From sequence record PX092659.1: a DNA stretch of 64,000 bases; one strand, given 5' to 3'. Both the position numbers and the translations under genes were made by a program. The notes beneath the pieces were generated by a model that was not told where the DNA came from, did no database searches, and was given only the letters and a program-made list of their open reading frames with translations. This document shows positions 1-64,000 of the stretch, piece by piece. How positions within the stretch are numbered: position 1 is the first letter of the stretch; each line of letters begins with the position of its first letter. Origin of the DNA: a phage.

Positions 1-1317
1 ATGGAAGTATCAAGACCCTACGTTAATACAGTAGATGTTATCGATTTCGGAATAGATAAGCGTTTCTTTCGTTTACCTGTTTCCGGAATACTAGCACAAG
101 AGGGTATCACGCCTAATGGCCCTCAAATAGCAATTATCAATGCCCTAGAAGACCCTAGACATCGTTTTGTAACGGCATGTGTATCACGCCGTGTAGGTAA
201 ATCTTTTATAGCGTATACACTTGGGTTCCTAAAATTGCTGGAACCTAATGTGAAGGTGCTAGTAGTTGCCCCTAACTACTCACTGGCCAATATCGGATGG
301 TCTCAGATTCGTGGTCTCATTAAGAAGTATGGCCTACAAACCGAACGTGAGAACGCTAAAGATAAAGAGATTGAGTTAGCTAATGGTTCTCTATTTAAAC
401 TAGCTTCTGCGGCTCAGGCTGACTCCGCGGTTGGACGTTCATATGATTTTATCATCTTTGACGAGGCGGCAATTTCCGACGTAGGTGGTGATGCCTTCAG
501 GGTTCAGCTGCGCCCTACCCTAGATAAGCCTAATTCTAAGGCTCTATTTATTTCCACCCCTCGTGGAGGTAACTGGTTTAAAGAGTTTTACGCCTACGGA
601 TTCGATGATACGTTACCTAACTGGGTGTCTATTCATGGTACATATCGCGATAACCCACGTGCTGATTTGAATGACATTGAGGAAGCACGTCGTACGGTTA
701 GTAAAAACTACTTCCGCCAGGAATACGAGGCTGACTTCTCTGTATTCGAAGGTCAGATCTTCGATACCTTTAATGCTATTGATCATGTTAAAGACCTTAA
801 AGGTATGCGTCACTTCTTTAAAGATGATGAAGCATTCGAAACATTGCTTGGTATTGACGTTGGTTATCGTGATCCTACAGCAGTTCTTACTATTAAATAT
901 CACTATGATACGGATACTTACTATGTATTAGAAGAGTACCAGCAAGCTGAGAAGACTACAGCCCAACATGCAGCGTATATTCAGCATTGTATAGATCGTT
1001 ATAATGTTGATCGTATCTTTGTTGACTCCGCAGCAGCTCAGTTCCGCCAGGATTTAGCTTATGAACATGAAATTGCATCAGCTCCAGCTAAAAAATCTGT
1101 CCTAGATGGTCTAGCATGTTTACAGGCACTATTCCAACAGGGAAAGATTATTGTAGACGCTTCATGCTCTTCATTAATCCATGCATTGCAGAACTACAAG
1201 TGGGATTTCCAAGAAGGTGAAGAGAAATTATCACGCGAAAAACCACGTCATGATGCTAACTCTCACCTTTGTGATGCGCTGCGCTATGGAATTTACTCTA
1301 TTTCCCGTGGTAAATAA
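1..1317 (+). CDS. terL: terminase large subunit
   Basis: 438-aa ORF beginning at window position 1 with ATG; Walker A-like VSRRVGKS and Walker B-like DFIIFDEAA in the N-terminal ATPase half, acidic nuclease-fold motifs (GIDVGYRD, VDSAAAQ) in the C-terminal half; lies upstream of portal as in T5-like phages. Confidence 0.88.
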   Translation: MEVSRPYVNTVDVIDFGIDKRFFRLPVSGILAQEGITPNGPQIAIINALEDPRHRFVTACVSRRVGKSFIAYTLGFLKLLEPNVKVLVVAPNYSLANIGWSQIRGLIKKYGLQTERENAKDKEIELANGSLFKLASAAQADSAVGRSYDFIIFDEAAISDVGGDAFRVQLRPTLDKPNSKALFISTPRGGNWFKEFYAYGFDDTLPNWVSIHGTYRDNPRADLNDIEEARRTVSKNYFRQEYEADFSVFEGQIFDTFNAIDHVKDLKGMRHFFKDDEAFETLLGIDVGYRDPTAVLTIKYHYDTDTYYVLEEYQQAEKTTAQHAAYIQHCIDRYNVDRIFVDSAAAQFRQDLAYEHEIASAPAKKSVLDGLACLQALFQQGKIIVDASCSSLIHALQNYKWDFQEGEEKLSREKPRHDANSHLCDALRYGIYSISRGK

Positions 1318-1488
1318 ATAAGTATAGGATGGGATACTACTCAGTTGGTATCCCATTCCTGCATTTTAAAATCCCCTTTACAAATTCGATACGATTATGT
1401 ATACTATATTCATTGATCGGGAGAACTTCTCCCATAATAGAACATAAACAAGAAAAATTAATGCTCTACATGGGGTGTAGGAGATTCT

Positions 1489-2163
1489 ATGGGTCGACAA
1501 AAGCTAACAATAAAAGATATAAATATTAGATTAGCTGATCGTGGAATCCAAATTGTCGGTGAATATGTAAACCAACGTACAAAAACAGTATTTAAATGCC
1601 AGAGAGCACACGTTTGGGAAGCAACACCACATTCTATACTCCATATGAGGAGAGGTTGTCCACACTGCTCCAATAATACAATATCGTTAGATGAAGTTAG
1701 TAATAGAATATCTAATATAGGGTATACTCTGTTAAGCAGCTATACTAATGCTAAAACAAAACTACATCTACGCTGCAATAATGGGCATGACTGTTTCATT
1801 ACCTTAGATGGATTGACTCAAGGTAAGAGATGTCCTTATTGTTCTCTTAAATGGGAGAATGGCGGATTCCTCTATATCATGTCCTCCTCTAGTGGTACTA
1901 AAGTAGGCATAAGCTTATACCCTGAGAAACGGCTGAATGAAGTTAAAAGAGAATCTGGATTTTCTGACCTATACTTGTTCACCGTGTATCATCTGCCAGA
2001 TAGAGAGACTGCTTTAGATTTAGAAAAGGAAGTTCACAGAGAATATTATAATAAAAACTGTGGGTTTTCTAATTTTACAGGAAGCACGGAATTTTTTAAT
2101 GTTGCTCCTGAGGATATAGTAATCTTTCTAAGTAGCTTTGGATTGGAGGATTATGGCCACTAA
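1489..2163 (+). CDS. zinc-ribbon plus T5orf172/GIY-YIG-like putative homing endonuclease
   Basis: 224 aa; two N-terminal repeats each ending in CPxC (CPHCS, CPYCS); C-terminal LYIMSSSSGTKVGIS...RL...GSTEFF resembles the T5orf172 (GIY-YIG superfamily) domain; SD TAGGAGA 7 nt upstream of ATG; paralogous to 42986..43651 and 54845..55708. Confidence 0.6.
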   Translation: MGRQKLTIKDINIRLADRGIQIVGEYVNQRTKTVFKCQRAHVWEATPHSILHMRRGCPHCSNNTISLDEVSNRISNIGYTLLSSYTNAKTKLHLRCNNGHDCFITLDGLTQGKRCPYCSLKWENGGFLYIMSSSSGTKVGISLYPEKRLNEVKRESGFSDLYLFTVYHLPDRETALDLEKEVHREYYNKNCGFSNFTGSTEFFNVAPEDIVIFLSSFGLEDYGH

Positions 2164-2590
2164 TACTAAGTACAAACGTGATGCCATTTCCATAATGAGA
2201 GATGGTATAAAATCTAGGTATAGTAAGGATGGTTGCTGTGCTATATGTGGTAGTAGTGAAGACCTAGAACTTCATCACTATCATACTATATCTCAGCTAA
2301 TAAAAAAATTTGCTAAAGAACTCCAGCTGGATTTCACTGATGAGAATATCGTCCTTTCAAATAGGGAAGCATTCTACAAGAAATATGAGCATGAGTTAGT
2401 TAGGGACGTGGTAACATTGTGCCAGCACCATCACCAATTATTACATAAGGTTTACACGAAAGAACCTCCTTTATTTTCTGCTAATAAACAGAAAACATGG
2501 GTTCAAAAGCAGAAAGACAAATTACAGAATCCTCAAGAAAAGACACAAGTCAAGACTGAAATAAAATCAGGATTCGCAAGGTTCTTATAA
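2153..2590 (+). CDS. HNH endonuclease (terminase-associated type)
   Basis: CAICGS...ELHHYH...CQHHHQLLH pattern (Cys pair plus His-rich HNH core); likely start is ATG 2153 with SD GGAGGA, track ORF extends to TTG 2138; stop overlaps portal start (TAATG). Confidence 0.72.
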   Translation: MATNTKYKRDAISIMRDGIKSRYSKDGCCAICGSSEDLELHHYHTISQLIKKFAKELQLDFTDENIVLSNREAFYKKYEHELVRDVVTLCQHHHQLLHKVYTKEPPLFSANKQKTWVQKQKDKLQNPQEKTQVKTEIKSGFARFL

Positions 2591-3807
2591 TGGGTTTAAA
2601 AAGCTGGATTACTGAAAAGTTAAATCCGGGTCAACGTATTATAAGAGACATGGAACCAGTTAGTCATCGCACTAACCGTAAGCCTTTTACCACTGGACAA
2701 GCCTATAGCAAGATTGAGATTCTCAATCGAACTGCCAATATGGTTATAGATAGTGCGGCGGAGTGTTCTTATACTGTCGGAGATAAATATAATATTGTTA
2801 CGTACGCTAATGGCGTCAAAACAAAGACTCTAGACACTCTCTTAAATGTACGACCTAATCCATTCATGGATATAAGCACATTCCGTAGACTTGTAGTCAC
2901 TGACCTACTTTTTGAAGGTTGTGCGTACATCTATTGGGATGGCACATCGCTTTACCACGTCCCGGCTGCTCTTATGCAGGTCGAGGCAGATGCCAATAAG
3001 TTTATCAAAAAATTTATATTTAATAATCAGATAGACTATCGCGTAGATGAGATTATCTTTATAAAGGATAACAGTTACGTGTGTGGCACAAACTCTCAAA
3101 TTTCTGGACAATCTCGTGTTGCTACTGTTATTGATTCTCTTGAGAAGCGTTCTAAGATGCTTAACTTTAAAGAGAAATTCCTCGATAACGGAACCGTGAT
3201 TGGTCTTATTCTTGAGACGGATGAAATCCTGAACAAGAAATTGCGTGAGCGTAAACAAGAAGAATTACAACTCGATTATAATCCTAGTACGGGTCAGTCT
3301 TCTGTCCTGATTCTAGATGGTGGTATGAAAGCTAAACCGTACTCCCAAATATCCTCTTTTAAAGATCTAGACTTTAAGGAAGACATCGAAGGATTTAATA
3401 AATCTATCTGTCTAGCCTTTGGTGTTCCGCAAGTACTGCTTGATGGTGGTAATAACGCGAACATTCGACCAAATATCGAACTGTTCTATTACATGACTAT
3501 CATTCCTATGCTGAACAAACTGACTAGTTCTCTTACTTTCTTTTTTGGTTATAAGATCACTCCTAATACTAAGGAGGTAGCTGCATTAACACCAGATAAA
3601 GAAGCTGAGGCTAAACATTTAACCTCATTGGTTAATAATGGTATTATGACTGGTAACGAAGCTCGTTTAGAGCTGAACCTTGAACCTTTAGATGATGAGC
3701 AGATGGATAAGATTCGTATTCCTGCTAACGTTGCTGGTTCTGCAACAGGTGTATCTGGTCAAGAAGGTGGCAGACCTCAAGGTTCCACCGAGGGAGATAA
3801 AGAATGA
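2590..3807 (+). CDS. portal protein
   Basis: 405 aa, position between terminase and prohead protease, size matches T5 portal (pb7-like); translationally coupled to neighbours. Confidence 0.82.
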   Translation: MGLKSWITEKLNPGQRIIRDMEPVSHRTNRKPFTTGQAYSKIEILNRTANMVIDSAAECSYTVGDKYNIVTYANGVKTKTLDTLLNVRPNPFMDISTFRRLVVTDLLFEGCAYIYWDGTSLYHVPAALMQVEADANKFIKKFIFNNQIDYRVDEIIFIKDNSYVCGTNSQISGQSRVATVIDSLEKRSKMLNFKEKFLDNGTVIGLILETDEILNKKLRERKQEELQLDYNPSTGQSSVLILDGGMKAKPYSQISSFKDLDFKEDIEGFNKSICLAFGVPQVLLDGGNNANIRPNIELFYYMTIIPMLNKLTSSLTFFFGYKITPNTKEVAALTPDKEAEAKHLTSLVNNGIMTGNEARLELNLEPLDDEQMDKIRIPANVAGSATGVSGQEGGRPQGSTEGDKE

Positions 3808-4298
3808 TTGATTATAATGGTCTAAAGACCATTTTTGGTGAAAAACTACCAGAACCTCATATCTTCTTTGCTACGGTTGCTGCGCATAAACATGTTCCTA
3901 GCTATGCTTTTCTGCGTAGAGAACTAGGAATTTCATCTGCGCATACTAACCGTAAAGTATGGAAGAAATTTGTAGAGGCTTATGGTAAAGCAATTCCTCC
4001 GGCTCCACCGGCTCCACCATTAACTCTTTCTAAAGATTTAACTGCGAGCATGTCAGTTGAAGAGGGAGCAGCATTAACACTTTCTGTTACTGCAACTGGT
4101 GGTACTGGTCCATATACTTATGCATGGACTAAAGATGGTTCTCCTATTCCGGAAGCTTCAGGAGCTACCTATACTAAGCCTGCAGCAGCTACGGAGGATT
4201 CTGGAGCCTATAAAGTAACTGTAACAGATAGTAAGCAAGTAAGCAAGGACTCTACTACATGTGCTGTGACAGTTAATCCTACTGTTCCTGGAGGCTAA
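3804..4298 (+). CDS. head decoration protein with C-terminal Ig-like domain (pb10-like)
   Basis: 164 aa; PPAPPAPP linker followed by Ig-like fold signature (LTLSVTATGGTGPYTYAWTKDGSPIP...SGAYKVTVTD); size equals T5 pb10. Confidence 0.6.
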   Translation: MIDYNGLKTIFGEKLPEPHIFFATVAAHKHVPSYAFLRRELGISSAHTNRKVWKKFVEAYGKAIPPAPPAPPLTLSKDLTASMSVEEGAALTLSVTATGGTGPYTYAWTKDGSPIPEASGATYTKPAAATEDSGAYKVTVTDSKQVSKDSTTCAVTVNPTVPGG

Positions 4299-4301
4299 TA
4301 A

Positions 4302-4934
4302 ATGACACAAGCTGCTATTGACTATAACAAGTTAAAATCAGCACCCGTTCATTTAGATGCTTATATTAAATCTATTGATAGCGAATCCAAAGAGGGCGTT
4401 GTAAAAATCCGTGGATTCGCTAATACAATTAGTAAAGATCGCGCTGGTGATGTAATTCCTGCTTCTGCGTGGAAAACATCTAATGCACTTACTAACTATA
4501 TGAAAAACCCGATTATTCTTTTCGGACACGATCATCGTCGTCCAATCGGTAAGTGTATTGATCTTAACCCTACTGAAATGGGTCTCGAAATAGAATGCGA
4601 GATCTATGAAAGTTCTGACCCGGCTATCTTTTCACTAATTAAAAACGGTGTACTGAAAACTTTTAGTATCGGATTCCGCTGCCTAGATGCAGAGTGGGAT
4701 GAAGCTACTGATATATTTATTATTAAAGATTTAGAACTATACGAAGTTTCGGTAGTTTCTGTACCTTGTAATCAGGACTCAACGTTCAATCTCGCTAAGA
4801 GCATGAATGGTCATGATTATACTGAATGGCGTAAATCTTTTACTGCAATAAGTTCTAAAGCTGTCCCAGCTCAAGAACGTAATCTTTCTGAACTAGAAAA
4901 ACTTGCGATAGCTTTAGGCTACGTTAAAGAATAA
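4302..4934 (+). CDS. prohead maturation protease
   Basis: 210 aa directly upstream of major capsid gene; HK97-like protease position and size (T5 pb11-like); conserved His (GHDHRRPIGK) and Ser-containing segments. Confidence 0.78.
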   Translation: MTQAAIDYNKLKSAPVHLDAYIKSIDSESKEGVVKIRGFANTISKDRAGDVIPASAWKTSNALTNYMKNPIILFGHDHRRPIGKCIDLNPTEMGLEIECEIYESSDPAIFSLIKNGVLKTFSIGFRCLDAEWDEATDIFIIKDLELYEVSVVSVPCNQDSTFNLAKSMNGHDYTEWRKSFTAISSKAVPAQERNLSELEKLAIALGYVKE

Positions 4935-4951
4935 CGGAGAATTATTTAAAA

Positions 4952-6328
4952 ATGACTATTGATATTAATAAGCTGAAAGAAGAACTTGGTCTGGGTGATC
5001 TGGCTAAATCTCTGGAAGGTCTGACCGCTGCTCAGAAAGCTCAGGAAGCTGAACGTATGCGTAAAGAGCAGGAAGAAAAAGAACTGGCTCGTATGAATGA
5101 CCTGGTTTCTAAAGCAGTTGGCGAAGATCGTCAGAAACTGGAACAAGCTCTGGAACTAGTTAAGTCCCTGGATGAAAAATCTAAAAAGAGCGCAGAACTG
5201 TTCGCACAGACTGTAGAAAAACAGCAGGAAACTATTGTTGGTCTTCAGGATGAAATTAAATCTCTGCTGACAGCTCGTGAAGGTCGTTCCTTCGTTGGTG
5301 ATAGTGTTGCTAAAGCACTGTACGGTACTCAGGAAAACTTTGAAGATGAAGTTGAAAAACTGGTTCTGTTATCTTATGTAATGGAAAAGGGCGTATTCGA
5401 GACCGAACACGGTCAAAAACACCTGAAAGCAGTGAATCAGTCTTCTTCTGTAGAAGTTTCTAGTGAAAGCTATGAAACTATTTTCTCTCAGCGTATTATC
5501 CGTGACCTGCAGAAAGAGCTTGTAGTTGGCGCACTGTTCGAAGAACTGCCGATGTCCAGTAAGATTCTTACTATGCTGGTTGAACCGGATGCTGGTAAAG
5601 CTACTTGGGTTGCTGCTTCTACTTATGGTACTGATGCAACTACTGGTGATGAAGTTAAAGGTGCTCTTAAAGAAATCCACTTCAGTACTTACAAACTGGC
5701 TGCTAAGTCCTTCATTACTGATGAAACTGAAGAAGATGCAATCTTCTCCCTGCTGCCACTGCTTCGTAAGCGTCTGATCGAAGCACACGCTGTTTCTATT
5801 GAAGAAGCCTTCATGACTGGTGATGGTTCCGGTAAACCGAAAGGTCTGCTGACTCTTGCTAGTGAAGATAGTGCTAAAGTTATTACTGAAGCTAAAGCTG
5901 ATGGTTCCGTACTGGTAACTGCTAAAACTATCTCTAAATTGCGTCGTAAACTGGGCCGTCATGGTCTGAAACTGAGCAAACTGGTACTGATTGTATCTAT
6001 GGATGCTTACTATGATCTGCTGGAAGATGAAGAATGGCAGGATGTTGCCCAAGTTGGTAATGATGCTGTTAAACTGCAGGGTCAGGTTGGTCGTATTTAT
6101 GGTCTGCCGGTTGTAGTTTCTGAGTACTTCCCAGCTAAAGCTACTTCCGCAGAGTTCGCAGTTATTGTTTATAAAGATAACTTCGTAATGCCACGTCAGC
6201 GTGCTGTTACTGTTGAACGTGAGCGTCAAGCTGGTAAACAGCGTGATGCTTACTATGTTACTCAGCGTGTTAACCTGCAACGTTACTTTGCAAATGGCGT
6301 TGTATCTGGTGCTTACGCTGCATCTTAA
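4952..6328 (+). CDS. major capsid protein precursor
   Basis: 458 aa; N-terminal coiled-coil delta/scaffold-like domain (KLKEELGLGDLAKSLEGLTAAQKAQEAERMRKEQEEKELARMNDL) followed by HK97-fold body; strongly E. coli-optimal codon usage; followed by intrinsic terminator. Confidence 0.9.
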   Translation: MTIDINKLKEELGLGDLAKSLEGLTAAQKAQEAERMRKEQEEKELARMNDLVSKAVGEDRQKLEQALELVKSLDEKSKKSAELFAQTVEKQQETIVGLQDEIKSLLTAREGRSFVGDSVAKALYGTQENFEDEVEKLVLLSYVMEKGVFETEHGQKHLKAVNQSSSVEVSSESYETIFSQRIIRDLQKELVVGALFEELPMSSKILTMLVEPDAGKATWVAASTYGTDATTGDEVKGALKEIHFSTYKLAAKSFITDETEEDAIFSLLPLLRKRLIEAHAVSIEEAFMTGDGSGKPKGLLTLASEDSAKVITEAKADGSVLVTAKTISKLRRKLGRHGLKLSKLVLIVSMDAYYDLLEDEEWQDVAQVGNDAVKLQGQVGRIYGLPVVVSEYFPAKATSAEFAVIVYKDNFVMPRQRAVTVERERQAGKQRDAYYVTQRVNLQRYFANGVVSGAYAAS

Positions 6329-6349
6329 TACAGGCTTTTCAGCCGATAA

Positions 6350-6374
6350 GGAGAGCTTCGGCTCTCCTTTTTTA
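6350..6374 (+). terminator. intrinsic terminator after major capsid gene
   Basis: GGAGAGC-TTCG-GCTCTCC hairpin (UUCG tetraloop) followed by TTTTTTA. Confidence 0.8.
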
Positions 6375-6387
6375 TTGGGAAAAATAA

Positions 6388-6900
6388 ATGCAAATAATCA
6401 CAGCTGAAGACTATAGATTATATGGTGGGTTAAAACGACCTGAACTAGAATCTGGAGTAGAGATGATGATTACTGCTGCCAATGCGCTGATTACTAGCCT
6501 TTTAGGTATGGATGATGCTGATGCGGTAGACCAGTTAATCAATACAAAACCTACTCGTAAAAAATACTTCTTAAGTTCTCCCTCGGCTACTTCAGTAACC
6601 AAAATGACTATTAACGACAAGGAGATAGATCCCGAACAGTATAAGTTGTACTCTGATGGGGTTATACTTCTTAAATTTAATCCTCCGGAAGGTTATATGG
6701 ATGTAGAATACACACAAGGTGGATTTAATCCAATACCTGAGGATCTCAAACTTGCAGCATGTATGCTAGTAGATCATTGGCATAAACAGGATTACCGTCA
6801 AGCTAAAACAATTGGCGGAGAAACAGTTACTTTTAATAATACTAAGTCTGGTATTCCAGAGCATATTCGTACTATTATTGAAGTTTACAGGAGAGTATAA
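6388..6900 (+). CDS. head completion / head-tail adaptor protein (p144-like)
   Basis: 170 aa immediately after capsid gene, synteny with T5 neck module. Confidence 0.5.
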   Translation: MQIITAEDYRLYGGLKRPELESGVEMMITAANALITSLLGMDDADAVDQLINTKPTRKKYFLSSPSATSVTKMTINDKEIDPEQYKLYSDGVILLKFNPPEGYMDVEYTQGGFNPIPEDLKLAACMLVDHWHKQDYRQAKTIGGETVTFNNTKSGIPEHIRTIIEVYRRV

Positions 6901-7667
6901 TGTCTCTTTCTGACTTAGCTACACAAATTATTAAGGAGCAACTAGATACTGCAGGACGATCTGAAAATAATAAGAATACTGTTGTATATTCTGTTGAAAC
7001 AGGATTAAAAGATCCCACTAGAGATGGTACTATTGCTCAAGTATCCTTTAAATTCTCAAAACCTGTATCCCAAGATCTCCTTAATGTTAGGACCGCTTCT
7101 ATTCTAAAAGCAGTTTCTTCTAGCTTAGATCTAACAGGAGACTTAGGTGCTTTAGAAAGTCTTATTCAAGCAACCGCCGGTAAAAAATCCTCTGTAGGTA
7201 AAAAACGTTCTACTGGTAGAGTTCAAGTAAACTTTGGGGATCCTAGAGATGTAGAAGATGGATATTCTGGTGCAGTAACAGGTGCTTCTGGTCGTTTTGT
7301 CTCAAATAGTAATATGAAGGTTATTCTGGAGTTGGTTGCTAAAGAATACTTAATAAAGGATATGAAAAAAGCAGGAGCTCCACTTAAATTTAGAACTGGT
7401 AGATTTGCAAATTCTCTAAAAATTAAAGATGTTATGCTTAGAGATGCAGAGACTAGTAAAGGTGCTCCCGAACTAAACGTGACGTATAATTATATGGTAC
7501 GCCCATATTCTGTATTTAATCCAGCAGTATCTACATATAGAAGATTATCTTTACGACCCTACCCAGGTGCTAGAAATCCACAAAAACTTATTGGTGAGGC
7601 TATAGCAAAAGCTGCAAGAGACCTGATTCACTCTAGATATAAAATCAAGGTTAATCAAGGAACCTAA
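6900..7667 (+). CDS. neck / tail completion protein (p143-like)
   Basis: 255 aa, ATGA-type overlap with upstream gene; synteny only. Confidence 0.45.
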   Translation: MSLSDLATQIIKEQLDTAGRSENNKNTVVYSVETGLKDPTRDGTIAQVSFKFSKPVSQDLLNVRTASILKAVSSSLDLTGDLGALESLIQATAGKKSSVGKKRSTGRVQVNFGDPRDVEDGYSGAVTGASGRFVSNSNMKVILELVAKEYLIKDMKKAGAPLKFRTGRFANSLKIKDVMLRDAETSKGAPELNVTYNYMVRPYSVFNPAVSTYRRLSLRPYPGARNPQKLIGEAIAKAARDLIHSRYKIKVNQGT

Positions 7668-7670
7668 TAA

Positions 7671-8156
7671 ATGGATCATAGAACAAGTATTGCACAAGCT
7701 CTGGTTGACCGTATATCTAAACAGTTGGATGGTTCTCAACCTGACGAATATTTTAATAACCTATATGGAAACGTTTCTCGTCAAACTTATAAATTTGAGG
7801 AAATACGAGAGTTTCCTTATGTGGCAGTTCATATCGGAACTGAAACTGGGCAGTATCTTCCTTCAGGCCAACAGTGGATGTTTTTAGAACTTCCAATCCT
7901 GGTGTACGATAAAGAGAAAACAGACATTCAAGAGCAACTTGAAAAACTCGTAGCGGATATAAAAACCGTCATTGACACAGGTGGAAATTTAGAATATACT
8001 GTTAGTAAACCTAATGGATCGACCTTCCCATGTGAGGCAACTGATATGATCATTACATCAGTTAGTACAGATGAGGGTCTACTGGCCCCATATGGTTTAG
8101 CAGAAATAAATGTAACAGTGAGGTATCAGCCTCCACGTAGGTCACTTCGCAGATAA
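7671..8156 (+). CDS. tail terminator protein (p142-like)
   Basis: 161 aa, located immediately upstream of tail tube gene; size equals T5 p142. Confidence 0.5.
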   Translation: MDHRTSIAQALVDRISKQLDGSQPDEYFNNLYGNVSRQTYKFEEIREFPYVAVHIGTETGQYLPSGQQWMFLELPILVYDKEKTDIQEQLEKLVADIKTVIDTGGNLEYTVSKPNGSTFPCEATDMIITSVSTDEGLLAPYGLAEINVTVRYQPPRRSLRR

Positions 8157-8182
8157 GTTACAGATTAGGAGAAAATAATTAA

Positions 8183-9577
8183 ATGTCTTTACAACTATTA
8201 CGTAATACTCGAATCTTCGTGTCTACGGTTAAGGCTGGTCATAATAAGACCAACACGCAAGAGATTCTAGTTCAGGATGATATTTCTTGGGGTCAGGACA
8301 GTAACTCAACAGATATTACTGTTAATGAAGCTGGTCCGCGTCCAACTCGTGGTTCTAAACGTTTTAATGACTCTTTAAACGCGGCTGAGTGGAGTTTCTC
8401 TACTTACATCCTGCCCTATATCAATAAAGATGATCAGAAGCAAATCGTTCCTGACTATATGTTATGGCATGCACTTTCTAGTGGTAAAGCTATTAACCTA
8501 GAAGGTAATACAGGGGCACACAATAACGAAGCTAACTTCATGGTTAACTTCAAAGATAACTCCTATCATGAGTTAGCAATGTTACATATTTATATCCTGA
8601 CTGATAAAGCATGGAGTTACATCGATTCCTGTCAGATTAATCAGGCAGAAGTTAACGTTGATATCGAAGATATTGGCCGTGTAACTTGGTCTGGTAATGG
8701 TAATCAGCTTATTCCTCTGGATGCGCAACCATTTGACCCAGATGAGTTAGGTATTGATGATGAAACTTATATGACTATCCAGGGTTCTTATATTAAGAAC
8801 AAACTAACGATCTTGAAGATCAAAGACATGGATACCAATAAGTCTTATGATATTCCTATTACTGGTGGTACTTTCACTATTAATAACAACATCACATACC
8901 TAACCCCGAATATTATGTCTCGTGTTAATATTCCAATTGGTTCTTTTACTGGTGCTTTTGAATTAACGGGTTCATTAACTGCTTATCTGAATGATAAATC
9001 TCTTGGTTCTATGGAGCTGTACAAAGATCTTATCAAGACTCTGAAGGTAGTTAACCGCTTCGAAATTGCTCTAGTACTTGGTGGTGAATACGATGAAGAA
9101 CGTCCTGCGGCTATTCTGGTAGCTAAACAAGCACACGTTAATATTCCTACTATTGAAACTGATGATGTACTTGGTACTTCAGTAGAGTTTAAAGCTATTC
9201 CATCTGATCTGGATGCTGGTGATGAAGGTTACCTAGGCTTCTCTAGTAAATATACCAAAACAACTATTAATAACTTGATTGTTAATGGTGATGGTGCTAC
9301 TAATGCTGTAACCGCAATTACTGTTAAATCTGCTGGTGATGCTACTACAGTAAACAACTCGGCTACTCTTCAAATGAGTGTTGAAGTTACTCCTTCTTCC
9401 GCAAAGAATAAGGAAGTTACTTGGGCTATCACTGCCGGCGATGCAGCTACTATCAGTGCAACCGGACTGTTAACAGCAGATGCTAGTAAAACTGGTGCAG
9501 TTACTGTAGAAGCTACTGCTAAAGATGGTTCTGGAGTTAAAGGTACTAAACAGATTACTGTAACAGCAGGTGGCTAA
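8183..9577 (+). CDS. tail tube protein with C-terminal Ig-like domain (pb6-like)
   Basis: 464 aa (same as T5 pb6); C-terminal approx 90 aa (nt approx 9300-9577) is an Ig-like domain (KEVTWAITAGDAATISATGLLTA...TVEATAKDGSGVKGTKQITVTAGG). Confidence 0.75.
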   Translation: MSLQLLRNTRIFVSTVKAGHNKTNTQEILVQDDISWGQDSNSTDITVNEAGPRPTRGSKRFNDSLNAAEWSFSTYILPYINKDDQKQIVPDYMLWHALSSGKAINLEGNTGAHNNEANFMVNFKDNSYHELAMLHIYILTDKAWSYIDSCQINQAEVNVDIEDIGRVTWSGNGNQLIPLDAQPFDPDELGIDDETYMTIQGSYIKNKLTILKIKDMDTNKSYDIPITGGTFTINNNITYLTPNIMSRVNIPIGSFTGAFELTGSLTAYLNDKSLGSMELYKDLIKTLKVVNRFEIALVLGGEYDEERPAAILVAKQAHVNIPTIETDDVLGTSVEFKAIPSDLDAGDEGYLGFSSKYTKTTINNLIVNGDGATNAVTAITVKSAGDATTVNNSATLQMSVEVTPSSAKNKEVTWAITAGDAATISATGLLTADASKTGAVTVEATAKDGSGVKGTKQITVTAGG

Positions 9578-9581
9578 TTAA

Positions 9582-10484
9582 ATGTACTACTCTCTAATGA
9601 GAGAGTCAAAAGTTATAGTTGAGTATGATGGTAGGGCATTTCATTTTGATGCCCTATCAAACTATGATATACAGACTTCCTACGAGGAATTCAAGACTCT
9701 TCGTAGGACTGTTCATCGTAGAACTAACTATGCAGACTCTATTATAAATGCTCAAACCCCCTCTTCTATCTCTTTAGCAGTAAATTTCAGTAATACTCTT
9801 ACTGAGGCTAACTTTTTTGAATGGCTAGGTTTTGATAGAAAAGGTAATACTTTCTTACTCCCACTATATAGTAGTAATATTGAACCTATTATGTTCAATA
9901 TATATATAGTAAATAAAGATAATAACTGTGTATATTTTGAAAACTGTTATGTATCTACAGTAGATTTTTCCTTAGATAAGAACATACCAATTCTTAATGT
10001 TGGTATTGAGTCTGGGAAATTCTCAGAAGTATCCACCTATAGAGAAGCAGCTTCTATTATACAGGGTGAAGTAATGTCTTATAGCCCAGTAATAGCTTCT
10101 ACTAATGGTAGCATCTTACCCGGTCTTATCTCTGCCTCTTTATCTTTCCAGCAGCAGTGCTCTTGGAGAGAAGATAAGAGTGTTTTTGATATAAATAAAA
10201 TTTATAATAATAAAAGAGCTTATGTAAATGAAATGAATGCTTCGGCAACCATTTCTCTATATTACTTAAAACGTTTTGCAGGAGATATGGTTTACAATAT
10301 CGAACCGGAGACAGATGTACCTTTAAATATAAGAAATAATAATATTTCTATAGATTTTCCTTTAGCACGTATTACAAAACGCCTAGATTTCTCAGATGTG
10401 TATAGAGTTGAGTGGGATATTATACCTACTGCTTCTTCAGACCCAGTGAGAATAGATTTCTTTGGAGAAATTAAAAATGATTAA
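9582..10484 (+). CDS. tail structural protein (p140-like)
   Basis: 300 aa, AT-rich, between tail tube and chaperone-position ORFs; synteny only. Confidence 0.4.
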   Translation: MYYSLMRESKVIVEYDGRAFHFDALSNYDIQTSYEEFKTLRRTVHRRTNYADSIINAQTPSSISLAVNFSNTLTEANFFEWLGFDRKGNTFLLPLYSSNIEPIMFNIYIVNKDNNCVYFENCYVSTVDFSLDKNIPILNVGIESGKFSEVSTYREAASIIQGEVMSYSPVIASTNGSILPGLISASLSFQQQCSWREDKSVFDINKIYNNKRAYVNEMNASATISLYYLKRFAGDMVYNIEPETDVPLNIRNNNISIDFPLARITKRLDFSDVYRVEWDIIPTASSDPVRIDFFGEIKND

Positions 10485-10881
10485 TTTAAAAGATATTACC
10501 CTTGATACTCGTACTGTTACTCTTTCCTACCCAGGTATGCCGAACTTTAAATTAGAACTTAACTATATGTCTCGTGCTACCTCTAAACGTGTTATTTCTT
10601 CTGCTAAACGCGATGAATGGGTTAATGGTACTTTGATTCAGGTACAGGATGATGATAAGTTCATTGAAGCCTTCGTTGACGCAGCTATTAAAGGTTGGAC
10701 CGGTTTGACTGTAGGTGACGTTGAAAAACTGATGCTGATTGAAACAGATGCTGATCCTGCTACTGAAGTTCCTTTTAGCCGCGATAATGCTGTAATGCTC
10801 ATGCAGAATTCTGCTGCGTTTGATTCTTGGATCAACCAGACAGTGTTCCACTTAGACACTTTTCGTAGCCCAAAAGCGTAA
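10477..10881 (+). CDS. putative tail assembly chaperone
   Basis: Small acidic ORF upstream of tape measure gene; ATG 10477 with SD GGAG 9 nt upstream (track ORF starts at TTG 10462). Confidence 0.4.
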   Translation: MINLKDITLDTRTVTLSYPGMPNFKLELNYMSRATSKRVISSAKRDEWVNGTLIQVQDDDKFIEAFVDAAIKGWTGLTVGDVEKLMLIETDADPATEVPFSRDNAVMLMQNSAAFDSWINQTVFHLDTFRSPKA

Positions 10882-10942
10882 AGAACTCCTAGATGCTGTT
10901 GCTGATTTTGCAGATAAGTGTATTAAAAGCTCAGCATCTAAA

Positions 10943-11311
10943 ATGACTAAACAACAATATTTAATACTTTGTGAATCAATGGGTATAGAGCCTGATCCTA
11001 AGGCTATGCCTGTTGAACTTGAAGACTTTCCACCTATTGTAGCTATTAGTATGAATATTTATAATAGTCTAATTGACTGTTTCATACCTGGTGACTTTCC
11101 TATTTTTATAGGTAAAGACAAAGCTGCTTTAGGTGTTTTATTTGATATTTATGGGATTACTGATCCTATAGAAAAAGAATTCGTTCTACACATTATCAAT
11201 ATATTTGATGCTAAAGCTGTAGATGCTGCACGTAAACGTGCCGAGAAGCATAAACCGCAAAACGGAAGGATTCCTAACGTTAAGCCACATGCTAGATCTC
11301 GTGCACGGTAA
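10943..11311 (+). CDS. putative tail assembly chaperone
   Basis: 122 aa, immediately upstream of tape measure gene; followed by terminator. Confidence 0.4.
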   Translation: MTKQQYLILCESMGIEPDPKAMPVELEDFPPIVAISMNIYNSLIDCFIPGDFPIFIGKDKAALGVLFDIYGITDPIEKEFVLHIINIFDAKAVDAARKRAEKHKPQNGRIPNVKPHARSRAR

Positions 11312-11346
11312 AAGTTTCCTCCAATGGGCGTTCCACGATGAGGCTT

Positions 11347-11378
11347 GGCTCTGGGTGATTTGCCCAGAGCTTTTTTAT
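11347..11378 (+). terminator. intrinsic terminator
   Basis: GCTCTGGG...CCCAGAGC hairpin followed by TTTTTTATT; directly followed by conserved GGGAAAAATAAA element and TMP start. Confidence 0.7.
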
Positions 11379-11393
11379 TGGGAAAAATAAAAT

Positions 11394-14300
11394 ATGACTG
11401 ATAAGCTAATACGAGAATTATTAATAGACGTTAAACAGAAGGGGGCGACTCGTACTGCAAAGTCTATTGAAAACGTAGCTGATGCATTAGAGAACGCTGC
11501 TGCTGCTTCTGAACTAACAAATGAACAGTTAGGTAAAATGCCCAGAACTCTATACTCCATTGAGAGGGCAGCAGATAGAGCAGCAAAAAGTCTTACTAAA
11601 ATGCAAGCTAGTAGGGGTATGGCTGGTATCACTAAATCCATTGATGGTATTGGTGATAAGCTAGATTACCTGGCTATCCAACTTATTGAAGTAACAGATA
11701 AACTAGAAATTGGATTCGATGGAGTTTCTAGATCTGTTAAAACAATGGGCAATGATGTTGCAGCTGCAACAGAGAAAGTTCAAGATAGGTTATACGACAC
11801 TAATAGGGCTTTAGGAGGTACGGCTAAAGGCTTTAATGATACTACTGGTGCTGCTGGTAGAGCTTCTAGAGCTATTGGTAATACTTCTGGTTCGGCACGT
11901 GGGGCTACCCGTGATTTTGCAGCAATGGCTAAGATCGGTGGTAGTTTACCTATTATGTATGCAGCTCTTGCTTCCAACATCTTCGTTTTGCAATCTGCAT
12001 TCGAACAACTTAAACTAGGTGATCAGCTAAATCGTCTAGAAAAATTTGGTGTTATAGTGGGTACTCAGACAGGTACTCCTGTTCAGTCCCTTGCTAGATC
12101 CCTACAAGAAGCAGCCGGGTACGCTATTTCCTTTGAAGAAGCTATGAGACAAGCATCCTCTGCTTCTGCATACGGTTTTGATGCTGAACAACTTAATAAA
12201 TTTGGTCTAGTAGCTCGTCGTGCTGCTGCTGTTCTTGGCGTTGATATGACTGATGCACTTAACCGTGTAATTAAGGGTGTATCTAAACAGGAAATAGAAC
12301 TTCTGGATGAACTTGGTGTTACTATTCGTCTTAATGATGCTTATGCTGATTACGTTAAGCAGTTAAATGCTGCAAACACAGGTATAACATATAATATTAA
12401 CAGCCTTACTACTTTCCAGAAACAGCAGGCGTATGCTAATGCTGTTATAGCAGAGTCTACTAAACGTTTTGGCTACTTAGATGAAGTTTTACGCGCTACT
12501 CCATGGGAGCAGTTTGCCGCTAATGCTGATGCCGCACTGAGAAAGATTCAGCAGGCTGCTGCTAAGTACTTAGGGCCAGTAATTGATGCTATCAACACAG
12601 TATTTTATACTTCTCAGGCTTCTGTATCTGCGGAGGCAGCTAGAGCTCAAGAAAAAACCAATAGACAGATAGACCCTACCAACGTTGGTGCTGTTGCTTT
12701 AAGTTTAACTGCTTCTGAAGAAGGCTATAATAAAGCTCTAGATATGTATAAGGAATCTCTTGATAAGCGTAATAAGCTAAAATCTGAGTTCGATAAACGA
12801 ATGGAACAAGCAGATTTCTATACAAAACTAGCTATACGTCAAGTTGGTGAAGGTATTCCTGTTGGTCTTGCAGCAGCAGGTGCTTCGGAGGCCAATAAGC
12901 AATTTGTAGCAGAAACTGCAGCTATGGGTCTACAAGTAACTAGACTTGGTAAGGAAGTAGAGGATTCTACTGAAAACCTTAATGCCTGGAAATCAGCGTA
13001 TCAAGCTGCTGGAGCTGCTGCTGCAAAAGCTAACCCCGAGTTTCAGAAGCAAATTAATCTACAGAGAGATACTACTGATCCTGATGCTGTATACGATTTT
13101 AACTCTACTGTATTAAAAGGACTAACCGAGCAGCAGAAAGCGTACAATCAGACTAAGAAAACTGCTAGTGACTTAGCTAATGATATACAGAACGTTGCTC
13201 AGAATACAGATACTGCTGCTAAAACTAGTGCTACTTTAGCAGATGCTATAAAAAACATAGAATCTCTATCTCTAGGTACGGGTAAAAGTGCAGATGAGTA
13301 TGTTAAAAATCTTAATTTAGGCTATAATACGTTATCTGAGATGAAAACTGCTTCTCAGGCCTTGTCCGAGTATGTTAAACTAACTGGTAATGAAACTAAA
13401 AATCAGTTAGCAGTTCAACAGAAAATAGCCGATGTGTATAATCAAACTAAGGATAAGGAAAAGGCTCAGGAAGCTGGTAGACGTTTAGAGTTGCAACAGT
13501 TAGAAGAGCAAGAAGCTGCTTTACGCCGTGTTCTTCAAACAAACCAGGGAAATAAAGCTGTTGAAAAAGAAATTGAAAAAATTCAGCTGGAGAAGCTTAA
13601 ACTTACTAATCAGGGTATGGAAGCCCAGAAGAAGGTTAAAGATTACACAGATAAAATTCTTGGTGTAGATCGTGAGATAGCTCTTCTGAATGACCGCACT
13701 ATGACTACTACTCAATATAGATTAGCTCAGCTAAAACTAGAACTAACTATAGAGAAAGAGAAGTACGAATGGTATACAAAACAAGCGGACAAACAGAAAG
13801 AGGCAGAACAGTCTAGACGTGCTCAAGCACAAATAAGTAGAGAAATATGGGAAGCGGAGAAACAGGCAACTGCCTCACATGTATCAGCTCTCATGGATGC
13901 GCTAGAGGTCAGTCAAACGCAGAGGAATGTTACTGGTCAATCTCAAATTCTTACTGAAAGATTATCCATTCTGCAGCAACAGCTGGAGCTGTCTAAGGGC
14001 AATACTGAGGAAGAAATTAAATATCGTAATGAGATTTATAAAACTTCGGCGGCCTTAGAGCAGCTTAGAAAACAGAGAGATACCCAGATGCAGCAACAGG
14101 TGGGATCTTCTGTAGGTGCTGTATATACTCCTACAACTGGACTATCTGGGGAGGATAAAGATTTTGCTGATATGCAAAATAGAATGGCCTCCTATGATCA
14201 GGCAATCTCTAAACTATCTGAGCTAAACTCTGAAGCAACCGCTGTAGCTCAAAGCATGGGTAACCTAACTAATGCTATGATTCAATTCTCTCAGGGATCT

Positions 14301-15074
14301 TTAGATACTACATCTATGATTGCTTCCGGTATGCAGACCGTAGCCTCTATGATTCAATATAGTACTAGTCAACAGGTTAGTGCAATTGATCAGGCTATTG
14401 CAGCAGAACAGAAACGTGATGGTAAATCAGAAGCATCTAAAGCTAAGTTGAAGAAGTTGGAAGCTGAAAAGTTGAAGATTCAACAAGACGCAGCTAAGAA
14501 GCAGATCATCATCCAAACTGCAGTAGCTGTAATGCAGGCGGCGACAGCTGTACCGTACCCATTCTCTATTCCTTTGATGGTGGCAGCAGGTTTGGCAGGT
14601 GCCTTAGCTCTTGCTCAAGCATCTTCTGCATCTGGTATGTCTTCTATTGCAGATTCTGGAGCTGATACCACTAGTTATTTAACTCTTGGAGAGCGTCAGA
14701 AGAACATTGATGTATCTATGTCTGCTAATGCTGGAGAACTATCTTATGTACGTGGTGATCAAGGTATTGGTAATGCTAATTCATTTGTGCCGCGTGCCGA
14801 AGGTGGTAATATGTACCCAGGGGTTAGCTATCAGATGGGAGAACATGGTACAGAAGTAGTTACACCTATGATTCCTATGAAAGCTACACCTAATGATGAG
14901 TTAAAAAATTCCTCTAATTCAACTTCAGGAAGACCTATCATCCTGAATATTAGTGCTATGGATGCTGCTAGTTTTAGAGAGTTCGCCTCTAGTAATAGCG
15001 GTGCTCTGAGGGATGCAGTAGAATTAGCTCTGAATGAAAATGGTGCTAGCCTAAAAACACTAGGAAATTCTTAA
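11394..15074 (+). CDS. tape measure protein (pb2-like)
   Basis: 1226 aa, long alpha-helical/coiled-coil protein, Ala/Gln/Lys rich; hydrophobic segment AVAVMQAATAVPYPFSIPLMVAAGLAGALALAQA near C-terminus; canonical position. Confidence 0.9.
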   Translation: MTDKLIRELLIDVKQKGATRTAKSIENVADALENAAAASELTNEQLGKMPRTLYSIERAADRAAKSLTKMQASRGMAGITKSIDGIGDKLDYLAIQLIEVTDKLEIGFDGVSRSVKTMGNDVAAATEKVQDRLYDTNRALGGTAKGFNDTTGAAGRASRAIGNTSGSARGATRDFAAMAKIGGSLPIMYAALASNIFVLQSAFEQLKLGDQLNRLEKFGVIVGTQTGTPVQSLARSLQEAAGYAISFEEAMRQASSASAYGFDAEQLNKFGLVARRAAAVLGVDMTDALNRVIKGVSKQEIELLDELGVTIRLNDAYADYVKQLNAANTGITYNINSLTTFQKQQAYANAVIAESTKRFGYLDEVLRATPWEQFAANADAALRKIQQAAAKYLGPVIDAINTVFYTSQASVSAEAARAQEKTNRQIDPTNVGAVALSLTASEEGYNKALDMYKESLDKRNKLKSEFDKRMEQADFYTKLAIRQVGEGIPVGLAAAGASEANKQFVAETAAMGLQVTRLGKEVEDSTENLNAWKSAYQAAGAAAAKANPEFQKQINLQRDTTDPDAVYDFNSTVLKGLTEQQKAYNQTKKTASDLANDIQNVAQNTDTAAKTSATLADAIKNIESLSLGTGKSADEYVKNLNLGYNTLSEMKTASQALSEYVKLTGNETKNQLAVQQKIADVYNQTKDKEKAQEAGRRLELQQLEEQEAALRRVLQTNQGNKAVEKEIEKIQLEKLKLTNQGMEAQKKVKDYTDKILGVDREIALLNDRTMTTTQYRLAQLKLELTIEKEKYEWYTKQADKQKEAEQSRRAQAQISREIWEAEKQATASHVSALMDALEVSQTQRNVTGQSQILTERLSILQQQLELSKGNTEEEIKYRNEIYKTSAALEQLRKQRDTQMQQQVGSSVGAVYTPTTGLSGEDKDFADMQNRMASYDQAISKLSELNSEATAVAQSMGNLTNAMIQFSQGSLDTTSMIASGMQTVASMIQYSTSQQVSAIDQAIAAEQKRDGKSEASKAKLKKLEAEKLKIQQDAAKKQIIIQTAVAVMQAATAVPYPFSIPLMVAAGLAGALALAQASSASGMSSIADSGADTTSYLTLGERQKNIDVSMSANAGELSYVRGDQGIGNANSFVPRAEGGNMYPGVSYQMGEHGTEVVTPMIPMKATPNDELKNSSNSTSGRPIILNISAMDAASFREFASSNSGALRDAVELALNENGASLKTLGNS

Positions 15075-15081
15075 AACTGGA

Positions 15082-15109
15082 GGAGGACTTTGAGTCCTCC
15101 TTTTCTTTA
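15082..15109 (+). terminator. intrinsic terminator after tape measure gene
   Basis: GGAGGACTTTGAGTCCTCC hairpin followed by TTTTCTTTA. Confidence 0.75.
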
Positions 15110-15127
15110 TGGAAAAATAAAAATTTC

Positions 15128-15156
15128 TTGATAAAATTTTCTAATACTATTATAAT
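15128..15156 (+). promoter_or_regulatory. sigma70-type promoter upstream of pb9-like gene
   Basis: TTGATA (15128-15133), 17-bp spacer, TATAAT (15151-15156); SD AAGAGGAG and ATG at 15184. Confidence 0.6.
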
Positions 15157-15183
15157 AATTGTATCTAAGAGGAGAAATTAACT

Positions 15184-15798
15184 ATGAGATTACCAGACCC
15201 ATACACGAATCCAGAACTTTCAGGATTAGGATTCGAAAGTGTTAACCTGATTGATAATGACCCAGTAATTCGTGATGAGTTACCAAATGGTAAAGTTAAC
15301 GAAGTTAAGGTATCTGCTCAATACTGGGGTATAAATATTTCTTATCCAGAATTATTTCCAGATGAATATAATGTTCTAGATGCTTTTATTCTAGAATACA
15401 AAAGGACTGGTAGTTATATAGATGTTATATTACCACAATACGAAGCTTTTAGAGTTAGAGGTAATACTAGTCTAGTAAATATACCTGCTGGACAGAAGGG
15501 TTCTAATATAACTATGGATACAAAAGGACTTCTTATCGGTACTCCAAAACCAGGGGATCTATTTAAGCTATCTAACCATCCAAAAGTATATAAAATAACA
15601 TCATTCAATAAATCAGGTAATACGTGGTCTATAAACTTATATCCTGATTTATTTATAACTACTACTGGGGCTGAGAAACCCATATTTAACGGAATACTAT
15701 TTAGAACAAAACTCATGAATGGTGATGCTTTCGGATCTACATTAAATAATAACGGAACATATTCCGGCATCTCATTAAATTTACGGGAAAGTTTATGA
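15184..15798 (+). CDS. distal tail protein (pb9-like)
   Basis: 204 aa, identical length to T5 pb9, directly downstream of TMP. Confidence 0.7.
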   Translation: MRLPDPYTNPELSGLGFESVNLIDNDPVIRDELPNGKVNEVKVSAQYWGINISYPELFPDEYNVLDAFILEYKRTGSYIDVILPQYEAFRVRGNTSLVNIPAGQKGSNITMDTKGLLIGTPKPGDLFKLSNHPKVYKITSFNKSGNTWSINLYPDLFITTTGAEKPIFNGILFRTKLMNGDAFGSTLNNNGTYSGISLNLRESL

Positions 15799-18644
15799 AG
15801 AAAATACTAGATAGTGCTAGAAACTACTTAAAAAATAATAGCAGAATAAAAACTGCTAGTCTAATTTCCCTAGAATTACCTGGCTCTACTGGTACTAGTA
15901 CTGCTTTTATTTATTTAACTGATTATTTTAGAGATGTACTATATAATGGTATTTTGTACCAGGCCGGTAAGGTTAAGTCCATTAGCACACATAAACAAAA
16001 TAGAGATTTATCTATTGGCAGTCTATCTTTTACTATTACAGGTACAGCGCAGGATGAAGTACTTAAATTAGTGCAGAATGGTGTGTCCTTTTTAGATAGA
16101 ATAGTATCAATCCACCAAGCAATTATTACAGAAGATGGTTCTATTTTACCGGTAGACCCAGACACAAATGGCCCTTTATTATACTTTAGAGGAAGAATTA
16201 CCGGTGGTGGTATTAAGGACAACATTAGTACTTCTGGGGTTGGAACATCCACAATTACTTGGAATTGTTCTAACCAGTTCTATGATTTTGATAGGGTTAA
16301 TGGTAGATTTACTGATGATGCTTCTCATAGAGGGCTTGAGGTTGTAGCAGGGCAGTTAGTTCCATCTAACGGGGCTAAAAGACTTGAATACCAAGAAGAT
16401 TATGGGTTCTTTCATGCCAATAAAAGTATCTCTATTCTAGCAAAATATCAGGTACAGGAAGAAAGATACAAGCTAAAGTCTAAGAAAAAGCTATTTGGCC
16501 TATCTAGAAGCTATAGTCTTAAAAAGTACTATGAGACTGTTACTAAAGAAGTAGATATAGATTTTAACCTTGCTGCTAAGTATATACCAGTAGTTTATGG
16601 TGTACAGAAAATACCAGGAATACCTATTTTTGCGGATACGGAATTACACAATCCTAATATAGTTTATGTAGTATATGCTTTTGCGGAAGGAGAGATAGAC
16701 GGTTTTCTTGATTTTTCCTTTGGGGATAACCCCATGATTTGTATGGACTCTAATGATAGCTCTGCTAGAACCTGTTTCGGTGTTAAAAAAGTAGCCGGAG
16801 ACACCATGCAAAGAATAGCATCGGGAATATCTTCTAGTAGTCCTTCTGTGCATGGTCAGGAATACAAGTATAATGATGGTAATGGTGATATAAGGATTTG
16901 GACCTATCATGGAAAAGCTGATCAAACGGCTTCTGAAGTATTAGTAAATATAGCGAAGGAACGTGGGTTCTATCTCCAAAATATGAACGGTAATGGGCCT
17001 GAATACTGGGATGCTAGATATAAACTATTAGATACTGCATACGCGATAGTACGCTTTACTATTAATGAAAATAGAACTGAGATTCCAGAAGTTAGTGCTG
17101 AGATTCAGGGTAAGAAGATAAAAATCTACCATTCTGATGGTAGAGTAACTGCTAATAGTACTAGTTTAAATGGTATTTGGCAAACACTTGACTACTTAAC
17201 TTCAGATAGGTATGGCGCTAATATTACCATTGATCAGTTCCACCTTCAGCAATTAATACAGGAAGCAGCTATTTTAGATATTATAGATGAATCCTATCAG
17301 GTATCTTGGCAGCCATACTGGAGATACGTTGGGTGGACTGATCCACTAGCAGAAAATAGACAAATAGTACAGATGAATACTATTCTAGACACATCTGAAT
17401 CAGTATTTAAAAATGTGCAAGGTTTATTAGAGTCCTACGGTGGGGCTATTAACAACTTATCTGGCCAGTACAGGGTTACTGTAGAAAAATACTCTAATAC
17501 TCCATTAGAGATTAATTTTCTAGATACTTATGGTGATTTGGAGCTATCAGATACTACTGGTAGAAATAAATTCAACTCAGTTCAAGCATCTATCGTAGAC
17601 CCAGCCCTTAGCTGGAAAACTAATTCCATTACATTCTATAACTCCAAGTATAAGGAACAGGACAAGAACCTGGATAAAAAATTACAACTATCTTTTGCTA
17701 ATATTACTAATTACTATACTGCAAGAAGTTTTGCGGATAGAGAACTTAAGAAATCCAGATACTCAAGAACACTTTCTTTCTCATTGCCATATCAATTCAT
17801 TGGTATTGAGCCTAATGATGCTATTGCATTCACATATGATCGTTATGGATGGGACAAAAAGTATTTCCTAGTTGATGAGGTTGAAAACTCTAGAGAGGGT
17901 AAGATAAATGTTACTCTACAGGAGTATGGAGAAGATGTATTCATTAACTCTGAGCAGGTTGATAATAGCGGTAATGATATACCAGATATTAGTAACAATG
18001 TTCTTCCTCCTAGAGATTTTAAGTATACTCCTACACCCGGTGGCTTAGTTGGTTCTATAGGTAAAAATGGTGAGTTATCCTGGCTTCCGAGTCTAACCAA
18101 TAATGTAGTTTATTACTCTATCGTGCACTCAGGCCATGCCGAACCTTACATAGTACAACAGTTAGAGACCAATCCTAACGAACGTATGATCCAAGAAATA
18201 ATTGGGGAACCAGCAGGTCTGGCTATATTTGAGATAAGGGCAGTAGATATTAATGGTAGAAGAAGTTCCCCGGTGACTCTGTCTATAGAACTTAACTCTG
18301 CTAAAAACCTTAGTGTAGTATCTAATTTTAGGGTAACTAATACTGCTTCTGGAGATGTAACTGAGTTTGTTGGCCCAGATGTGAAACTAGCCTGGGATAG
18401 AATACCTGAAGAAGATATAATAGAGAGTATATTTTATACCCTTGAAATACACGATTCACAAAATAGGATGTTAAGAAGTGTACGTATTGAAAATCAGTAT
18501 ACTTATGACTATTTATTAACGTATAATAAGGCAGACTTTGCTCTCCAGAACAGTGGTGCTCTAGGTATAAATAGAAAATTGTATTTTCGTATTAGGGCTG
18601 AAGGGGATGATGGAGAACAGTCTGTGGAGTGGGCATCCATTTAA
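15795..18644 (+). CDS. baseplate hub protein (pb3-like)
   Basis: 949 aa, same length as T5 pb3; position after distal tail protein. Confidence 0.75.
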   Translation: MKKILDSARNYLKNNSRIKTASLISLELPGSTGTSTAFIYLTDYFRDVLYNGILYQAGKVKSISTHKQNRDLSIGSLSFTITGTAQDEVLKLVQNGVSFLDRIVSIHQAIITEDGSILPVDPDTNGPLLYFRGRITGGGIKDNISTSGVGTSTITWNCSNQFYDFDRVNGRFTDDASHRGLEVVAGQLVPSNGAKRLEYQEDYGFFHANKSISILAKYQVQEERYKLKSKKKLFGLSRSYSLKKYYETVTKEVDIDFNLAAKYIPVVYGVQKIPGIPIFADTELHNPNIVYVVYAFAEGEIDGFLDFSFGDNPMICMDSNDSSARTCFGVKKVAGDTMQRIASGISSSSPSVHGQEYKYNDGNGDIRIWTYHGKADQTASEVLVNIAKERGFYLQNMNGNGPEYWDARYKLLDTAYAIVRFTINENRTEIPEVSAEIQGKKIKIYHSDGRVTANSTSLNGIWQTLDYLTSDRYGANITIDQFHLQQLIQEAAILDIIDESYQVSWQPYWRYVGWTDPLAENRQIVQMNTILDTSESVFKNVQGLLESYGGAINNLSGQYRVTVEKYSNTPLEINFLDTYGDLELSDTTGRNKFNSVQASIVDPALSWKTNSITFYNSKYKEQDKNLDKKLQLSFANITNYYTARSFADRELKKSRYSRTLSFSLPYQFIGIEPNDAIAFTYDRYGWDKKYFLVDEVENSREGKINVTLQEYGEDVFINSEQVDNSGNDIPDISNNVLPPRDFKYTPTPGGLVGSIGKNGELSWLPSLTNNVVYYSIVHSGHAEPYIVQQLETNPNERMIQEIIGEPAGLAIFEIRAVDINGRRSSPVTLSIELNSAKNLSVVSNFRVTNTASGDVTEFVGPDVKLAWDRIPEEDIIESIFYTLEIHDSQNRMLRSVRIENQYTYDYLLTYNKADFALQNSGALGINRKLYFRIRAEGDDGEQSVEWASI

Positions 18645-20701
18645 TGATTTCAAATAATGCACCAGCCAAAATGGTCTTAAATAGTATAATGACTGGATAT
18701 ACTTTGGCTTATGTCCAGCACTCCATTTATACTGATTATGATGTTATTGGTAGATCTTTTTGGTTAAAAATAGGAGAAAGTATAGATAGACGTGATTACA
18801 CCGGTATAGATACTTTCTTCGTAATGATTAATAATCTAACCCCCTCTACCTCCTATGAGATTCAGGGGGCTTTCTATGACTCAATTATTGACTCAGAGTT
18901 ACTGGAAGCTAAGATTGGTATCAACCTCTCTAATGAAACTAACTTTAGAACAAAGGAAAAGCCAATAATTACTGCAGCAAGATCTGAATCAGAACCCGTT
19001 GACGTTGGTGTTGGTGCTCCAATAGTTGTTGTAGAGACTGCTGGTGAAGCTAGTTACTGCACTATTGAATTAAAAAGTACTGCATCAGAAGATAGTGAAT
19101 GGGTTAAATATTATATAGGCGCACTGGGACCTACTATCAAATTTGGTGGTGTTCCTGTTGGCGACTATAAGATCAGAATATCTGGTCAAATTACGATGCC
19201 AGATGGTGTTACAGTTGACTCATCTGGTTATTATGAATATCCTAGCATTTTCACTGTAGCTTATAATTTTGTACCACCTACTGCACCTACTAACATTGCC
19301 TTTAAAGCTGCACGAATTGCAGATGGTAAGGAACGATATGATGTCAGAATAGAGTGGGACTGGGAACGTGGTGCGGGTGCTAATGTCCGTGAATTTCTGG
19401 TTACTTATATAAACTCTGAAGAATACGCTAAGACTGGCTGGGCTAAAGCTCAAAAGATAAACGTTGGGGCTGCTAGAGCTGCAACGATTATATCATTCCC
19501 GTGGAAAGTTGAGCATACTTTTAAGGTATCATCAATTGCCTGGGGACCAAATAAGCAAGATATAACAGAATCAGCTCCTGTAACATTTATATTAAATGAA
19601 GATACTCCTCTAGACAACAGCTTTGTCAATGAGACTGGTATTGATGTTAACTATGCCTTTATTAAGGGCAGCATGAAAGATGGAGAAATCTGGAGACAGA
19701 CATTCTTAATCGACGCAGCTACTGGTGCTATTAACATTGGTCTGCTAGATGAAGAAGGAAAAGCACCTATTTCTTTTGACCCTATAAACCGTGTTGTTAA
19801 CGTTGATGGTAAAGTAATTACTAGAGATATTAATGCTGCGAGCTTTATCATGACTAACTTATCTGGTAAGGATAATCCAGCAATTTACACTCAAGGTAAA
19901 TCTTGGGGTGATAATAACTCCGGTATTTGGATGGGTATGGATAATACTTCTGCCAAAGCTAAACTAGACATTGGTAACGCTACACAATGGATACGTTATG
20001 ATGGTACTACTTTGCGTATCTCTAGTGGTGTAGTAATTGGAACTCCTAATGGCGATGTAGATCTGGGTACTGGTATGCAAGGTAAGCAAACAGTATTTGT
20101 TTATAAGTTAGCAACATCTCTACCTGCTAAACCACTAGAACAAGATTATCCGCCCCCTGGTTGGTCAAAAACTCCGCCTAACCGTACAGATATGACACAA
20201 AATATCTATGCCACTACAGGTACGCTTGATCCAGTTACTAATAGGTTATTAGAGGGTACTAGCTGGTCGGATGCAGTTCAGTGGAGTGGTACTGAAGGTA
20301 CTATAGGGCATGATGGACAACGTGGTCCTGGGATGTATTCTGTAGGTATAGCAGGTTTAGGTGGTTGGGATGATGGACAAGCTAATTCCTTCTTTCAAAG
20401 TAACTTCGGTTCTCCACCAGTTAAATACGATGTATTAACTGAATTTAATAGTAATGCCCCCCAATCAGCATTTACAAGGCAATGGAATGGGTCTGGTTGG
20501 GTTAACCCTGCAATGGTTCTCCACGGAAACATGATTGTTAACGGAACGGTGACGGCAGATAAAATTGTAGCAGGAAATGCTTTCTTATCCCAGATCGGTG
20601 TTAACATCATTTATGATAGGAACGCTGCATTATCCGGAAACCCTGAGGCGTACTATAAGATGAAGATAGACCTAAATAGTGGGTATATCCATATAAGGTA
20701 A
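18644..20701 (+). CDS. central straight fibre / baseplate tip protein (pb4-like)
   Basis: approx 685-690 aa; ATG 18644 overlaps pb3 stop (TAATG), track ORF starts at GTG 18629. Confidence 0.62.
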   Translation: MISNNAPAKMVLNSIMTGYTLAYVQHSIYTDYDVIGRSFWLKIGESIDRRDYTGIDTFFVMINNLTPSTSYEIQGAFYDSIIDSELLEAKIGINLSNETNFRTKEKPIITAARSESEPVDVGVGAPIVVVETAGEASYCTIELKSTASEDSEWVKYYIGALGPTIKFGGVPVGDYKIRISGQITMPDGVTVDSSGYYEYPSIFTVAYNFVPPTAPTNIAFKAARIADGKERYDVRIEWDWERGAGANVREFLVTYINSEEYAKTGWAKAQKINVGAARAATIISFPWKVEHTFKVSSIAWGPNKQDITESAPVTFILNEDTPLDNSFVNETGIDVNYAFIKGSMKDGEIWRQTFLIDAATGAINIGLLDEEGKAPISFDPINRVVNVDGKVITRDINAASFIMTNLSGKDNPAIYTQGKSWGDNNSGIWMGMDNTSAKAKLDIGNATQWIRYDGTTLRISSGVVIGTPNGDVDLGTGMQGKQTVFVYKLATSLPAKPLEQDYPPPGWSKTPPNRTDMTQNIYATTGTLDPVTNRLLEGTSWSDAVQWSGTEGTIGHDGQRGPGMYSVGIAGLGGWDDGQANSFFQSNFGSPPVKYDVLTEFNSNAPQSAFTRQWNGSGWVNPAMVLHGNMIVNGTVTADKIVAGNAFLSQIGVNIIYDRNAALSGNPEAYYKMKIDLNSGYIHIR

Positions 20702-20707
20702 TAAATA

Positions 20708-21130
20708 ATGAGTACTGAAAATAGAGTTATAGACTTAGTGATAGATGAGAAAGTACCTTATGGTCTAATGATGCAATTCTTAGATGTTGATGATAGTACT
20801 TATCCACCTACAAATACCCCTGTTAACTTAACAGGGTATTCCCTAAGGGGTACTATAAAGGCCGGGCTTGATGAGAACGCGGAAACTTTGGCATCTTTTA
20901 CTACTAAAATTATTGATGCTGCTCAAGGTGCTATAGCTATAAGTTTACCTGTAGAGGCGGTAGATAATATTGGTGAAAAAGCTACCAAAGAGAGAGATAA
21001 GTATAACCCTCGCCAACGTTTTGCAGGATACTATGATATAATTATGACACGAGATGTCATAGGATCAGCTATTAGCTCTTTTCGTATAATGGAGGGTAAA
21101 GTATTTATCAGTGATGGGGTAACTAGATAA
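20708..21130 (+). CDS. collar protein (p132-like)
   Basis: 140 aa, between pb4-like gene and L-shaped fibre genes, same size as T5 p132. Confidence 0.5.
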
Positions 21131-23481
21131 TGGCAATAACTACTAAGATTATTGTACAACAAATATTAAATATTGATGATACTAAAGCTACTGCTAGTAA
21201 ATTTCCTAGATACACAGTAACTCTTGGAAATTCTATTAGCTCTATTACTGCTAATGAGTTAGTATCTTCTATAGAGGCTGCTGCTAAATCTGCTGCGGCT
21301 GCAAAAGATTCTGAAATAGCTGCTAAAACCTCAGAACTTAATGCTAAAAACTCTGAACAGGAAGCTGCTATTTCTGCTGGAGCTTCTGAAGCTTCTGCTA
21401 CTCAGTCTGCTACCTCTGCTACTCAGTCTGCCACTTCTGCTACTAAATCTGCAGAATCAGCTGCAGCTGCAAAAACCTCTGAAACTAATGCTAAGTCTAG
21501 TGAAACAAAAGCTAAAACTAGCGAAACTAATGCAAAAGCTAGTGAAACAAAAGCTAAAACTAGCGAAACTAATGCAAAAGCTAGTGAGGATAAGGCAAAG
21601 GCTAGCGAAACTAATGCTGCTGCATCGGCGGCTGATGCAAAAATTAGTGAAGATAAAGCAAAAACCAGTGAGACTAATGCAGCTCAATCAGCGGCTGATT
21701 CTAGCGGTTTTAGGAATGAGGCGGAAATATTTTCTGGGCAAGCTGCTGCATCGGCATCTGCGGCAAAAATCTCTGAAACCAATGCAAAAACCTCGGAAAC
21801 AAAAGCTAAGGCTAGTGAAACTAATGCTGCGGGATCTGCAACTTCTGCCAGCCAATCTGTAGCTGCTATTCAAGTACTTAAATCAGATGTCGAACAGTTA
21901 AAATCTGATACCCAAGCCATTAAAAATAGTGCTGTAACAGAGACAACAGCTTTAAAAGCGGATGTAGAACAGTTAAAATCTGATACCCAGGCCATTAAAA
22001 ATAGTGCTGTAACAGAGACAACAGCTTTAAAAAACCAAGCTGCAACTTCTGCAACTAATGCTGCTAATTCTGCAGCAGAAGCGGGGGGACAGGCTACTGC
22101 TGCTGCTAATAGTGCTAATACTGCTAAAACTGAAGCCGATCGTTCAAAAACTGAGGCTGATAGATCAGAAGCTGCTGCTAATTCTACCCCCGACATTCAA
22201 CCTCTTCCAGATGTATGGATACCGTTTAACGATTCTCTAGATATGATCACCGGCTTTGCACCAGGCTATAAAAAAATAACAGTCGGTGATGAGGAAATAA
22301 CACTGCCTAGTGACAAAATTGTCTCGTTTTCCCGCGCGAGTTCCGCGACCTATATCAATAAGTCCGGCGCTCTTACCATTGCAGAAATTAATGAGCCACG
22401 TTTTGAAAAAGAAGGGCTGTTAATTGAAGGGCAGAGAACTAACTATCTAAAAAATTCTAATACACCGGAATTGTGGTACTACCACAGTTTACTGGCGAAA
22501 GAGTATGGGGTTGATAATTACGGTTTTAATTATGCAACCGTCACCGTGACAGACAGCCTTGTAGGCACAACCAGTAGTTATCAGATTCATAGTGTAACTG
22601 GAGAGAACAGGTTTTCTCTGTCCATCGGTGAAACCTGCACTTTTTCTGCCCGCTTTCGTGGAGTTAATTCACGTTGTCGCGTCCATATATCTCTTGTTAT
22701 TGGCGAAAATGTTAAAACATCTGTTGATGTATGTCTGGAGCCAGATACAGGTGAGGTTAAGGCGTACGGTAATAAGGCGCTGGTGACATTCAGAACGGAA
22801 AAACAGGGGGACTGGTGTTACTTTGAAACAACATATACCGCCGCAGAGAATATTGACGAAGTGGTATGCGGTTTTTTTATAACCAATCCTGAAGATGGTG
22901 GTTTTTCTTCTGATTCGTCATTAACAATGACTACGCCACAAATTGAAAAGGGGTCATGTGCTTCATCATTTATAATCACAGGAGAAACGCCAGCAACTCG
23001 CGCTAGTGACATGGTTTTTATACCAACCGATTGCAATGAACCATCATCTATACCGTTAAGTCTACTTGTTGAGGTAAATAGAAATTGGGATATAGCCCCA
23101 AACTCAGCTCCAAGGATAGTACATGTAGCAAATTTACCAGAAGACCAGTTATTAGTTGCTTTCAGGGTTCCATCAAGCGATACAGTAGAGCCGCTGCCTT
23201 ATTCTCAGTTGGGGGTCAGTCAGTCATTTACGCCAGTATCAACAAAAACAAGCGGGAAAATGGTGACGGGTTTTGTTTGCAACAAAAGCTCAGAATTAAG
23301 ATGCGTAACAAACGCTGTGTTCGGTGCGCCTGTGAAAACAACATGGAAAGCTGGTTTATCTAAAAATCTTCGTATCGGCGGCATAAGTGCAGATGGTGGT
23401 AAACATCTTTTCGGGCATGTCAGAAATTTTAGAATCTGGCATAAAGAATTAACGGATCGTCAAATGAGGGAGTCTGTGTGA
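21130..23481 (+). CDS. ltfA: L-shaped tail fibre protein A (LtfA-like), C-terminal lectin-like receptor-binding domain
   Basis: 783 aa; N-terminal Ala/Ser/Thr/Lys-rich repeat shaft (SETNAKA-type repeats), C-terminal domain with composition shift and ...GHVRNFRIWHKELTDRQM ending resembling LamG/concanavalin-like domains. Confidence 0.68.
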   Translation: MAITTKIIVQQILNIDDTKATASKFPRYTVTLGNSISSITANELVSSIEAAAKSAAAAKDSEIAAKTSELNAKNSEQEAAISAGASEASATQSATSATQSATSATKSAESAAAAKTSETNAKSSETKAKTSETNAKASETKAKTSETNAKASEDKAKASETNAAASAADAKISEDKAKTSETNAAQSAADSSGFRNEAEIFSGQAAASASAAKISETNAKTSETKAKASETNAAGSATSASQSVAAIQVLKSDVEQLKSDTQAIKNSAVTETTALKADVEQLKSDTQAIKNSAVTETTALKNQAATSATNAANSAAEAGGQATAAANSANTAKTEADRSKTEADRSEAAANSTPDIQPLPDVWIPFNDSLDMITGFAPGYKKITVGDEEITLPSDKIVSFSRASSATYINKSGALTIAEINEPRFEKEGLLIEGQRTNYLKNSNTPELWYYHSLLAKEYGVDNYGFNYATVTVTDSLVGTTSSYQIHSVTGENRFSLSIGETCTFSARFRGVNSRCRVHISLVIGENVKTSVDVCLEPDTGEVKAYGNKALVTFRTEKQGDWCYFETTYTAAENIDEVVCGFFITNPEDGGFSSDSSLTMTTPQIEKGSCASSFIITGETPATRASDMVFIPTDCNEPSSIPLSLLVEVNRNWDIAPNSAPRIVHVANLPEDQLLVAFRVPSSDTVEPLPYSQLGVSQSFTPVSTKTSGKMVTGFVCNKSSELRCVTNAVFGAPVKTTWKAGLSKNLRIGGISADGGKHLFGHVRNFRIWHKELTDRQMRESV
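21499..21582 (+). repeat. exact 42-bp tandem duplication inside fibre repeat array
   Basis: agtgaaacaaaagctaaaactagcgaaactaatgcaaaagct occurs twice in tandem (21499-21540, 21541-21582), in frame (SETKAKTSETNAKA); part of degenerate repeat array approx 21280-21870. Confidence 0.85.
21886..22035 (+). repeat. 75-bp tandem direct repeat (2 copies) in ltfA
   Basis: 21886-21960 and 21961-22035 differ at 2-3 positions; encode 25-aa repeat DVEQLKSDTQAIKNSAVTETTALKA. Confidence 0.85.
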
Positions 23482-23756
23482 AAGATATAATATTAAAATT
23501 TAAAGACAAGAACGAATATAAAAATTTCTTAGTTGGAATAAACTGGCAAGAAAATGAAGAGTTACTAGATATGTTTCTCCTGGACGAGATTGGCTATACT
23601 TATACTGAAATCTCCGCACCAGGCGATGAGGAACCTAGATACATCCGTAATGAAGGATACTATGTTAATGTAAGGATTCTTGATGAATCCTTTACTTATG
23701 AATACTTTGAGCCTTTTATAGTTCAGTTGGAACAGCCTCTTAGAGAGTGGGCGTAA
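23478..23756 (+). CDS. hypothetical protein between fibre genes
   Basis: 92 aa, GTG start overlapping ltfA stop (GTGA), acidic; possible fibre assembly factor (inference from position only). Confidence 0.4.
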   Translation: MKDIILKFKDKNEYKNFLVGINWQENEELLDMFLLDEIGYTYTEISAPGDEEPRYIRNEGYYVNVRILDESFTYEYFEPFIVQLEQPLREWA

Positions 23757-23765
23757 GGTTTTATA

Positions 23766-25496
23766 ATGGTAACTAAAACAGTAATTCCTACGGATATTAC
23801 AAAACTTAAAAATGAGTCACTTAACAAGAATAATAATTTAAGTGACTTAGCAGACCGTGCAGCAGCATGGTTAAATGTGCGTCCTATTGGGTCCACCCCT
23901 CTTGCGGGGGATCCTGTTGGGGACTATGATGCCGCAACTAAACGTTGGGTAGAGAATAAGATTAACACTGGTACAGTCGGTCCTACTATGAACGGCGTTA
24001 TGAATTACGGGGTTGGTGATTTCCACCTTCGAGATAGTCGTGCGTATATCCAACCGTACGAAGTGGTTTCTGACGGTCAATTACTGAATCGTGCAGACTG
24101 GCCTGAACTCTGGGCATACGCTCAAATGGTTGGTGTTATAGAGGATTCCGTATGGTTAGCGGATAAATTTCAGCGTGGTAAGTACTCATCTGGGGATGGG
24201 ACAACAACCTTTCGTGTTCCAGATAAGAATGGGGTGCAGGAGGGATCAATACGTGCTCTTTATGGCCGTGGAGATGGTGGGAATAGTGGTGCAAATGGGC
24301 AACTGTTCGAATCCGCTGCGCCTAATATTACAGGTTTTTTCACCACTTATGCCTCTCAAACCTACGGCCAAGTATTAGGTCAAACAGGTGGTTGTTTTAA
24401 TGCAAACAATAATGCTTTCCCTGACGGAAGAGGTGACGGAATCCCACCAGGAAGTACAGCTCTTTCTGGACGTTATAACACCTGTGACTTCAATGCTTCA
24501 ATTTCAAGTCCGATTTATGGCGCATCCACTGATGAAATCCTTACGCGCAACTTTGTCGGTGTGTGGGTAATCCGCGCGTCGGGGGGATTCGTTGCTGCAA
24601 ATACATCATGGAGTGTTATTAACGCTGATAAAACAACTCCCAATTCAGGTGTTGTTGTTTTTGGTGGCAGTGTTAAATCTGAATATAAATCACCCGGTGC
24701 AAATGTAACAGCGGAACTAAAATCAAGTAAAGTAATTAATGGCGCATGGGGTGTTAGCTTAACTATAACAGATGATAGAGGGATCCCTGTAAGCATTAAG
24801 TATGACAGTAATGGTCAGTTTTCAACATCTCATAGGCCATCTGGAGTCGGTACTGGGAGTTCCTATACTCATTGCGCTTATCGCGCGCCAGACTGGTGGA
24901 ATAACACAGCATATAGTGCCTTCGTACCAATTCTTGGAGGTGGTAGCGGTAACTCACTAAAGAACTATAGATCTTTTGCTTGTTTTGGACAAATATCTTA
25001 TCCTGATTCTAGTAATAGTTATCCTAGAGCTGCAATTGCTCAAGTAAGGGATTGGGCACTACCAGATGGTGAACAAGGTAACGGCAAGAGTATTACCGTG
25101 TTTACGTTTATTGATAATTCATTTGACCTTCAATATGGGTACAACGATGGTTCGCTAAACTATATTTTTTCAAAATCTCCAATTTGTGATGAAAGATTAA
25201 AGAAAAATATTGAATCCATTGATACTAATATTGCAATAAGTAATATTAAGCAGATGTTATATAAATCATACATCTATAAAAATGACGAGAATGAACAGGT
25301 GCGCCGTGGTTTTATAGCTCAGGATTTACAGAAAATAGATCCCCAATATGTGCGGGAATATGGAGATCCTGGAAGAGAGAAAACGTTGGCCATTGATGAA
25401 AACGTTATGTTGCTTGATTCAGTTGCTGCGGTTAAGTGGCTTATTAATAAAGTTGAGGAGTTGCAAGAAGAAATAAATGTATTGAAAGCTAAGTAA
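23766..25496 (+). CDS. ltfB: tail fibre protein with phage-tail-collar domain and C-terminal intramolecular chaperone domain (LtfB-like)
   Basis: 576 aa; N-terminal region with collar-domain-like segment (LNRADWPELWAYAQ...TTFRVPD); C-terminus RRGFIAQDLQKIDPQYV...LAIDENVMLLDSVAAVKWL matches S74-type intramolecular chaperone/autoprotease module. Confidence 0.7.
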   Translation: MVTKTVIPTDITKLKNESLNKNNNLSDLADRAAAWLNVRPIGSTPLAGDPVGDYDAATKRWVENKINTGTVGPTMNGVMNYGVGDFHLRDSRAYIQPYEVVSDGQLLNRADWPELWAYAQMVGVIEDSVWLADKFQRGKYSSGDGTTTFRVPDKNGVQEGSIRALYGRGDGGNSGANGQLFESAAPNITGFFTTYASQTYGQVLGQTGGCFNANNNAFPDGRGDGIPPGSTALSGRYNTCDFNASISSPIYGASTDEILTRNFVGVWVIRASGGFVAANTSWSVINADKTTPNSGVVVFGGSVKSEYKSPGANVTAELKSSKVINGAWGVSLTITDDRGIPVSIKYDSNGQFSTSHRPSGVGTGSSYTHCAYRAPDWWNNTAYSAFVPILGGGSGNSLKNYRSFACFGQISYPDSSNSYPRAAIAQVRDWALPDGEQGNGKSITVFTFIDNSFDLQYGYNDGSLNYIFSKSPICDERLKKNIESIDTNIAISNIKQMLYKSYIYKNDENEQVRRGFIAQDLQKIDPQYVREYGDPGREKTLAIDENVMLLDSVAAVKWLINKVEELQEEINVLKAK

Positions 25497-25503
25497 AAGA
25501 AAA

Positions 25504-25545
25504 CCCCAGAGGGCTATCCCTCTGGGGTTTATTATTATTATTTAT
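25504..25545. terminator. bidirectional intrinsic terminator between convergent late and early modules
   Basis: CCCCAGAGGGCTATCCCTCTGGGG hairpin flanked by A-run upstream and TTTATTATTATT downstream; lies between stop of ltfB (+) and stop of dut (-). Confidence 0.8.
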
Positions 25546-25557
25546 TTGATACGTAGA

Positions 25558-26004
25558 TTATTTACTTCCTGAGCTTCCAAAGCCGCCTTCTCCACGATTA
25601 GTCTCCCCTAGTTCGTCAACGATTTCAAAATTATGGGTTGAATAGTGGGGTAGTACCACTAGCTGACAAAGTCTTTCAAAATTTTCCAAAGTTTGAATTT
25701 CAGAACCATAGTTGAACAGGTTCATCTTAATAGTTCCACGATAGTCTGAGTCGATCACTCCTGCAGTATTTGCAATCATCAGATGGCGTTTACCTAAAGA
25801 GCTGCGTGGAACTACCAAACCGAACCAACCTCGCGGAATTTCCACCGCGACACCGGTGTCAATCATTAAGGATTTGCCTGGTGCAATAGCCCGTAAATCT
25901 GCAGCAGGGTTAGTACCAAAGAATGCTCGCAGATCCATACCTGCGGCATCTTCAGAGCCGATCTTAGGCATACAATCTGGATGAGTTAACTTAATTTTAA
26001 TCAT
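25558..26004 (-). CDS. dut: dUTP pyrophosphatase
   Basis: 148 aa; dUTPase motifs AAGMDLRA, RSSLGKRH, GVIDSDYRG, and C-terminal RGEGGFGSSG. Confidence 0.88.
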   Translation of the reverse strand: MIKIKLTHPDCMPKIGSEDAAGMDLRAFFGTNPAADLRAIAPGKSLMIDTGVAVEIPRGWFGLVVPRSSLGKRHLMIANTAGVIDSDYRGTIKMNLFNYGSEIQTLENFERLCQLVVLPHYSTHNFEIVDELGETNRGEGGFGSSGSK

Positions 26005-26876
26005 TGTTCTGCAATCTCCAAAATATCTTTTGTAAACTTATCTAATACGTCTTGACCTACAGCAGCAATAGCATCCACACAGTAGGTAGGTAAATCAACC
26101 AGAATTAGGTTTCGATAAAGCAATTCTTCCGAAGCATTTAAATTCTGTATATATTTCTGTTTTCCAGGTAGTGGAAGCTGATCAATAATATCCAGAACGT
26201 TACCAAATTCACGAATAATATTATATCCGCGTTTTGCCCCAATACCTTCAACACCCCGGATATTATCCCCTAAATCACCCATAATTGCCTTTAGAGAGAT
26301 GAACTGCTCTACATCGTCAACATTATGATGCTCATACATATCACGAAGATGATATTCACGACGTGTTGTGAAAGAGAAGCGAGAAACTTTATCTGTTAGT
26401 AAAGTATCCCAGTCACCGTCTGTAGAGATTAACCAAACATGATCATATAGATGCCCAATGAGTTTAACAATATAAGCCGCCATATCATCTGCTTCTACAC
26501 CACGAATGGTGAAAGTTGGGAATGTAGTTTCACATAATTCGAAAGCATCTTTCAAATACTCGAAGAACTGCTCATCTAGCGCTTTCTCCTCTTCCGTACG
26601 CTGCGAGTATTTCTCATCTCGGTTCCCTTTATACTCGGGGAGATGTTCTAAGCGGAATACAGATTTCCCCTTATCTCCTAAAACTATTGTAGTTCTAGCA
26701 GAATAAGATTTTGCAAGAGATTGAATAGTGGAAACATAACTTGAGGCAAATGGTTTTTTACTATTATTATGTTTGAAGCGAAAGCCTAAGTTAGTTCCAT
26801 CGACAATCATTAGGTTACGACGGGAAGCCATTTCAGCTTCCTCTTCTTCAATAAATTTTCCCCAGGATTTACTCAT
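26001..26876 (-). CDS. flap endonuclease / 5'-3' exonuclease (T5 D15-like)
   Basis: 291 aa (same as T5 D15); FEN motifs LMIVDGTNL, VVLGDKGKSVFR, GVEADDMAAY, ISTDGDWDTL, helix-hairpin-helix GVEGIGAKRG. Confidence 0.88.
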   Translation of the reverse strand: MSKSWGKFIEEEEAEMASRRNLMIVDGTNLGFRFKHNNSKKPFASSYVSTIQSLAKSYSARTTIVLGDKGKSVFRLEHLPEYKGNRDEKYSQRTEEEKALDEQFFEYLKDAFELCETTFPTFTIRGVEADDMAAYIVKLIGHLYDHVWLISTDGDWDTLLTDKVSRFSFTTRREYHLRDMYEHHNVDDVEQFISLKAIMGDLGDNIRGVEGIGAKRGYNIIREFGNVLDIIDQLPLPGKQKYIQNLNASEELLYRNLILVDLPTYCVDAIAAVGQDVLDKFTKDILEIAEQ

Positions 26877-27358
26877 TATTTAATTAAGTCCTCAACAGAT
26901 GCATGATGTAGCCACGGCTCAAATAAACCAATTACGATTTCCATGTCTTTCTTATTTAACACCATATGGGTACGACTCATTAAGTTGTCAACCATCGGGT
27001 CTGAGCTATCCAAAGCTATTAACCACTGTCCTCTGTCTTTTTTGAATATTAATGCAGGCTTGGAGTTCATCTGCTCACCTTCACGTGAGCACTGCTGCCA
27101 CCACTTCTCTAGAGTGGATTCACCAACATTAAATAAATTACTTGATATATTATCATCTTTATACCACTTAACCTCGAAGCAGTATTTACTAATGTGTCCG
27201 CTTTGTGGTGGAAGGTAGATGTCGCCCTTCAGTCCATGGCTCTGGCCAAAAGCACCAGAACCAGGAACACGTTCCCACTCAAGACCCGTACGTTCACGTA
27301 AAATATCTCTTACCTGATATTCACCACGTTTACCCTTCTCTCTACTATCTACAGCCAT
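26876..27358 (-). CDS. putative Holliday-junction resolvase-like PD-(D/E)xK nuclease (D14-like)
   Basis: 160 aa; KGKRGEYQVRDIL...PGSGAFG...GDIYL...FEVKW pattern resembles Hjc/RecU-type resolvases. Confidence 0.45.
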   Translation of the reverse strand: MAVDSREKGKRGEYQVRDILRERTGLEWERVPGSGAFGQSHGLKGDIYLPPQSGHISKYCFEVKWYKDDNISSNLFNVGESTLEKWWQQCSREGEQMNSKPALIFKKDRGQWLIALDSSDPMVDNLMSRTHMVLNKKDMEIVIGLFEPWLHHASVEDLIK

Positions 27359-27361
27359 GTT

Positions 27362-29200
27362 TTATTCTAAGTAGGAAAATCCTTCTGCATCTTTTTTGAC
27401 AGTAATCTTATGGGCTAGTGGATGCGTATGCCCATGAGAAACAATGATAGAGTTTAGACTTTCTTCCTCATTTAATAGTTCAACAAGGGTGTCAAGTCCT
27501 TTAGTATCAATAAAGCTAATTACTTCATCAAGGAATAGAAGATTAATATTAACTTTACTAATAGATGTTAACAGCATCCGAATAGCTAACAGGGTTGCTA
27601 GATTAATTCGACTTTGCTGACCAGTAGAGCAGTTCTCCATACTGGTACGGTTTCCATCATTGAAGATTACTACTTGTAATTTTGTTTCATCAAGCTCAAA
27701 TCCAAGTGCGAACTTACCACCAGTCATAATGGAAAGGTATTTATTGATAAGCTCTTCAAATACTTTCACACTATGTTCTAGTTTATACCCTACCAGATTT
27801 TTCAATGCGGCGATCAGAATATCGAGGTCAGCAACAGCTTCTGATACTTCATTTAGTTTGGAAGTAATCTCAGACATTTCTGCCTCAGCTTTCTCAATCT
27901 GTTCTAGTTTCGCTTTATATTTTGCATTGGCTAATTCAACATTTGCATTATGCTCTTTGGCAATTGCAACCTTAGAGCGGCCATCAGCGATTTCCTGTTC
28001 TAATTGTCGGATTTGCACCTGTAGGATTTGCACATTGAGTTCTTCAAAAGAAGCATCACTCATTGAATTTTTGAACTCGTCTCTAGCTACCACTGCTTTA
28101 TCCAAAGCATCCTTTGCTCTAGTATACGCAACGTACTCAAGTTGTTCTTTCTTCAACTGTTCTAGCTTAGCTTCTAGAGATTGCTTCTCTTTGAACAGAG
28201 GATCATATTCTACTCTAGCCATATCCATTGCTTTTTGAGCAGCAGTTGTATCCAGATGAGTACCACAAGTAGGACATTCAGTATTTGAAGCCTCTTGCTT
28301 GAACTTCTGATAACGTTTCTTAACTTCTCCTGCACGTGAGGTTACAATCGTTAGGTCACGCGTAACACTCGAGATCTCTTCATTTTGGTCAGTGGGCGCA
28401 GGCAAATTTTTGAAAGGCTCGAAAGATTGTTCGGCAACTTGTACAGCTTTGTCCAAATTACGCAATTTAGTAATATTAGCCTCTTGAGACTTGGCTAATG
28501 CCGCCTTAATTTTCGATTCAGTAAGTTCTTGTGCTAATGGCTCTTCATCAAACTCCGGTACTTCTACAGGTTCCTGCAAAGTACCTAGATTATTTTTCCC
28601 ATTAAGGATTTTCGTAATTACAGCCATCTGGCCCTGCAAATTATTTAAGGTATTTGCTATTTCTTTACGATCAGCCTTAATAGTTTCTGACATTTCTTTG
28701 TACTGTTCTTGATTGAACAAGTTGACAAGAAAAGCCTTACGTGTTGCATCTGTTGCTTTTAGAAAGTCTAGATTGGAACCCACTGATTGATAAATTAGTT
28801 TGGTGAATGTTTGGAAGTCACCACCCATAATCTCTTCAATCATCTTGTATGTTTGGGTTGCCGTGTGTCCACTAATATCTTCTCCATTCTTAATAAGAGT
28901 TACTTTAGCAGTTGATTTAACTACTTTGTGTAGTTCATACTCATCTTCATCTTTTGAGAAGTAAGCGTGCATATCATACTCTTTCTTCGGAGAAGACCAG
29001 GAGAACAGAGCATCCTTCTTAATACCGCGTGAGTTCTTATTATAAAAGAGTTCTTCAATAATAGTAGCAATGGTGGATTTCCCTAGCCCATTGCCACCAA
29101 TTAGTTGAGTAACTGGATTCTTATCGAAATGAATTACGATGTCCTTACCGTAAGACATAACGTTACTAAATTTTAGTGTCTTAATTGTAATCTTTGACAT
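27362..29200 (-). CDS. sbcC: SbcC/Rad50-like ATPase (D13-like)
   Basis: 612 aa; Walker A GGNGLGKST at N-terminus, long central coiled coil, C-terminal signature and Walker B (LLFLDEVISFID). Confidence 0.8.
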   Translation of the reverse strand: MSKITIKTLKFSNVMSYGKDIVIHFDKNPVTQLIGGNGLGKSTIATIIEELFYNKNSRGIKKDALFSWSSPKKEYDMHAYFSKDEDEYELHKVVKSTAKVTLIKNGEDISGHTATQTYKMIEEIMGGDFQTFTKLIYQSVGSNLDFLKATDATRKAFLVNLFNQEQYKEMSETIKADRKEIANTLNNLQGQMAVITKILNGKNNLGTLQEPVEVPEFDEEPLAQELTESKIKAALAKSQEANITKLRNLDKAVQVAEQSFEPFKNLPAPTDQNEEISSVTRDLTIVTSRAGEVKKRYQKFKQEASNTECPTCGTHLDTTAAQKAMDMARVEYDPLFKEKQSLEAKLEQLKKEQLEYVAYTRAKDALDKAVVARDEFKNSMSDASFEELNVQILQVQIRQLEQEIADGRSKVAIAKEHNANVELANAKYKAKLEQIEKAEAEMSEITSKLNEVSEAVADLDILIAALKNLVGYKLEHSVKVFEELINKYLSIMTGGKFALGFELDETKLQVVIFNDGNRTSMENCSTGQQSRINLATLLAIRMLLTSISKVNINLLFLDEVISFIDTKGLDTLVELLNEEESLNSIIVSHGHTHPLAHKITVKKDAEGFSYLE

Positions 29201-30158
29201 ATTTTGCAGCTCTAGCTAAGATTCTATCAATATCGCCTTGAGATAGCTTCTCGACTTCACGGAAGTAAAGTTCAAGTTCACCTAACATATCAAGATCAAC
29301 AAGATTTAACTTAGCGTCTTTAGTGACTCGATGATTAATCTTCTTATCTAATAAATCAGAGTCTTTGATAGACTTTAATTGAACAACGTCACCAGTAACT
29401 TCATAGACTACACGATCATAATCACTAGGTTCCATCTCTTCACCAGCTCCGATTGTTTTACGAATCAGTTGTGGTAAATCACCGAGTTCAATCCATTCTA
29501 CTTTTAATGTGTCGGTATCAACGATAAAACAACCATTTGTACCTTTTGTGCGTTCTCTATGGAACGATGTAGTTAATGGAGATCCTGGGTAGAGAAGTCT
29601 AGTAGATCCGATAGTCTGGCTATTAGTATAAGAATGTAAATCGCCAGCAATTACAGTATCATAACAGTTGTACTTAGTTAGATCAATTTCTGGTTTTACA
29701 TGTGGAGGGATTTCACCACGAACATGTGTGAAACATAGTTTTGATTCAGATGGTTTCCATTTGGATTTATGGATCTCATCATATGGAACAATATCAAATT
29801 CAGGGGAACGATATGGTTTGGTAATTACTTCCCACTTACCACTCGTTACTTTATTAATAACCCCCGCATAATGATATAGACATGAAATGGTTTTAGTTAA
29901 CATTTCATGATTTCCAGTAAAGATTTTGCCTGGATGGTCAAGTCTTGACATGAACTGTTCAAGCAGTTCTATTTCTTCTGACGACGGGTCGGCAACATCA
30001 AGTATATCACCACCAGCAATATGAAGATCACAGTTATGATTATGGAATATATCATTTAACCGTTCTCCTAGCATCAGGAAGCGACGCTTCTGCCATTCTT
30101 TAGGTATCTTATCTTGGCCCAACTTAATATGATGATCAGCACTAAATAGTATTTTCAC
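29181..30158 (-). CDS. sbcD: SbcD/Mre11-like nuclease (D12-like)
   Basis: 325 aa; calcineurin-like phosphoesterase motifs (FSADHHI, GDILD, GNHE); GTG start; overlaps sbcC-like start. Confidence 0.8.
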   Translation of the reverse strand: MKILFSADHHIKLGQDKIPKEWQKRRFLMLGERLNDIFHNHNCDLHIAGGDILDVADPSSEEIELLEQFMSRLDHPGKIFTGNHEMLTKTISCLYHYAGVINKVTSGKWEVITKPYRSPEFDIVPYDEIHKSKWKPSESKLCFTHVRGEIPPHVKPEIDLTKYNCYDTVIAGDLHSYTNSQTIGSTRLLYPGSPLTTSFHRERTKGTNGCFIVDTDTLKVEWIELGDLPQLIRKTIGAGEEMEPSDYDRVVYEVTGDVVQLKSIKDSDLLDKKINHRVTKDAKLNLVDLDMLGELELYFREVEKLSQGDIDRILARAAKYVKDYN

Positions 30159-30618
30159 TTAATAGACTATCATATACTGCATTTGCTACAGTCTCTGCTT
30201 CATATATGGAATCTGTGTATCCATAATGCTTACCTTTAATTTGAACAAAATATCTACCAGTTGAATGTTTTAAGAAAACACCTTTTGGTAATTCTTTATT
30301 ACTGTTTTTGTTTCTATTCAACTGATTGCGTGACTTAGAAGAGTCTAGTAAATTATCTATGGCATTATTTAATGGATTCCTATCCTTATGGTCAATTTCT
30401 TCTGGAATGTACCCATACACGTATAAGAAAGCTAGCTGATGTGCTTTGTACCTTTTACCGTCAATTCGGATTTCCAATCTGATATAGTTATCAGATACCC
30501 ATACTTCCGTCCCTGCTATGGAGCCTTTTGATACTCTTCCTCTGGAGACTTTCCATCTAAATATACCAGTTAGATGGTCATAGTCCAATAACTCTTTAAG
30601 TCTATCTTGTGTAATCAT
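30142..30618 (-). CDS. HNH homing endonuclease with AP2-like DNA-binding domain
   Basis: 158 aa; N-terminal MITQDRLKELLDY...AHQLAFLYVYGYIPEEIDHKDRNPLNN HNH core plus C-terminal AP2-like module; no SD; sits between D11-like and sbcD-like genes. Confidence 0.8.
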   Translation of the reverse strand: MITQDRLKELLDYDHLTGIFRWKVSRGRVSKGSIAGTEVWVSDNYIRLEIRIDGKRYKAHQLAFLYVYGYIPEEIDHKDRNPLNNAIDNLLDSSKSRNQLNRNKNSNKELPKGVFLKHSTGRYFVQIKGKHYGYTDSIYEAETVANAVYDSLLSENTI

Positions 30619-30620
30619 AA

Positions 30621-30648
30621 AGATATAAGAAAAGGGGCCGAAGCCCCG
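30621..30648 (-). terminator. intrinsic terminator after D11-like gene
   Basis: minus-strand GGGGC-UUCG-GCCCC hairpin followed by UUUUCUUAU. Confidence 0.7.
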
Positions 30649-30655
30649 CTATTTA

Positions 30656-31429
30656 TTAGTCGTCCAGATCGCTTGCAGCTTCTTGGTCAATACCTTTCTG
30701 GGAACCAGCATTGCTGTTACCAGATTTGGCATCATCATCTTTATTCTCACGACCTTCCATGAAGGCTTGAATTGCTTCCTTCTGCTCTTCATAGGTAGGA
30801 ACCGGATAGGTTTGTTCCAGAGAAGGAACTTTTTCGAACTTAATGATGTCACCATCTTCATCACACATAGCTTCACCGATCAGATCTACATCCGCAGCAT
30901 ATTGCTTAGATTCCGCACTGTTAGGATCTTGCAGCTTAATCTGGAACTGCATAGCAGCAATCTGCTGTACATCATACTCAGTATCGAAACCTTTACCTTT
31001 TTTCTCGATAGAAATATCAATATCAAACGGAGTTGCCAGGTTCAACTGCTTCATGATAGACTGGATGCCTTTCAGAATAGTAGCCTTGACTTCCATTACT
31101 TTCAGTTTGTTATCAGAACGGTCAATAACAAAAGCAATATAGTTTTTCTTCGGTTTCAGCGGAACACGATTACCGTCTTTATCCAGCTCTTTCTCAAAGA
31201 AGCCCATCTCATGAACCGGATCGGCTTTACCACGAACAAAGCTCTCTTTGTCACGGTTGAAACGAAGACATTCGAAAGGAGCTACGCTACCCTCTTTATT
31301 AGTCAGCCAATAGACATAACGTGGAAGAACACCAGAAACGATACGAACACGAGTGATACCGTTGTTGAACTTCAGGAATTCGATTTTATCGTTAGAACCG
31401 CCAGTAGTTTCGCCCCAAGACTTAGCCAT
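30656..31429 (-). CDS. D11-like abundant early protein, possible ssDNA-binding protein
   Basis: 257 aa, strong SD AAGAGGA, E. coli-optimal codons, acidic C-terminal tail (DQEAASDLDD) reminiscent of SSB tails; function is inference. Confidence 0.4.
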   Translation of the reverse strand: MAKSWGETTGGSNDKIEFLKFNNGITRVRIVSGVLPRYVYWLTNKEGSVAPFECLRFNRDKESFVRGKADPVHEMGFFEKELDKDGNRVPLKPKKNYIAFVIDRSDNKLKVMEVKATILKGIQSIMKQLNLATPFDIDISIEKKGKGFDTEYDVQQIAAMQFQIKLQDPNSAESKQYAADVDLIGEAMCDEDGDIIKFEKVPSLEQTYPVPTYEEQKEAIQAFMEGRENKDDDAKSGNSNAGSQKGIDQEAASDLDD

Positions 31430-31706
31430 ATTTTATTTCCTCTTTAAAGATTAATTTCGATTTGTTAATTGCGATTAGTGGGTTAGTGTCGATTACTAAA
31501 CGTGGTATCCATACTGGAACATATTGTATGTCCAAACTAGGATCGTTTGTAAACTTGTATTCGGCATAATTTCGTAGACTTAAAATTCCTAGATATTCTG
31601 CCAGTTGTCTATTAGACAATTTATTTGGATTATCAACTATTGTTGATTCATTCAAAATGAATGAGGAACCGACCAATAATTGGTGAGCATCAGGCTCCAT
31701 AAGCAT
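31422..31706 (-). CDS. hypothetical small ORF (questionable)
   Basis: 94-aa ORF downstream of tandem promoters; no SD, rare codons; may be untranslated leader of the D11-like gene. Confidence 0.25.
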   Translation of the reverse strand: MLMEPDAHQLLVGSSFILNESTIVDNPNKLSNRQLAEYLGILSLRNYAEYKFTNDPSLDIQYVPVWIPRLVIDTNPLIAINKSKLIFKEEIKYG

Positions 31707-31813
31707 TCTTTTGAATAGCTTAATAATTAAGTCGGAATTTCCTCTAGCTAGTAAGTATAGCTTTTCATAATCGAAGAATTTAATTTTTGTTTTCTCCTCG
31801 AATTTATGTATAT

Positions 31814-31843
31814 ATTATACTAGATTTCGAGAGAATTTAGCAA
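31814..31843 (-). promoter_or_regulatory. T5-type early promoter (copy 1 of tandem pair)
   Basis: minus strand TTGCTA(31843-31838)-18 bp-TATAAT(31819-31814) followed by ATAAATTCGAGGAG start region. Confidence 0.6.
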
Positions 31844-31914
31844 CTAAAATTTTTATTTTTCTGCTTCGGACTTTCTTATCAATCCGAAACTTTCTCTCTC
31901 AAATTTATGTATAT

Positions 31915-31943
31915 ATTATACATCATTTATGAGCTGTTGCCAA
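31915..31943 (-). promoter_or_regulatory. T5-type early promoter (copy 2 of tandem pair)
   Basis: minus strand TTGGCA(31943-31938)-17 bp-TATAAT(31920-31915) followed by ATAAATTTGAGAGAG; -35 lies inside 3' end of helicase gene. Confidence 0.6.
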
Positions 31944-33279
31944 ATGCAATTTTAGCTAATTGAACTGCTTTCTCCGGAGTCATAGTAATAGTTTTCCACC
32001 CGTTGTTACGATATACTGCCATACGTCCAGAAGCCTGTCTTAGTCCAGTGCCACCTTTCATAATTAGATCTACAACAATAGGGTCGAGTTTACCCTCGAC
32101 AATACGTTGAACACGGCCTGCAAGCTGTTCAATGAGAGATTCATTATTAATGAGGCTTCCCATTATTAAACAAGATAGCTCATTAAGGGAAATACCTTCA
32201 GAGAAGATACTTTGAGCTGCTGCAAGTACACAAGGGCCACCTTTTGCTATATCTTCCTGAATTTTTAACCGATCATCAAGTGGGGTTGCGCCAATAATCT
32301 CATAGGTTGTGACGCCTCGCTGAGATAGTGCTTCTAGTACTGTTTGGATTAACTCTGTTCTATCACTTACAATGAGTACTTTATGTCCCATATTCACATA
32401 TAAATGTGCTAGGTTTATAATAGTCTCTCGATATTCATGGTGATTATATACATCGTTAGCACGTAATGCCCATGGTACGTTTTGGTTCCCTGATAACTCA
32501 ACAGGTACGGAGTATCTATGGATTGTAGGTGCAACAGTATTATTAACCGGTGGGCTAAAGATCTTATATCCAAAGAAATCTTTGAACATAACTTGTAGAC
32601 CATCTTTACGTTTTAATGTTCCAGATAGCCCAATCTTATAGCGAGCACATGATATTTCTAGGAAGTTAGTGAAAGTTGTAGCCACACAATGGTGAACTTC
32701 ATCAACTATAACAGTACCGAATACTTTAGAAAGATTATTCGCATGTTTATTCACTGTTTGAATATTACTGACCACAATTGGTGGATCAATATTGTATTTT
32801 CCAGAACCTATGATACCAGGTTCAAACCCAAACCATTTACGAACTTCTGCTGCCCACATTTCACGAATGGATGTATTCGTACAGATTACCAAAGTTTTCT
32901 GGCCAAATTTATACGCAAGTGCAAGGGCTAGGATAGTTTTACCAAATCCAGGCTTACCATTAATAATACAGGTATCATCACACTCTTCATATATTGGGAG
33001 CTGGTCTTCTTCACGCAGTTTGAACTTAGGTTTTGGTATATCTACCGGAGCTAATGTGCGTTTATCTACTAATTCGTATTTTACTCCTTTAGCATCTAAT
33101 AAATCTAGACGCGTGATAGGAATCCACTTAATCTCTTTGGCAACAACACCACTATTCTTATACATAATAGGGTATTTACTAGTCATTGTCTCAATGTGAT
33201 AAGTGGTTTGCTTACTACAATAATCCCAAAGTTCATCATCGGGCTTGAAATAGGCTTTATTAGATATAACAACCTTCAT
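31927..33279 (-). CDS. SF2 DNA helicase (T5 D10-like)
   Basis: 450 aa; Walker A GKPGFGKT, DExH box VIVDEVHH, helicase C-terminal domain motifs. Confidence 0.8.
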   Translation of the reverse strand: MKVVISNKAYFKPDDELWDYCSKQTTYHIETMTSKYPIMYKNSGVVAKEIKWIPITRLDLLDAKGVKYELVDKRTLAPVDIPKPKFKLREEDQLPIYEECDDTCIINGKPGFGKTILALALAYKFGQKTLVICTNTSIREMWAAEVRKWFGFEPGIIGSGKYNIDPPIVVSNIQTVNKHANNLSKVFGTVIVDEVHHCVATTFTNFLEISCARYKIGLSGTLKRKDGLQVMFKDFFGYKIFSPPVNNTVAPTIHRYSVPVELSGNQNVPWALRANDVYNHHEYRETIINLAHLYVNMGHKVLIVSDRTELIQTVLEALSQRGVTTYEIIGATPLDDRLKIQEDIAKGGPCVLAAAQSIFSEGISLNELSCLIMGSLINNESLIEQLAGRVQRIVEGKLDPIVVDLIMKGGTGLRQASGRMAVYRNNGWKTITMTPEKAVQLAKIAFGNSS

Positions 33280-33773
33280 AATTTTATTCTAAGTCTAGGA
33301 ATTTCAGGCTCCTCTTGATGGACTTGATAAATAACAGGGCTATTATTTACCAGAATATAGCTTATATAAGCTGGAACATAGGATAATACAAATGGATATG
33401 GAACTTTAGCTACATAGCATTGGTATTTTCCGTTATAAATTCTAGCTGAATGCAAAACTTTAGAGGTGACAACATCATAGAACGTAGTTTTCTTCCAGTT
33501 AATAAGATTTCCATCAGAATCTATAAATTGGCTACGCTTTGACCCAACTAATTGAGACAACATTGATATTCTACCTCTAATAGGATAGAGCTTGTATGGT
33601 AATTCTTTCCGTTTCTCAAATAGAATAAGTCTACGTTGAGAAAAAGTGCCAGGCAACTTCCTGTTATCTAGCACATATTTATTATACCTTGTTATAATTA
33701 CGGAATAATCACCTTCTTGCTCAATTGATACAAACGCCCGTAAAGCATATACGGGCAATTTGAAATCAAGCAC
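33276..33773 (-). CDS. hypothetical protein
   Basis: 165-aa ORF uninterrupted in AT-rich sequence, GTG start overlapping DNA polymerase stop; rare AGA/AGG/ATA codons. Confidence 0.4.
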   Translation of the reverse strand: MLDFKLPVYALRAFVSIEQEGDYSVIITRYNKYVLDNRKLPGTFSQRRLILFEKRKELPYKLYPIRGRISMLSQLVGSKRSQFIDSDGNLINWKKTTFYDVVTSKVLHSARIYNGKYQCYVAKVPYPFVLSYVPAYISYILVNNSPVIYQVHQEEPEIPRLRIKL

Positions 33774-36333
33774 CGAGAATCCTTCTCACGTTATCCAAAT
33801 CTTTACATACAGCAATAAACTTATCATCCTTGTATTTGCTATGATCTGGATGCTCTTTATCCATTGCAGCTAGTTTCTTATACTCGAATTCTGCATCAAG
33901 TAATACACCCTTGACATAACGAGTATATTCATCATCATCAATACAAGCGATTGATGGATGCTGCTTCTTCATCTTACCACAAGAGTAGTCACGAGAACCT
34001 CCAGCTTCAGAATCAGAATCAATACCAATCGGACAACCAGGAATACTGATACCGCGGTCTTTCTGAATATTACGAATCAGGATTTCATTGTATTGGTCGA
34101 TCAAATCCTCACGAACAATAGCAACTACGGAGTCGTGAACCAGCATAACAATCTTCATCTCTTGTTCTAGGCCAAGAGAAATGATCTCATTATCTGCATC
34201 TACAGCACCTAAAAGGAGGCTATCAGAGGAAGCAGACTGAATGATTGCGTTAAATCCAGAACGAATTTCTTCACCCTGAACACCACGGTCTTCGGAGTGG
34301 ATATTGTGCAGACGACGCTTACGACCAAAGTGACTATAGATAAATCCATGATTCTTGATCTGATCGTGGCACTTATCAATCCAACGCTTAAGCTGCGGGA
34401 ACTGACCGAAGTAAGTTTCGATATACTCTTTAGCATCTGCAACCGTACATTCTACAAACGGTTCGCCTGTCTTAGCAGCCTGTTCCAGAAGAGCTTCGTT
34501 AACAGAATGAGCTACTTTAGCTGGGCCAGAACCATACAAAATACCGAAGGTAATTGCCTTAGCAGCCTGACGCAGAGCTGGGAATAACTTTTTAACATCA
34601 CGAGGTTCACATTGCAATTTAAATACCATGTGGGCGATGTTAGAGTGGAAGTCGGGGTATTTATCAGGTTCATTTCTCATGTTGATAAATACCTGTTGCA
34701 TATTTCTATCACCAGATAGAACAGCAGCATAATAAACTTCCGCAGTTGTTAAGTCCCATGCGATTACACGATACCCGGGAGGAGCTACTACACAACCCTT
34801 GATAATAGATTCATCACGAGGTAACTGTTGCAGGTTCAGTTTACCAGAAGAACTCAGACGACCAGAAGTAGTCATATGTTCATGGAAACCAGTACGAATG
34901 CAACCATCAGCATCAATGCTCAGAAGAATCTTCTCAACGTAAGTAGAGATTAGCTTAGTCAGCTTACGAATCTCTAGTAGAGTCTTAGCAATTGGATGCT
35001 GTGTAGACAGTTCGTTCAGAGCTTCTGCATCTGTAGAGTCTGCTCCAGTATCCGTCAATTTACCTGTTGGAGTTAAGCCAACATAATCAAACAGAAGAAC
35101 ACGTAGCTGCTTAACAGAGTTTGGGTTAAACGCTTCGTTCTGATCTTTCTCTAGCTGAACGACTTCTGGATAAGTATACAGCTTTTCACGAGCTTTATTC
35201 AGATTATGAGTTAACTGGTACTGAGCTTCTTTTAAACGATCAATAGAAATAGGTACACCACGATCCTCAACACGCTGGAGAAATACACAACCAGGCATTA
35301 GAACATCATAATACAGACTGCAAAGTTTTTCATTCTTCTCAATTTTTGGTAAGAAGAAATTGTGCAAACGTATGGTGGCATCGGTATCTTTTGCAGCGTA
35401 AGGCCACATAATATCAAACGGAATTAAATCATATGTGAAATCTTCTTTCTTGATTTTATGTGCTTTGCAGTAATCATCTTTGAACTTATCTAGTTCAAAG
35501 TCATAGTCACCCATATCTGTATACTTCATTGCTAGAGATTTCAAGCCATGAGTACCACGACGCTCATCTAGAACATAATGCTGCAACATAGTATCATGGA
35601 GCCTGCGTTCTTTATGTGCTTTATCAAAAGTAAGTCCCAGATGGTACTTATAAAAGTGCATATCAAACTTCAAGTTGTGAAAAACAATAGTGTGGTTTTC
35701 ACTATCCAGAATTTTCTGGAGATAATATACTGCAACCTCTGTGAGACAATCAGAATCGATATATACACCCTGGTACTCTTGGTGAGATATAGAAACACCA
35801 AGCAGATAACCATCTCGACAGTATAGTGCTGAGGTTTCGGAGTCGAATGCGACAGGTCCGATAACCATATTATACACCATCTTGATATATTCTTCCGCCT
35901 CGTCAGGGTCAGTAATAGGACGGTAATCACCAGCTTTTGCAATCTTCTCACGACCATTGATAATATCGTGGATATTCTCTACTGTTGCATCGAAAACTGG
36001 TTTCATTTCAGGCTTAAAGTGTAACTGGGCTGGGCTGATACTCGCAATCCAGTTAGCATATCCATTATACTCTACACGTTTACCAGTATAGTCACCAATG
36101 CCTTTCTTACCTGCGAAATACAGGAAAGGTTCAGCACCTACTAGTATAACAAAATCATAATCATTCGGGTCAAATGGGTTTTCCGGGGTCCCGATAGTAA
36201 TATGTTTTTTGAGCAAACGACCGGACAACTTCTCGTTACACATATGGAATACATCAACTTCCTCGCCGTATAGCTGGAAATGTTTATCGTAACGAGTGTT
36301 GTTTAGAGCTTTATCAACTACTGCGATTTTCAA
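33766..36333 (-). CDS. DNA polymerase, family A, with 3'-5' exonuclease domain
   Basis: 855 aa (same as T5 polymerase); exo motif VAFDSETSALY; pol motif B RQAAKAITFGILYGSG; motif C MLVHDSVV; TTG start with SD GAGGAG. Confidence 0.92.
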   Translation of the reverse strand: MKIAVVDKALNNTRYDKHFQLYGEEVDVFHMCNEKLSGRLLKKHITIGTPENPFDPNDYDFVILVGAEPFLYFAGKKGIGDYTGKRVEYNGYANWIASISPAQLHFKPEMKPVFDATVENIHDIINGREKIAKAGDYRPITDPDEAEEYIKMVYNMVIGPVAFDSETSALYCRDGYLLGVSISHQEYQGVYIDSDCLTEVAVYYLQKILDSENHTIVFHNLKFDMHFYKYHLGLTFDKAHKERRLHDTMLQHYVLDERRGTHGLKSLAMKYTDMGDYDFELDKFKDDYCKAHKIKKEDFTYDLIPFDIMWPYAAKDTDATIRLHNFFLPKIEKNEKLCSLYYDVLMPGCVFLQRVEDRGVPISIDRLKEAQYQLTHNLNKAREKLYTYPEVVQLEKDQNEAFNPNSVKQLRVLLFDYVGLTPTGKLTDTGADSTDAEALNELSTQHPIAKTLLEIRKLTKLISTYVEKILLSIDADGCIRTGFHEHMTTSGRLSSSGKLNLQQLPRDESIIKGCVVAPPGYRVIAWDLTTAEVYYAAVLSGDRNMQQVFINMRNEPDKYPDFHSNIAHMVFKLQCEPRDVKKLFPALRQAAKAITFGILYGSGPAKVAHSVNEALLEQAAKTGEPFVECTVADAKEYIETYFGQFPQLKRWIDKCHDQIKNHGFIYSHFGRKRRLHNIHSEDRGVQGEEIRSGFNAIIQSASSDSLLLGAVDADNEIISLGLEQEMKIVMLVHDSVVAIVREDLIDQYNEILIRNIQKDRGISIPGCPIGIDSDSEAGGSRDYSCGKMKKQHPSIACIDDDEYTRYVKGVLLDAEFEYKKLAAMDKEHPDHSKYKDDKFIAVCKDLDNVRRILGA

Positions 36334-36394
36334 ATTTAATCTCCTCTTGGTAAGTAAGTATAACTTCAGTGTTTCTTCTCTAACTTACCAATAT

Positions 36395-36424
36395 ATTATA
36401 CCAAATCTTTGAGCGATTCAGCAA
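36395..36424 (-). promoter_or_regulatory. T5-type early promoter upstream of DNA polymerase gene
   Basis: minus strand TTGCTG(36424-36419)-18 bp-TATAAT(36400-36395); overlaps 3' end of primase gene. Confidence 0.5.
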
Positions 36425-37286
36425 CTAAAATTTCAATACGTTTTGCTAACATATCAATTTCATCTTTGTTTAAATCACCTGGGTCTTTACCTTCAGGCAG
36501 AAGAAAGTTAGCCACTACAGGCGTTAAACGCGTTTTTGTACGAATTAGCTTGGCCAACGCTTGTGCAGCTTTATTACCAGAAGCATCATTATCTAGTAAG
36601 ATAACAACAACTTTTACACCAGCAATAATATAAGGACTGAACTTATCTGCAATGTTATCCGAGGTAAACTGATGTGTACCAAAGCAGCAAGAAGCATAGT
36701 CTATACCATTATCCTCTAGGTTCAGCATATCAAAGATACCTTCAACTAGAATAAGAACTGGAGTATTATATCGTACAGGGAAAATCGGTGGTGAAACTTG
36801 TTTTGGTTTTACTAAGTATTTAGGAGGGGCAGAACTGTTTATAGAACGACCCAAAAATAGGATATTGCGTCCAACAGCATCTGTGATTGGGAATACAATT
36901 CTGCCTTCCCAATTTTCTTGGTGTTGGAAAGCAAAATATTTCTTCAAGGTCTTAGAACTTATACCTCGGAAATCACCTTCGAAAAGAAAGGCAGATTCTG
37001 GGATTGCAAGATTCGTAGATCCATTTCTAATTTCAGAAATTTTTTTACGTACTTGGGATAGTCTTGGAGATTGTCTATATTGAGTTTCATTAAAATAATG
37101 ATAAATACTAGGTATACCTTTGCCAAAACCGCAACTCAAACAGTGCATAATCCCGGTTTCAGGATCAATACGCAAACTTGGGTGTTTATCGTCATGATCT
37201 GGATTCAGGCAGCATATAAGAATATCTCCTCCAGTATCTTTATACTCAATTCCTTTCAGATCAAGTAGTTCTGTTATTCTACTCAT
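36396..37286 (-). CDS. DNA primase (zinc-finger CHC2 plus TOPRIM)
   Basis: 296 aa; zinc finger CCLNPDHDDKHPSLRIDPETGIMHCLSCG; TOPRIM motifs LVEGIFDMLNLEDNG and LLDNDASGNKAA. Confidence 0.82.
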   Translation of the reverse strand: MSRITELLDLKGIEYKDTGGDILICCLNPDHDDKHPSLRIDPETGIMHCLSCGFGKGIPSIYHYFNETQYRQSPRLSQVRKKISEIRNGSTNLAIPESAFLFEGDFRGISSKTLKKYFAFQHQENWEGRIVFPITDAVGRNILFLGRSINSSAPPKYLVKPKQVSPPIFPVRYNTPVLILVEGIFDMLNLEDNGIDYASCCFGTHQFTSDNIADKFSPYIIAGVKVVVILLDNDASGNKAAQALAKLIRTKTRLTPVVANFLLPEGKDPGDLNKDEIDMLAKRIEILVAESLKDLV

Positions 37287-37816
37287 GCGTTTAGCTCCTC
37301 TAATGCAGGATAATTAGACGGGTCGAATATTTCTTGAATAGCGTTTTCCCCATGGAACTGTAGTCGTAGCTTATTAATCTTATCTATTGCTGATTCTAAA
37401 TTCTGGTACTCAAAATATCCACCGAATACTTTCTTTTTATTGGTATCTCTTAGTTGAACTTGCCATTTTTGCCTTTGTTTATTCCAACTAACTCCTATAT
37501 ACCCTGATTTACTTTTAGCTGCTTTATTCCTACTATTCTCTTGGTGAGAAGAATCTTTAAGATTAACCCAACGATTATCACTTCGTATACGGTTTATATG
37601 GTCTACCTCTTCAGGTAAATAACCTTCCATATAGAGAAAAGCTAGTTGATGAGCATAGTAAGGCTTTCCATCTACCCATATACATATATAATCATCTTTT
37701 CTTAAAGAACCAGCTATACTACCAGCTCTTTGATTGCCTCTAGATACTTTTCTAGTAAACTCCCCAGTTCCTGGGGAGTAATCAAATAACTCTTTTAGCC
37801 TTTCCTGTGTTATCAT
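37283..37816 (-). CDS. HNH homing endonuclease with AP2-like domain
   Basis: 177 aa; HNH core AHQLAFLYMEGYLPEEVDHINRIRSDN; YIGVSWNKQRQKWQVQ AP2-like; ATGA overlaps with both flanking genes (helicase stop and primase start). Confidence 0.8.
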   Translation of the reverse strand: MITQERLKELFDYSPGTGEFTRKVSRGNQRAGSIAGSLRKDDYICIWVDGKPYYAHQLAFLYMEGYLPEEVDHINRIRSDNRWVNLKDSSHQENSRNKAAKSKSGYIGVSWNKQRQKWQVQLRDTNKKKVFGGYFEYQNLESAIDKINKLRLQFHGENAIQEIFDPSNYPALEELNA

Positions 37817-39279
37817 ATATCGCTGGCCTGTTCACCTGTTGAATTTTCAGCTTTGTCTTTCTTAGCACGTTTAGGTTGAGCCGGCTTATCCTTCTCAATA
37901 GGGATAACGAACTCAGCTTCCATTTGAGATATATCTTCCATTGCTAGGTTGGTAGTGTTATCCATTCGCAGAGTTTCCCAGTTCATTTTAGGCATAAACT
38001 TCACGCTATCAGAAGAACGAGTCTTAACGAAGTCAAACATAATAGCACCTTGACCATTATCAGCTTTTGCAGCATTAAGATTAGCAGCCATGTCTGCGGA
38101 ATCAAGAATCCCCTTTGACATACGTGTTCTACCATCCTGATCGATCTGGTAAGGAGCTACACCAGCCACGTTATGTTTCTGGCAGATAGATTTGAAAGAC
38201 GAGCTAACAACCATCTGTTCTTTCCAGTCATACATATCAATGGTTTTAGAATCTGGAAGTCGGGTTTGGTTAATATAGTCCAGTAAAGCTACTGTAACTT
38301 TATCACCATATCTAGCAACTAATTTATTTAACTCTACATCAACTGTTGTAATGGACAGTTCAGGGTCATAAACGATAATCATAGGAGTATGTAGTTCATA
38401 CCCCTCTATTAGTTTACTCTCCATATCGTAGAAATCACTCATCTTAGCCATTGTGTACTGTTTAACAAAGTTATCGAAAAGCTCTTCACCACCATTAAAC
38501 ATTCTAGCTCTAGTTCTGGCTAATCTCAACAGAGCTGCACCTTCTAGAGTATTATTACGCATTGCTAGTGCTGATACACCAGCTAACATGGCTAGATTAC
38601 GTCTAAATACTTCATGTTCTTTCATCTCAATTGAGAAGTATGGAGCAATATCTCCATTCAAATATTGCTGAACCTGTATGTTTGAACAGATAATGGATTT
38701 ACCAGTACCACGCCAACCACCAAGCAGTAACGTTTCTGTGCGAGCTAAACCAATTTGAGCGTCGAACTCATTACAAATACCAAGAGCGATTAAGTTCAGT
38801 TTGGTATCTTCTTCTCTCTGGAAAATACGCATGTTATCTGCGTTGAATACTTTTCCAGTATTCGTTACTTTCTCTTCTAATTTTAAGTGAAGGGAGGCAA
38901 CTCGGTTGAGAATTTCTCCCTGATCCAGCATTGTTAAATCTTGAAGCACGTCTGTTTCTAGAAGCTTCAGGAATAAATCCTGTGTATATTCGGCCTCTAG
39001 GACTTCAAGTGCCTGTTCCATGCTCACTTCTGGAATTTGAGTGTTAGCTAAGACGACTAGAGCTTGAGAAAGGCGGGCGTTCCTATTAGCTTCAAGCATA
39101 AGTGCGTCAATGGACGGCATTGTGTTATATTTTTTATAATAATTCTGGACGGCTTGGTAAATTGAGGAGAAAGCGTCATTAAAATGATCTTTATGCAGTT
39201 TTGAGAATGTTTCCAATGCTATTTGCTTCTGTTCGGAAGCTAGAAGCATCTTCAACACTACAGCTTGCACGTTAAACAT
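37813..39279 (-). CDS. replicative DNA helicase, DnaB-like RecA-fold ATPase
   Basis: 488 aa; Walker A LLLGGWRGTGKS, Walker B-like IIVYDPELS; N-terminal helical domain; adjacent to primase. Confidence 0.65.
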   Translation of the reverse strand: MFNVQAVVLKMLLASEQKQIALETFSKLHKDHFNDAFSSIYQAVQNYYKKYNTMPSIDALMLEANRNARLSQALVVLANTQIPEVSMEQALEVLEAEYTQDLFLKLLETDVLQDLTMLDQGEILNRVASLHLKLEEKVTNTGKVFNADNMRIFQREEDTKLNLIALGICNEFDAQIGLARTETLLLGGWRGTGKSIICSNIQVQQYLNGDIAPYFSIEMKEHEVFRRNLAMLAGVSALAMRNNTLEGAALLRLARTRARMFNGGEELFDNFVKQYTMAKMSDFYDMESKLIEGYELHTPMIIVYDPELSITTVDVELNKLVARYGDKVTVALLDYINQTRLPDSKTIDMYDWKEQMVVSSSFKSICQKHNVAGVAPYQIDQDGRTRMSKGILDSADMAANLNAAKADNGQGAIMFDFVKTRSSDSVKFMPKMNWETLRMDNTTNLAMEDISQMEAEFVIPIEKDKPAQPKRAKKDKAENSTGEQASDI

Positions 39280-39853
39280 TATCTAGCAGCTCCTCTGTAA
39301 AGTTATCCGCTATATTCTGCGGTTTAACCCTCTCTATATCTAGAGCATCTAGAGCTGCGAAATCTCCATACAGGGCTAAAAGCAGCTTATCTCTATACCA
39401 CAGAGCTTCTCCTAGAGTTTTTAGGGTTTTTCTAAATACTTTGGAGTTTTTAGATATGGTTACTTTAAATGTGTTATTTTTTGTTACTTCTATATTACGA
39501 ATGCCTAGCTTGTTACCTATAAAGCTATTAGCGGAATTTTGAGAGGAAGTAACTTCACGTAAGTTATTCCAAGTATTATCAGTTTTAATTCTATTTTTAT
39601 GATCTACCTTGTCAGGAATTTCTCCTTCCATGTATAGAAAGGCCCACCTATGCGCTCCCATAGATTTTTGTATACCTGACTCTAAGGTTATCTTTATATA
39701 AATGTAGCCCGATGAATGCATATAGCCTGCAGGTTTGTTAGCGTGCTTAGCATTGAACGCAGGATTATTTTCTCTAGGTAGCCAGTAAAAATTTCCAGTA
39801 TCAGGCTCATATCTTAATAATGTTTTAAGATACTGCTGGGTAATCTCCCCCAT
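39272..39853 (-). CDS. HNH homing endonuclease with AP2-like domain
   Basis: 193 aa; HNH core AHRWAFLYMEGEIPDKVDHKNRIKTDN; C-terminal AP2-like segment. Confidence 0.75.
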   Translation of the reverse strand: MGEITQQYLKTLLRYEPDTGNFYWLPRENNPAFNAKHANKPAGYMHSSGYIYIKITLESGIQKSMGAHRWAFLYMEGEIPDKVDHKNRIKTDNTWNNLREVTSSQNSANSFIGNKLGIRNIEVTKNNTFKVTISKNSKVFRKTLKTLGEALWYRDKLLLALYGDFAALDALDIERVKPQNIADNFTEELLDNV

Positions 39854-39861
39854 TATGTAGC

Positions 39862-39897
39862 CTTCTAATATACAAGAAAGGAGAACCGAAGTTCTCC
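39862..39897 (-). terminator. intrinsic terminator after D5-like gene
   Basis: minus-strand GGAGAAC-UUCG-GUUCUCC hairpin followed by UUUCUUGUAU. Confidence 0.7.
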
Positions 39898-39912
39898 TTA
39901 TCTGCCTTCTAA

Positions 39913-40680
39913 TTATTCAGCAGCCGCAGCTTTTGCATCCAGTTTAGCACGCTTAGCGGCACCATCATAGTCCTTAGCAACCAGACCACGACGGGACAGC
40001 ATAGATTTAACACCACGCTCAGACTTACCAGTTTTCTCAGCGATCTCAGCAACAGTCATGTTAACCAGATCCAGACCTTCTAACAGATCTTCACGAGTTT
40101 TAGCACTTGAAGTTTCCTGTACCGGCATAGCCGCAATACGACCTTCACGGAGCAGGCTCAGAGCTTTACCACGGATCTGCTTAATATTGCGACCGAAGTG
40201 AGCAGCGATAGCTTCAATAGTAGCACCAGCAACAACCTGATTAACAAAGTCAGTTTCTTCATCCGGAGTGAAGGAACGAACAGCAGCAGCTTTTTCAGTT
40301 GGTTTAACAGAAGCGGTCATTTCCAGACTCAGGATCTTACCCTGTACCTGTTTAGCACCAAACTGACCACCAGCTACAGCAGCAGCGATTTCAGCATAAG
40401 TATACTGACCAGCATGAGCGTTCAGGAAATCAACCAGTTCAGCTTCCTGCTCAGGAGTCCACGGGGATTTCTGTACTTCGTTAGCTTTCTGTACTTCGAA
40501 ACCTTCTTTACGCAGCTTAGAGCCAACAGAGCGAGCGGTAACGTCTTTGCCAGTTTCAGCAGCCAGTTCAGCAGCGATAGCCGCTACTTGTTCTTGAGAG
40601 ATTACAGCAACACCCAGAGCAGTGGCTTTTGCTTTCAGAGACTCGGTTACACCTTCTACGTTCCAGTTCAGTTTAGACAT
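39913..40680 (-). CDS. abundant early DNA-binding protein with three internal repeats (D5-like)
   Basis: 255 aa, Ala-rich, E. coli-optimal codons; three repeated helix-turn-helix-like modules (TYAEIAAAVAGGQFGAKQVQGKILSL / TIEAIAAHFGRNIKQIRGKALSL / TVAEIAEKTGKSERGVKSMLSR). Confidence 0.5.
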   Translation of the reverse strand: MSKLNWNVEGVTESLKAKATALGVAVISQEQVAAIAAELAAETGKDVTARSVGSKLRKEGFEVQKANEVQKSPWTPEQEAELVDFLNAHAGQYTYAEIAAAVAGGQFGAKQVQGKILSLEMTASVKPTEKAAAVRSFTPDEETDFVNQVVAGATIEAIAAHFGRNIKQIRGKALSLLREGRIAAMPVQETSSAKTREDLLEGLDLVNMTVAEIAEKTGKSERGVKSMLSRRGLVAKDYDGAAKRAKLDAKAAAAE

Positions 40681-41452
40681 TATTATTTTTCTCCAATAGT
40701 TCTTTAATCGACAGGATTTCTATCCCATTCGTTTCGGCTTTCTTATAAGATGAGGAAGAACGCTTCGATTCATCCTCACAGATTAGGTATTTGACGTCTT
40801 TGGTAACGGATTTCTTAACCGTATATCCTAGACCTTCTAAATAGTTTGTTGCATCCGTTCTATTTGCAAAATCTTGCAAAGATCCGGTAATACATACCGT
40901 TATTCCGTTTGGTTGGGCTACTAGACCATCAGTGATGATGACCTCAGCTTTAGCACCTTTAATACCGGTTGTGAATTTCCATGGTAATTCGATAACATCC
41001 TTGCCTTGTGGGGAATTTAGCCAGGCTTTATAATTTTCTCCAGCTTTGCCATCAGCTCTCACATCATGGAAGCTAGTGCAATTTTGGGATAATTTCTTTG
41101 CTGCAACCTCTCCAATTAGAGGGATTCCTAAAGAACCGAGAACTGAACCAAAGTCAATGTCTCCGCGAACTTTAGTATTTAATTCGCTAATTAACTTAGC
41201 GGCAACCTTGCTACCCACGGCTCTAACCAAATCTTCTTCGGTTAGGTAAAATAGTTCTGAAATCTTCGTCAGCTCCAGCTTCTCAATAGTTTTTGGGCCA
41301 AAGCCCTTTAACTTCATTTTTGTACAGAAGTTCTCAATTAACTTACTTGACTGCGCTGGACAGTTGGACTTATTCCTACAGAATAATTGTCCGTTGACAA
41401 GATCTAGCTTAGAACCACAAGAGGGACATTGTGTTGGAATTTCGATTTTCAT
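40673..41452 (-). CDS. ligB: NAD-dependent DNA ligase, C-terminal part (Zn finger, HhH, BRCT) - subunit B
   Basis: LigA-type zinc finger CPSCGSKLDLVNGQLFCRNKSNCPAQ, HhH GFGPKTIEKL, C-terminal BRCT-like; ATG 41452 with SD AGGAAG. Confidence 0.8.
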   Translation of the reverse strand: MKIEIPTQCPSCGSKLDLVNGQLFCRNKSNCPAQSSKLIENFCTKMKLKGFGPKTIEKLELTKISELFYLTEEDLVRAVGSKVAAKLISELNTKVRGDIDFGSVLGSLGIPLIGEVAAKKLSQNCTSFHDVRADGKAGENYKAWLNSPQGKDVIELPWKFTTGIKGAKAEVIITDGLVAQPNGITVCITGSLQDFANRTDATNYLEGLGYTVKKSVTKDVKYLICEDESKRSSSSYKKAETNGIEILSIKELLEKNNNV

Positions 41453-41482
41453 CAAATTTCTTCCTTATCAATTTATATAAAT

Positions 41483-41511
41483 ATTATAGCAAGTATTTAA
41501 GCATTTAGCAA
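41483..41511 (-). promoter_or_regulatory. T5-type early promoter between ligase halves
   Basis: minus strand TTGCTA(41511-41506)-17 bp-TATAAT(41488-41483) followed by ATTTATATAAATTGA. Confidence 0.6.
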
Positions 41512-41654
41512 CTACAATTTTAACTAACTTTGCTCACCCTCGCCATAACTTTCTATCCCTCAACTGAATGATAATAGTATATACCTAAGCGGCGAAAATG
41601 TCAATAACCACTTTATAATTCCGATATGGTAGATGGGTAGCAAAGGGTTATGTA

Positions 41655-42626
41655 TTAATCATATACTCGCTCTACTATGCACGGGATTACACCACCAGCA
41701 CGAATCACTCGAATCTGGCAACCGATCTCTAGATCGAGAGAGTTAATATAATCAACGTTATTAAGAGTCGCTTTAACAATTGTAGCATCATCAATAATTA
41801 CCGGTTCGAAATAACCAACTGGAGTTACTTTACCAGAAGCCCCTACCTGCCACTCAACTTTAGTAAGAGTTGTAATCTCGCCTTCTTCATCCTCTTTAAC
41901 AGCAAATGCTCCACGAGGGAATTTATTAGTCCAGCCTTCACGGAAGAATTTGTTGTTGTCATTAATACGAACAACTTTACCGTCCGTCGGAATCCATTTA
42001 AAGAAGGAACGCACATTAACAACTGTTAAGAAGTTCTCATTCTCTAGCCAAAGCATATCTTTTAAGTATGCTTCTGTAATACCTACAGATTCAGCAGAAC
42101 ACTGGATACCATAAGCAACAAAGATTAAACCACCTTCCCCGATACGTTGTACGAAATCATCACTATCTTTGAGGTTAATAGCACCAGAGGCAAAGTTACG
42201 TTTATTTTCTACTTCTTTTGTAATTAGAACTTCACCAGTGATTTGAGTTGGTACTTTTTGGGAAATCTTTTTAGGGATATTCAGCAGTCTTACGTTGCTT
42301 GTGACATCATTCCCTAGAATACCATTACCACGAGTTAGTGCTTGAACAAATTCGCCATTAATATATAGTAGAGAAATCGCACAACCATCTAACTTGTCAG
42401 TTTCTACCTGACCTAATGGGTTAAATGGGGGTTTATCTCCACGATTATAATAAACTTTCTGTAAAGAATACATACGATACAGATGTGGAATATCGCCCTT
42501 AGGCCCGATCTCTTCTTCTAACGGAAATCTTTTAATCAGACGATCATATTCTTCGTCAGAGATTAAAGACATTCCCTGGTAATATGCTTCTTGACAGCGT
42601 TTAATAAATTCTTTTACATTGGTCAT
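41655..42626 (-). CDS. ligA: NAD-dependent DNA ligase, N-terminal adenylation/OB part - subunit A
   Basis: 323 aa; adenylation motif KLDG (ETDKLDGCAISLLY), NAD-ligase nucleotidyltransferase and OB-fold region; ends where Zn-finger domain would begin. Confidence 0.85.
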   Translation of the reverse strand: MTNVKEFIKRCQEAYYQGMSLISDEEYDRLIKRFPLEEEIGPKGDIPHLYRMYSLQKVYYNRGDKPPFNPLGQVETDKLDGCAISLLYINGEFVQALTRGNGILGNDVTSNVRLLNIPKKISQKVPTQITGEVLITKEVENKRNFASGAINLKDSDDFVQRIGEGGLIFVAYGIQCSAESVGITEAYLKDMLWLENENFLTVVNVRSFFKWIPTDGKVVRINDNNKFFREGWTNKFPRGAFAVKEDEEGEITTLTKVEWQVGASGKVTPVGYFEPVIIDDATIVKATLNNVDYINSLDLEIGCQIRVIRAGGVIPCIVERVYD

Positions 42627-42657
42627 TTATTTATATCTCTCATTAATTTATATAAAT

Positions 42658-42686
42658 ATTATATAACAAAACTGAGTTGAAAGCAA
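42658..42686 (-). promoter_or_regulatory. T5-type early promoter upstream of ligA
   Basis: minus strand TTGCTT(42686-42681)-17 bp-TATAAT(42663-42658), A/T-rich upstream, ATTTATATAAATTAATGAGAG start region. Confidence 0.65.
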
Positions 42687-42692
42687 ATACAT

Positions 42693-43004
42693 TTATTCTT
42701 TTTCCGCCAGGCGTTTAGCTTCTTTTTCTACTTCTAATAAAACCTCACTATTAGATAATATTTTAGTAAATGCCTTAAATAAATGAGATGTTGTTTCTAG
42801 AGTGTATGGCATACTGAATCCACTTTTTGTTGGAAACCATTCACCTTCTATATCTTGGAGCCAGTACCTAATTCCTAAGTATAGATTCCCCCTAAACTCA
42901 GATACAGTTAGCCTAACCTGTTGGCCATCTTCTCTTTCCCAGATAACTATGGACTGATCATCTACATGTCCAACATAATCCTGATTTACATTATCTCCCG
43001 ACAT
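42693..43004 (-). CDS. putative PC4-like ssDNA-binding protein
   Basis: 103 aa; RLTVSEFRGNLYLGIRYW...WFPTKSGFS pattern resembles PC4/YdbC-like fold; assignment by motif only. Confidence 0.4.
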   Translation of the reverse strand: MSGDNVNQDYVGHVDDQSIVIWEREDGQQVRLTVSEFRGNLYLGIRYWLQDIEGEWFPTKSGFSMPYTLETTSHLFKAFTKILSNSEVLLEVEKEAKRLAEKE

Positions 43005-43651
43005 TTTATTGCTCCCTGACTTAGGAGATATTCCTCTGCCTCCTCTGGTTGAATATTAAAAAACTCAGTAGAACCATCAAATATTGATTCTGTAAATATC
43101 TGTGTAGTACTAAAAAATCTATGAGCTTTATTTTCTAGATTATACGCTGACTCATCATAAGAGTATACTCCATATATACTCAAGTCCTCCAGATTAGAAT
43201 CTTTTTTGATCTCTAAAAGTCTTCTATCTGGACTTTTAGATGTTCCTATTTTTGTGCCTAGTTGTGGGCTATAAAATACGTATAAATAGCTAGTAGATTT
43301 ACACATAGGGCATGATCTACCAGCATTTTTAACTTTATCTACACTACTAGTCCACGTGTGTCCGTGGGTGCACTCAAATATTGCCGGACTTTGGGAATTT
43401 ATATAGGAGGATATAAGTTTTATACCTTTAGTACTTAACTGTTGATTTATGACCTCTACAGTTAGTTTAGCTTTGCCACTACAATAAGGGCAGCCACTAC
43501 CTTTCCGTATATTACTTAAATATCCCTTCCATTGATGACCTTTTGAACACTCAAATATAGCGGGTGTTCTTATATTAGCCCATTCACTCACTATATGAAA
43601 ACCTAGTGGCTCTAACTCTTTATTTATTTGCTCTTCTGTTAATTTTTTCAC
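42986..43651 (-). CDS. zinc-ribbon plus T5orf172/GIY-YIG-like putative homing endonuclease
   Basis: 221 aa; two repeats ending in CPYC/CPMC; C-terminal YLYVFYSPQLGTKIGTSKSPDRRL...GSTEFF; GTG start; paralog of 1489..2163 and 54845..55708. Confidence 0.6.
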   Translation of the reverse strand: MKKLTEEQINKELEPLGFHIVSEWANIRTPAIFECSKGHQWKGYLSNIRKGSGCPYCSGKAKLTVEVINQQLSTKGIKLISSYINSQSPAIFECTHGHTWTSSVDKVKNAGRSCPMCKSTSYLYVFYSPQLGTKIGTSKSPDRRLLEIKKDSNLEDLSIYGVYSYDESAYNLENKAHRFFSTTQIFTESIFDGSTEFFNIQPEEAEEYLLSQGAIKCREIM

Positions 43652-43671
43652 TATAATTTACATATGACAAA

Positions 43672-43700
43672 GGAGAGCCGAAGCTCTCCTTTTCTTTATT
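43672..43700 (+). terminator. intrinsic terminator-like hairpin oriented on + strand within minus-strand gene block
   Basis: GGAGAGC-CGAA-GCTCTCC followed by TTTTCTTTATTATTTTTT on + strand; exact reverse complement of the capsid-gene terminator stem. Confidence 0.5.
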
Positions 43701-43989
43701 ATTTTTTGCCTACTGGCGTAGCTCTATCAAGTTCACTAGACAATGAAGTGACACGTTTCACCTTATTTACAGGAATAAATCGGAAGCTATCATTAGTGCG
43801 ACTAAACACTAGAATTTCGTCATCTTTTGGTTGACGGATACGCTCCTGAGCAAAACGTTTACTTAGGTACTTATCAGTAAAATCCATAGTGCCCTGTAAA
43901 TAGGTAGTGCCCTTTTGACGGAGCTTTTCGTAATGAAGATAAAATTCATTATGAGCTTCACATGCGGAGATAATTTCTTGCTTAGTCAT
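43699..43989 (-). CDS. hypothetical protein
   Basis: 96-aa ORF with ATG start, between two early genes. Confidence 0.4.
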   Translation of the reverse strand: MTKQEIISACEAHNEFYLHYEKLRQKGTTYLQGTMDFTDKYLSKRFAQERIRQPKDDEILVFSRTNDSFRFIPVNKVKRVTSLSSELDRATPVGKK

Positions 43990-44004
43990 TTTTAATCCCC
44001 CTTA

Positions 44005-44415
44005 TTACTTAGTGATAGCTCGGATTGCTTCTGCCAGATGAGCAGCCGCTTTACCGGTCAGTTTGTCGATAATTGCATCATCCAGAAAATCTGGTGCTAA
44101 GCCAGCATCAGAGAACGCTGAACGAAGATCAGCATGAGCTTGGGCTTTGGAGGTACGAGAGCCACCGGAAGCTTTTTCTCCAGTAGATGCACTAGATTTA
44201 GAAGTAGAACCAGCAGCTTTCTTGATATACAAACCTGCTTTAGTCAGTTTCATACGAAAACCGTTCGGAGTTACACCATTTTCCTGGGCAATTTCACTAA
44301 CAATTTCCATGCTAACGCCCGGACGTTCATCCTCTGGGAATTGCTCCATACGAGCAACGTATTCGGAAGACATTTTTTCGAACAGTTCATCAGTCCACTG
44401 AGTTGGAGTAGTCAT
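44005..44415 (-). CDS. hypothetical abundant early protein
   Basis: 136 aa; E. coli-optimal codons; Ser/Ala-rich central linker; promoter immediately upstream. Confidence 0.45.
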   Translation of the reverse strand: MTTPTQWTDELFEKMSSEYVARMEQFPEDERPGVSMEIVSEIAQENGVTPNGFRMKLTKAGLYIKKAAGSTSKSSASTGEKASGGSRTSKAQAHADLRSAFSDAGLAPDFLDDAIIDKLTGKAAAHLAEAIRAITK

Positions 44416-44472
44416 ATTTTATATTTCCTTAATTAAGAATTAAACAGAATAGTTCTTTCAAACTATGAGAAT

Positions 44473-44501
44473 ATTATATCAAGAATTATAGGATTAAGCA
44501 A
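44473..44501 (-). promoter_or_regulatory. T5-type early promoter
   Basis: minus strand TTGCTT(44501-44496)-17 bp-TATAAT(44478-44473). Confidence 0.6.
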
Positions 44502-44518
44502 CTGAAATTTTTAAGTAG

Positions 44519-44794
44519 TTACTCCACTAGGCCAACAGCGAGCATATCATCAATGCTGGCAACCTCCCAATCGTCCGCAATAGCTTCGCATACTGTTAAT
44601 GAAACAACCTCGCTATATGGATAGTTACCGGCTACCCAGGTATGCTGAGTAGCTACATCCGAGTCAGCATCTAAAGTTAGTAACACTAAGCCGTTATTAT
44701 CGTTATCCCAGCTTCTGCGATATAGTGTTTTTACTTCCCCATCTTTAAGTAAATCAGTTAGTTTACTCACGGCGTTTTCCTTTTTCTTTATCAA
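44519..44794 (-). CDS. hypothetical protein
   Basis: Track ORF 91 aa with TTG start; a GTG at 44770 with SD AAGGAAAA overlapping the upstream stop is the more likely start (83 aa). Confidence 0.35.
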   Translation of the reverse strand: MIKKKENAVSKLTDLLKDGEVKTLYRRSWDNDNNGLVLLTLDADSDVATQHTWVAGNYPYSEVVSLTVCEAIADDWEVASIDDMLAVGLVE

Positions 44795-45467
44795 GTTTCA
44801 AGGCAGCCTTAACAGCTTCGTTAATCAGTGTGATAACTTCTTCCCGGGACCATTTGTACCCCAGAGACTTTACATCAACCCCTAACTTTTCCAGATGTTT
44901 AACAGAAGCCAGCTCGTAATTCATATAATGAACGTTCTGTTGTTTGCCTTCCGATAGTAACCAGACTCGATAACAACCAACAGGATTATCCATTGCTTTT
45001 TTGATTTCACCGATACACTGGTATCCAGGAACCCAAACTAGTTCTCCAACTTCAAATTCTTCTGCTACAGCATCATCAGGAATAATTGGAGGATTCAATG
45101 GATCTACAATATCGTTCAAACGAAGTAGAGCACCATATCGTTCCAGAACAGATTTAACCATTGCTACAGAGCGATAATTACGATCGGCAATCTCTTCAAA
45201 AGAATCGCCAGATAGATACTGTTCAATAACGTTGGCCAACTCAATACCTTCAATGAGTGTACCACGTTTCTTTTTCTTCATCTCAGCAACTTGAATCTGG
45301 CGGTCTTGCCATTCTTCAATCATCCTTTCCATAGTTGGGTTGGATGATACACCGAGCATTTCACATGCTGCTTTCTTAGTACCACCGTTCTCCAGATGCT
45401 CTATAACTTTTTTAAAGACTTCATCCGGGATTTCATGGATATGTTTTTTTCTGCGAGAACCAGCCAT
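44763..45467 (-). CDS. putative helix-turn-helix DNA-binding protein
   Basis: 234 aa; N-terminal HTH-like segment (GTKKAACEMLGVSSNPTMERMIEEW); driven by PN25-like promoter with SD GAGAGGAG. Confidence 0.5.
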   Translation of the reverse strand: MAGSRRKKHIHEIPDEVFKKVIEHLENGGTKKAACEMLGVSSNPTMERMIEEWQDRQIQVAEMKKKKRGTLIEGIELANVIEQYLSGDSFEEIADRNYRSVAMVKSVLERYGALLRLNDIVDPLNPPIIPDDAVAEEFEVGELVWVPGYQCIGEIKKAMDNPVGCYRVWLLSEGKQQNVHYMNYELASVKHLEKLGVDVKSLGYKWSREEVITLINEAVKAALKLDKEKGKRRE

Positions 45468-45498
45468 ATTTAAACTCCTCTCTCAAATTTATGAATCT

Positions 45499-45527
45499 AT
45501 TATACAGAAAATTTTTCCTGAAAGCAA
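45499..45527 (-). promoter_or_regulatory. strong T5 early promoter, PN25-like
   Basis: minus strand reads AAAAATTTATTTGCTTTCAGGAAAAATTTTCTGTATAATAGATTCATAAATTTGAGAGAGGAG; TTGCTT(45527-45522)-17 bp-TATAAT(45504-45499); near-identical to the T5 PN25 promoter as I recall it. Confidence 0.8.
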
Positions 45528-45535
45528 ATAAATTT

Positions 45536-45769
45536 TTACGATTCCTTGAGTAAAGAAGAAAGTTCAGCATATACTTTATCTAACTCAAACCCTATGCGAA
45601 GAGATACGTTAGTCCTCCGTTGTTTAAGTAACCACTCGGATATGTTAGGGATACCAGCTAATCTATGTGGTACCACCCTACATAGCTTTTCCGAAGTGTC
45701 ATAAACAGGAACTTTACGTTCTTTTACTGGGAACTTCCTTGTTTCCCATTTCTTATTCTTCACTGTCAT
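45536..45769 (-). CDS. hypothetical small protein (questionable)
   Basis: Track ORF 45536..45877 overlaps HNH gene by 125 nt; internal ATG at 45769 gives 77-aa product MTVKNKKWETRK... Confidence 0.25.
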   Translation of the reverse strand: MTVKNKKWETRKFPVKERKVPVYDTSEKLCRVVPHRLAGIPNISEWLLKQRRTNVSLRIGFELDKVYAELSSLLKES

Positions 45770-46283
45770 ATCTCTCCGAGGGATTAAATTCACCAAACAG
45801 CTCTTTAACTCCCCTAAGGTATAGCTGATGGGCTTCTTCCGGGGTATCTCGTCTACCAAAAATATGTTGCTTTCCATCGCAGTAAGCGTAGGCCATATAC
45901 CTATTACCTCGTTTTACAACTCCAGTGAATCCGGTAGAATTAGTAGAACACTTCTTATTCTTCCCATTTTCGGAATAGGTAGCCTTACGTAAATTATCCC
46001 ACAAGTTGTTTAAACTATCGCCGTCTTTATGGTCAATAGTTTTACCCCCAGGATCTTCACCTGTCTTTATAAACCAGATTATTCTATGGGCTAAGTAAGC
46101 TGTCCGCTCCCCATTTATCGTAAACTCTAGCTGTCTCCCAGTTTTCATTTTGGAGCCCGCTACCTTTCCCTTCCTTGGGCCAGATAACCAAATTAAGTCC
46201 CCAGTACTTTCGTCATACCTAAGCTTTTCTAGGATAAATGCCATAGGAGGCATTGGTTTATGCATTTTCATTAGTTGCTCCAA
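45753..46283 (-). CDS. HNH homing endonuclease with AP2-like domain
   Basis: HNH core AHRIIWFIKTGEDPGGKTIDHKDGDSLNN; AP2-like FTGVVKRGNRYMAYAYCDGKQHIFGRRDTPEEAHQLYLRGVKELFGEF; start overlaps 3' end of origin-binding gene. Confidence 0.75.
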   Translation of the reverse strand: MEQLMKMHKPMPPMAFILEKLRYDESTGDLIWLSGPRKGKVAGSKMKTGRQLEFTINGERTAYLAHRIIWFIKTGEDPGGKTIDHKDGDSLNNLWDNLRKATYSENGKNKKCSTNSTGFTGVVKRGNRYMAYAYCDGKQHIFGRRDTPEEAHQLYLRGVKELFGEFNPSERYDSEE

Positions 46284-49044
46284 GTTCGGACAGTACTTCT
46301 TCTGCCATAGCCTTCTCTTCCTCTGTCATGAATTTGAAAGGAATTGGCATACACTCGATTTTACAATAGGTTCTGTACCAGTCTACGATATTCTCCGTGT
46401 TCATATCTTTACCAATACCCATCATACCAAGATACATTCTAGCATATTTTGGGTTAGCACTCTGACCTGTTTTAAGGAAGAAGTCCTTCTTCTTACCTTT
46501 CAGAGCCTCTATGAATGGTTTAATGGTCACATTTGAACACTTCTTAATATCTTCCCAGAACATCTCGTGCATCTTATGGAAGAATGCAGCTCGATCATTC
46601 GGTTTATCTTTGATATATTGTTCAACATGCTCAACTGTTACATCTTTAATAGACTCGAGATGATAATAGCGAACAAGAAGTAGCTTAGCTTCATATGCAT
46701 CCGCATGGCGCGGAGCACAATAATCAGGAGTTGAGTGCAGAATAGCTTTGATTCGCTCCTCTGTGTACTCTTTACCAGCACCTTCAATAGTTCCCCAGCT
46801 TTCACTGAAAATATCAATAGTTGCACCCTGATCAAGCAAGTAATAACGTAAAGTACTAGTATAGTTCCTAGATTCTAATTCCCTGCGACGTGCGTATAAT
46901 TGCTGTGCTAACTCCAGCCAACCTTCATCAATATTATATTGTTCAGAACCTGCGGAGAATCCACTCGTAGATTTATCAATAAAATAATAGATATTTTGAG
47001 CACCACGGTCGCGCCTGATTGCTTGGAAACGCATGTTTGGCGCTTGATTACTAGTTCTAGTAATAACGAATACGTTATCAAAATAGTTGAAGTCAACACC
47101 ACTCGTTACGGATGGACTACATAATAAGCAATCAATTTGTTGATCAATTAGCTCATTAGTTGTGTAATCCAGAATACGTCTAATATCTACATCAGACGTA
47201 GAGTTTGAGTGGATTTCCTTAACTAACGCACCCGTATTACGACGCAACGCCATGCCCTTCTCATTCAGTTCATCTGGCCCACAGTCAGATACTAGGATAG
47301 ATTTCTCACCCATCTCCAGGGAAGTCTGAAGTGCAACCCAAATACTAGACTCATCAGGGAACTCATAAGCATGAGCTTTTGATAGCATTTTACGGTGGTG
47401 ATTGTAAAATGCAACCGGTTTATCAAACTCAATCAAAGAACCATATGCTTCAATTGTTTCTGCACTAATATCCCCATCAGATAATATAATGATTTTTGCA
47501 GTTGCAAGAATATCCCGAAGAACCTGAATACATTCACGACGTTGTTTAACAACCGGGGCGAATAATAGGTCATTCATTACAGCGTCACATTCATCGATAA
47601 AGATTGCATCGATTTGACCAATAAAACTCTTGAACTTATGTAAAGAGTGAATAGTTGTGGACATACGGTCAATAGCGCCACGCTTAAAATTAAGCATATC
47701 TACAGACTTATCATATTGTCCTGCACTAAATTTCTTAGCATTTGAAGATACCAGTGCTCGAGTATTGGTAATTGCTAAGAAATTACCTTTAATAACTCCT
47801 GAATCTAACCAACGAACAACAGCCGTTGTTTTACCCGTGCCTAGGCTTGCTTTTACAAAAGTCATATAGCCTTCTGGTGGTACAGTATTTAATTTCAAGA
47901 AGTTGTCGGTCTCTAGTGAGTTAGTCTCTAGTTTTTTAAGTGGAATACCTTTTAAAACATCAGGTATATCACGTTTAGAATTATTCACAAAGGCTTTTAA
48001 CGCCTGCTTACGACCGTTATTAAAGTAATCTTGAATATTACGACTATTATCTTTAGTTGCAATATACTCAGATAAAGCTGGGCGGATCTCCTTCTCTAGC
48101 CAGCCAAAATCTACACCATCCTCTAGTGCTCGGTGATAGAGTTTAGGAATAATACGTAGATATACACCATCCTCAGCTTCTTCTAACTCGCTGATGGTTT
48201 CTTCTACTTTATCAGAGGCAGCTTTTTTACCCTTAATTTGGTCTAGTAAAGAGTAGAACTCTTCCTTAAACTCACCTCTAGTTGTTTCATAGTCAACTAG
48301 ATTATTAGGTAAATTTACTTTTGAGCCTTTAACAAATACCAGACGTGAAGCACCCTCCGCTTTAAACGGATCTACTATACCATCAGTGAATAAAGGATCT
48401 GCAAAGTAATGGAGCTGTACGGAAGAGTAATAAGCTAAGTCGGCAATATCAAAGCCATACTTTTGTCTACTACTTTCGTTGATAGATGTAAATAAGAATT
48501 TGATTTGACCCTGAGTTACTTTAACATTAGATTCTAGTATTAAGTGCATTCGGATACCTGGTTTTAGCCCAGCCGAAGACGATGCATGAGCGATAAACCC
48601 TGCATCAAGAGGAAACATATCCTCACTAATACTATTTAACATTCTAATAATATGTCGAGCCATGCCAACAAGATCAAACTTGTTACAACCACCTGTATCT
48701 ACAATACCATCCACGTCCATTGCAATTATATGACTTGGGTTAGATACATTAAAGTTGCCCTTCTTACGTCGCACATTATTTTTAGGTGCAAGACATCGAC
48801 CTCGTACCGCAACGATATGAGGGTCAGACGTTAAACGTCTCATAAGAGGAAGCATTTCTACTAGGGTTTGAGGATCAACTTCATCAATTACATCAAACTT
48901 GAAGGGCATTGAAGCTGGTTTACCTTCAGGATGCTTTGAGGAAAATCTTTTAGCAAAAAGATAGTCTTCTGCTTTAACTTCTCGCCAATTGCCTGTGGCT
49001 AAATCGCGATGAAATCCTGCATGACCTTGTAGGATTGAAAACAC
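46258..49044 (-). CDS. putative replication origin-binding protein / DNA helicase-like ATPase
   Basis: Walker A SLGTGKTTAVV and Walker B IFIDECDAV in central region; track ORF extends to TTG 49122 but GTG 49044 has SD AGGAG 7 nt upstream. Confidence 0.6.
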   Translation of the reverse strand: MFSILQGHAGFHRDLATGNWREVKAEDYLFAKRFSSKHPEGKPASMPFKFDVIDEVDPQTLVEMLPLMRRLTSDPHIVAVRGRCLAPKNNVRRKKGNFNVSNPSHIIAMDVDGIVDTGGCNKFDLVGMARHIIRMLNSISEDMFPLDAGFIAHASSSAGLKPGIRMHLILESNVKVTQGQIKFLFTSINESSRQKYGFDIADLAYYSSVQLHYFADPLFTDGIVDPFKAEGASRLVFVKGSKVNLPNNLVDYETTRGEFKEEFYSLLDQIKGKKAASDKVEETISELEEAEDGVYLRIIPKLYHRALEDGVDFGWLEKEIRPALSEYIATKDNSRNIQDYFNNGRKQALKAFVNNSKRDIPDVLKGIPLKKLETNSLETDNFLKLNTVPPEGYMTFVKASLGTGKTTAVVRWLDSGVIKGNFLAITNTRALVSSNAKKFSAGQYDKSVDMLNFKRGAIDRMSTTIHSLHKFKSFIGQIDAIFIDECDAVMNDLLFAPVVKQRRECIQVLRDILATAKIIILSDGDISAETIEAYGSLIEFDKPVAFYNHHRKMLSKAHAYEFPDESSIWVALQTSLEMGEKSILVSDCGPDELNEKGMALRRNTGALVKEIHSNSTSDVDIRRILDYTTNELIDQQIDCLLCSPSVTSGVDFNYFDNVFVITRTSNQAPNMRFQAIRRDRGAQNIYYFIDKSTSGFSAGSEQYNIDEGWLELAQQLYARRRELESRNYTSTLRYYLLDQGATIDIFSESWGTIEGAGKEYTEERIKAILHSTPDYCAPRHADAYEAKLLLVRYYHLESIKDVTVEHVEQYIKDKPNDRAAFFHKMHEMFWEDIKKCSNVTIKPFIEALKGKKKDFFLKTGQSANPKYARMYLGMMGIGKDMNTENIVDWYRTYCKIECMPIPFKFMTEEEKAMAEEVLSELGATNENA

Positions 49045-49643
49045 AACAATACTCCTGTGTTGGAAATGGAATAAGTTTTCTTTAGGACTATTCAGAAAGA
49101 ATAGAACAACTGTTACTGTCAATTTCTCAACAAATTAATTGCAAATACTGAAGTGGGGTGGCAACTTCCACTTTCACGCTGCGCTGCTGCCTCATTATAC
49201 CGCACAAATCCTTGAGGATGGCCGCTAAGCCAGATTTGCTCACCTAATGCTTCATATACTAGCTCATACTAGATGCAATATAACTTACAGAATCACGTCT
49301 CGGTAGTTTTTCACTCCTCCCATCTCACTTCACAACCACCTCATACTAGGTTGCTTCGAGGCCTTACCAGGGTTCCTATGGGACGCAGATCGCTAAGTAT
49401 TCTATTAACTATTTGCTTAAAAACTAACACGTAACAGTTAAAACAACCCTTAATGGGGCAGCCTAACTGTTCCGTATCGCGGATTGTAAACAAGAAAAAA
49501 CTTTTTCGTAAAGCTCTAGCAACGTACCTTATGCAGCTATTTACGGGTCATCGATTCCTCTCGCCGTAAATCTCTTGTCAGCTTCACTAAGAAAAATTAG
49601 TAAAAGATCAATTTTTACTAATGTCTCTCAATTCAATATAAAT
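49045..49643 (-). other. long promoter-proximal noncoding region (candidate structured leader, ncRNA or replication origin)
   Basis: No ORF of 60 aa or more on either strand; lies between promoter (-10 at 49644-49649) and origin-binding gene start; contains CTAGTATGAG-like decamer x3 and hairpins. Confidence 0.4.
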
Positions 49644-49672
49644 ATTATAGCAAGATTTTGAGCATCATGCAA
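49644..49672 (-). promoter_or_regulatory. T5-type early promoter
   Basis: minus strand TATAAT(49649-49644) followed by ATTTATATTGAATTGAGAGA start region; weaker -35 TTGCAT(49672-49667). Confidence 0.55.
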
Positions 49673-49704
49673 GTAGATTTTTAAAGAGAATGCTATCAGT
49701 GTCT

Positions 49705-49740
49705 TTGAGCACAGAGAAAACCGAGCCAAAATGACTCGGT
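49705..49740 (-). terminator. intrinsic terminator
   Basis: minus-strand ACCGAG-UCAUUUUGG-CUCGGU hairpin followed by UUUCUCUGUGCU; immediately precedes next promoter. Confidence 0.55.
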
Positions 49741-49748
49741 TATACGGA

Positions 49749-49943
49749 TTAATCATAAAAAAGACCACGAATAGTATTAGCAAATTTAAGTATAATAGCG
49801 CGGTTTGAGCTACTTAACTTTTTAATATCGAAAGTGGGATCAGTCAAATATCTCGCCATAAATTTTACTTGTTTAGCTGAAAGTTGACCCTTATTCCACT
49901 TTTTAATTTTACCATAACATACCCAATATTCTTTATTCATCAT
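49749..49943 (-). CDS. hypothetical small protein
   Basis: 64-aa basic ORF at end of early small-gene operon. Confidence 0.35.
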   Translation of the reverse strand: MMNKEYWVCYGKIKKWNKGQLSAKQVKFMARYLTDPTFDIKKLSSSNRAIILKFANTIRGLFYD

Positions 49944-50325
49944 TTAGTCCCGGAACATAGATCCCAACACGATTTAATTGTTCTTTAGCTTCTTTGAGAA
50001 TATCTGGAGTGTACTCCCAAATATCATCTTCCACCTGTAAAAGATGTGGCGAACAACCGTCATCAGGCACACGACATATGGCCAAACCACGTGGATGGAA
50101 CAAAGAGAAATTTAGGGCAACAATCAAGCCCATAGCAGACAATTCATTCCAATCCAATTCCCATTCCCTGGCATATCCAGACAGGAAAATGCCAATGCAT
50201 GGATCATCTATTTGCTGCTCCGGAAAAGTGAAGGAGGCTTGTCTTACCCCCAACCAACGTTGTAGCAGCTTCTCCGCACGCTTCACCAAACTAGGATCAA
50301 TCTGACGCCAGTATACTTGTTCCAT
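49933..50325 (-). CDS. hypothetical protein, paralog of 50335..50763
   Basis: 130 aa; shares PCIG...W.ELD...MGL(I/V).ALN..LF.P...W.Y(S/T)P...G..(I/V)PGL pattern with upstream neighbour. Confidence 0.45.
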   Translation of the reverse strand: MEQVYWRQIDPSLVKRAEKLLQRWLGVRQASFTFPEQQIDDPCIGIFLSGYAREWELDWNELSAMGLIVALNFSLFHPRGLAICRVPDDGCSPHLLQVEDDIWEYTPDILKEAKEQLNRVGIYVPGLNDE

Positions 50326-50334
50326 TATGCCTCC

Positions 50335-50763
50335 TTAGGCAGTTAAACCCGGAATTTGATAACCAAAACGGCGAAGTTTTTGGATACCATCATTTACTTC
50401 TTCCGGTGAGTAAGACCAACCATAACGTTCATTAACCTGAAAACCAGGAGATTCACTAGTTTTATAGTTAACAACGAGGCGATGCTTAGCAGGCATAAAC
50501 AGCTTATAGTTTAACGCAAAAACTAAGCCCATTTCATCTAACTCTTTCCAGCCGACAATTTCTTCAAGACCATCCTCTACCTGCACAATTAAACCAATAC
50601 AGGGAGCCTCATCAATATCATCTTTAAAAGCAAAGGAGATTTCGTTATTCTCACACCATATTTTCAAAGAGTTAATAGCCTCATTATACAGGCTAGCTGG
50701 GAGAGTACGCCAAAAGTTAACCAAAATTGGGTTAGCTTCTTTAGAGAGTACATTATTGAACAT
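50335..50763 (-). CDS. hypothetical protein, paralog of 49933..50325
   Basis: 142 aa; same conserved motif series as downstream neighbour. Confidence 0.45.
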   Translation of the reverse strand: MFNNVLSKEANPILVNFWRTLPASLYNEAINSLKIWCENNEISFAFKDDIDEAPCIGLIVQVEDGLEEIVGWKELDEMGLVFALNYKLFMPAKHRLVVNYKTSESPGFQVNERYGWSYSPEEVNDGIQKLRRFGYQIPGLTA

Positions 50764-50765
50764 AT

Positions 50766-51272
50766 TTACACCTTAAATTGTTGTAAGGATTTACACATTT
50801 CAAGATCTGGGCTAAATTCTAGCATATAGCTAACAGCTTTTAAATCTTGAAGATTTATCCCAGTCCTACCGTTGACTATAACTGTTGGATACTGATACAT
50901 CATAGCACCCGCATCATCAAGTACACACCAATGTTTGAGCTTATACTTTTCAACGAAACGAAGAACAGAATTACCCCTAGATAATCCACCTCCAGTAAAA
51001 TCCGTTGTACCAAGAAAACGATCGATAAGACCTAATCTGGTCATAATCTGAACGTTCTCCATCTCATTTCTAACAGAGAACCAAGATGATACTCCAACAA
51101 TCATTATCGGAGAAGGACGAATAAAGTCCTGAAAAGCCTTGAGAAGCGGTTTGAAAACCCAGTCACTTCCAAAGAAAATCTTTTCATCATCAGGTGCATG
51201 ATGGTGGGAGATGCTCGAATTGAGCACCCCATCAATGTCTAGAAAAATAATCGGAGTATTACTTATTTCCAC
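50766..51272 (-). CDS. HAD-superfamily phosphatase-like protein (possible nucleotidase)
   Basis: 168 aa; N-terminal motif I FLDIDGVL (DxDG), downstream VLDDAG-like motif. Confidence 0.5.
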   Translation of the reverse strand: MEISNTPIIFLDIDGVLNSSISHHHAPDDEKIFFGSDWVFKPLLKAFQDFIRPSPIMIVGVSSWFSVRNEMENVQIMTRLGLIDRFLGTTDFTGGGLSRGNSVLRFVEKYKLKHWCVLDDAGAMMYQYPTVIVNGRTGINLQDLKAVSYMLEFSPDLEMCKSLQQFKV

Positions 51273-51441
51273 TTTTGTCCCTTTCTAAGAACGTATCATA
51301 CTCAACCGTATCAACATATATGACACCATAGTCATCGGATTTATAGTCCATTTCCCACAGCTCACAGCGATAGCACCAACTACCGTCCGCCCATACAAAT
51401 ATATCATCAGGGTGTGCATACACAGATTTAATTATGGACAT
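51259..51441 (-). CDS. hypothetical small protein
   Basis: 60-aa ORF overlapping both neighbours by 14 nt; ATG start. Confidence 0.3.
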   Translation of the reverse strand: MSIIKSVYAHPDDIFVWADGSWCYRCELWEMDYKSDDYGVIYVDTVEYDTFLERDKSGNK

Positions 51442-52255
51442 ATTTGTTCCCCGGCATATAAGGCCTACCCTCTAGATGAGCTTCTACACGAGCAATAAAA
51501 TCAGGGTCACTGAAGGCATCTACAGCCCCTTTACCCCAGTAAGGGATACCGCGTTCTTCCAACTGGTACATCTCACTACGAGTCATGCCTTGATAGCCAG
51601 GTTCCGCTGCTAGGGCATTATCATAGTAGTTAACAACCATTAGCTTGGCAGCAGTAAGGTTAAGAATAGGAAATAATTCCCAGTAGAAGTTAATTACTTG
51701 GTTAGAGCAACCAACCACAATGATCATATCTTGACTGGTAATACCATCAAAAACATTGTACATTTCTGTATATGCTGGAGCATGCTCACCAAAGAAGATG
51801 ACATTAGGTTTAACCCATTTATAGTCATCTGGGTCAATAGAGTTATACCCAACATCAATAATTCGTTTATTACTACTATTGTAGCTATCAGCTACAACAA
51901 CCTCCTTTAAGTATCCATGAATGTGGAGAATATCATTATGGGGAACACCAGCACGCTCAATAAGGTCATCAACGTTAGTAGTCAAATTTACTACTTGACC
52001 TGGGTATTGTTTATACCACTCACCAATACGAAGATGCGCAAGGTTAGGTTCAACAGTTTTTAGCTCTTCACGACGCTTGTTGTAAAACATATGGGTTTTA
52101 TGATAAAAATTACCACGAAAGGCATGAATATTACATACTTCTTCTAGATCATAATCATCCCACAATGCTTTACCACTAGCAGTATCAGTACGAAAGGCTC
52201 GTACACCACTTTCAACGCTCAAACCCGCACCGCTAATAATAATTAATCTACGCAT
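51428..52255 (-). CDS. Sir2-family (sirtuin-like) NAD-binding protein lacking zinc ribbon
   Basis: 275 aa; sirtuin motifs ISGAGLSVESGVRAFR (GAGxS...G(I/V)xxFR), TTNVDDL (TQNxDxL), catalytic His in LHIHGYL, VIFFGE, IIVVGCS; no CxxC zinc-binding pairs. Confidence 0.65.
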   Translation of the reverse strand: MRRLIIISGAGLSVESGVRAFRTDTASGKALWDDYDLEEVCNIHAFRGNFYHKTHMFYNKRREELKTVEPNLAHLRIGEWYKQYPGQVVNLTTNVDDLIERAGVPHNDILHIHGYLKEVVVADSYNSSNKRIIDVGYNSIDPDDYKWVKPNVIFFGEHAPAYTEMYNVFDGITSQDMIIVVGCSNQVINFYWELFPILNLTAAKLMVVNYYDNALAAEPGYQGMTRSEMYQLEERGIPYWGKGAVDAFSDPDFIARVEAHLEGRPYMPGNKYVHN

Positions 52256-52469
52256 TTTTCACCTGTTCTCTGAAGTTTTGCCCAATACTGTCTAATAGCT
52301 CAGCTAATTCTTTATTGCCTTTCTCCATTAAGGTATTAGCAATAACTTCTAGCATAGTAGCGCAGGATTCAACACCATCCTTATAGCCAGTTTCCCAGTG
52401 CTGCATTAATGCGTTTTCCAAAGCGGCGTTTAAACCCTTATCTGGTAGTATCGGCTTCAAGAATGCCAT
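52248..52469 (-). CDS. hypothetical small protein
   Basis: 73 aa; ATG 52469 with strong SD GAGGAG; overlaps upstream ORF by 32 nt. Confidence 0.4.
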   Translation of the reverse strand: MAFLKPILPDKGLNAALENALMQHWETGYKDGVESCATMLEVIANTLMEKGNKELAELLDSIGQNFREQVKNA

Positions 52470-52641
52470 AAAGTTTCTCCTCTAATTCCATAACACGATT
52501 TTCATAAGAGGCACGCAACTTTTCAATTGCCAGTGCACGCACCGTAACCTCATTAGAATTAATAGCTAATTGGGCCAGATCTTCTGTTTCCATACGTCCG
52601 TTGTAAATTAAGCGATATTTAAGATGTTTTACGTTTTTCAT
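52438..52641 (-). CDS. hypothetical small protein
   Basis: 67-aa ORF with predicted helical C-terminus. Confidence 0.35.
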   Translation of the reverse strand: MKNVKHLKYRLIYNGRMETEDLAQLAINSNEVTVRALAIEKLRASYENRVMELEEKLYGILEADTTR

Positions 52642-52650
52642 TCTTGTTCC

Positions 52651-52932
52651 TTAGTTCTGTACTGTAAATTCATTCTTATCACAGTGAGCATAATAATACC
52701 CATACATACGATAAATCTTCACAGCCTTAGTAGACCCCTTCGATTCTTCGTAATCAATCCAGAGCCACTTGTCTTTACCTACATAATGTACCCGAAACTT
52801 CTTAACTTTCTTATCATTCCATGTTGCAACAACACGACGATAATCAAATCCGCCCAACCAATCCAGAGCTTTACGTTCTTCACTAGGCTCTCCAAGATGG
52901 GAGACATCTACTTTAGGAAGCAACTCGCTCAT
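52651..52932 (-). CDS. hypothetical protein
   Basis: 93 aa; first gene after promoter, SD GAGAGGAG. Confidence 0.45.
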   Translation of the reverse strand: MSELLPKVDVSHLGEPSEERKALDWLGGFDYRRVVATWNDKKVKKFRVHYVGKDKWLWIDYEESKGSTKAVKIYRMYGYYYAHCDKNEFTVQN

Positions 52933-52960
52933 AACTTTCTCCTCTCAAATTTATAAATCT

Positions 52961-52989
52961 ATTATATATAAATTTTTGGCTGAAAGCAA
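52961..52989 (-). promoter_or_regulatory. T5-type early promoter
   Basis: minus strand TTGCTT(52989-52984)-17 bp-TATAAT(52966-52961) followed by ATAGATTTATAAATTTGAGAGGAG. Confidence 0.7.
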
Positions 52990-53024
52990 ATAAAATAAAA
53001 GCCAGGTCGACTAGCAACCCGGCT
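52988..53024 (-). terminator. intrinsic terminator after nrdD
   Basis: minus-strand AGCCGGG...CCUGGCU hairpin (one G-U pair) followed by UUUAUUUUAUUU. Confidence 0.6.
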
Positions 53025-53031
53025 GATTAGC

Positions 53032-54858
53032 TTACTTAAGATTTAAGTGTTTTACTCTACCAAGAACTTCTTTTTGTTTCCCAGAATTGAAAGGCCTACT
53101 GCCAGGAGATCCCAGGTACCCGCAAACCCTACGTGTAACCTCTATTTCTTCAGACCCACAACTCGGACATACAAACCCACGTTCAGAGGCAACAGATTCA
53201 CCCATATACCCACAGTTGAAGCACTCATCAATTGGTATATTAACACCAATATAATGGCTACATTCTAGCCCCTTATCCACCACATACTCAAGAGCTTTGT
53301 GGAACTTTTTCATTTGAGGTAGTTCCACAAATGATATATTACCACCATTAGCTATTTTGGTAAAATGAGCCTCGTACTCAAATTTAGTATCTGGAGCTAC
53401 CTTCTCTCTTACGTCCAAATGGTGACTATTAGTAAGATAGCCTTTGTCTGTTAACCAAGAATACTCTGGGAATCTACGTTCTAGTAATTTATTAAAACGA
53501 TTACATAGAGACTCACTAGGAGTAGCATACAAGCTAAACCCAAGATTAGTCTCATTAGCTTTAACTTCGCAACGATTTTTTAGGTGAGTGAGAACTTCCT
53601 CTGTAAATTCAATACAGTCCCTATGGGTCTGTGGTAAACTAAACATTATTTGGCACATCTCATAGACCCCAATATACCCAAGAGATACAGAGGATCTACC
53701 CTCAAAAATAGGCCATACATATTCTTCCCCTTCTAAACGTGCACCAAACCCACCGTGCATATAAAGAATAGGGGCTTGTTTAGCCTTAACTTTCTTCAGT
53801 CTGTTTAAGAAGAAGTCATGCGCTTCAAAAGCCTCATCCACATATTTGTCTAGAATACCCCAGAAATCTTCAAAAACTCCATCTGCCTCAGCAGCAACCA
53901 TAGGTAGATTGATAGACACAACACCTAAATTATTACGTCCTGCAATTTCTCCAGAGGGGATAGCAGATAAAAAACTACGACAACCCATAGGGGCTTTAAA
54001 ATCACCAGTAACAGCTACAACTCTCTCGTAACTTAAATAGTCTGGATACATACGAGTAGCAGAACACTCAAGTGCTAGCTGTTTTATATCATAGTTAGGA
54101 TCACCTGGGTTTTTATTTAACCCTTCTTTAACTGAGAATACTAGTTTAGGGAAGATAGGGGTTGACTCAGCAGCACCTAAACCTTTAATGCGATTTTGGA
54201 GGATGGCTTTCTGAATCATCCTTTCCTCCCACTCCTGCCCTAATCCAAAGCCAAGCGTAACAAAAGGGGTCTGCCCATTAGAGTTAAATAATGAATTAGT
54301 TTCATACTCTAGAGCTTGGAATGCATCATAACACTCTTTTTCAGTAAGCTCAGTAGCATACACAGCAGCTTTTCTTTCATCCTTGAGCCAACGTAGCCCA
54401 CGACCCAGATGTTTATTGTAAGACTTTCTGACATACGGGGCTAGAACCTCGTCGATACGATCAATAGAGGTGCCACCATACTGAGCACCAGATACTTGGG
54501 CAATAATCTGAGCAGTGATTGCACATGCAGTAGTTATGGATTTAGGAGTTTCAATATTTGCATTACCAATTTTAGTACCATTCTTCAGCATGCCACCAAG
54601 GTCTACTAAGCAACAGTTAGTGTACCCCTGCGCCCTGTAATCCATATCATGAATGTGTATCTTACCTAGATTATGTGCGTCTAATAGATGTTTGGGTAAT
54701 TCCTGCGATACTAAATACTTGTTGATTTCTCCGGCTAATAAGTCTCTTTGAGTATGGAACATCTCACTAGGCTTATTAGCATTATTATGTTGTAAGTCCT
54801 TGTCAGCAGTTAGAGTGAGCAGGCCTTTGCAATTCTCAATTAATTCATTCTCTGTCAT
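53032..54858 (-). CDS. nrdD: anaerobic ribonucleoside-triphosphate reductase
   Basis: 608 aa; C-terminal glycyl-radical motif RVCGYLGSP and zinc site CFNCGY...CPSCGS; catalytic Cys region. Confidence 0.9.
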   Translation of the reverse strand: MTENELIENCKGLLTLTADKDLQHNNANKPSEMFHTQRDLLAGEINKYLVSQELPKHLLDAHNLGKIHIHDMDYRAQGYTNCCLVDLGGMLKNGTKIGNANIETPKSITTACAITAQIIAQVSGAQYGGTSIDRIDEVLAPYVRKSYNKHLGRGLRWLKDERKAAVYATELTEKECYDAFQALEYETNSLFNSNGQTPFVTLGFGLGQEWEERMIQKAILQNRIKGLGAAESTPIFPKLVFSVKEGLNKNPGDPNYDIKQLALECSATRMYPDYLSYERVVAVTGDFKAPMGCRSFLSAIPSGEIAGRNNLGVVSINLPMVAAEADGVFEDFWGILDKYVDEAFEAHDFFLNRLKKVKAKQAPILYMHGGFGARLEGEEYVWPIFEGRSSVSLGYIGVYEMCQIMFSLPQTHRDCIEFTEEVLTHLKNRCEVKANETNLGFSLYATPSESLCNRFNKLLERRFPEYSWLTDKGYLTNSHHLDVREKVAPDTKFEYEAHFTKIANGGNISFVELPQMKKFHKALEYVVDKGLECSHYIGVNIPIDECFNCGYMGESVASERGFVCPSCGSEEIEVTRRVCGYLGSPGSRPFNSGKQKEVLGRVKHLNLK

Positions 54859-55708
54859 TGATTATTTCCTCGATAAACTTTATAGCTACTTTTGGTTCAA
54901 TATTGAAGAATTCCGTAGCGCCATCAAAATCTTTGTAATGGCAATTCTGTTCTTTAAAGTAGTTATGAGCTAATTTTTCGATTCGAACTGCACTACTATA
55001 TTCGCCAATTTCAAATACTTTAAGTATTTCCAAATCAATAAGGTGGCCACTAGATTTAATATGTAGAAGCCTACGCTCTGGATTGTTAGACCTACCTATT
55101 TTAACTCCATGTGTGGGGCTATGCATAACATATATCTTAGTACTTTCTAAATCTCTATAGCTACAGTAAGGACAACCGTTCCCTCTTAATACAGATCCTG
55201 GAGTAGCTCCCCACCTATGCCCTGCGCCACAGAGAAAGGTAGTCTTAGTATTCGCATTAACATATTCACCTACTATTCTGATATTTCTGGCAGTAAGACG
55301 ATCATTTATAACACTAATACTAAGTTTCTGCTTATTAATAGCACAAGACGGACAGCCACTCCCCCTATTAATTATGCTATTAAGCGTAGTAGTCCACTCA
55401 TGACCACAAATACACCTAAATTTAGTGTTTATATCAACACTATTTTTATATCCCCCCAACAATGTAATACCTCTGTCCTGTAATACAGAACTAATTTTAT
55501 CAATATCTAGTTTACGGCTATTAGTAGAGCAAGTAGGACAATTGGTCTTTCCATTCCTAATAGCGTCAAATTTAGCTGTCCATTGATGGCCATATTCACA
55601 CTGATACGTATGCCTATACCTAGAATTTTGATACGGCTTATCCACCATAGTAAAACCACGCTCGGCTAGGCATTTATCTACTTCTTCTTGGGTTAATTTT
55701 TTCGGCAT
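54845..55708 (-). CDS. zinc-ribbon plus T5orf172/GIY-YIG-like putative homing endonuclease
   Basis: approx 288 aa from ATG 55708 (track extends to TTG 55765); four repeats ending CPTC/CPSC/CPYC; C-terminal IYVMHSPTHGVKIGRSNNPERRL...GATEFF; consensus promoter upstream. Confidence 0.6.
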   Translation of the reverse strand: MPKKLTQEEVDKCLAERGFTMVDKPYQNSRYRHTYQCEYGHQWTAKFDAIRNGKTNCPTCSTNSRKLDIDKISSVLQDRGITLLGGYKNSVDINTKFRCICGHEWTTTLNSIINRGSGCPSCAINKQKLSISVINDRLTARNIRIVGEYVNANTKTTFLCGAGHRWGATPGSVLRGNGCPYCSYRDLESTKIYVMHSPTHGVKIGRSNNPERRLLHIKSSGHLIDLEILKVFEIGEYSSAVRIEKLAHNYFKEQNCHYKDFDGATEFFNIEPKVAIKFIEEIINDRE

Positions 55709-55736
55709 TACTCTTCTCCATAGAATTTTTACATTT

Positions 55737-55765
55737 ATTATACTAAACATTATCCACCATGTCAA
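55737..55765 (-). promoter_or_regulatory. consensus sigma70 promoter
   Basis: minus strand TTGACA(55765-55760)-17 bp-TATAAT(55742-55737), then SD GGAGAAGAG and ATG 55708. Confidence 0.7.
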
Positions 55766-55902
55766 TTAAAATTTTCTTTCGCCATCTAATACTGTAATAT
55801 TTCGCGTATAAATAGTTGAGTATCTAGTATCACACATCCCACGTTAAAAGCAAGCAAATTTTTTATTTAAATGCAATATCATAGGCTTATTTAAAATTGT
55901 AG

Positions 55903-55931
55903 TTGCTTTTTACTGTATATATTGGTATAAT
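55903..55931 (+). promoter_or_regulatory. T5-type promoter upstream of phoH (divergent from 55737..55765)
   Basis: TTGCTT(55903-55908)-17 bp-TATAAT(55926-55931) with TG at -15/-14 (extended -10). Confidence 0.65.
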
Positions 55932-56004
55932 ATATTTGTAAGTTGATAAACAAGATCTTTTTGTTGATCCTCTGTTAGCGAAGTACACTATAGGAGTGTT
56001 ATTT

Positions 56005-56757
56005 ATGGGAAAAGCACGTCAAAAAAGAGAGAACCGCAACGGTTCAAGAAAGCGTGGCAACAAATATGAGAATAACGTAATTCAGGCGGATTTTTCTAAT
56101 GATTACGCTAACCCAGTTGCTAAATCCCTAGTAGGTAAAAACCGCGAGCAAAAATCATATATCAATATGATCAAGAACAACACAGTGACTGTGGGTATTG
56201 GTGAGCCGGGTACAGGTAAAACCTTTATTCCGTCTGTTCTTGCAGCTCAGGAACTCGTAGACATTCACTCAGATATTGAGCAAGTGATCCTCGTACGTCC
56301 TAATGAACCTCTAGGTAAGTCTCTTGGTATGCTTCCTGGTGATCTAGCGGAAAAGCTAGAGCCTTGGTTGGAGCCAATAGCTGATGGTATGAAATGGGCC
56401 ATCGGCGATCATGCGTATAAAGGATATGTCGAACGTCAGAAAATTAAATTTTTGGCTGTCGAACATGCTCGTGGCAGAACTTTCAACAACTCCTATGTAA
56501 TTGTCGATGAAGCTCAGAATATTTCCGTTGAGGCAATGATTTGTCTCCTAACTCGTGTAGGACAAGACTGCCGTTTAATTATCTGCGGAGATATAGCTCA
56601 GAAAGACATTAAAGGTGACTCAGGTCTAGCACTCCTTATGGAAGTCTATGAGAAATACGAAAATGCCCCATTCTCAATGATCGAATTGATTGATAACGTT
56701 CGTTCTGTCGAGTCTAAAGCATTCTATGATATTTTTAAAGACATGGGGAAGGTGTAA
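56005..56757 (+). CDS. phoH: PhoH-like ATPase
   Basis: Walker A GEPGTGKTF, Walker B VIVDEAQN; ATG 56005 with SD TAGGAGTG (track ORF begins at GTG 55996). Confidence 0.85.
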   Translation: MGKARQKRENRNGSRKRGNKYENNVIQADFSNDYANPVAKSLVGKNREQKSYINMIKNNTVTVGIGEPGTGKTFIPSVLAAQELVDIHSDIEQVILVRPNEPLGKSLGMLPGDLAEKLEPWLEPIADGMKWAIGDHAYKGYVERQKIKFLAVEHARGRTFNNSYVIVDEAQNISVEAMICLLTRVGQDCRLIICGDIAQKDIKGDSGLALLMEVYEKYENAPFSMIELIDNVRSVESKAFYDIFKDMGKV

Positions 56758-56758
56758 T

Positions 56759-56980
56759 ATGGGAAACGTCGTTCATCTGAGCCGTAAAACTAAAATACAT
56801 CGTACTTCACTGAGTGCTGCTAATATTATTACACGTAAAGAAGGAGAAGAAAGTCCTAAGACAACCCTAGCGTGGAAAATTGTAACCTCAAACCCAAATA
56901 AACCCTTCAATTATAACGAGCTGAGCACCTCCATAGATATTCTATTAAAAGAAGTAGCTAGAGCTAAAGTAATTGAATAA
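56759..56980 (+). CDS. hypothetical small protein
   Basis: 73 aa from ATG 56759 with SD GGGGAAGGTG; overlaps phoH stop (track ORF 56690..56980 extends upstream in-frame). Confidence 0.4.
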   Translation: MGNVVHLSRKTKIHRTSLSAANIITRKEGEESPKTTLAWKIVTSNPNKPFNYNELSTSIDILLKEVARAKVIE

Positions 56981-57122
56981 GCTAAAAAGCTAGACTGGTA
57001 ATATACAGGGCCTGGGTATGAAAATACTCGGGCCTTTTCTATCAGAAAATTTTATTTGCCTAATGACCAATAATAATGTAGAATATTCCTTAAATCCTGA
57101 TAACTATAAAAAGGAAAGCCAA

Positions 57123-59453
57123 ATGAGCCATCGCATTGAAAAAGTAATTAAACGTGACGGTACTGTAGAAGACTTTGCTCCTGAAAAACTCAATGGTTGG
57201 GCAGAGTATGGTTGCAAAACAGTTGATGTAAGTTGGTCAGCCATTACTATGGCTGCTCAAAAAACTCTACCTAAAGGGGTTGTAGATTCCGACACTCTGA
57301 TGGACGCATTAATTAAAGCTGCTGAAAGTCTTATCAAAGATAACCCAGCATACGATGTGCCAGCAAAGGAATTACGTCTTGCGCAAATGCGTAAGCGCCT
57401 TTATGACTCTTTCGAACCACCTTCTCTACGTTTCTTCCATGACCATATGGTTAGCGTAGGTGCATGGGAAGACATGAGTGCATGGATTACCGATGAGCAA
57501 TTTGAAGCTCTGAATCAGGTTATCGATCATGATCGTGACCGTCTTTTTACTAGTGGTGGACTGAAACAGTTCTTTGATAAGTATTCCCGTCGTAACATAG
57601 CCACTGGTGAAATTTATGAAACCCCGCAGTTTGCCTACATGGGTATGGCAATGGCGATGTTATCTCAACCTAACTGGACAATTCTAGATGCAATCGACCT
57701 CTACAACGCAATGTCGCTCCACAAAATCAACGTTCCTACGCCGCCACTGGTTGGTCTGCGCTCTAGTGACCGTGGATTTGCTAGTTGCTGCCTCGTGGAT
57801 TCCACTGACACGTTGGATTCAATCGACACCGCCGAGCACATCGTCTTCAAAATGGTCGCAGCCAGAGCGGGAATCGGGTATCATCTTGAAAGCCGATCAA
57901 TTGCTGATCCGGTGCGAAATGGGGCATTCCCGCATTCCGGAAAACTGCCATATTATAGACACATTGACCGCTCAGTAAAGGCCAATACTCAGCAAACTCG
58001 TGGGGGTTCTGCCACAGTGTCTTATCCATACTTCGACCCTGAAATCATTCAATTGATGCAGGTTAAGCAACAACGTGCTACAGATGAGAATAAAATCGAT
58101 AAGATGGATTATTCTCTGAGCTTCAACAATCTTTTGTTAAAACGTTATCTGAAAAATGAAGATATTACGCTAATGTCATACTTCTATGCTCCAGAAGTTC
58201 ATGAAGCGTTTTATAGTGATGACGAGGCTAAATTTGAAGAAATCTACGTGGCAGCGGAGAAACGTGTGGCATCTCTTACAAAGATCGACCACGAAGGAAA
58301 AACAGTTCCTGCAGCTCCTAAAGTCTCTGCAAAAGAAATCCTAGATACTTGGCTACGTATCCGAATGGAAACAGGACGTATGTATGCTCATCACATCGGG
58401 GAATCTAATCGTCACGGTAACTTCCTTGATCCGATCCGTATGACAAACCTTTGTGTTGAGATTACTCAGCCTACGCGCCCGTTCCATCATATCACAGAAC
58501 TGTATAAGACAAAAGAGCAGCTTGATCAAATGAAGCCGGAGGATATTGGTGAAGTATCTCTGTGTAACTTAGGTGGTGTTGTACTTGGGCGCATGGAATC
58601 TCTGGCTGAGTGGGAAAAAACTTGCTACATCCTTCTGAAATTCGTTGATACAATTATCGAAATTCAGGATTATCCGTTCCCAACTATGGAATATACGGCT
58701 AAGAAACGTCGTAATGTTGGTATTGGTCTAATGAACGCAGCAGGTGCAATGGCAGCAGAAGGTCTGGCTTATGAAGGTATTGAAGCCCGTAACTGGATTC
58801 ACCGTGAGGCTGAAAAACTGTCTTACTTCCTGCATAAAGCCTCTGTACGCCTAGCTAGAGAACAGGGCGCATGTGAGTGGTTTGATCGTACTAAACCATC
58901 TAAAGGAATTCTGGTAATCGACACGTACAAGAAAACTGTTGATGAACTGGTATCCGTAGGTCTAGAAATGGATTGGGAGTCTCTGCGTGCAGATATTCTG
59001 AAATACGGTATGCGTAACTCTGTTCTGACTGCTCAGATGCCGGGGGAAAGTTCCTCTGTTCTGTTAGGTGTTACTAACTCTATCGAACCGCCTCGTAAGA
59101 TTGTATCTATCAAGGGTAGTGCAGTAAATAAAGTAATTGCAATTGCTCCAGGTGCAACCGATTGGGAAACGTTAATGAGCTATAAATTGGCTTATGATGT
59201 AGATCGTATCGAGTGGATCAAATGGGTAGCAACTATGCAGAAATTCTTCAGTCAGTCTATCAGTACGAATATGTACTATGACTACACTAAGTTTGAGAAT
59301 GAAATCATTCCTGGCCCAGTAGTAGTTCGTGATTTCATGACTGCTGTTAAGTATGGGTGGAAAACTTGGTATTATGCTAACTTCAATACCGCAAATGGTG
59401 GAGGTGCTGGAGAAGAAGCAGCCGGTTGTGCATCAGGTGGTTGTACTATTTAA
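57123..59453 (+). CDS. nrdA: ribonucleoside-diphosphate reductase large subunit
   Basis: 776 aa from ATG 57123 (SD AAAAAGGAAAG); N-terminal ATP-cone (HRIEKVIKRDGTVEDF), catalytic Cys regions, C-terminal Cys pair CASGGCTI. Confidence 0.9.
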   Translation: MSHRIEKVIKRDGTVEDFAPEKLNGWAEYGCKTVDVSWSAITMAAQKTLPKGVVDSDTLMDALIKAAESLIKDNPAYDVPAKELRLAQMRKRLYDSFEPPSLRFFHDHMVSVGAWEDMSAWITDEQFEALNQVIDHDRDRLFTSGGLKQFFDKYSRRNIATGEIYETPQFAYMGMAMAMLSQPNWTILDAIDLYNAMSLHKINVPTPPLVGLRSSDRGFASCCLVDSTDTLDSIDTAEHIVFKMVAARAGIGYHLESRSIADPVRNGAFPHSGKLPYYRHIDRSVKANTQQTRGGSATVSYPYFDPEIIQLMQVKQQRATDENKIDKMDYSLSFNNLLLKRYLKNEDITLMSYFYAPEVHEAFYSDDEAKFEEIYVAAEKRVASLTKIDHEGKTVPAAPKVSAKEILDTWLRIRMETGRMYAHHIGESNRHGNFLDPIRMTNLCVEITQPTRPFHHITELYKTKEQLDQMKPEDIGEVSLCNLGGVVLGRMESLAEWEKTCYILLKFVDTIIEIQDYPFPTMEYTAKKRRNVGIGLMNAAGAMAAEGLAYEGIEARNWIHREAEKLSYFLHKASVRLAREQGACEWFDRTKPSKGILVIDTYKKTVDELVSVGLEMDWESLRADILKYGMRNSVLTAQMPGESSSVLLGVTNSIEPPRKIVSIKGSAVNKVIAIAPGATDWETLMSYKLAYDVDRIEWIKWVATMQKFFSQSISTNMYYDYTKFENEIIPGPVVVRDFMTAVKYGWKTWYYANFNTANGGGAGEEAAGCASGGCTI

Positions 59454-59462
59454 TAAAAACAA

Positions 59463-59489
59463 GGAGATCTTCGGGTCTCCTTTTTCTTT
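59463..59489 (+). terminator. intrinsic terminator after nrdA
   Basis: GGAGATC-TTCG-GGTCTCC hairpin followed by TTTTTCTTT. Confidence 0.75.
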
Positions 59490-59499
59490 GAAATTTTAC

Positions 59500-59528
59500 T
59501 TGCTAATCGCTACCAGATTTGCTATAAT
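59500..59528 (+). promoter_or_regulatory. T5-type promoter upstream of HNH gene and nrdB
   Basis: TTGCTA(59500-59505)-17 bp-TATAAT(59523-59528) with TG extended -10. Confidence 0.7.
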
Positions 59529-59554
59529 ATCTCCATTAGTTAAGGAGATTAGTT

Positions 59555-60070
59555 TTGATAACACAAGATGAATTAAAAAGGATTCTGGAGTATAATCCAG
59601 ATGAAGGAACATTTACTTGGTTAAATAACCAAGAAGTACACAATAAAGTAAGAGGATTACCTGCTGGCTGTTTAAAACCACACTCAGTAGACCCTAACCG
59701 AAAAGACTTAGTGATACAAATCAAGGGCAAGAAGTACCCTGCACAAAATATTGCCTTCCTGTACATGACAGGAAACTTACCTAAAGTTATGGTTGACCAT
59801 ATAGATGGAGATTCACTAAACTATAAGTGGACTAATCTAAGAGAAGCAGACTGGCAATTAAATAGTCAAAATAGAAAAACCAGTAAAAACAATATATTGG
59901 GTACTAAGAATATTCGGAAGAAAGGGTCTGGATTTCAAGTTAGAAAATCCATTAACGGAAAAGAATATGTGAAAACTCTTCCAACTCTAGAAGAGGCAAT
60001 AGAGTATCGAGATTCTTTAATCCTCTCTATAACCAAAGATCCAACACTACTTAGAAACACAGATAAATAG
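59555..60070 (+). CDS. HNH homing endonuclease with AP2-like domain, between nrdA and nrdB
   Basis: 171 aa; TTG start with SD TAAGGAG; HNH core AQNIAFLYMTGNLPKVMVDHIDGDSLNYKWTN; paralog of 30142..30618 (both begin MITQD.LK). Confidence 0.8.
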   Translation: MITQDELKRILEYNPDEGTFTWLNNQEVHNKVRGLPAGCLKPHSVDPNRKDLVIQIKGKKYPAQNIAFLYMTGNLPKVMVDHIDGDSLNYKWTNLREADWQLNSQNRKTSKNNILGTKNIRKKGSGFQVRKSINGKEYVKTLPTLEEAIEYRDSLILSITKDPTLLRNTDK

Positions 60071-60078
60071 GAGAACTA

Positions 60079-61224
60079 ATGACAACTTTACTTAACTTAA
60101 ACTGGGATCATACCAATAAAGATCTATTTCTCGGTGATTCTCTTGGTATTGCAGATTATGTACGAGTAGCCCATCCAGAGCTGGAAAGGCTGGCGTTATT
60201 AGCTCGCTCTCAATTTTGGACTGAAACTGAAATCAGTCTGGAAGCAGATAAGAAACAATGGCCTAATCTCCCACGAGAAATTCAGGAAATTACACTCCTG
60301 AACTTAGCATGGCAGACTCAAACTGATTCCTTTATCAGTCGTGCCCCTGAAGCAGCTATTATGCCACTTGTAAGTCGTCCAGAATTGGAAGGTATGCTCA
60401 AACAGTGGAGCTATTTTGAAGACTTGCATAGTCGTGCTTATAGCAATATTATTCGTAATGTGCTGACTGATCCAGCAGAATTTATTGATTCTGTAACCAA
60501 AAACCAAGAAGCATTCGCGCGCATCGCTGATTCTGTTGAACTATTCGATGAACTGTACCAGTTAGGTCAGTATTTCATCGCAGTACGCGATCATCGTGGC
60601 GACAATACATACCCAGAAACGGAGTTTCCTGAAGTTAAACGTGAAACTCAGGCTAAACTATTAGATGCTTACTTTGCTATCTATGGTCTGGAAGCAATGC
60701 AGTTTTACGCATCCTTTGCATGTACCTTTGCATTAGCAGAGAACGATATTCTGCAAGGTATTGCTAAAAATCTGCAATTAATCGCTAAAGATGAAGCTCT
60801 GCACACTCAGATGTCCAAAGCAATCATCCAGATTATGTTCCAGCAGTTTGACAAAGACCTAGTAGATGAAGCAGTGGCTAAAGCACCAGCACAGCTCCTG
60901 AAAACCCTGAAAACTGAAATTGAATGGGGTCATTTCATTTTCAAAGGTCGTAGTCTGATTGGCTTGAATGCAGAACTTCTAGAAGAATATCTGTACTTTG
61001 TGGGGCGTAATGCATTTATGCACATCGGTGTAGAATGGCCTAGTCATTTACCAGTAATCACCAAAAACCCTATTCCGTGGATTATGAACTGGTTGGATAC
61101 TACTTCTCTACAGCCTGCTCCACAAGAAATTCAGATTGGTGCAGCCTACCGTGTAGGTCAGGTAACTGAGACCTCTACTGATACTCTGAAAGATCTGGGT
61201 AATGAATTTGGAGATTTCTTATGA
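60079..61224 (+). CDS. nrdB: ribonucleoside-diphosphate reductase small subunit
   Basis: 381 aa; di-iron ligand motifs (FEDLHSRAY, EALHTQ) and ferritin-like fold signature. Confidence 0.9.
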   Translation: MTTLLNLNWDHTNKDLFLGDSLGIADYVRVAHPELERLALLARSQFWTETEISLEADKKQWPNLPREIQEITLLNLAWQTQTDSFISRAPEAAIMPLVSRPELEGMLKQWSYFEDLHSRAYSNIIRNVLTDPAEFIDSVTKNQEAFARIADSVELFDELYQLGQYFIAVRDHRGDNTYPETEFPEVKRETQAKLLDAYFAIYGLEAMQFYASFACTFALAENDILQGIAKNLQLIAKDEALHTQMSKAIIQIMFQQFDKDLVDEAVAKAPAQLLKTLKTEIEWGHFIFKGRSLIGLNAELLEEYLYFVGRNAFMHIGVEWPSHLPVITKNPIPWIMNWLDTTSLQPAPQEIQIGAAYRVGQVTETSTDTLKDLGNEFGDFL

Positions 61225-61754
61225 TTACAGCAATGTATGCAGTTGGGCCGAATGGGGAGTTCGGCCTCCGAGGTAAACTTCCCTGGGGTTCCTTCAAAGA
61301 AGAACTAGATGCTTTCTATTCTCAACTGGACGTGTTGAATCCAGATAACATCATCATTGGTGCGGGTACTTATTTAGCTCTTCCATACGCCGTTAGAGAA
61401 CGTATGATTGGAGCTTCTGACCTATTTATTCGTGCTGATCGTCCACTGCCAGACGATATTACACATGATATTTACACTCCAATTTCTAAGATTGGGGATG
61501 CTTTACCTACATTTCTGAAAGATCAGCAGACAGTAGTTCTAGGTGGGGCTAACCTTCTTCTAGAAATGTATATTCATGGACATATTGAAAGTGCTTTTGT
61601 ATCTACAATCTTTAGTGATCAAAAACTAGAGGCAGATACACACCTAGATAGTATGATACTGGATTATAACTATGAATCCACTCGATTAGTCTATGCAGTT
61701 GGCGCAAACAGTGATAACAGCCTGCGATTTGTACAGGAATTGGTTACTTATTAA
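61221..61754 (+). CDS. dihydrofolate reductase-like protein
   Basis: 177 aa; N-terminal ITAMYAVGPNGEFGLRGKLPW resembles DHFR start; located between nrdB and thyA; ATGA overlap with nrdB. Confidence 0.6.
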   Translation: MITAMYAVGPNGEFGLRGKLPWGSFKEELDAFYSQLDVLNPDNIIIGAGTYLALPYAVRERMIGASDLFIRADRPLPDDITHDIYTPISKIGDALPTFLKDQQTVVLGGANLLLEMYIHGHIESAFVSTIFSDQKLEADTHLDSMILDYNYESTRLVYAVGANSDNSLRFVQELVTY

Positions 61755-62593
61755 TGCAACAATACTTAAAAATTTTGACAGATGTAATTTTACTAGGTGA
61801 ACCCCGTAATGACCGTACAGGAACAGGCACAGTTTCAATTTTTGATTCTTACGCTAAATTCGATCTACGTGACGGGTTTCCTGCTGTCACTACCAAACGT
61901 CTAGCTTGGAAATCAGTAGTAGGAGAACTTTTATGGTTCTTGTCTGGTTCTACAAATCTTCATGATCTACGTGTATTCACATTTGGTCGTGACGAAGGAC
62001 AGTGGACCATCTGGACTCCAAATTATGAAGACCAAGCTATAAGTATGGGTTATGATAAGGGTAATCTAGGACCAGTATATGGTAAACAGTGGCGTAACTT
62101 TGGTGGGCGAGATCAGATTCTAGAACTCATTGAGGGACTCAAAAATAACCCGCATGGCCGTAGACACCTAGTATCTGCATGGAACGTAGCTGAACTGGAC
62201 AAGATGGCATTACCACCATGTCACTATGGTTTCCAATGTTACATAAGTAATGATGGATACTTAGATCTTAAATGGACACAACGCTCTGTGGATTGTTTCC
62301 TCGGTTTACCTTTCAATATTGCTAGTTATGCTTTATTAACGCATATATTAGCAAAACTGACAGGATTAAAACCTCGTTATCTTATCTTTAGTGGCGGTGA
62401 TACTCATATCTATAATGACCACATGGAACAGGTAGAAGAACAGGTAAAACGTAAACCTCGTCCTTTACCGACTCTAGTAATGCCAGAATTTGTAGATCTT
62501 TACGACTTACTAGAAAATAATACGGCAGCTTGGTCATTCCATTTAGAGGGGTACGATCCTCATCCAGCTCTTAAAGCTAAAATGTCCTCTTAA
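61754..62593 (+). CDS. thyA: thymidylate synthase
   Basis: 279 aa; active-site LPPCH, RRHLVSAWN, DxxxHxYxN-like motifs. Confidence 0.92.
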   Translation: MQQYLKILTDVILLGEPRNDRTGTGTVSIFDSYAKFDLRDGFPAVTTKRLAWKSVVGELLWFLSGSTNLHDLRVFTFGRDEGQWTIWTPNYEDQAISMGYDKGNLGPVYGKQWRNFGGRDQILELIEGLKNNPHGRRHLVSAWNVAELDKMALPPCHYGFQCYISNDGYLDLKWTQRSVDCFLGLPFNIASYALLTHILAKLTGLKPRYLIFSGGDTHIYNDHMEQVEEQVKRKPRPLPTLVMPEFVDLYDLLENNTAAWSFHLEGYDPHPALKAKMSS

Positions 62594-62597
62594 ATTA

Positions 62598-62630
62598 AAT
62601 AGCCCTTCGGGGCTATTATATTTAAATTTC
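62598..62630 (+). terminator. intrinsic terminator after thyA
   Basis: TAGCCC-TTCG-GGGCTA hairpin followed by T-rich tract. Confidence 0.7.
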
Positions 62631-62632
62631 AT

Positions 62633-62661
62633 TTGCTTATTTAGTGAAATTTAAATATAAT
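62633..62661 (+). promoter_or_regulatory. T5-type promoter
   Basis: TTGCTT(62633-62638)-17 bp-TATAAT(62656-62661), SD GGAGG before ATG 62687. Confidence 0.7.
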
Positions 62662-62686
62662 ATATTTTATAAATTGGAGGTATACA

Positions 62687-62968
62687 ATGATTTCAGCCAA
62701 AGAAGCCCAAGAACTTGCAGGATTAACAGAAGTACCCGCATTTCTAAAGTTTATAGAAGAAAAGATTGTAGAAGCTGCTAAGTCTGGAAATACAGAAGTA
62801 ATTATTCGAGATAATCCTTACGCTAGGTGGCTATATAATCCTAGAGAAATGCCAGGAGCCGCTAAATCGGTACTAAAAACCTTATCGGATAAGGGGTATC
62901 ATCACTCACAATACTACCGAGAAGCCGCCTTTGTAGACATGGGTCTTAAAATTAGTTGGGGGGTATAA
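62687..62968 (+). CDS. hypothetical protein
   Basis: 93 aa, good SD, stop overlaps RNase H start. Confidence 0.45.
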   Translation: MISAKEAQELAGLTEVPAFLKFIEEKIVEAAKSGNTEVIIRDNPYARWLYNPREMPGAAKSVLKTLSDKGYHHSQYYREAAFVDMGLKISWGV

Positions 62969-63444
62969 TGTCGGTTTTCCACATTTACACAGATGGTGCT
63001 TGTAAGTCTAATCCGGGTCCAGGTGCTTGGGGTTTTATTGTCTATGATGATAACGACGATCGTTTAGGTTCTAAATCTGGTTATAATCCTAAAACTACAA
63101 ATAATGAGATGGAACTCACAGCTATTGTAGAAGCTCTACGTTGGTCTGTTAAAAAAGATAATAGACCAATTGCTATCTATACTGACTCTGCTTATTGCAA
63201 AAATGGTATGGAAAGTTGGATGTTTTCTTGGCAAAGGAAAGGCTGGAAGAAAGCAGATGGTGAAGTTCCTCTTAATCTAGAACTTTGGCAGGAAGCATTT
63301 AAATTAACACAGCAGTATATCAACTTTCATAATACTAACCCTACTTTTATTAAGGTTAAAGGACATTCTGGTATTAGTGGTAATGAAGCTGTAGACGCCT
63401 TATGTAACACAGTTATTACTGAAGCTGAAATGGCTGAGATGTAA
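62968..63444 (+). CDS. rnh: ribonuclease H
   Basis: RNase H catalytic motifs HIYTDGACKSNPGPGAWG (Asp), NNEMELTA (Glu), IYTDSAY (Asp), GHSGISGNEAVD; ATG 62968 (track starts at TTG 62956). Confidence 0.85.
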   Translation: MSVFHIYTDGACKSNPGPGAWGFIVYDDNDDRLGSKSGYNPKTTNNEMELTAIVEALRWSVKKDNRPIAIYTDSAYCKNGMESWMFSWQRKGWKKADGEVPLNLELWQEAFKLTQQYINFHNTNPTFIKVKGHSGISGNEAVDALCNTVITEAEMAEM

Positions 63445-63464
63445 TAAATAAATTAAAAATTCTC

Positions 63465-63493
63465 TTGCTTAAAGCCCTCTAATTTAGTATAAT
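63465..63493 (+). promoter_or_regulatory. T5-type promoter flanked by inverted repeat
   Basis: TTGCTT(63465-63470)-17 bp-TATAAT(63488-63493); AAAGCCCT (63471-63478) and AGGGCTTT (63512-63519) flank the -10 and SD. Confidence 0.65.
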
Positions 63494-63520
63494 ATTCGTA
63501 TTGAAAGTGAGGAGGGCTTT

Positions 63521-63799
63521 ATGCGGATTTATAACTTAAATTCATTAGGATTTAAACCATTGAGAAAACGTGCACAATCACCTCGTCAAATAAGAAAGGC
63601 TAATATTGGTGAGCCAGAAACACGTCTTCCACCTCCTCCAGAACAACGTTTAGTTTATCTGGATGAAGAATTAGCCGAACGCGAAAGAAAAGCTCAAGAA
63701 GAGATTGAGCGTAAGAAAATGTGTACTGCTCCAGCATATAATAAAGGAGCGTATCAATATGTTTCCGATGCAGAACAAGCCAAGATGGTTGGTAGATAA
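63521..63799 (+). CDS. hypothetical protein
   Basis: 92 aa; SD GAGGAGG; Pro-rich centre, charged helical segment. Confidence 0.4.
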   Translation: MRIYNLNSLGFKPLRKRAQSPRQIRKANIGEPETRLPPPPEQRLVYLDEELAERERKAQEEIERKKMCTAPAYNKGAYQYVSDAEQAKMVGR

Positions 63800-63815
63800 T
63801 TTTTAAAAAATTCAT

Positions 63816-63844
63816 TTGCTAAACGCTTCAAATTCTTGTATAAT
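63816..63844 (+). promoter_or_regulatory. T5-type promoter
   Basis: TTGCTA(63816-63821)-17 bp-TATAAT(63839-63844) then ATAAATTGA start region. Confidence 0.65.
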
Positions 63845-63882
63845 ATACTTCATAAATTGATAAACAAAAAGGAAAACAAATA

Positions 63883-64000
63883 ATGGCTAAGCAGAAAAAC
63901 GCAAAAACTCAAGCAGCTACTACAGTTAAAACTTTCCCGCAGACTGAGGCTAACCGCAAAGCTCGTCTGGAACGCCACCTGCGCAAGCACCCTACTGATG
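63883..64000 (+). CDS. hypothetical protein, 3'-truncated by window end
   Basis: ATG 63883 after SD AAAAAGGAAAAC; open to window end (MAKQKNAKTQAATTVKTFPQ...), E. coli-optimal codons. Confidence 0.3.
   Translation, partial: MAKQKNAKTQAATTVKTFPQTEANRKARLERHLRKHPTD

Follow-up and report, generated by a model that had tools for sequence, protein, structure and literature searches.

The window, which is the whole stretch of 64,000 nucleotides of sequence record PX092659.1 that was analysed, is assigned by its nucleotide sequence to a T5-like phage, Tequintavirus; in the region running from terL through the major head gene it shares 94-97% identity with T5_ev219, IrisVonRoten and T5. It contains three open reading frames, referred to here as g1, g2 and g3 (Table 1), all of which are present where the original prediction had placed them. 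They were proposed to constitute a single family, and this is borne out by comparison of their products, which are paralogs with pairwise identities of 32-35% and tblastn E values of 1e-36 to 1e-40. A search across the 64-kb window for a fourth family copy or remnant found none. RefSeq records label genes of this family variously as 'endonuclease', 'homing endonuclease' and 'GIY-YIG nuclease family protein'.

Each of the three genes has a promoter or 5' leader on one side and the start of a conserved gene on the other. The proposal that they mark boundaries between genome modules stands for g3, which is at the nrdD/phoH boundary, upstream of nrdD and divergent from phoH, but is correct on only one side for the other two. 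The first was thought to separate terminase and portal genes, and does adjoin terL, although its other neighbour is an HNH 'sciA' nickase gene with portal following it; the second was placed between ligase and PC4-like genes, and does adjoin the PC4-like gene, with a T5.114-like ORF on its other side and ligA one gene further. At all three sites the stop codon overlaps the start codon of the next gene, and the 3' end of each of the three therefore bears the ribosome-binding site of the gene downstream.

Table 1. Features at the three sites, in window coordinates. HEG, homing endonuclease gene.
Feature	Position	Strand	Remarks
terL terminator-like hairpin	1327..1358	+	common to occupied and empty alleles
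Promoter-like element TTTACA-17-TATACT	1377..1405	+	common to all alleles
g1	1489..2163	+	probable free-standing T5orf172 HEG, 224 aa, ortholog of T5.154
g1 Zn fingers 1-2	1489-1848	+	residues 1-120
g1 GIY-YIG-like T5orf172 domain	1849-2160	+	residues 121-224
sciA-like HNH nicking endonuclease gene	2153..2590	+	ATG overlaps g1 stop, 11 nt
PC4-like transcriptional regulator gene	42693..43004	-	start overlaps g2 stop, 19 nt
g2	42986..43651	-	probable T5orf172 HEG, 221 aa, GTG start
g2 nuclease domain	42989-43297	-	
g2 Zn fingers	43298-43651	-	
Hairpin after T5.114-like ORF	43669-43692		corresponds to terminator annotated in T5
T5.114-like ORF	43699..43989	-	upstream of g2, linked divergent allele
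nrdD	53032..54858	-	start overlaps g3 stop, 14 nt; g3-linked allele spans whole gene
g3	54845..55708	-	probable T5orf172 HEG, 287 aa, three Zn fingers
g3 nuclease domain	54848-55153	-	
g3 Zn fingers (three)	55154-55708	-	
Sigma-70 promoter TTGACA-17-TATAAT	55737..55765	-	perfect consensus, just upstream of g3

The three proteins are composed of N-terminal repeats of ~58 residues each, followed by a C-terminal portion of ~100 residues corresponding to T5orf172/MUG113. The repeats had been described as tandem zinc ribbons ending CPxC, and each does close in this way, with a C-x3-H-x14-15-C-P-x-C pattern providing a CHCC zinc-ligand set whose positions are invariant or almost so among the homologs in a 33-sequence alignment; their number, given as 2 to 4, is 2, 2 and 3 in g1, g2 and g3 respectively. 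The core motif YV-x5-G-x-KIG is retained with its spacing amended to Y[IV]-x5-6-G-x-K[IV]G, and g1, which ends TGSTEFF, departs from the proposed ending (G/D)G(S/A)TEFF. Longer arrays (400-500 aa) of the same zinc-finger repeats, lacking T5orf172, are found in many bacterial and phage proteins, and because some of these carry PF18741 or PF04480 instead, the finger array appears to be a widely shuffled module.

Profile (HMM) searches, named at the outset as a check on the family assignment, were positive, with all of the Pfam matches over their gathering scores. For g1, g2 and g3 respectively the scores are 36.0, 26.9 and 41.0 bits against T5orf172 (PF10544; cutoff 20), 36.1, 40.0 and 44.1 bits against MUG113 (PF13455; cutoff 22.3), 32.1, 39.8 and 55.2 bits against DUF4379 (PF14311; cutoff 24.5, in 2, 2 and 3 stretches), and 35.1, 34.0 and 43.2 bits against CapR (PF21817; cutoff 24.2). 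All three also match PHROG 681 'endonuclease' with E values of 1e-49 to 1e-63. PHROG 559 'HNH endonuclease' is matched by the finger region on its own, and the same DNA-binding array is thus joined to other nuclease domains in phages. Canonical GIY-YIG (PF01541) was not matched by any of the three even at E<=1 in the Pfam search; g1-g3 belong to the T5orf172 family and the GIY-YIG superfamily but fall outside the canonical PF01541 family, and their tie to that family, of the I-TevI/Seg type, is at the superfamily (fold) level only. No NCBIfam model fits, the single zinc-ribbon match being sub-threshold (25 bits against a cutoff of 84), and a phmmer search of g3 against PDB sequences returned marginal matches only, the best being the DUF4379 protein mt-SAF33 (E 0.055). 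PADLOC gave PDC-S57 matches confined to the nuclease domain (E 3.5e-6 to 5e-3), and a reading of g1-g3 as defence genes was dropped because these matches are weak.

The fold of g1 was modelled with AlphaFold2 using the 33-sequence alignment as input (mean pLDDT 87); the alignment was built from a profile search, and a protein search with g1 alone, which uses a word prefilter, gave 8 matches. The model has two small beta-rich finger modules followed by a C-terminal beta-beta-alpha-beta-alpha domain, whose modelled fold is that of the GIY-YIG nucleases. Fold comparisons gave the highest scores with At-HIGLE / SLX1 (7.8, 7.2 and 6.7), followed by the AtGRXS16 N-domain (4.8), the I-TevI catalytic domain (4.7), PD-T4-3 (4.6), the UvrC N-domain (4.0), Eco29kI (3.9) and T4 EndoII (3.7). 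Residues Y129, K138, G140, E179 and E201 (g1 numbering) are invariant in the 33 homologs, R148 is nearly so (at least 90%), and the second motif is K138-[IV]-G140 rather than Y-I-G in all 33. Y129 is the Tyr of the GIY motif, K-I-G is a variant of YIG, and R148 and E201 are the predicted catalytic Arg and Glu.

At the first site, the insertion point of g1 lies between the promoter-like element and the sciA ribosome-binding site, with position 1413 as the last base in common with empty alleles and the g1 cassette beginning at 1414; in the empty alleles the promoter-like element leads straight into the sciA ribosome-binding site. The name sciA (nicking site-specific endonuclease) is that used by several records for the HNH gene after g1. 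Over its first ~360 nt (to about 2500), identity to the window is 92-97% in genomes containing g1 and 68-80% in those lacking it, and from 2501 on ~98% identity is regained in both groups alike. There are two allele classes of sciA, differing solely in the first ~360 nt, and the window-type allele was observed only beside g1 or a g1 remnant with the exception of SP01; SP01 has a third sciA variant (85% identity).

In phage T5, the ortholog of g1 is T5.154 (YP_006982.1; 'endonuclease', also 'YomD-like'), which has 98% amino acid identity and is likewise flanked by terL and T5.153/sciA. It is annotated as a 277 aa protein, 53 residues longer than g1, from an ATG that is inside the terL terminator hairpin and also upstream of the promoter-like element (T5 1329-2162; window 1329-1529). 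The corresponding ATG at 1329 was rejected as a start for g1, being in the hairpin and out of frame here. Because a 1-nt difference in a run of G residues (GGGG in the window vs GGG in T5, at 1471-1474) throws the T5-style extension out of frame, the ATG at 1489, which is conserved in the family and preceded by the ribosome-binding site TAGGAG, is likely the real start of g1; the RefSeq start of T5.154 is probably a longest-ORF artefact.

Both neighbours of g2 are divergent in genomes that lack it. For the PC4-like gene, identity is 99-100% in genomes containing g2 vs about 71-75% in those without, and for the T5.114-like ORF it is 86-95% vs 67-71%; further out, ligA and D3 are ~95% identical in the two groups alike. 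T5 has a terminator and a short leader at the position of g2 and nothing more. There is no obvious Shine-Dalgarno sequence for the GTG start of g2, and its nearest full-length allele (92%) is in a short record, OR850783.1, 'Salmonella phage S.Inf 5-2'. The D3-ligA gap (window 42627-44004) has two classes among genomes lacking g2, of about 779 and about 958-971 bp, the longer class having an extra ~180-190 bp. In DT571/2, which also lacks g2, a window-like part of the T5.114-like ORF (84-95%, 43801-43989) is fused to a T5-like PC4 allele, and from this junction DT571/2 reads as a recombinant with its breakpoint exactly at the g2 insertion point.

At the third site, divergence extends through the entire nrdD gene, which is 91-97% identical in genomes containing g3 vs about 50-74% in those with an empty site, and phoH is about 96-98% identical in both groups alike. 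The nrdD genes of Tequintaviruses comprise two deeply divergent alleles over 1.8 kb, with >90% identity sharply regained on both sides, and in the genomes sampled the window-type allele always has upstream of it g3, a relative of the type found in NR01, or a g3 remnant. The consensus promoter of g3 falls in the segment missing from empty alleles. A longer ORF with a TTG start (to 55765) was considered for g3 and rejected, its TTG belonging to the -35 box of the promoter; the ATG at 55708 is taken as the correct start. In phage H8 (AC171169.12 39806-40670) the g3 ortholog is 865 nt long vs 864 nt here, and the 1-nt indel means either that the gene is a frameshifted pseudogene or that this old record has a sequencing error.

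Sequences flanking the three sites are present in about 450-530 phage records. Counting records, which include GenBank/RefSeq duplicates, g1 is full-length in 74, g2 in 13 and g3 in 27, and empty junctions are present in 344 of 448 records at the first site, 425 of 475 at the second and 368 records at the third. The original prediction that g1-g3 are free-standing homing endonuclease genes (HEGs) had called for this comparison of insertion sites, and at each of the three most alleles are empty; none of the genes is thus a fixed feature of its position in all relatives. A second sample of 28 genomes from IMG/VR has 9 occupied, 2 remnant and 17 empty alleles at the first site, g2 in 3 of 28 scored loci (with DT571/2 counted as lacking it), and g3 in 6 with 18 empty at the third. 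Among these 28 genomes g1, g2 and g3 are present or absent in almost all possible combinations, and the three genes therefore assort independently. Simple clade-specific inheritance was rejected on this basis and because the outer flanks are equally window-like in genomes with and without the HEGs. Among the records, OR848653.1, OR846838.1, OR847562.1, OR849466.1 and OR847187.1, all short and named 'Listeria phage LM 4-...', are 94-100% identical T5-like fragments, and these are probably contamination or misassignment.

The third site is also occupied by genes other than g3. AKFV33 and one other phage have a different, two-finger family member associated with the other nrdD allele, NR01 has a further family member, and one genome has a 163-aa HNH_3 + AP2 gene on the opposite strand (L043 3332-3823). 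Different classes of HEG are thus found at a single nrdD-phoH intergenic point, and on both nrdD alleles. Remnants are present as well. In DT571/2, Gostya9 and one metagenomic phage (L029) the first 145 nt and last 66 nt of g1 are kept, with an unrelated AT-rich 146 bp in place of the interior, and in DT571/2 the start is mutated from ATG to ACG. One of the 28 IMG/VR genomes (L060) has a remnant at the third site, and HildyBeyeler-type phages retain the last 186 nt of g3. The remnants of g1 and g3 alike keep the 3' end.

We conclude that g1-g3 are very probably three free-standing HEGs in Tequintavirus, of the T5orf172 branch of the GIY-YIG superfamily, and for these we infer the steps of DNA binding, target location, cleavage and homing as follows. 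The 2-3 treble-clef zinc fingers at the N-terminus (CapR/DUF4379/DUF723 type, arranged as 'beads on a string') would read a long DNA target in the HEG-less allele, situated at the insertion point, close to it, or within the 5' portion of the downstream gene, and the C-terminal GIY-YIG-like domain (Tyr129, Lys138, Arg148 and Glu201 in g1) would cut or nick the DNA. During a mixed infection, the HEG-bearing genome would serve as template for mending the broken HEG-less one, and the repair would copy both the HEG and the adjacent divergent allele (the 5' part of sciA, the PC4-like gene plus the T5.114-like ORF, or nrdD), which would itself be without the target. A target sequence was sought by comparing occupied and empty alleles, and none was identified. 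Because its last codons hold the ribosome-binding site and ATG of the downstream gene, the HEG would be expressed with its host gene and would be hard to delete cleanly, which would account for the retention of the 3' end in remnants.

Intact copies of the HEGs are under purifying selection in both the nuclease and finger domains, with dN/dS values of 0.08-0.22; those of portal, ligA, nrdD and phoH are 0.02-0.05. Synonymous divergence of the HEGs disagrees with that of their neighbours, and in both directions: for g2 dS is 0.5-0.8 vs 0.02-0.03 for the adjoining PC4-like gene, and for g1 compared with AKFV33 it is 0.014 while that of portal is 0.10. This discordance points to separate histories with breakpoints at the HEG edges. 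The linked divergent alleles of the neighbours are sharply bounded (about 50-80% identity vs 95-99% in the outer flanks), and the divergence breakpoints coincide with the edges of the HEGs. The window also has low-identity blocks without a HEG of this family, at 4000-4300 (the C-terminal part of the decoration protein gene), 44500-44700 (ORF 44519-44794) and 52200-52900 (small ORFs downstream of nrdD).

A discordant history of HEGs and flanks is also compatible with passive recombination, in which accessory nuclease-like or DNA-binding ORFs are shuffled as mosaic modules by ordinary exchange without promoting their own movement by cleavage. Ordinary homologous recombination could produce both linked divergent flanks and a sporadic distribution; the divergence of the whole of nrdD (1.8 kb) and of both g2 flanks resembles module exchange, and variable blocks without HEGs, such as 44500-44700 and 52200-52900, show that such variation exists in the window. 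We nonetheless consider this explanation improbable, given that the catalytic residues are invariant and the nuclease domain has a dN/dS of about 0.05-0.22, that the breakpoints match the HEG edges, that different HEG classes recur at one exact intergenic point on both nrdD alleles, and that the related protein Odn is a proven nuclease.

Odn (Gp88), a T5orf172 protein of phage ICP1, cuts DNA in vitro, and the substitution E180A abolishes cutting (PMC8263062). Its nuclease domain is of the same type as those of g1-g3, with its essential Glu equivalent to E201 of g1, whereas its DNA-binding domain is RepA_N-like and not composed of zinc fingers, and it acts against a satellite origin and not as a homing element. 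By analogy to Odn, g1-g3 may cleave DNA in a metal-dependent manner. The deployment of a T5orf172 nuclease against a satellite would also suit a use of g1-g3 chiefly as weapons between genomes and less for their own spread, overlapping with homing, which exclude the markers of co-infecting T5-like phages or destroy satellites or plasmids as Odn does; the linked alleles of essential genes would then be immune to cleavage, and the weak PDC-S57 match is to the nuclease domain. That match is marginal, however, and involves the nuclease domain only, no defence or anti-defence genes were seen in the surroundings, and the distribution and remnant alleles are those of selfish HEGs, so that we regard a role of this kind as quite improbable.

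PLE CapR has in common with g1-g3 the zinc-finger DNA-binding domain (PF21817), whose cysteines are needed for DNA binding by CapR (PMC8096241), but it is a stand-alone repressor without a nuclease domain, and its ligand pattern is CxxC...CxC vs C-x3-H...C-P-x-C in g1-g3. Domestication of g1-g3 as regulators in the style of CapR or of the I-TevI autorepressor, with fingers that bind the promoter or leader and tune sciA, the PC4-like gene and nrdD while the nuclease is vestigial, would fit their location directly between promoter or leader and downstream gene and their homology to CapR, a repressor from this HEG family, but is the least credible of the alternatives, since CapR is a finger domain only, the T5orf172 domain here is full, with invariant Tyr, Arg and Glu and under purifying selection, and most relatives lack the genes, which therefore have no essential regulatory role. 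Conservation of and selection on the catalytic domain, the absence of the genes from most relatives and the re-occupation of one site thus disfavour regulators and passive modules alike.

As free-standing HEGs, g1-g3 would act in the manner of the T4 Seg proteins and I-TevI but differ from them in several respects. The domain order is reversed, with the nuclease C-terminal in g1-g3; the second motif is KIG and not YIG, and PF01541 is unmatched; and g1-g3 are predicted to bind DNA through the zinc-finger array instead of NUMOD/HTH modules. Their closest counterparts are those described by Barth, Dunham & Seed (2023), who, in the portions of that study available to us, report T5orf172 HEGs with repeated CapR/DUF723/DUF4379 zinc fingers that are enriched in T5-like phages, are oftenest beside terminase and ribonucleotide reductase genes, show variable presence, decay and turnover at a site, and lie at genetic-exchange boundaries, and whose homing is described as not yet experimentally verified (PMC10448857). 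The HEGs of ICP1 and of T5-like, Plateaulake-like and VpaJT-like phages share with g1-g3 the same architecture, neighbourhoods, variable presence, decay and turnover, and from those portions there is no categorical difference between g1-g3 and that class. Published work thus already covers the class, including its architecture, T5-like enrichment and neighbourhoods, and genes of the g1-g3 type are already listed as endonucleases in RefSeq. The mapping of the sites to the base, the linked alleles of sciA, the PC4-like gene and nrdD, and the start codon overlaps may go beyond the description in the available portions, and are refinements of a known picture.

An extension of the homing interpretation, which we advance only tentatively and think rather unlikely, is that each HEG is locked to the divergent allele of its neighbour (sciA, the PC4-like gene or nrdD), since its final codons provide the ribosome-binding site and start codon of that neighbour, and that the pair acts as a gene-drive unit that spreads among Tequintaviruses at the expense of other alleles of conserved and perhaps essential genes. 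Losing the HEG cleanly may then be disfavoured, with decay proceeding by internal deletion that spares the 3' end. If true, this would extend the idea of the 'HEG island' to single-gene cargo with built-in retention.

The three HEGs help to explain local mosaicism among the T5-like phages, which are used widely as biocontrol and therapy candidates, and flag likely boundaries of recombination near terL/sciA, in the ligase region and near nrdD. Characterisation of the nucleases could turn their multi-finger DNA-binding arrays into programmable reagents for long targets, and an experiment proving for the first time that a T5orf172 HEG homes would close a recognised gap.

Follow-up and report, generated by a model that had tools for sequence, protein, structure and literature searches.

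The closest described system is phage T5, whose database record (NC_005859) lists putative rho-independent terminators at three junctions homologous to those discussed here (101563-101586, 96553-96587, and 92087-92113). The same record places promoter P-G25 directly after the terminator that separates the tape-measure and distal tail genes and promoter P-J5 within the gene preceding the tail-tube gene, and the GenBank record of phage BF23 marks the start of the tail-tube (gp25) mRNA at a site homologous to P-J5. The late promoters of T5 are strong sigma-70 promoters (PMC7472727). Compact junctions between a terminator and a ribosome-binding site (RBS) that act as attenuators within operons are also familiar from phage structural gene clusters, for example as a partial terminator behind the major capsid gene by which transcript ratios are set; in such junctions stop codon, GC-rich hairpin, U-tract, Shine-Dalgarno (SD) sequence, and ATG follow one another within ~20-25 nt, as they do here. 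In T5, structural proteins are needed in very different copy numbers: hundreds for the major capsid protein (MCP), ~120 for the tail-tube protein, ~12 for the head-completion protein, and 3 for the tape-measure protein. We found no transcript map or transcript 3'-end data for the T5 late region in the searchable literature.

The window analyzed here is a 64-kb stretch of phage DNA. In BLAST searches, its region 5500-12500 matched 548 phage records, with Escherichia phage OSYSP as the top match (95%), and by its sequence the source phage is a T5-like member of Tequintavirus (Demerecviridae). The late genes and promoters relevant to this analysis are as follows.

4952-6328, + strand: MCP gene, stop codon at 6326-6328
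6388-6900, + strand: head-completion ORF, T5.148 homologue
Between the head-completion and tail-tube genes, + strand: tail completion gene, then tail terminator protein gene
7972-8000, + strand: sigma-70 promoter equivalent to P-J5, TTGACA-17-TATACT, from a promoter scan and T5 annotation
8183-9577, + strand: tail-tube gene, with a minor tail gene next
10477-10881 and 10943-11311, + strand: two chaperone ORFs, tail-chaperone stop codon at 11309-11311
11394-15074, + strand: tape-measure ORF, T5.140 homologue
15128-15156, + strand: sigma-70 promoter equivalent to P-G25, TTGATA-17-TATAAT, 11/12 match, driving the distal tail protein gene
From ATG 15184, + strand: distal tail protein gene

We refer to the MCP/head-completion junction as J1, the chaperone/tape-measure junction as J2, and the tape-measure/distal tail junction as J3. 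As a side observation on this gene order, the second chaperone ORF (10943-11311) has practically no SD in 10918-10942 (-0.1 kcal/mol), which is consistent with translation of this ORF solely by frameshift extension of the first one, as for lambda G/GT.

The 21-mer TTTTTTATTGGGAAAAATAAA is present as an exact match at 6368-6388 and 11371-11391 on the + strand. The preliminary description had placed the same element after terminator hairpins at these positions, and our terminator scan found both hairpins. Each exact copy begins at the last base pairs of a strong hairpin (6348-6369 and 11347-11371, respectively). At J1 the head-completion ATG (6388) shares the final A of the element, and at J2 the tape-measure ATG (11394) lies 2 nt past it. 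No further match with three or fewer mismatches was found within the 64-kb window, and 100 dinucleotide shuffles gave an expectation of 0.02 matches at that threshold, so this occurrence is far above chance. The parts of the three junctions are listed below.

6348-6369, + strand: J1 terminator hairpin AAGGAGAGC-TTCG-GCTCTCCTT, 20 nt past the MCP stop codon, from the terminator scan, fold -13.6 kcal/mol
6368-6376, + strand: J1 U-tract TTTTTTATT; a T-tract is kept here in all relatives
6377-6380, + strand: J1 weak SD, GGGA; GGAG or GGAGG in Vibrio and other relatives
6381-6390, + strand: J1 A-rich spacer AAAATAA and head-completion ATG
11315-11346, + strand: conserved non-coding block TTTCCTCCAATGGGCGTTCCACGATGAGGCTT, downstream of the chaperone stop codon and upstream of the J2 hairpin
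11347-11371, + strand: J2 terminator hairpin GGCTCTGGGTG-ATT-TGCCCAGAGCT, after the chaperone stop codon, fold -17.4 kcal/mol, annotated as a terminator in T5
11371-11396, + strand: J2 21-mer and tape-measure ATG, with U-tract 11371-11379, SD GGGA 11380-11383, and spacer 11384-11393
15079-15103, + strand: J3 terminator hairpin, after the tape-measure stop codon, -13.5 kcal/mol, annotated as a terminator in T5
15101-15121, + strand: J3 variant TTTTCTTTATGGAAAAATAAA, 4/21 mismatches to the 21-mer, without an adjoining ATG

The 21-mer is a composite and not a single unit: a terminator U-tract, the weak SD GGGA, and an A-rich spacer leading up to the ATG. Its first 9 nt are the U-tract TTTTTTATT at both J1 and J2, and the remaining 12 nt make up the next gene's translation initiation region. 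We put the probability at about 85% that the element is simply the U-tract of an intrinsic terminator adjoining an ordinary translation initiation region. The marks of intrinsic termination are a GC-rich stem-loop past the stop codon at all three junctions, a U-tract of ~7-9 nt, and, for the J2 hairpin, compensatory changes in 4/9 pairs across six lineages. A J1 hairpin was seen by eye in every lineage, the automatic alignment of J1 being poor. The three corresponding junctions of T5 have homologous hairpins and T-tracts, and from the J1 hairpin to the ATG the sequence is identical to that of T5. An SD initiation region is indicated at J1 and J2 by position, by complementarity, and by the SD sequences of relatives. 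The anti-SD duplex of GGGA has an energy of -4.2 kcal/mol at both sites and ends 6 nt (J1) or 9 nt (J2) before the AUG, so that the two sites rank near the weak end of the late genes, whose duplexes with the 16S 3' end span -4.0 to -9.3 kcal/mol. A hairpin formed by the U-tract and A-tract within the 21-mer, with the SD in its loop, folded no better than shuffled sequences (-1.5 kcal/mol, z = -0.07) and was rejected. Searches of the whole window against Rfam gave no match at gathering thresholds, and the only two matches within 6000-15400 had E = 2.7 and 4.1.

If the 21-mer is a terminator tail followed by an RBS, most RNA polymerases would stop at the U-tract formed by the first 9 nt (UUUUUUAUU), with the hairpin immediately upstream, and would leave abundant hairpin-protected mRNA for high-copy upstream proteins: MCP upstream of J1, and the tail tube, minor tail protein, and chaperones upstream of J2. 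The remaining polymerases, a minority, would read through, and the next genes would be carried on those transcripts alone. Because no promoter lies between terminator and gene, expression after J1 (head completion, tail completion, tail terminator) and after J2 (tape measure) would come only from read-through, and both terminators must be leaky; the term attenuator in the preliminary description is a fair inference to this extent. The P-J5 and P-G25 equivalents would restore transcription for the tail-tube and distal tail genes, respectively. Since the former does so ahead of the tail-tube gene, J1 read-through is needed only for the three genes in 6388-8156. On the read-through RNA, a ribosome would load independently at a U/A-rich, structure-free leader with a weak SD, and these weak SDs would help to keep the output of the low-copy head-completion and tape-measure proteins low. 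The T5 copy numbers quoted above fit a combination of partial terminator and weak SD. The hairpins end ~20-23 nt before the AUG, roughly where the 5' edge of a 30S footprint would fall, so the junctions would be about as compact as possible.

Translational re-initiation, which had also been suggested, is unlikely given the 60 nt (J1) and 83 nt (J2) that separate the upstream stop codon from the ATG and the stable hairpin within that stretch; judged by their sequence, J1 and J2 look like independent ribosome-binding sites. The U-tract had further been described as fused to the next translation start at all three sites, with the ATG 0 to 5 nt after the element. This is correct for two of the three, the exception being J3, where the ATG follows 62 nt downstream.

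Relatives were sampled in three ways, by taking BLAST hits spread over the identity range, by a pattern search anchored upstream of J2, and by an MCP-anchored search that was blind to the element. In nearly all readable Demerecviridae lineages, J1 and J2 share one layout, namely a hairpin, 5-7 T followed by (A)TT, a purine block, an A/T-rich spacer, and the ATG; the exceptions have a homing-endonuclease gene or another gene inserted at the junction. In Tequintavirus and Epseptimavirus this block reads GGGA; Klebsiella and Proteus phages have GGGT or GGAA there, and Vibrio and metagenomic relatives show GGAG, GGAGG, GAGG, or AAGGA at an unchanged offset (for example, TTTTTTATTGGAGGTAATAAAATG in JSF12 and TTTTTATTGGAGGTAGCCAATG in L246). 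The GGG of the 21-mer aligns with a canonical GGAGG in JSF12, D425, and L246 and thus occupies the canonical SD position of these relatives, where the anti-SD duplex is predicted at -10.6 (JSF12) and -11.1 kcal/mol (D425), compared with -4.2 kcal/mol at J1 and J2. What relatives conserve is therefore the generic T-tract, SD, and A-rich spacer only, and this, together with the endonuclease gene that splits the element in T5, speaks against the single element that had been proposed.

Closer to the source phage, conservation is much tighter. Against T5, DaisyDussoix, JNwz02, and STWB21, the intergenic regions are 98-100% (J1) and 94-99% (J2) identical, compared with 59-79% at third codon positions in the flanking genes, which points to strong purifying selection on both intergenic regions. 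The 21-mer is no more conserved than the remainder of these regions. Among 28 close genomes found via MCP, it is exact at J1 in 24, at J2 in 23, and at both in 19, and a copy at a third place was found in none. The variants are 1-nt changes in the T- or A-run, GGG to GG, or TTGGG to TTATTAGG, and all retain the RBS; TTATTAGGAAAAATAAATG and TTGGAAAAATAAATG are among those with RBS character kept. Exactness in 24/28 and 23/28 genomes is nevertheless tighter than generic T-tract, SD, and spacer constraints strictly require. As a separate observation, the T-run of J1 is lengthened to 23 T in DaisyDussoix (L004) and to 13 T in another genome (L020/L197), with the remaining element unchanged. These runs are either real slippage or an assembly artefact, and they indicate that the distance from hairpin to RBS is not strictly fixed.

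Homing-endonuclease genes separate the parts of the junctions. In T5 (L003, reverse complement) and IrisVonRoten, such a gene lies at J2 exactly between TTTTTTATT and GGG. The T-tract remains with the terminator, and the tape-measure gene starts from GGAAAACATTAGATG (...CAGGAAAACATTAGATG), which overlaps the endonuclease stop codon. The two halves can thus exist apart, and these phages do without an intact J2 copy. The endonuclease gene instead lies between the MCP stop codon and the J1 terminator in SelmaRatti and in three metagenomic genomes, whose J1 tail is TTGGAAAAATAAATG or TTATTAGGAAAAATAAATG. More generally, homing-endonuclease genes recur as insertions at J1 and J2 among T5-like phages (L195 at 6362-7159; L196 at 1112-1681; J1 of L207, L215, and L245).

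The layout itself is common in unrelated phages: of 65 tails that follow the generic UUCG hairpin of J1 in unrelated viral contigs, 16 have hairpin, T-tract, SD, and ATG within 36 nt. The number of positions shared by these unrelated tails is 9.2 ± 2.0 of 21 and at most 16. Identity at 21/21 positions compared with at most 16/21 therefore needs shared origin and/or tight selection, since membership in the same functional class is not sufficient by itself. Most likely, to judge from the relatives, the identity of the two tails reflects an old similar start sequence (TTTTTTATTGG at both junctions in several genera) that has been kept by strong purifying selection. What distinguishes the present case from other compact terminator/RBS junctions is that two junctions of one genome share an identical 21-nt tail; in T5 itself the J2 copy is split by the endonuclease gene, and the annotation is silent on the shared tail. 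The feature is otherwise ordinary and largely known, given the existing T5 annotation of the terminators and the frequency of the layout, and the exact identity is a minor curiosity. It illustrates the packing of a terminator and the following RBS into ~45 nt in T5-like phages, adds little else beyond the annotation, and may help in engineering T5-like phages or in re-using compact, well-conserved terminator/RBS cassettes.

Recent copying or gene conversion between J1 and J2, with tails or whole terminator modules acting as a repeated cassette, is a rather unlikely source of the identity. Terminator modules are indeed re-used within the genome: the 18-nt core of the J1 hairpin, GGAGAGCTTCGGCTCTCC (6350-6367, + strand), recurs at 43689-43672 (- strand), and close variants differing by one pair are found at 39897-39880 (- strand) and 59463-59480. 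That two exact tails sit behind two different hairpins would also fit copying. The changes seen in individual lineages, however, follow orthologous junctions (GGGT at J1 of Klebsiella and Proteus phages; GGAAAAA at J2 of Klebsiella phages, L226, and L063/L071), and the presence of TTTTTTATTGG at both junctions in several genera makes the similarity old. Concerted evolution of J1 and J2 was rejected on the same pattern, as derived changes that track orthologous junctions are the opposite of what it predicts.

Both junctions also carry conserved sequence ahead of their terminators. The J2 block TTTCCTCCAATGGGCGTTCCACGATGAGGCTT is kept at the nucleotide level across Demerecviridae genera, including Vibrio phages (L007, L008, L009, L011, L225, L226, L228, L231); within it, UUUCCUCC...GAGG is present in nearly all lineages and GGGCRTTCCACGA in most. 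At J1, a small hairpin, GGCT-TTTC-AGCC (6333-6347, + strand), stands ahead of the terminator, with a conserved GCCGA(T/A)A motif behind it; in relatives the hairpin site reads GGCTAATAGCC, GGCAATATGCC, or GGC-N6-GCC, so that J1 too has a conserved element before its terminator. Folding predicts that the J2 block (11315-11346) can form a CCUC/GAGG hairpin or, in read-through RNA, pair with the U-tract and GGGAA. No covariation was found for the CCUC/GAGG stem, both strands of which are invariant, so the test carries no information, and the upstream block had no Rfam match. Across relatives, the unpaired probability of the SD ranged from 0.2 to 0.66 with no consistent pattern, which rules out consistent SD sequestration. 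If the J2 SD does pair with the upstream block, the tape-measure RBS may carry a layer of control beyond the simple model. We think it quite unlikely that the frozen J1 and J2 intergenic regions, comprising the 21-mer and the upstream blocks (especially UUUCCUCC...GAGG), form a dedicated module controlling read-through, translation, or both for the low-copy head-completion and tape-measure proteins. Were this so, the routes could be anti-SD pairing that masks the tape-measure RBS or a phage factor that modulates termination late.

A more specific proposal, that the 21-mer is an operator at which an RNA-binding factor or a cis- or trans-acting anti-SD RNA (e.g., the UUUCCUCC block) co-regulates translation of head completion and tape measure in the manner of a translational repressor, strikes us as very unlikely. 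It would account for an identity of 21/21 far above that of unrelated terminator tails, for the near-invariance of the element across 28 close genomes whose third codon positions have diverged, and for the ability of the J2 SD to pair with conserved upstream UUCC motifs. Yet the entire intergenic regions are equally frozen and not the 21-mer specifically, distant relatives keep generic features only while the A-rich half varies freely, and the A run tolerates 1-nt indels. Moreover, T5 and IrisVonRoten are viable without an intact J2 copy, and the pairing with the upstream block lacks covariation support.

A role as a late promoter or transcription-start element, which was part of the original proposal, is highly improbable. 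TTGGGA in the 21-mer matches 4/6 of a -35 hexamer, and the similar J3 sequence lies just upstream of a real promoter. At the exact copies, however, the sequence 16-18 nt downstream offers only TCACAG (J1) or GATAAG/ATAAGC (J2), neither an acceptable -10, and both the promoter scan and direct reading found no -35/-10 pair with 16-18 bp spacing at or just after either copy. An ATG 0-2 nt past the element would also give a transcript without the RBS of its gene. The known late promoters of T5 (strong sigma-70 promoters; PMC7472727) and BF23 are ordinary sigma-70 promoters annotated elsewhere.

J3 differs from the two exact copies in this respect. The variant that had been reported at 15101-15121 is real and follows the hairpin at 15079-15103, but with 4/21 differences it is not another copy of the element: it is a terminator tail (with U-tract TTTTCTTTAT) joined to an A/T-rich tract at about -62 to -42 of P-G25, and the next ATG (15184) lies past this sigma-70 promoter. 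The variant is conserved at 21/21 positions in T5, DaisyDussoix, JNwz02, and STWB21, and among the MCP-anchored relatives J3 is a terminator plus a promoter in every lineage. The stretch GGAAAAATAAAAATTT, at about -53 to -38, is a candidate for the UP-element-like A/T-rich tract of a strong T5 sigma-70 promoter, judged solely on where it lies and on its composition, and relatives are likewise A/T-rich upstream of the J3 promoter. Any such likeness is confined to this imperfect third copy, since neither exact copy has a promoter.

Outside T5-like phages, the exact 21-mer was found in three contigs (two independent phages) that have no detectable proteins in common with the window. Control 21-mers of the same composition gave 9 and 1 matches in the viral contig collection, so three contigs are at background level, and we rejected the idea that the 21-mer is a wider mobile motif. 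These background matches (1-9 for controls, 3 unrelated contigs for the real 21-mer) would fit a chance likeness of two low-complexity, A/T-rich stretches. That reading has next to no probability, however, with an expectation of 0.02 in the window even with three mismatches and with both copies at equivalent functional positions, and retention in ~24/28 related genomes refutes it at least within T5-like phages.

Two of the outside contigs, L016/L047 (IMG/VR 3300032255_000005 and 3300032254_000181), carry the exact 21-mer after a different hairpin, AAAAGCCGCTTTTAAGCGGC, directly before a tape-measure-like gene. This case is within chance expectation according to the control searches, yet its functional context is the same. 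The GGAGAGCTTCGGCTCTCC hairpin is a generic terminator present in >120 unrelated viral contigs, and within the window the UUCG-tetraloop hairpin is re-used in late and early regions with a different tail each time. Finally, a very strong (~-22 kcal/mol) bidirectional terminator, ACCCCAGAGGGCTATCCCTCTGGGGT, lies at 25478-25528 (both strands) on the boundary of late (+) and early (-) genes and is the counterpart of the 'efficient bidirectional terminator' annotated in T5.

Follow-up and report, generated by a model that had tools for sequence, protein, structure and literature searches.

Putative intrinsic terminators with GGAG...CUCC stems in a T5-like phage, two of them confined to rare alleles with endonuclease insertions

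The DNA analysed here, a stretch of 64,000 nucleotides from sequence record PX092659.1 (hereafter the window), belongs to a T5-like phage (Tequintavirus); a 3-kb piece around position 6350, made up of the major head protein gene and the genes behind it, is 96-97% identical at the DNA level to T5-like phages such as T5_ev219 and phiLLS. The window runs in the opposite orientation to the T5 reference record used for comparison (NC_005859 / AY543070, with 17 annotated terminators), and the gene map and the T5 annotation together place late structural genes on the plus strand (1-25496), early replication genes on the minus strand (25558-55765) and early nucleotide-metabolism genes on the plus strand (55996 onward). 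Between the convergent late and early blocks lies a 13-bp perfect stem flanked by A-rich and T-rich runs (25501-25530), active on both strands by annotation: its T5 homologue (81641-81680) is recorded as an 'efficient bidirectional rho-independent transcription terminator', and this element is the genuine bidirectional terminator of the window. At 21278-21848, within the gene for the 783-aa L-shaped tail fibre, we also observed 21-nt (7-codon) tandem repeats in which Ala, Ser, Glu, Thr, Asn and Lys codons are abundant.

Five hairpins with GGAG...CUCC stem ends, each named here by the first position of its core, stand behind genes of all three blocks. The first, a putative terminator or attenuator (6348-6373, plus strand), follows the major head protein gene (4952-6328): its core, 6350-6367, reads GGAGAGCTTCGGCTCTCC and folds as AAGGAGAGC-UUCG-GCUCUCCUU, its stem begins 19 nt past the stop codon, six U follow at 6368-6373, and the next gene starts at 6388. 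A second, putative terminator (15079-15109, plus strand) follows the tape-measure gene pb2 (11394-15074) and has the form GGAGGAC-UUUGA-GUCCUCC at 15082-15100, 4 nt past the stop, with the tail UUUUCUUUA and U-rich tract UUUUCUUU; a sigma-70 promoter lies behind it at 15128-15156. On the minus strand, a putative terminator or attenuator at 39868-39899 follows D5 (39913-40680), with a core (39880-39897) that reads GGAGAACTTCGGTTCTCC on that strand and folds as AAGGAGAAC-UUCG-GUUCUCCUU 13 nt past the stop, the tail UUUCUUGUAU and the U-rich tract UUUCUUGU. Past it come a gene for an HNH homing endonuclease (39272-39853) and then the D6 helicase gene.

The fourth hairpin, again a putative terminator or attenuator (43660-43692, minus strand), follows a T5.114-like gene (43699-43989). 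Its core, 43672-43689, is GGAGAGCTTCGGCTCTCC on the minus strand and GGAGAGCCGAAGCTCTCC on the plus strand, forms AAAGGAGAGC-UUCG-GCUCUCCUUU and begins 6 nt past the stop codon; its sense tail, written as UUUGUCAUAUGU, UUUGUCAU, TTTGTCATATGT or TTTGTCATATG, is weak, with only three U before a G. The last, a putative terminator at 59461-59489 on the plus strand, follows nrdA (57018-59453): the core, 59463-59480, reads GGAGATCTTCGGGTCTCC and folds as AAGGAGAUC-UUCG-GGUCUCCUU with one G-U pair, 7 nt past the stop, with the tail UUUUUCUUU and a T5-type promoter behind it at 59500-59528. A separate candidate in this region, a hairpin that would hide the Shine-Dalgarno sequence before hegH (59529-59549), was rejected, as it folds no better than shuffled sequence (z = -0.9).

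The preliminary description of this DNA had grouped the five sites into one family defined by a GGAG...CUCC stem and a UUCG or CGAA tetraloop. The stem ends are indeed present at all five sites and the UUCG loop at four, but the loop at 15082 is UUUGA. Exact GGAG-NNN-UUCG-NNN-CUCC occurs at 6350 (+), 39880 (-), 43672 (-) and 59463 (+), and the pattern GGAGNNNTTCGNNNCTCC has four matches in the window against none in each of 100 dinucleotide-preserving shuffles. All five sites fold better than shuffles when taken as 46-nt pieces (-12.5 to -19.3 kcal/mol; z from -2.6 to -6.1), and the hairpins alone have stems of 7-10 bp and energies of -11.9 to -15.5 kcal/mol. A U-rich sense tail follows directly at four of the five, with 5-6 U in the first 8 nt past the full stem, and every stem begins 4-19 nt past a stop codon, in sense to the flanking genes.

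Altogether, six C(UUCG)G hairpins with real stems are found in the window (6356+, 59469+, 62605+, 43683-, 39891- and 30643-), and in all six the UUCG is in the sense direction of the neighbouring genes. The exceptional stability of cUUCGg, which phage T4 mRNA first revealed (Tuerk et al. 1988, recounted in PMC4371310), belongs to RNA; for this reason, and because the loop is always in sense, these hairpins would function in the sense transcript. They resemble the T4-mRNA hairpins (PMC4371310) in the C(UUCG)G loop with its closing C-G pair, in their intercistronic position in a virulent coliphage and in their mRNA sense; they differ in that the phage family is another one and the stems are non-homologous, and a role in T5 is deduced. 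One of the six lies outside the GGAG group: the putative terminator after D11 (30634-30647, minus strand), GGGGC-UUCG-GCCCC-UUUUCUU with a sense-oriented loop, has its T5 counterpart at 76783-76805, annotated as a terminator. Another stands behind the thymidylate synthase gene, in the stretch 62600-62662; after it comes a perfect 18-nt AT-rich inverted repeat whose loop carries the -35 element (TTGCTT) of a T5-type promoter, and the fold has -25.1 kcal/mol (z = -5.9).

Comparison with T5 supported the further claim that these are terminator-type hairpins with a common stem design. The 6350 hairpin is base for base the T5 element 101563-101586, a 'putative rho-independent transcription terminator' in the same gene context and on the same strand, and 15082 corresponds to the annotated terminator at T5 92087-92113, which has the same stem with the loop UUUAU and is followed by promoter P-G 25. 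The 59463 sequence is unchanged in T5 at about 50152, where it carries no annotation. T5 lacks the hairpin sequences of 39880 and 43672 at those positions: the place of 43672 is occupied by an annotated gene-strand terminator (T5 64929-64948) with the unrelated hairpin GCCCC-TATAT-GGGGC-TTTTTG (GCCCCTATATGGGGC), and after D5 the empty-site phages T5 and Th1 have a different terminator-like hairpin, GGGGAGGGGGCUAUGCUCCUUCCCC-U5. In all, three of about 18 T5 terminators have GGAG stems.

Among further relatives, the terminators behind the capsid gene, nrdA, the T5.114-like gene and D5 keep their position while their sequence changes. The capsid hairpin is invariant in about 27 close T5-like loci, and its place is taken by GGGCAGGGC-TTCTA-GCCTTGCCC-T6 in relatives whose capsid protein is 57% identical. 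After nrdA, the GGAGAUC hairpin is kept in most T5-like phages whatever gene follows, with or without the hegH endonuclease gene, and other lineages have GAAA-loop, other UUCG-loop or unrelated hairpins. The T5 hairpin stands after the T5.114-like gene in 25 of 28 related loci and a GGAGAGC hairpin in the other three. Terminators usually behave in this way, keeping their place while the hairpin is freely exchanged; in close relatives the stems are invariant and hence show no pair-by-pair covariation.

Several related arrangements were seen beside these. In three loci of the comparison set (L138, L146 and L159, at about 2875-2960, downstream of the capsid gene) a hairpin of the CCCCTC...GAGGGG type stands in place of the capsid terminator, with a perfect AT-rich palindrome (30-40 nt) behind it. 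In more distant T5-like phages (L219-L222, at about 2095-2160, after nrdA), the loop or stem of the hairpin holds the -35 element of the next promoter (TTTGCA/TTGCTA), a composite of the PeSL kind. In T5 itself (NC_005859 68078-68140; L004, about 28079-28141), a terminator-like hairpin, GGGGAGGGGGCTATGCTCCTTCCCC-TTTTTG, holds in its loop the start codon annotated for D6 (68109). About 55 nt downstream there is another start, preceded by a good ribosome-binding site (AAGGAGAATGACC), and D6 of the window begins at the equivalent ATGTTTAAC; the annotated T5 start is probably a misannotation.

Taken together, the five sites are very probably ordinary intrinsic (Rho-independent) terminators of a T5-like phage. 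As expected of such elements, they combine a stable stem-loop with a U-tract in sense (weak at 43672), a sense placement past the stop codon and a conserved position with changing sequence. Such a phage uses the host RNA polymerase; the sense transcript would form a short G/C-based stem, closed at four sites by the cUUCGg tetraloop, and the U-rich tract behind it would let the polymerase release the RNA. We found no RNA 3'-end mapping for this phage, T5 or T5-like phages in the searchable literature, and the T5 annotations are labelled 'putative'; we infer both actual termination and its efficiency at these sites from sequence.

The hairpins could instead be no terminators at all and act only as 3'-end or processing barriers that stabilise the upstream mRNA against exonucleases. 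The extreme stability of cUUCGg hairpins (PMC4371310) and the known stabilisation of mRNA by terminator hairpins (PMC10204088) are consistent with such a role, and the weak U-tract of 43672 would fit a mainly stabilising function at that site. However, canonical U-rich tails directly after the stem are found at four of the five sites, and T-runs follow the same hairpin in unrelated phages, which a pure stability element would not need; nor do termination and mRNA stabilisation exclude each other. We therefore consider a purely stabilising role very unlikely.

T5-type early promoters, with the highly conserved consensus AAAAATTnnAnTTGCTnnnnGCnnAAAnnnnTGnTATAATA...CATAAATTGA, lie in the window at 31819, 31920, 36400, 41488, 42663, 44478, 45504, 49649, 52966 and 55742 on the minus strand and at 55926, 59523, 62656, 63488 and 63839 on the plus strand, all of them in sense to their gene block; they were also seen as repeat families D3, D5, D6, D10 and D11. 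A scan with a weight matrix built from 43 annotated T5 promoters found no minus-strand T5-type promoter from 43672 to 42663 or from 39880 to 36400. The terminators at 6350, 39880 and 43672 should be leaky, because the needed genes between each of them and the next promoter lack a T5-type promoter, and from their sequence context these three would best be seen as attenuators. The genes that would depend on read-through are the head-completion, head-tail and tail genes behind 6350, the essential D6 helicase gene behind 39880 and that of a PC4-like regulator behind 43672, and attenuation could set expression ratios, with much capsid and little of what lies behind, or with low endonuclease. The sites at 15082 and 59463, each with a promoter behind it, are predicted terminator-then-promoter composites.

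Two observations concern the sequence behind the structural-gene terminators. An identical 22-nt tail, CTTTTTTATTGGGAAAAATAAA, stands at 6367-6388 and 11370-11391, behind the capsid and tail-assembly-chaperone terminators, with a 74% copy behind the pb2 terminator (15100-15134); it takes in the U-tract as well as the ribosome-binding region and start codon of the gene that follows, and relatives with 57% capsid identity retain TTTTTTATTGAGGAAAATATATG. Between the tail-assembly-chaperone terminator and pb2 (window 11347-11394, T5 95777-96587), T5 carries the endonuclease gene T5.141. The window lacks this gene and its pb2 starts 22 nt past the same terminator, so that T5.141 is another endonuclease gene inserted directly behind a terminator.

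The site at 43672 had been singled out in the preliminary description as the exact reverse complement of the capsid stem, oriented for plus-strand termination inside a block of minus-strand genes. Direct reading confirmed that the 18-mer on the plus strand is the exact reverse complement of 6350-6367; the two are therefore identical when 43672 is read on the minus strand. Minus-strand genes flank it on both sides (43699-43989 and 42986-43651), and, read on their strand, the hairpin has the RNA sequence of the one behind the capsid gene, UUCG loop included, which removes the grounds for calling it a flipped copy. Judged by sequence, the 43672 copy and the capsid copy should work in one and the same orientation with respect to their genes.

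It had further been suggested that 43672 stops antisense transcription or acts bidirectionally, that is, that it is a bidirectional or mainly antisense terminator against plus-strand transcription through the early minus-strand genes. The plus strand does have the better U-run: there, a 10-bp stem with a CGAA loop is followed by UUUUCUUUAUUAUUUUUU (43690-43707; tail TTTTCTTTATTATTTTTT), with a tail score of 4.0 against 2.2 in sense, and the plus-strand fold nearly matches the sense fold (-15.7 and -16.9 kcal/mol). Among the non-convergent sites with GGAG stems or UUCG loops, the antisense tail exceeds the sense tail only here and, marginally, at 62601 (4.06 against 3.88). In canonical bidirectional terminators, which lie between convergent genes, A- and U-tracts flank the hairpin (PMC10204088). 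Like two such elements, LUZ7 T50 and T5 81641-81680, 43672 combines a stem that is a near-perfect palindrome with an A-rich run on one side and some U after the hairpin on both strands, the A-rich run 5' of the stem on the sense strand giving the good antisense U-tract. Unlike them, it is not flanked by convergent genes or transcribed from both strands as far as predicted promoters indicate, and its sense U-tract is short.

Further evidence also argues against an antisense function. The T5-promoter matrix gave no plus-strand match between 25.5 and 55.9 kb, and generic sigma-70-like matches on the plus strand of the same region were not enriched over shuffled sequence; the idea of an antisense promoter that feeds 43672 was rejected on these grounds. 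The A-run consists in part of two lysine codons and the two stops behind them (AAA AAA TAA TAA), the sense strand is the one with the UUCG loop, and the position is homologous to a gene-strand terminator of T5. Relatives with the GGAGAGC hairpin have a better sense tail than the window (TTTGTTGTATAT / UUUGUUGUAU), and the real bidirectional terminator of the genome lies elsewhere, at 25501-25530. A bidirectional or mainly antisense role of 43672 is thus unlikely; incidental termination of stray antisense transcripts may be possible there, a reading to which the data lend no support.

The identity of the 6350 and 43672 stems had also been taken as reuse of one stem, a reading that proved uninformative, as many genomes have arrived at this sequence independently. 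At least 120 stretches of unrelated viral contigs, some of jumbo-phage size, contain AGGAG-NN-CUUCGG-NN-CUCCU; both NN positions pair in 119 of 122 viral copies, and the next 8 bases contain 5.4 T on average. Bacterial genomes of many phyla, among them Vibrio, Pseudomonas, Enterobacter, Clostridia and Bacteroidales, contain the capsid terminator's 24-mer, AAGGAGAGCTTCGGCTCTCCTTTT, without any change in at least 120 stretches, where uniform chance is calculated to give about 0.004 occurrences in 596 Gb.

Outside the hairpin, the sites of the window have little in common. An alignment of 81 nt around the five sites and the copy in phage fp01 revealed nothing shared beyond a core of about 23 nt, the hairpin and its U-run, and with the flanks unrelated outside this core a mobile or repeated element was rejected; a known RNA family was likewise rejected, a search of the whole window against Rfam at gathering thresholds having given no matches. 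One likeness, a 59-nt inverted repeat of 75% identity between 6345-6403 and the reverse of 43636-43694, is weak and consists mostly of the 23-nt core and an AT-rich leader ending in a start codon. Since the motif is widespread and the flanks are unrelated, the identity of 6350 and 43672 reflects a small, heavily used sequence space and not reuse, and the shared GGAG...CUCC/UUCG design is best read, from these comparisons, as convergent use of a generic and very common terminator and not as the copying of an element. Only 28 other cUUCGg hairpins were found in the fetched viral loci, with mostly purine-rich 5' arms (GGGG, GGGT, GGGA), a sample too small to speak to GGAG enrichment. As a counterpoint to convergence, the window has five GGAG sites against three of about 18 terminators in T5, and two of the five lie beside endonuclease insertions, a mild excess that convergence does not fully explain.

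These two, 39880 and 43672, are found next to genes that are absent from T5. The minus-strand HNH gene between D5 and D6 (39272-39853), whose insertion boundaries were taken from an alignment with T5 and Th1, encodes an HNH_3 homing endonuclease of 193 aa (Pfam PF13392, E = 5.5e-14). Downstream of the 43672 hairpin, likewise on the minus strand, lies a gene for a putative GIY-YIG-like endonuclease of 221 aa (42986-43651; T5orf172/MUG113 and a treble-clef zinc finger in Pfam), which is annotated as 'endonuclease' in phage fp01. Both hairpins are confined to rare insert-bearing alleles: the 39880 hairpin together with the HNH insert is present in 12 of 438 GenBank T5-like records, the 42986-43651 region in 14 of 227 matching records, and, among the 28 loci compared at 43672, all three with the GGAGAGC hairpin also carry the downstream endonuclease gene.

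Such a distribution raises the alternative that the two hairpins are part of homing-endonuclease cassettes, or were created with them, and are not independent inventions. It agrees with the presence of a different resident hairpin in empty-site phages at both loci, and with the gene upstream of 43672, whose amino-acid identity falls to 77% exactly in the insert-bearing allele. The 39880 hairpin of the window and fp01's version of 43672 are alike, tails included (AAGGAGA[A/G]CTTCGG[T/C]TCTCCTTT[C/G]TTGTATAT), and the 59-nt repeat between the 6345 and 43636 regions could be counted in its favour as well. Close relatives of both endonucleases in viral contigs are found only at the same loci, which fits either model. 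Against the cassette reading, the flanks of the hairpins cannot be aligned beyond the core, and distant HNH paralogues elsewhere have no such hairpin upstream. The nrdA hairpin before hegH is kept with or without hegH, T5.141 stands behind a resident terminator of a non-GGAG type, and three other endonuclease genes of the window have no upstream hairpin. The pairing of endonuclease and hairpin also rests on two events, which make no pattern, and the independent origin of the same hairpin sequences in many genomes weakens it further.

We accordingly regard a cassette origin of the two hairpins with some scepticism. Its variants, in which the hairpin is a portable upstream insulator that keeps the endonuclease low, a substitute for the resident terminator that abolishes the target site of the endonuclease itself, or a PeSL-like recombination point, hold little probability even when taken jointly. 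It is also quite unlikely that endonuclease insertions as such swap the resident terminator just upstream for a GGAG-NNC-UUCG-GNN-CUCC hairpin, as an expression-throttling insulator or a destroyed recognition site, which would make 39880 and 43672 mobility footprints and not independent terminators.

PeSLs of T4-type phages, repeated promoter/stem-loop composites of which there are about 50 per genome and whose shared sequence mediates recombination (PMC2839356, PMC4122927), offer a further comparison. As in PeSLs, a stem-loop is followed by a strong sigma-70 promoter at 15082 and 59463, and hairpins lie beside variable or inserted genes at 39880 and 43672. Unlike PeSLs, 6350, 39880 and 43672 have no adjacent promoter, only the hairpin of about 23 nt is common to the sites, the flanks are unrelated, T5 has three GGAG-stem hairpins, and no recombination product was seen; nothing like the numerous sequence-sharing copies at which PeSLs recombine was found here.

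The reading of these hairpins as terminators is right and is already recorded for T5, and they show no feature beyond those of known intrinsic terminators; the only mildly new point is that 39880 and 43672 are confined to rare alleles with homing-endonuclease insertions. That terminator hairpins are identical between loci or between organisms is no evidence of common descent or of a special mechanism. For T5-like phages, the gain is mainly one of annotation: a cleaner transcription map, in which the capsid gene, D5 and the T5.114-like gene are each followed by a putative attenuator, pb2 and nrdA each by a predicted terminator-promoter composite, and in which a putative terminator that had gone unannotated in T5 stands behind its nrdA. 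The sole thread that may be worth more work is that two rare endonuclease insertions coincide with replaced terminators.

Follow-up and report, generated by a model that had tools for sequence, protein, structure and literature searches.

The lateral-tail-fibre locus of this Tequintavirus (T5-like phage) raises the question of what the C-terminal half of its proximal fibre subunit is, where it came from and whether it determines the host range. The window analysed in this study comprised 64,000 nucleotides of sequence record PX092659.1, and the gene in question, ltfA (21130-23481), encodes a 783-aa protein ending in ...HLFGHVRNFRIWHKELTDRQMRESV that is the proximal lateral-tail-fibre subunit, LtfA (Table 1). 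With moderate confidence, the explanation favoured here is that the C-terminal module of LtfA is an exchanged tip of two concanavalin-A-like (ConA-like) domains, which combines lectin-type glycan binding with a joint for the distal fibre and is one of several determinants of host range.

Table 1. Features of the lateral-tail-fibre locus, in window coordinates.
Feature	Position (nt)	Strand	Basis
LtfC-like collar protein, lateral-fibre anchor (context)	20708..21130	+	Pfam PF23926 LtfC, E 8.4e-15
LtfA N-terminal LtfC-binding segment and Ala/Ser/Thr/Lys/Glu-rich repeat shaft, aa 1-356	21130..22197	+	DT57C LtfA match, tandem repeats, GC3, z-scores
Conserved neck of the C-module, aa 357-430: PDIQPLPDVWIPFNDSL...FSRASSATYINKSG...NEPRFEKEGLLIEGQRTNY	22198..22419	+	blastn junction, nearly invariant columns
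Domain 1 (D1), aa 431-625, CBM_4_9-like beta-sandwich, RcGTA head-spike fibre homologue	22420..23004	+	NF048003, family profile
Domain 2 (D2), aa 626-783 and stop, Laminin_G_3/pentraxin-like beta-sandwich	23005..23481	+	Laminin_G_3 matches of relatives, profile matches
92-aa partner protein (p92)	23478..23756	+	phrog_1361; GTG start overlapping ltfA stop
LtfB-like distal fibre, 576 aa, C-terminal intramolecular chaperone	23766..25496	+	Peptidase_S74 aa 474-529, E 1.8e-13

A phmmer search against the PDB matched aa 1-209 of LtfA to DT57C LtfA (PDB 8hqz_d, E 5.9e-33), and aa 3-201 matched phrog_24369, the N-terminal region of T5 pb1. The preliminary description had read the 5' part of the gene as a repeat shaft, which was borne out by TRF: positions 21385-21699 hold tandem arrays of 21/42/63-nt units, and a 75-nt unit is duplicated at 21886-22032. 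For the 75-nt repeat of T5_ev219, the blastn offsets hinted at a third copy and a motif regular expression counted two. The shaft contains 26% Ala, 15% Ser and 12% Thr. A HALZ match of the Pfam scan in the shaft was rejected as spurious, and the whole-protein phmmer matches to depolymerases and T7 gp17 in the PDB were attributed to low-complexity shaft repeats, not to enzyme domains.

An AT-rich shaft had been described as giving way, near nt 22200, to a distinct, GC-richer part with E. coli-like codon usage. The break itself was real in GC3, which doubled from 0.174 (codons 1-356) to 0.347 (codons 357-783); the maximum-likelihood change-point fell at codon 352 (nt 22186; LLR 17.0), a value reached in none of 1000 codon shuffles. 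The accompanying picture of the two halves did not stand. Total GC was nearly equal along ltfA (0.408 in the shaft and 0.422 in the C-terminal part), 300-nt sliding windows stayed at 0.40-0.45 throughout, and the mean GC of the whole window was 0.388, so that the shaft is not AT-rich overall. Moreover, against the GC3 of the 52 other genes of the window (0.297, sd 0.063 per 100 codons), the C-terminal part lay at about the 75th-95th percentile and the shaft below the 2.5th; the compositional outlier in ltfA is the repeat shaft, and the C-module is near the phage background. After correction for amino-acid content, the shaft and the C-terminal part deviated oppositely in GC3 (z -3.7 and +3.1), both within the range of the other window genes (-3.7 to +4.0). 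Amino-acid content was rejected as the cause of the break, since the composition-expected GC3 was only 0.259 versus 0.283 and the difference is therefore mostly synonymous.

The codons CGC, CCG and CTG do rise in the C-terminal part, as had been noticed (4, 4 and 7 against none in the shaft), but the usage is not that of E. coli. Together with GCG, these codons made up 49 per 1000 in the C-terminal part and 30 in the phage background, compared with 111 in E. coli chromosomal genes and 140 in prophage tail genes, and the GC3 of 0.35 compared with 0.48-0.66 in E. coli genes. Furthermore, the GC3 of the module was alike in phage and prophage settings (0.35-0.36), and inside prophages the module is an AT-rich outlier (0.36 versus 0.66 in the neighbouring tail genes), which counts against an origin in E. 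coli-adapted DNA. An E. coli-like composition was thus ruled out as a sign of origin by both GC3 and codon counts.

The evidence for exchange lies in homology. Blastn placed the exact start of DNA homology to the Stf genes of E. coli lambdoid/Rac-like prophages at nt 22198, no more than 12 nt from the GC3 change-point. The module DNA was 88.6-96% identical to these genes, the best chromosomal match reaching 96% nucleotide identity across 22198-23472, and it was matched in 170 of 5426 complete genomes. In addition, homologues occupied the fibre C-termini of T1-like, Dhillonvirus, Queuovirinae, lambda-like and rV5-like phages, and the module was present in 218 phage records from several families. 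Relatives at E<=1e-3 formed 1434 clusters (50% identity); in all but one of 100 inspected full-coverage relatives the match ended 0-6 residues from the protein end, the exception being an 873-aa protein with several matched stretches. The proposal of horizontal exchange was accordingly upheld; the C-module is unrelated to the T5 pb1 C-terminus and matches prophages and other phages.

Within the module, adjacent segments had discordant relatives. The neck is the most conserved part of the family, with nearly invariant columns in alignments A1 and A3, and was 93-100% identical to T5_ev219 (aa 357-430). The D1 core (aa ~429-608) was only 20-40% identical to T5_ev219, with no blastn match to that phage across 22480-22928, and was 100% identical at the amino-acid level to prophage L003. 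In D2, aa 639-758 were again 93-100% identical to T5_ev219; their identity was 96-100% with prophage L002 and only 33-56% with prophage L003. This sharp junction with discordant adjacent segments marks a horizontally exchanged tail-fibre cassette. The D1 and D2 cores are alleles swapped independently of each other, through recombination at conserved framework motifs; the invariant alignment columns (P9, G19, G73, N82, Q248, E250 and S257) all lie in such motifs. The module is a mobile cassette, which many coliphage lineages and the lambdoid/Rac-like prophages of E. coli carry as the very last part of a side or lateral fibre.

The fold of the module was approached through a structural model and through relatives. 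An AlphaFold (AF2) monomer model was all-beta (pLDDT 93.5, pTM 0.90), and Foldseek matched it to tandem galectin-8, laminin LG and a phage E217 baseplate chain; its curved two-sheet beta-sandwiches (jelly-roll) are those of the ConA-like lectin/glucanase superfamily (the Laminin_G_3, CBM_4_9, pentraxin and galectin clan). The last 427 residues of LtfA are therefore modelled as containing two ConA-like beta-sandwich domains, whose boundaries were set by profile and secondary-structure limits, not by contacts in the monomer model. Because a direct Pfam scan of the 783-aa protein returned no domain at E<=1 over the C-terminal part, the LamG assignment was drawn from structure and relatives. For D1, NCBIfam NF048003 (GTA_spike_fiber) scored 70.8 bits against a cut-off of 36 (E 2.1e-19) and aligned LtfA aa 431-625 with profile positions 1-181 of 182, and the family profile matched the RcGTA Rcc01080 sequence in the PDB at E 2.1e-36. 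Among the 76 relatives of alignment A3, a Pfam scan found Laminin_G_3 in 55 (E<=0.01, best 2e-10), at positions equivalent to aa ~652-778 in D2, and CBM_4_9 in 9, at positions in D1. The gathering score of PF13385 (27.6 bits) was reached by 4 of 6 checked relatives (28-33 bits, in D2), and the window LtfA itself gave no PF13385 match at E<=1; Laminin_G_3 membership holds for the family by transitivity, not for the window sequence alone. The family profile also matched 4qvs (3.3e-5) and C-reactive protein (0.05) over D2. The LamG/concanavalin-like ending recognised earlier, GHVRNFRIWHKELTDRQM, is the terminal motif of D2 (aa 762-779, nt 23413-23466), and that reading agrees with the Laminin_G_3-like D2 and the modelled beta-sandwich.

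The module does not stand alone. The p92 gene also lay 3' of the module in prophages and in lambda-like, T1-like and Dhillonvirus phages, and an rV5-like phage had a 110-aa protein distantly homologous to p92. Of 80 p92 loci in IMG/VR, 79 had the module motif upstream and 78 the distal-fibre N-terminal motif downstream, and the triad of module, p92 and distal fibre was found in T5-like, lambdoid prophage, T1-like and Dhillonvirus genomes; Lambda_ev203-type loci kept the module and p92, and the distal fibre was absent. The N-terminal motif of LtfB, M.T.T.IP.DI..LK, is common to the distal fibres of other lineages. P92 probably serves the module as an assembly factor or adaptor. We suggest tentatively that p92 and the module neck may form a universal socket that takes any distal fibre starting with this motif, and such a socket might conceivably be common to the fibres of T5-like, T1-like and Dhillonvirus phages, Queuovirinae and lambdoid/Rac prophages and extend, in a distant form, to rV5-like phages. 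If so, virulent and temperate coliphages would trade receptor-binding fibres through a cross-family plug-and-play docking, with p92 as the adaptor or a dedicated chaperone.

In the favoured explanation, the LtfA chain would run from a coiled-coil shaft through the conserved neck into two ConA-like beta-sandwiches. The variable D1 and D2 cores would bind surface glycans (O-antigen or capsule) in the manner of lectins and so make a reversible first contact, the neck and the almost always adjacent p92 would form the joint bearing the interchangeable distal fibre LtfB, and the module would be one host-range determinant among several in a compound fibre. Beyond the fold, homology, junction, mosaicism and synteny themselves, we infer the glycan binding and the joint role; a putative carbohydrate-binding function is argued from the fold, the distant homology to RcGTA GhsB and the allelic variability of the cores. 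Since the module is almost always followed by p92 and usually by a distal fibre, it is probably an auxiliary glycan-binding tip at the fibre joint and not "the" host-range determinant, and receptor binding by the fibre probably falls mainly to the LtfB-like subunit.

Being so strictly linked to p92 and the distal fibre, the module could also be mainly a connector. The extreme form of this alternative, in which the module and p92 only hold the distal fibre, the host is not bound and all specificity resides in LtfB, seems unlikely to us. It accounts well for the highly conserved neck and for the fact that the module and p92 are nearly always accompanied by a distal fibre whose N-terminus is conserved; moreover, the nearest phage structural matches are the baseplate components Pa193 gp46 and E217 gp45, which, as ConA-like sandwiches in structural or protein-binding roles, are a counterpoint to glycan binding. 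The literature (Humolli et al., PMC11990801) likewise treats the distal fibre Gp24 of IrisVonRoten as the main O-antigen binder and assigns O16 recognition to its Gp12-like RBD. However, hypervariable cores (20-40% identity against 93-100% in the flanks) that are swapped independently would be needless in a pure connector, Lambda_ev203-type loci retain the module and p92 without a distal fibre to hold, and D1 has as its homologue an adhesin proven to bind capsule.

Quite improbable is the view that the module is the principal host-range determinant, recently imported from an E. coli genome with E. coli-like codons. The GC3 break, the 96% nucleotide identity to chromosomal (prophage) genes and the lectin-type fold speak for it, but the composition is not E. 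coli-like, and is AT-rich even within prophages, and the same fibre bears LtfB with two further predicted RBDs. In T5-like phages, furthermore, pb5 binds the terminal receptor, and rough strains can be infected without the lateral fibres (PMC8594841). The preliminary interpretation was thus right on exchange, mistaken in its codon argument and overstated in naming a sole determinant where p92 and LtfB, with its own predicted RBDs, adjoin the module. An enzymatic tip, a ConA-like GH16-type glucanase depolymerising O-antigen or capsule, is scarcely credible and that identity was rejected: the GH16 score was 12.5 bits against a family cut-off of 350, the ExDx(x)E motif was absent on reading LtfA, no invariant acidic residue occurred in the D1 or D2 cores of the family alignments, and lectin, CBM and toxin-binding domains outscored glucanases by far.

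Coliphage lateral-fibre loci are mosaic and glycan-directed, and the present result leaves that picture unchanged. What was found is real but ordinary tail-fibre mosaicism, a new allele of a fibre tip whose IrisVonRoten counterpart was published in 2025, in which the fibre tips of virulent T5-like phages and of prophages resident in E. coli come from one pool. The junction at nt 22198 and the allele boundaries at about aa 429/608 and 639/758, which fall in conserved framework motifs, provide known cut and re-join sites for this class of fibre; they could help to engineer T5-like phages toward new O-antigen or capsule types, a practical value that is modest.

Among known systems, T5 pb1 (Ltf) resembles LtfA only over the N-terminal ~200 aa; LtfA had no similarity to its C-terminal RBD or intramolecular chaperone, and the C-terminal part of LtfA had no PDB sequence match at E<=1. 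With DT57C and DT571-2 LtfA the homology covers the N-terminal ~209 aa, comprising the LtfC-binding segment and the start of the coiled coil, and DT57C shares the two-protein fibre with a second subunit hung on the first (Golomidova 2016, PMC4728585). DT57C LtfA has its own RBD, a chaperone of the Peptidase_S74 type and a docking region resembling phiEco32 gp14 (PMC4728585), whereas the window LtfA lacks all three and ends in ConA-like domains followed by the separate 92-aa gene; the Pfam scan detected Peptidase_S74 (PF13884) only in the downstream 576-aa protein, so LtfA is not a chaperone-ended fibre of the pb1 or DT57C type.

The RcGTA head-spike fibre Rcc01080/GhsB (PDB 6tb9), homologous to D1, is a polysaccharide-binding adhesin, monomeric and flexible, carried by a virion-like particle, and its binding of capsular polysaccharide was shown experimentally (PMC7296036, and the available part of PMC10218006); only residues 2-10 of GhsB are resolved in 6tb9 (PMC7296036). 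Unlike the tail-fibre module, GhsB is joined to capsid pentons via an N-terminal Leu-Gly repeat, had no LamG_3-type second domain matched and belongs to a different host clade. The Stf fibres of lambdoid/Rac-like prophages carry C-terminal 427 aa homologous to the module (80-88% amino-acid identity), followed, as in the window, by a 92/93-aa ORF and an S74 fibre; NCBI names these Stf proteins "phage head spike fiber domain-containing protein". They differ in the lambda Stf-type attachment domain (PF08400) that replaces the T5 LtfC-binding segment, in a shaft of E. coli-like composition (GC3 0.49 versus 0.17) and in distal fibres unlike that of the window except for the first ~17 aa and the S74 domain.

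The closest system is IrisVonRoten (Bas32), whose proximal lateral tail fibre Gp22 (bas32_0022) is 65% identical to the window LtfA from end to end. The two proteins are almost alike over the N-terminal ~440 aa, share ~45% identity over the whole module and differ most in the variable cores (aa 459-758), where identity per 30-aa bin is 13-40%, so that the window module is another allele. The lectin-like C-terminus of Gp22-type fibres has already been published: the available text of Humolli et al. (2025, PLoS Biol, PMC11990801) goes no further than suggesting that the "galectin-like" C-terminus of Gp22 may be an additional RBD and describes the T-shaped dual-RBD fibre Gp24 as attached to Gp22; that text does not mention a mosaic of two domains, counterparts in prophages or a linkage to p92. 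The locus order is the same in both phages (LtfC, fibre, 92-aa ORF and ~575-aa distal fibre), the p92 counterparts are identical at 71 of 92 residues, and Gp24 is 50% identical to LtfB overall and near-identical across the first ~175 aa. By homology of both subunits and by synteny, the window encodes a compound lateral fibre of the IrisVonRoten type, with Gp22, a small ORF and the T-shaped Gp24 as its counterparts.

The C-terminal part of LtfA, the proximal lateral tail fibre subunit of this T5-like phage (Tequintavirus), is a horizontally exchanged module of 427 aa. When nt 21000-25600 were compared with E. coli lambdoid prophage loci by blastn, homology started exactly at nt 22198, with 91% identity up to 23090 in one prophage (L003) and 88.6% over 22198-23508 in another (L002). 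A chromosomal match to the module was present in 170 of 5426 complete E. coli genomes; the top match (96% over 22198-23472) lay in a Rac-like prophage region beside trkG/ydaY. The prophage proteins combine a lambda Stf-type N-terminus (PF08400) with the same C-terminal 427 aa (80-88% identity). These data confirmed both the module boundary and the horizontal exchange proposed in the preliminary description. In E. coli 300490 (Rac-like; L009), the best E. coli match ends a 976-aa ORF near trkG/ydaY annotated as "tape measure family protein", so the ORF is probably an Stf, either wrongly named or fused, in a degraded Rac-like prophage.

A shift from an AT-rich shaft to E. coli-like codon usage had been placed at about nt 22200, and a true break does exist there. 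Third-position GC (GC3) in ltfA rose from 0.174 to 0.347, with a maximum-likelihood change-point at codon 352 (nt 22186; LLR 17, a value that none of 1000 shuffles attained), 12 nt from the homology junction. Amino acid composition accounted for little of this step (expected GC3, 0.259 versus 0.283). However, total GC was unchanged (0.408 upstream of nt 22200, 0.422 downstream of it), sliding windows gave 0.40-0.45 all along ltfA, and the shaft was slightly above the window mean (0.388). GC3 in the window's 52 remaining genes was 0.297 (sd 0.063 per 100 codons); on this scale the C-terminal part lay in the usual range or a little above it, with the shaft as the low outlier. The codons CGC, CCG, GCG and CTG together reached 49/1000 in the C-terminal part versus 30/1000 in the phage background and 111-140/1000 in E. 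coli and prophage tail genes; several genes of the phage surpass this value (50-98/1000). The description of a change from AT-rich to E. coli-like is thus wrong. Moreover, module GC3 was alike in phage and prophage (0.35-0.36), and in the prophage, where the shaft has 0.49 and adjoining tail genes 0.66, the module is an AT-rich outlier. Therefore, the compositional step is the scar of a cassette junction and no mark of E. coli-adapted DNA. The distal fibre gene, ltfB, is as compositionally patchy as ltfA; its GC of 0.45-0.48 at 23800-24600 is the neighbourhood maximum.

The AlphaFold2 model of the module (input alignment, 101 sequences) was all-beta, with pLDDT 93.5 and pTM 0.90, and its Foldseek matches included tandem galectin-8 and a phage E217 baseplate chain. 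Domain 1 (D1, aa 431-625) passed the NCBIfam GTA_spike_fiber profile (70.8 bits; cut-off 36), and the family profile matched the RcGTA head-spike fibre Rcc01080 (E 2.1e-36), which binds the Rhodobacter capsule (PMC10218006, PMC7296036). CBM_4_9 matches of relatives also fell in D1. The domain 2 (D2, aa 626-783) profile matched an S-layer-domain protein (3.3e-5) and C-reactive protein (0.05). A Pfam scan of the window's own copy gave no match in the module; Laminin_G_3 was matched in 55 of 76 relatives, and the matches checked covered the equivalent of aa ~652-778, stopping at profile position 150/151. This stop falls on the C-terminal motif quoted as LamG/concanavalin-like, which is present at aa 762-779, so together with the fold model the assignment proved correct.

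Identity in 30-aa bins revealed mosaicism inside the module. Compared with Escherichia phage T5_ev219, the top DNA match to ltfA (95.4% identity, 80% of the gene), aa 339-428 were 93-100% identical, the edge bin 429-458 was 73% and aa 459-608 within the D1 core were 20-40%; the whole of aa 429-608 was 100% identical to L003. The D2 core (aa 639-758) was 93-100% identical to T5_ev219, 96-100% to L002 and 33-56% to L003. The switches sit in the family framework motifs NEPRFEKEGLLIEGQ.TN, Q.E..ASS.I.T.G...TRA.D and LFGH.RN.RIWH..LTD.Q. Two independently swapped variable cores on a conserved scaffold are the pattern expected of receptor-binding surfaces.

The 5' part of ltfA is a repeat shaft containing tandem arrays and a 75-nt duplication with 97% identical copies (TRF; 25-aa unit DVEQLKSDTQAIKNSAVTETTALKA). 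The LtfA of T5_ev219 has 808 aa (25 more than here), and there is a 75-nt difference in the blastn offsets, which suggests that repeat copy number varies between the two phages, although a motif regex found just two copies in the T5_ev219 shaft. Two long ORFs, in an alternative frame or antisense, translate into low-complexity sequence rich in Leu/Lys or Ala/Ser and appear to be shadows of the repeats rather than genes.

Features of the fibre locus and of related loci
Feature	Position	Strand	Remarks
pb4	5' of ltfA		four PB4 Pfam domains
LtfC-like collar protein	5' of ltfA		Pfam
ltfA	21130-23481	+	783 aa
Shaft arrays	21385-21699		TRF
75-nt duplication	21886-22032
Alternative-frame ORF	21341-21862	+	173 aa
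Antisense ORF	21870-22196	-	108 aa
92-aa ORF (p92)	23478-23756	+	GTG start overlaps ltfA stop; phrog_1361, no known function
ltfB	23766-25496	+	576 aa; Peptidase_S74 at C-terminal end
M.T.T.IP.DI..LK	23766-23820		N-terminus of LtfB
976-aa ORF	L009 3345-6275
97-aa hydrophobic protein	L003 11553-11846		MDI.P.LHALCAVAAQ...; GC3 0.52
97-aa hydrophobic protein	L007 5545-5838
Same gene order	IrisVonRoten
Same gene order	lambdoid prophage		third ORF, 346-aa S74 fibre
Same gene order	T1-like tunus		third ORF, 245-aa fibre
Same gene order	Dhillonvirus LM40P1

The module was found in 218 phage records by tblastn, in lineages including T5-like, lambda-like (Jouyvirus), T1-like, Dhillonvirus, Nonag-/Seuratvirus and rV5-like phages, and an exhaustive HMMER search gave 1434 clusters at 50% identity (E<=1e-3). 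In 100 full-coverage relatives inspected, the match stopped 0-6 residues from the protein end, except for an 873-aa protein that was matched in several places. The module does not stand alone: it is recurrently followed by p92, which overlaps its stop, and about 10 nt further by a third ORF. Among 80 IMG/VR loci found via p92, the module C-terminal motif lay directly 5' of p92 in 79, and the 3' ORF started with M.T.T.IP.DI..LK in 78; the two exceptions were a contig end and a Lambda_ev203-type (L007) locus encoding a 97-aa hydrophobic protein instead. The sole locus without the LamG-type motif, L037, has a 5' ORF ending in ...GRTDVRKFIGEY, for which a frameshift or a tip of another kind may account. 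The 97-aa protein lies 3' of the fibre cassette in the lambdoid prophage and right after p92, without a distal fibre, in Lambda_ev203; its gene may serve a membrane function or lysogenic conversion.

The distal fibres have in common only the M.T.T.IP.DI..LK N-terminus, a candidate docking peptide, and the S74 chaperone. The fibres that carry this N-terminus differ widely in length (155-586 aa) and lineage (L003, L008, L091, L010-L089). p92 accompanies the ConA-like module in at least six phage or prophage lineages, and one rV5-like phage has a remote 110-aa homologue (32% identical, E 2e-9). Relative to IrisVonRoten, the N-terminal half of p92 is 30/46 identical and the C-terminal half 41/46, a gap which may stem from contacts made with D2, which is variable, and with the N-terminus of LtfB, which is conserved; a recombination breakpoint alone may also explain it. 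This near-universal partner is the least expected element; adaptor and chaperone are candidate roles.

Calling the module the host-range determinant was an overstatement. Its most likely role is auxiliary, as a lectin-type binder of glycans located where the compound fibre is jointed, with LtfB supplying further and probably dominant specificity. Lateral-fibre loci are already established as mosaic and glycan-directed (PMC8594841), and the fibre type to which the module adds a new allele has been published. The IrisVonRoten fibre, as modelled by Humolli et al. (2025, PMC11990801), has a T-shaped distal Gp24, comprising a Gp12-like RBD1, a T5-like RBD2 and a chaperone, attached to the proximal Gp22. 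LtfA is 65% identical to Gp22 and LtfB 50% to Gp24, from which LtfB departs beyond ~aa 180 (nt ~24300). In contrast, the DT57C-type LtfA carries an S74 domain of its own, plus a phiEco32 gp14-like docking region (PMC4728585), and DT57C LtfA (PDB 8hqz_d) aligns only with the first ~209 aa of LtfA (E 5.9e-33).
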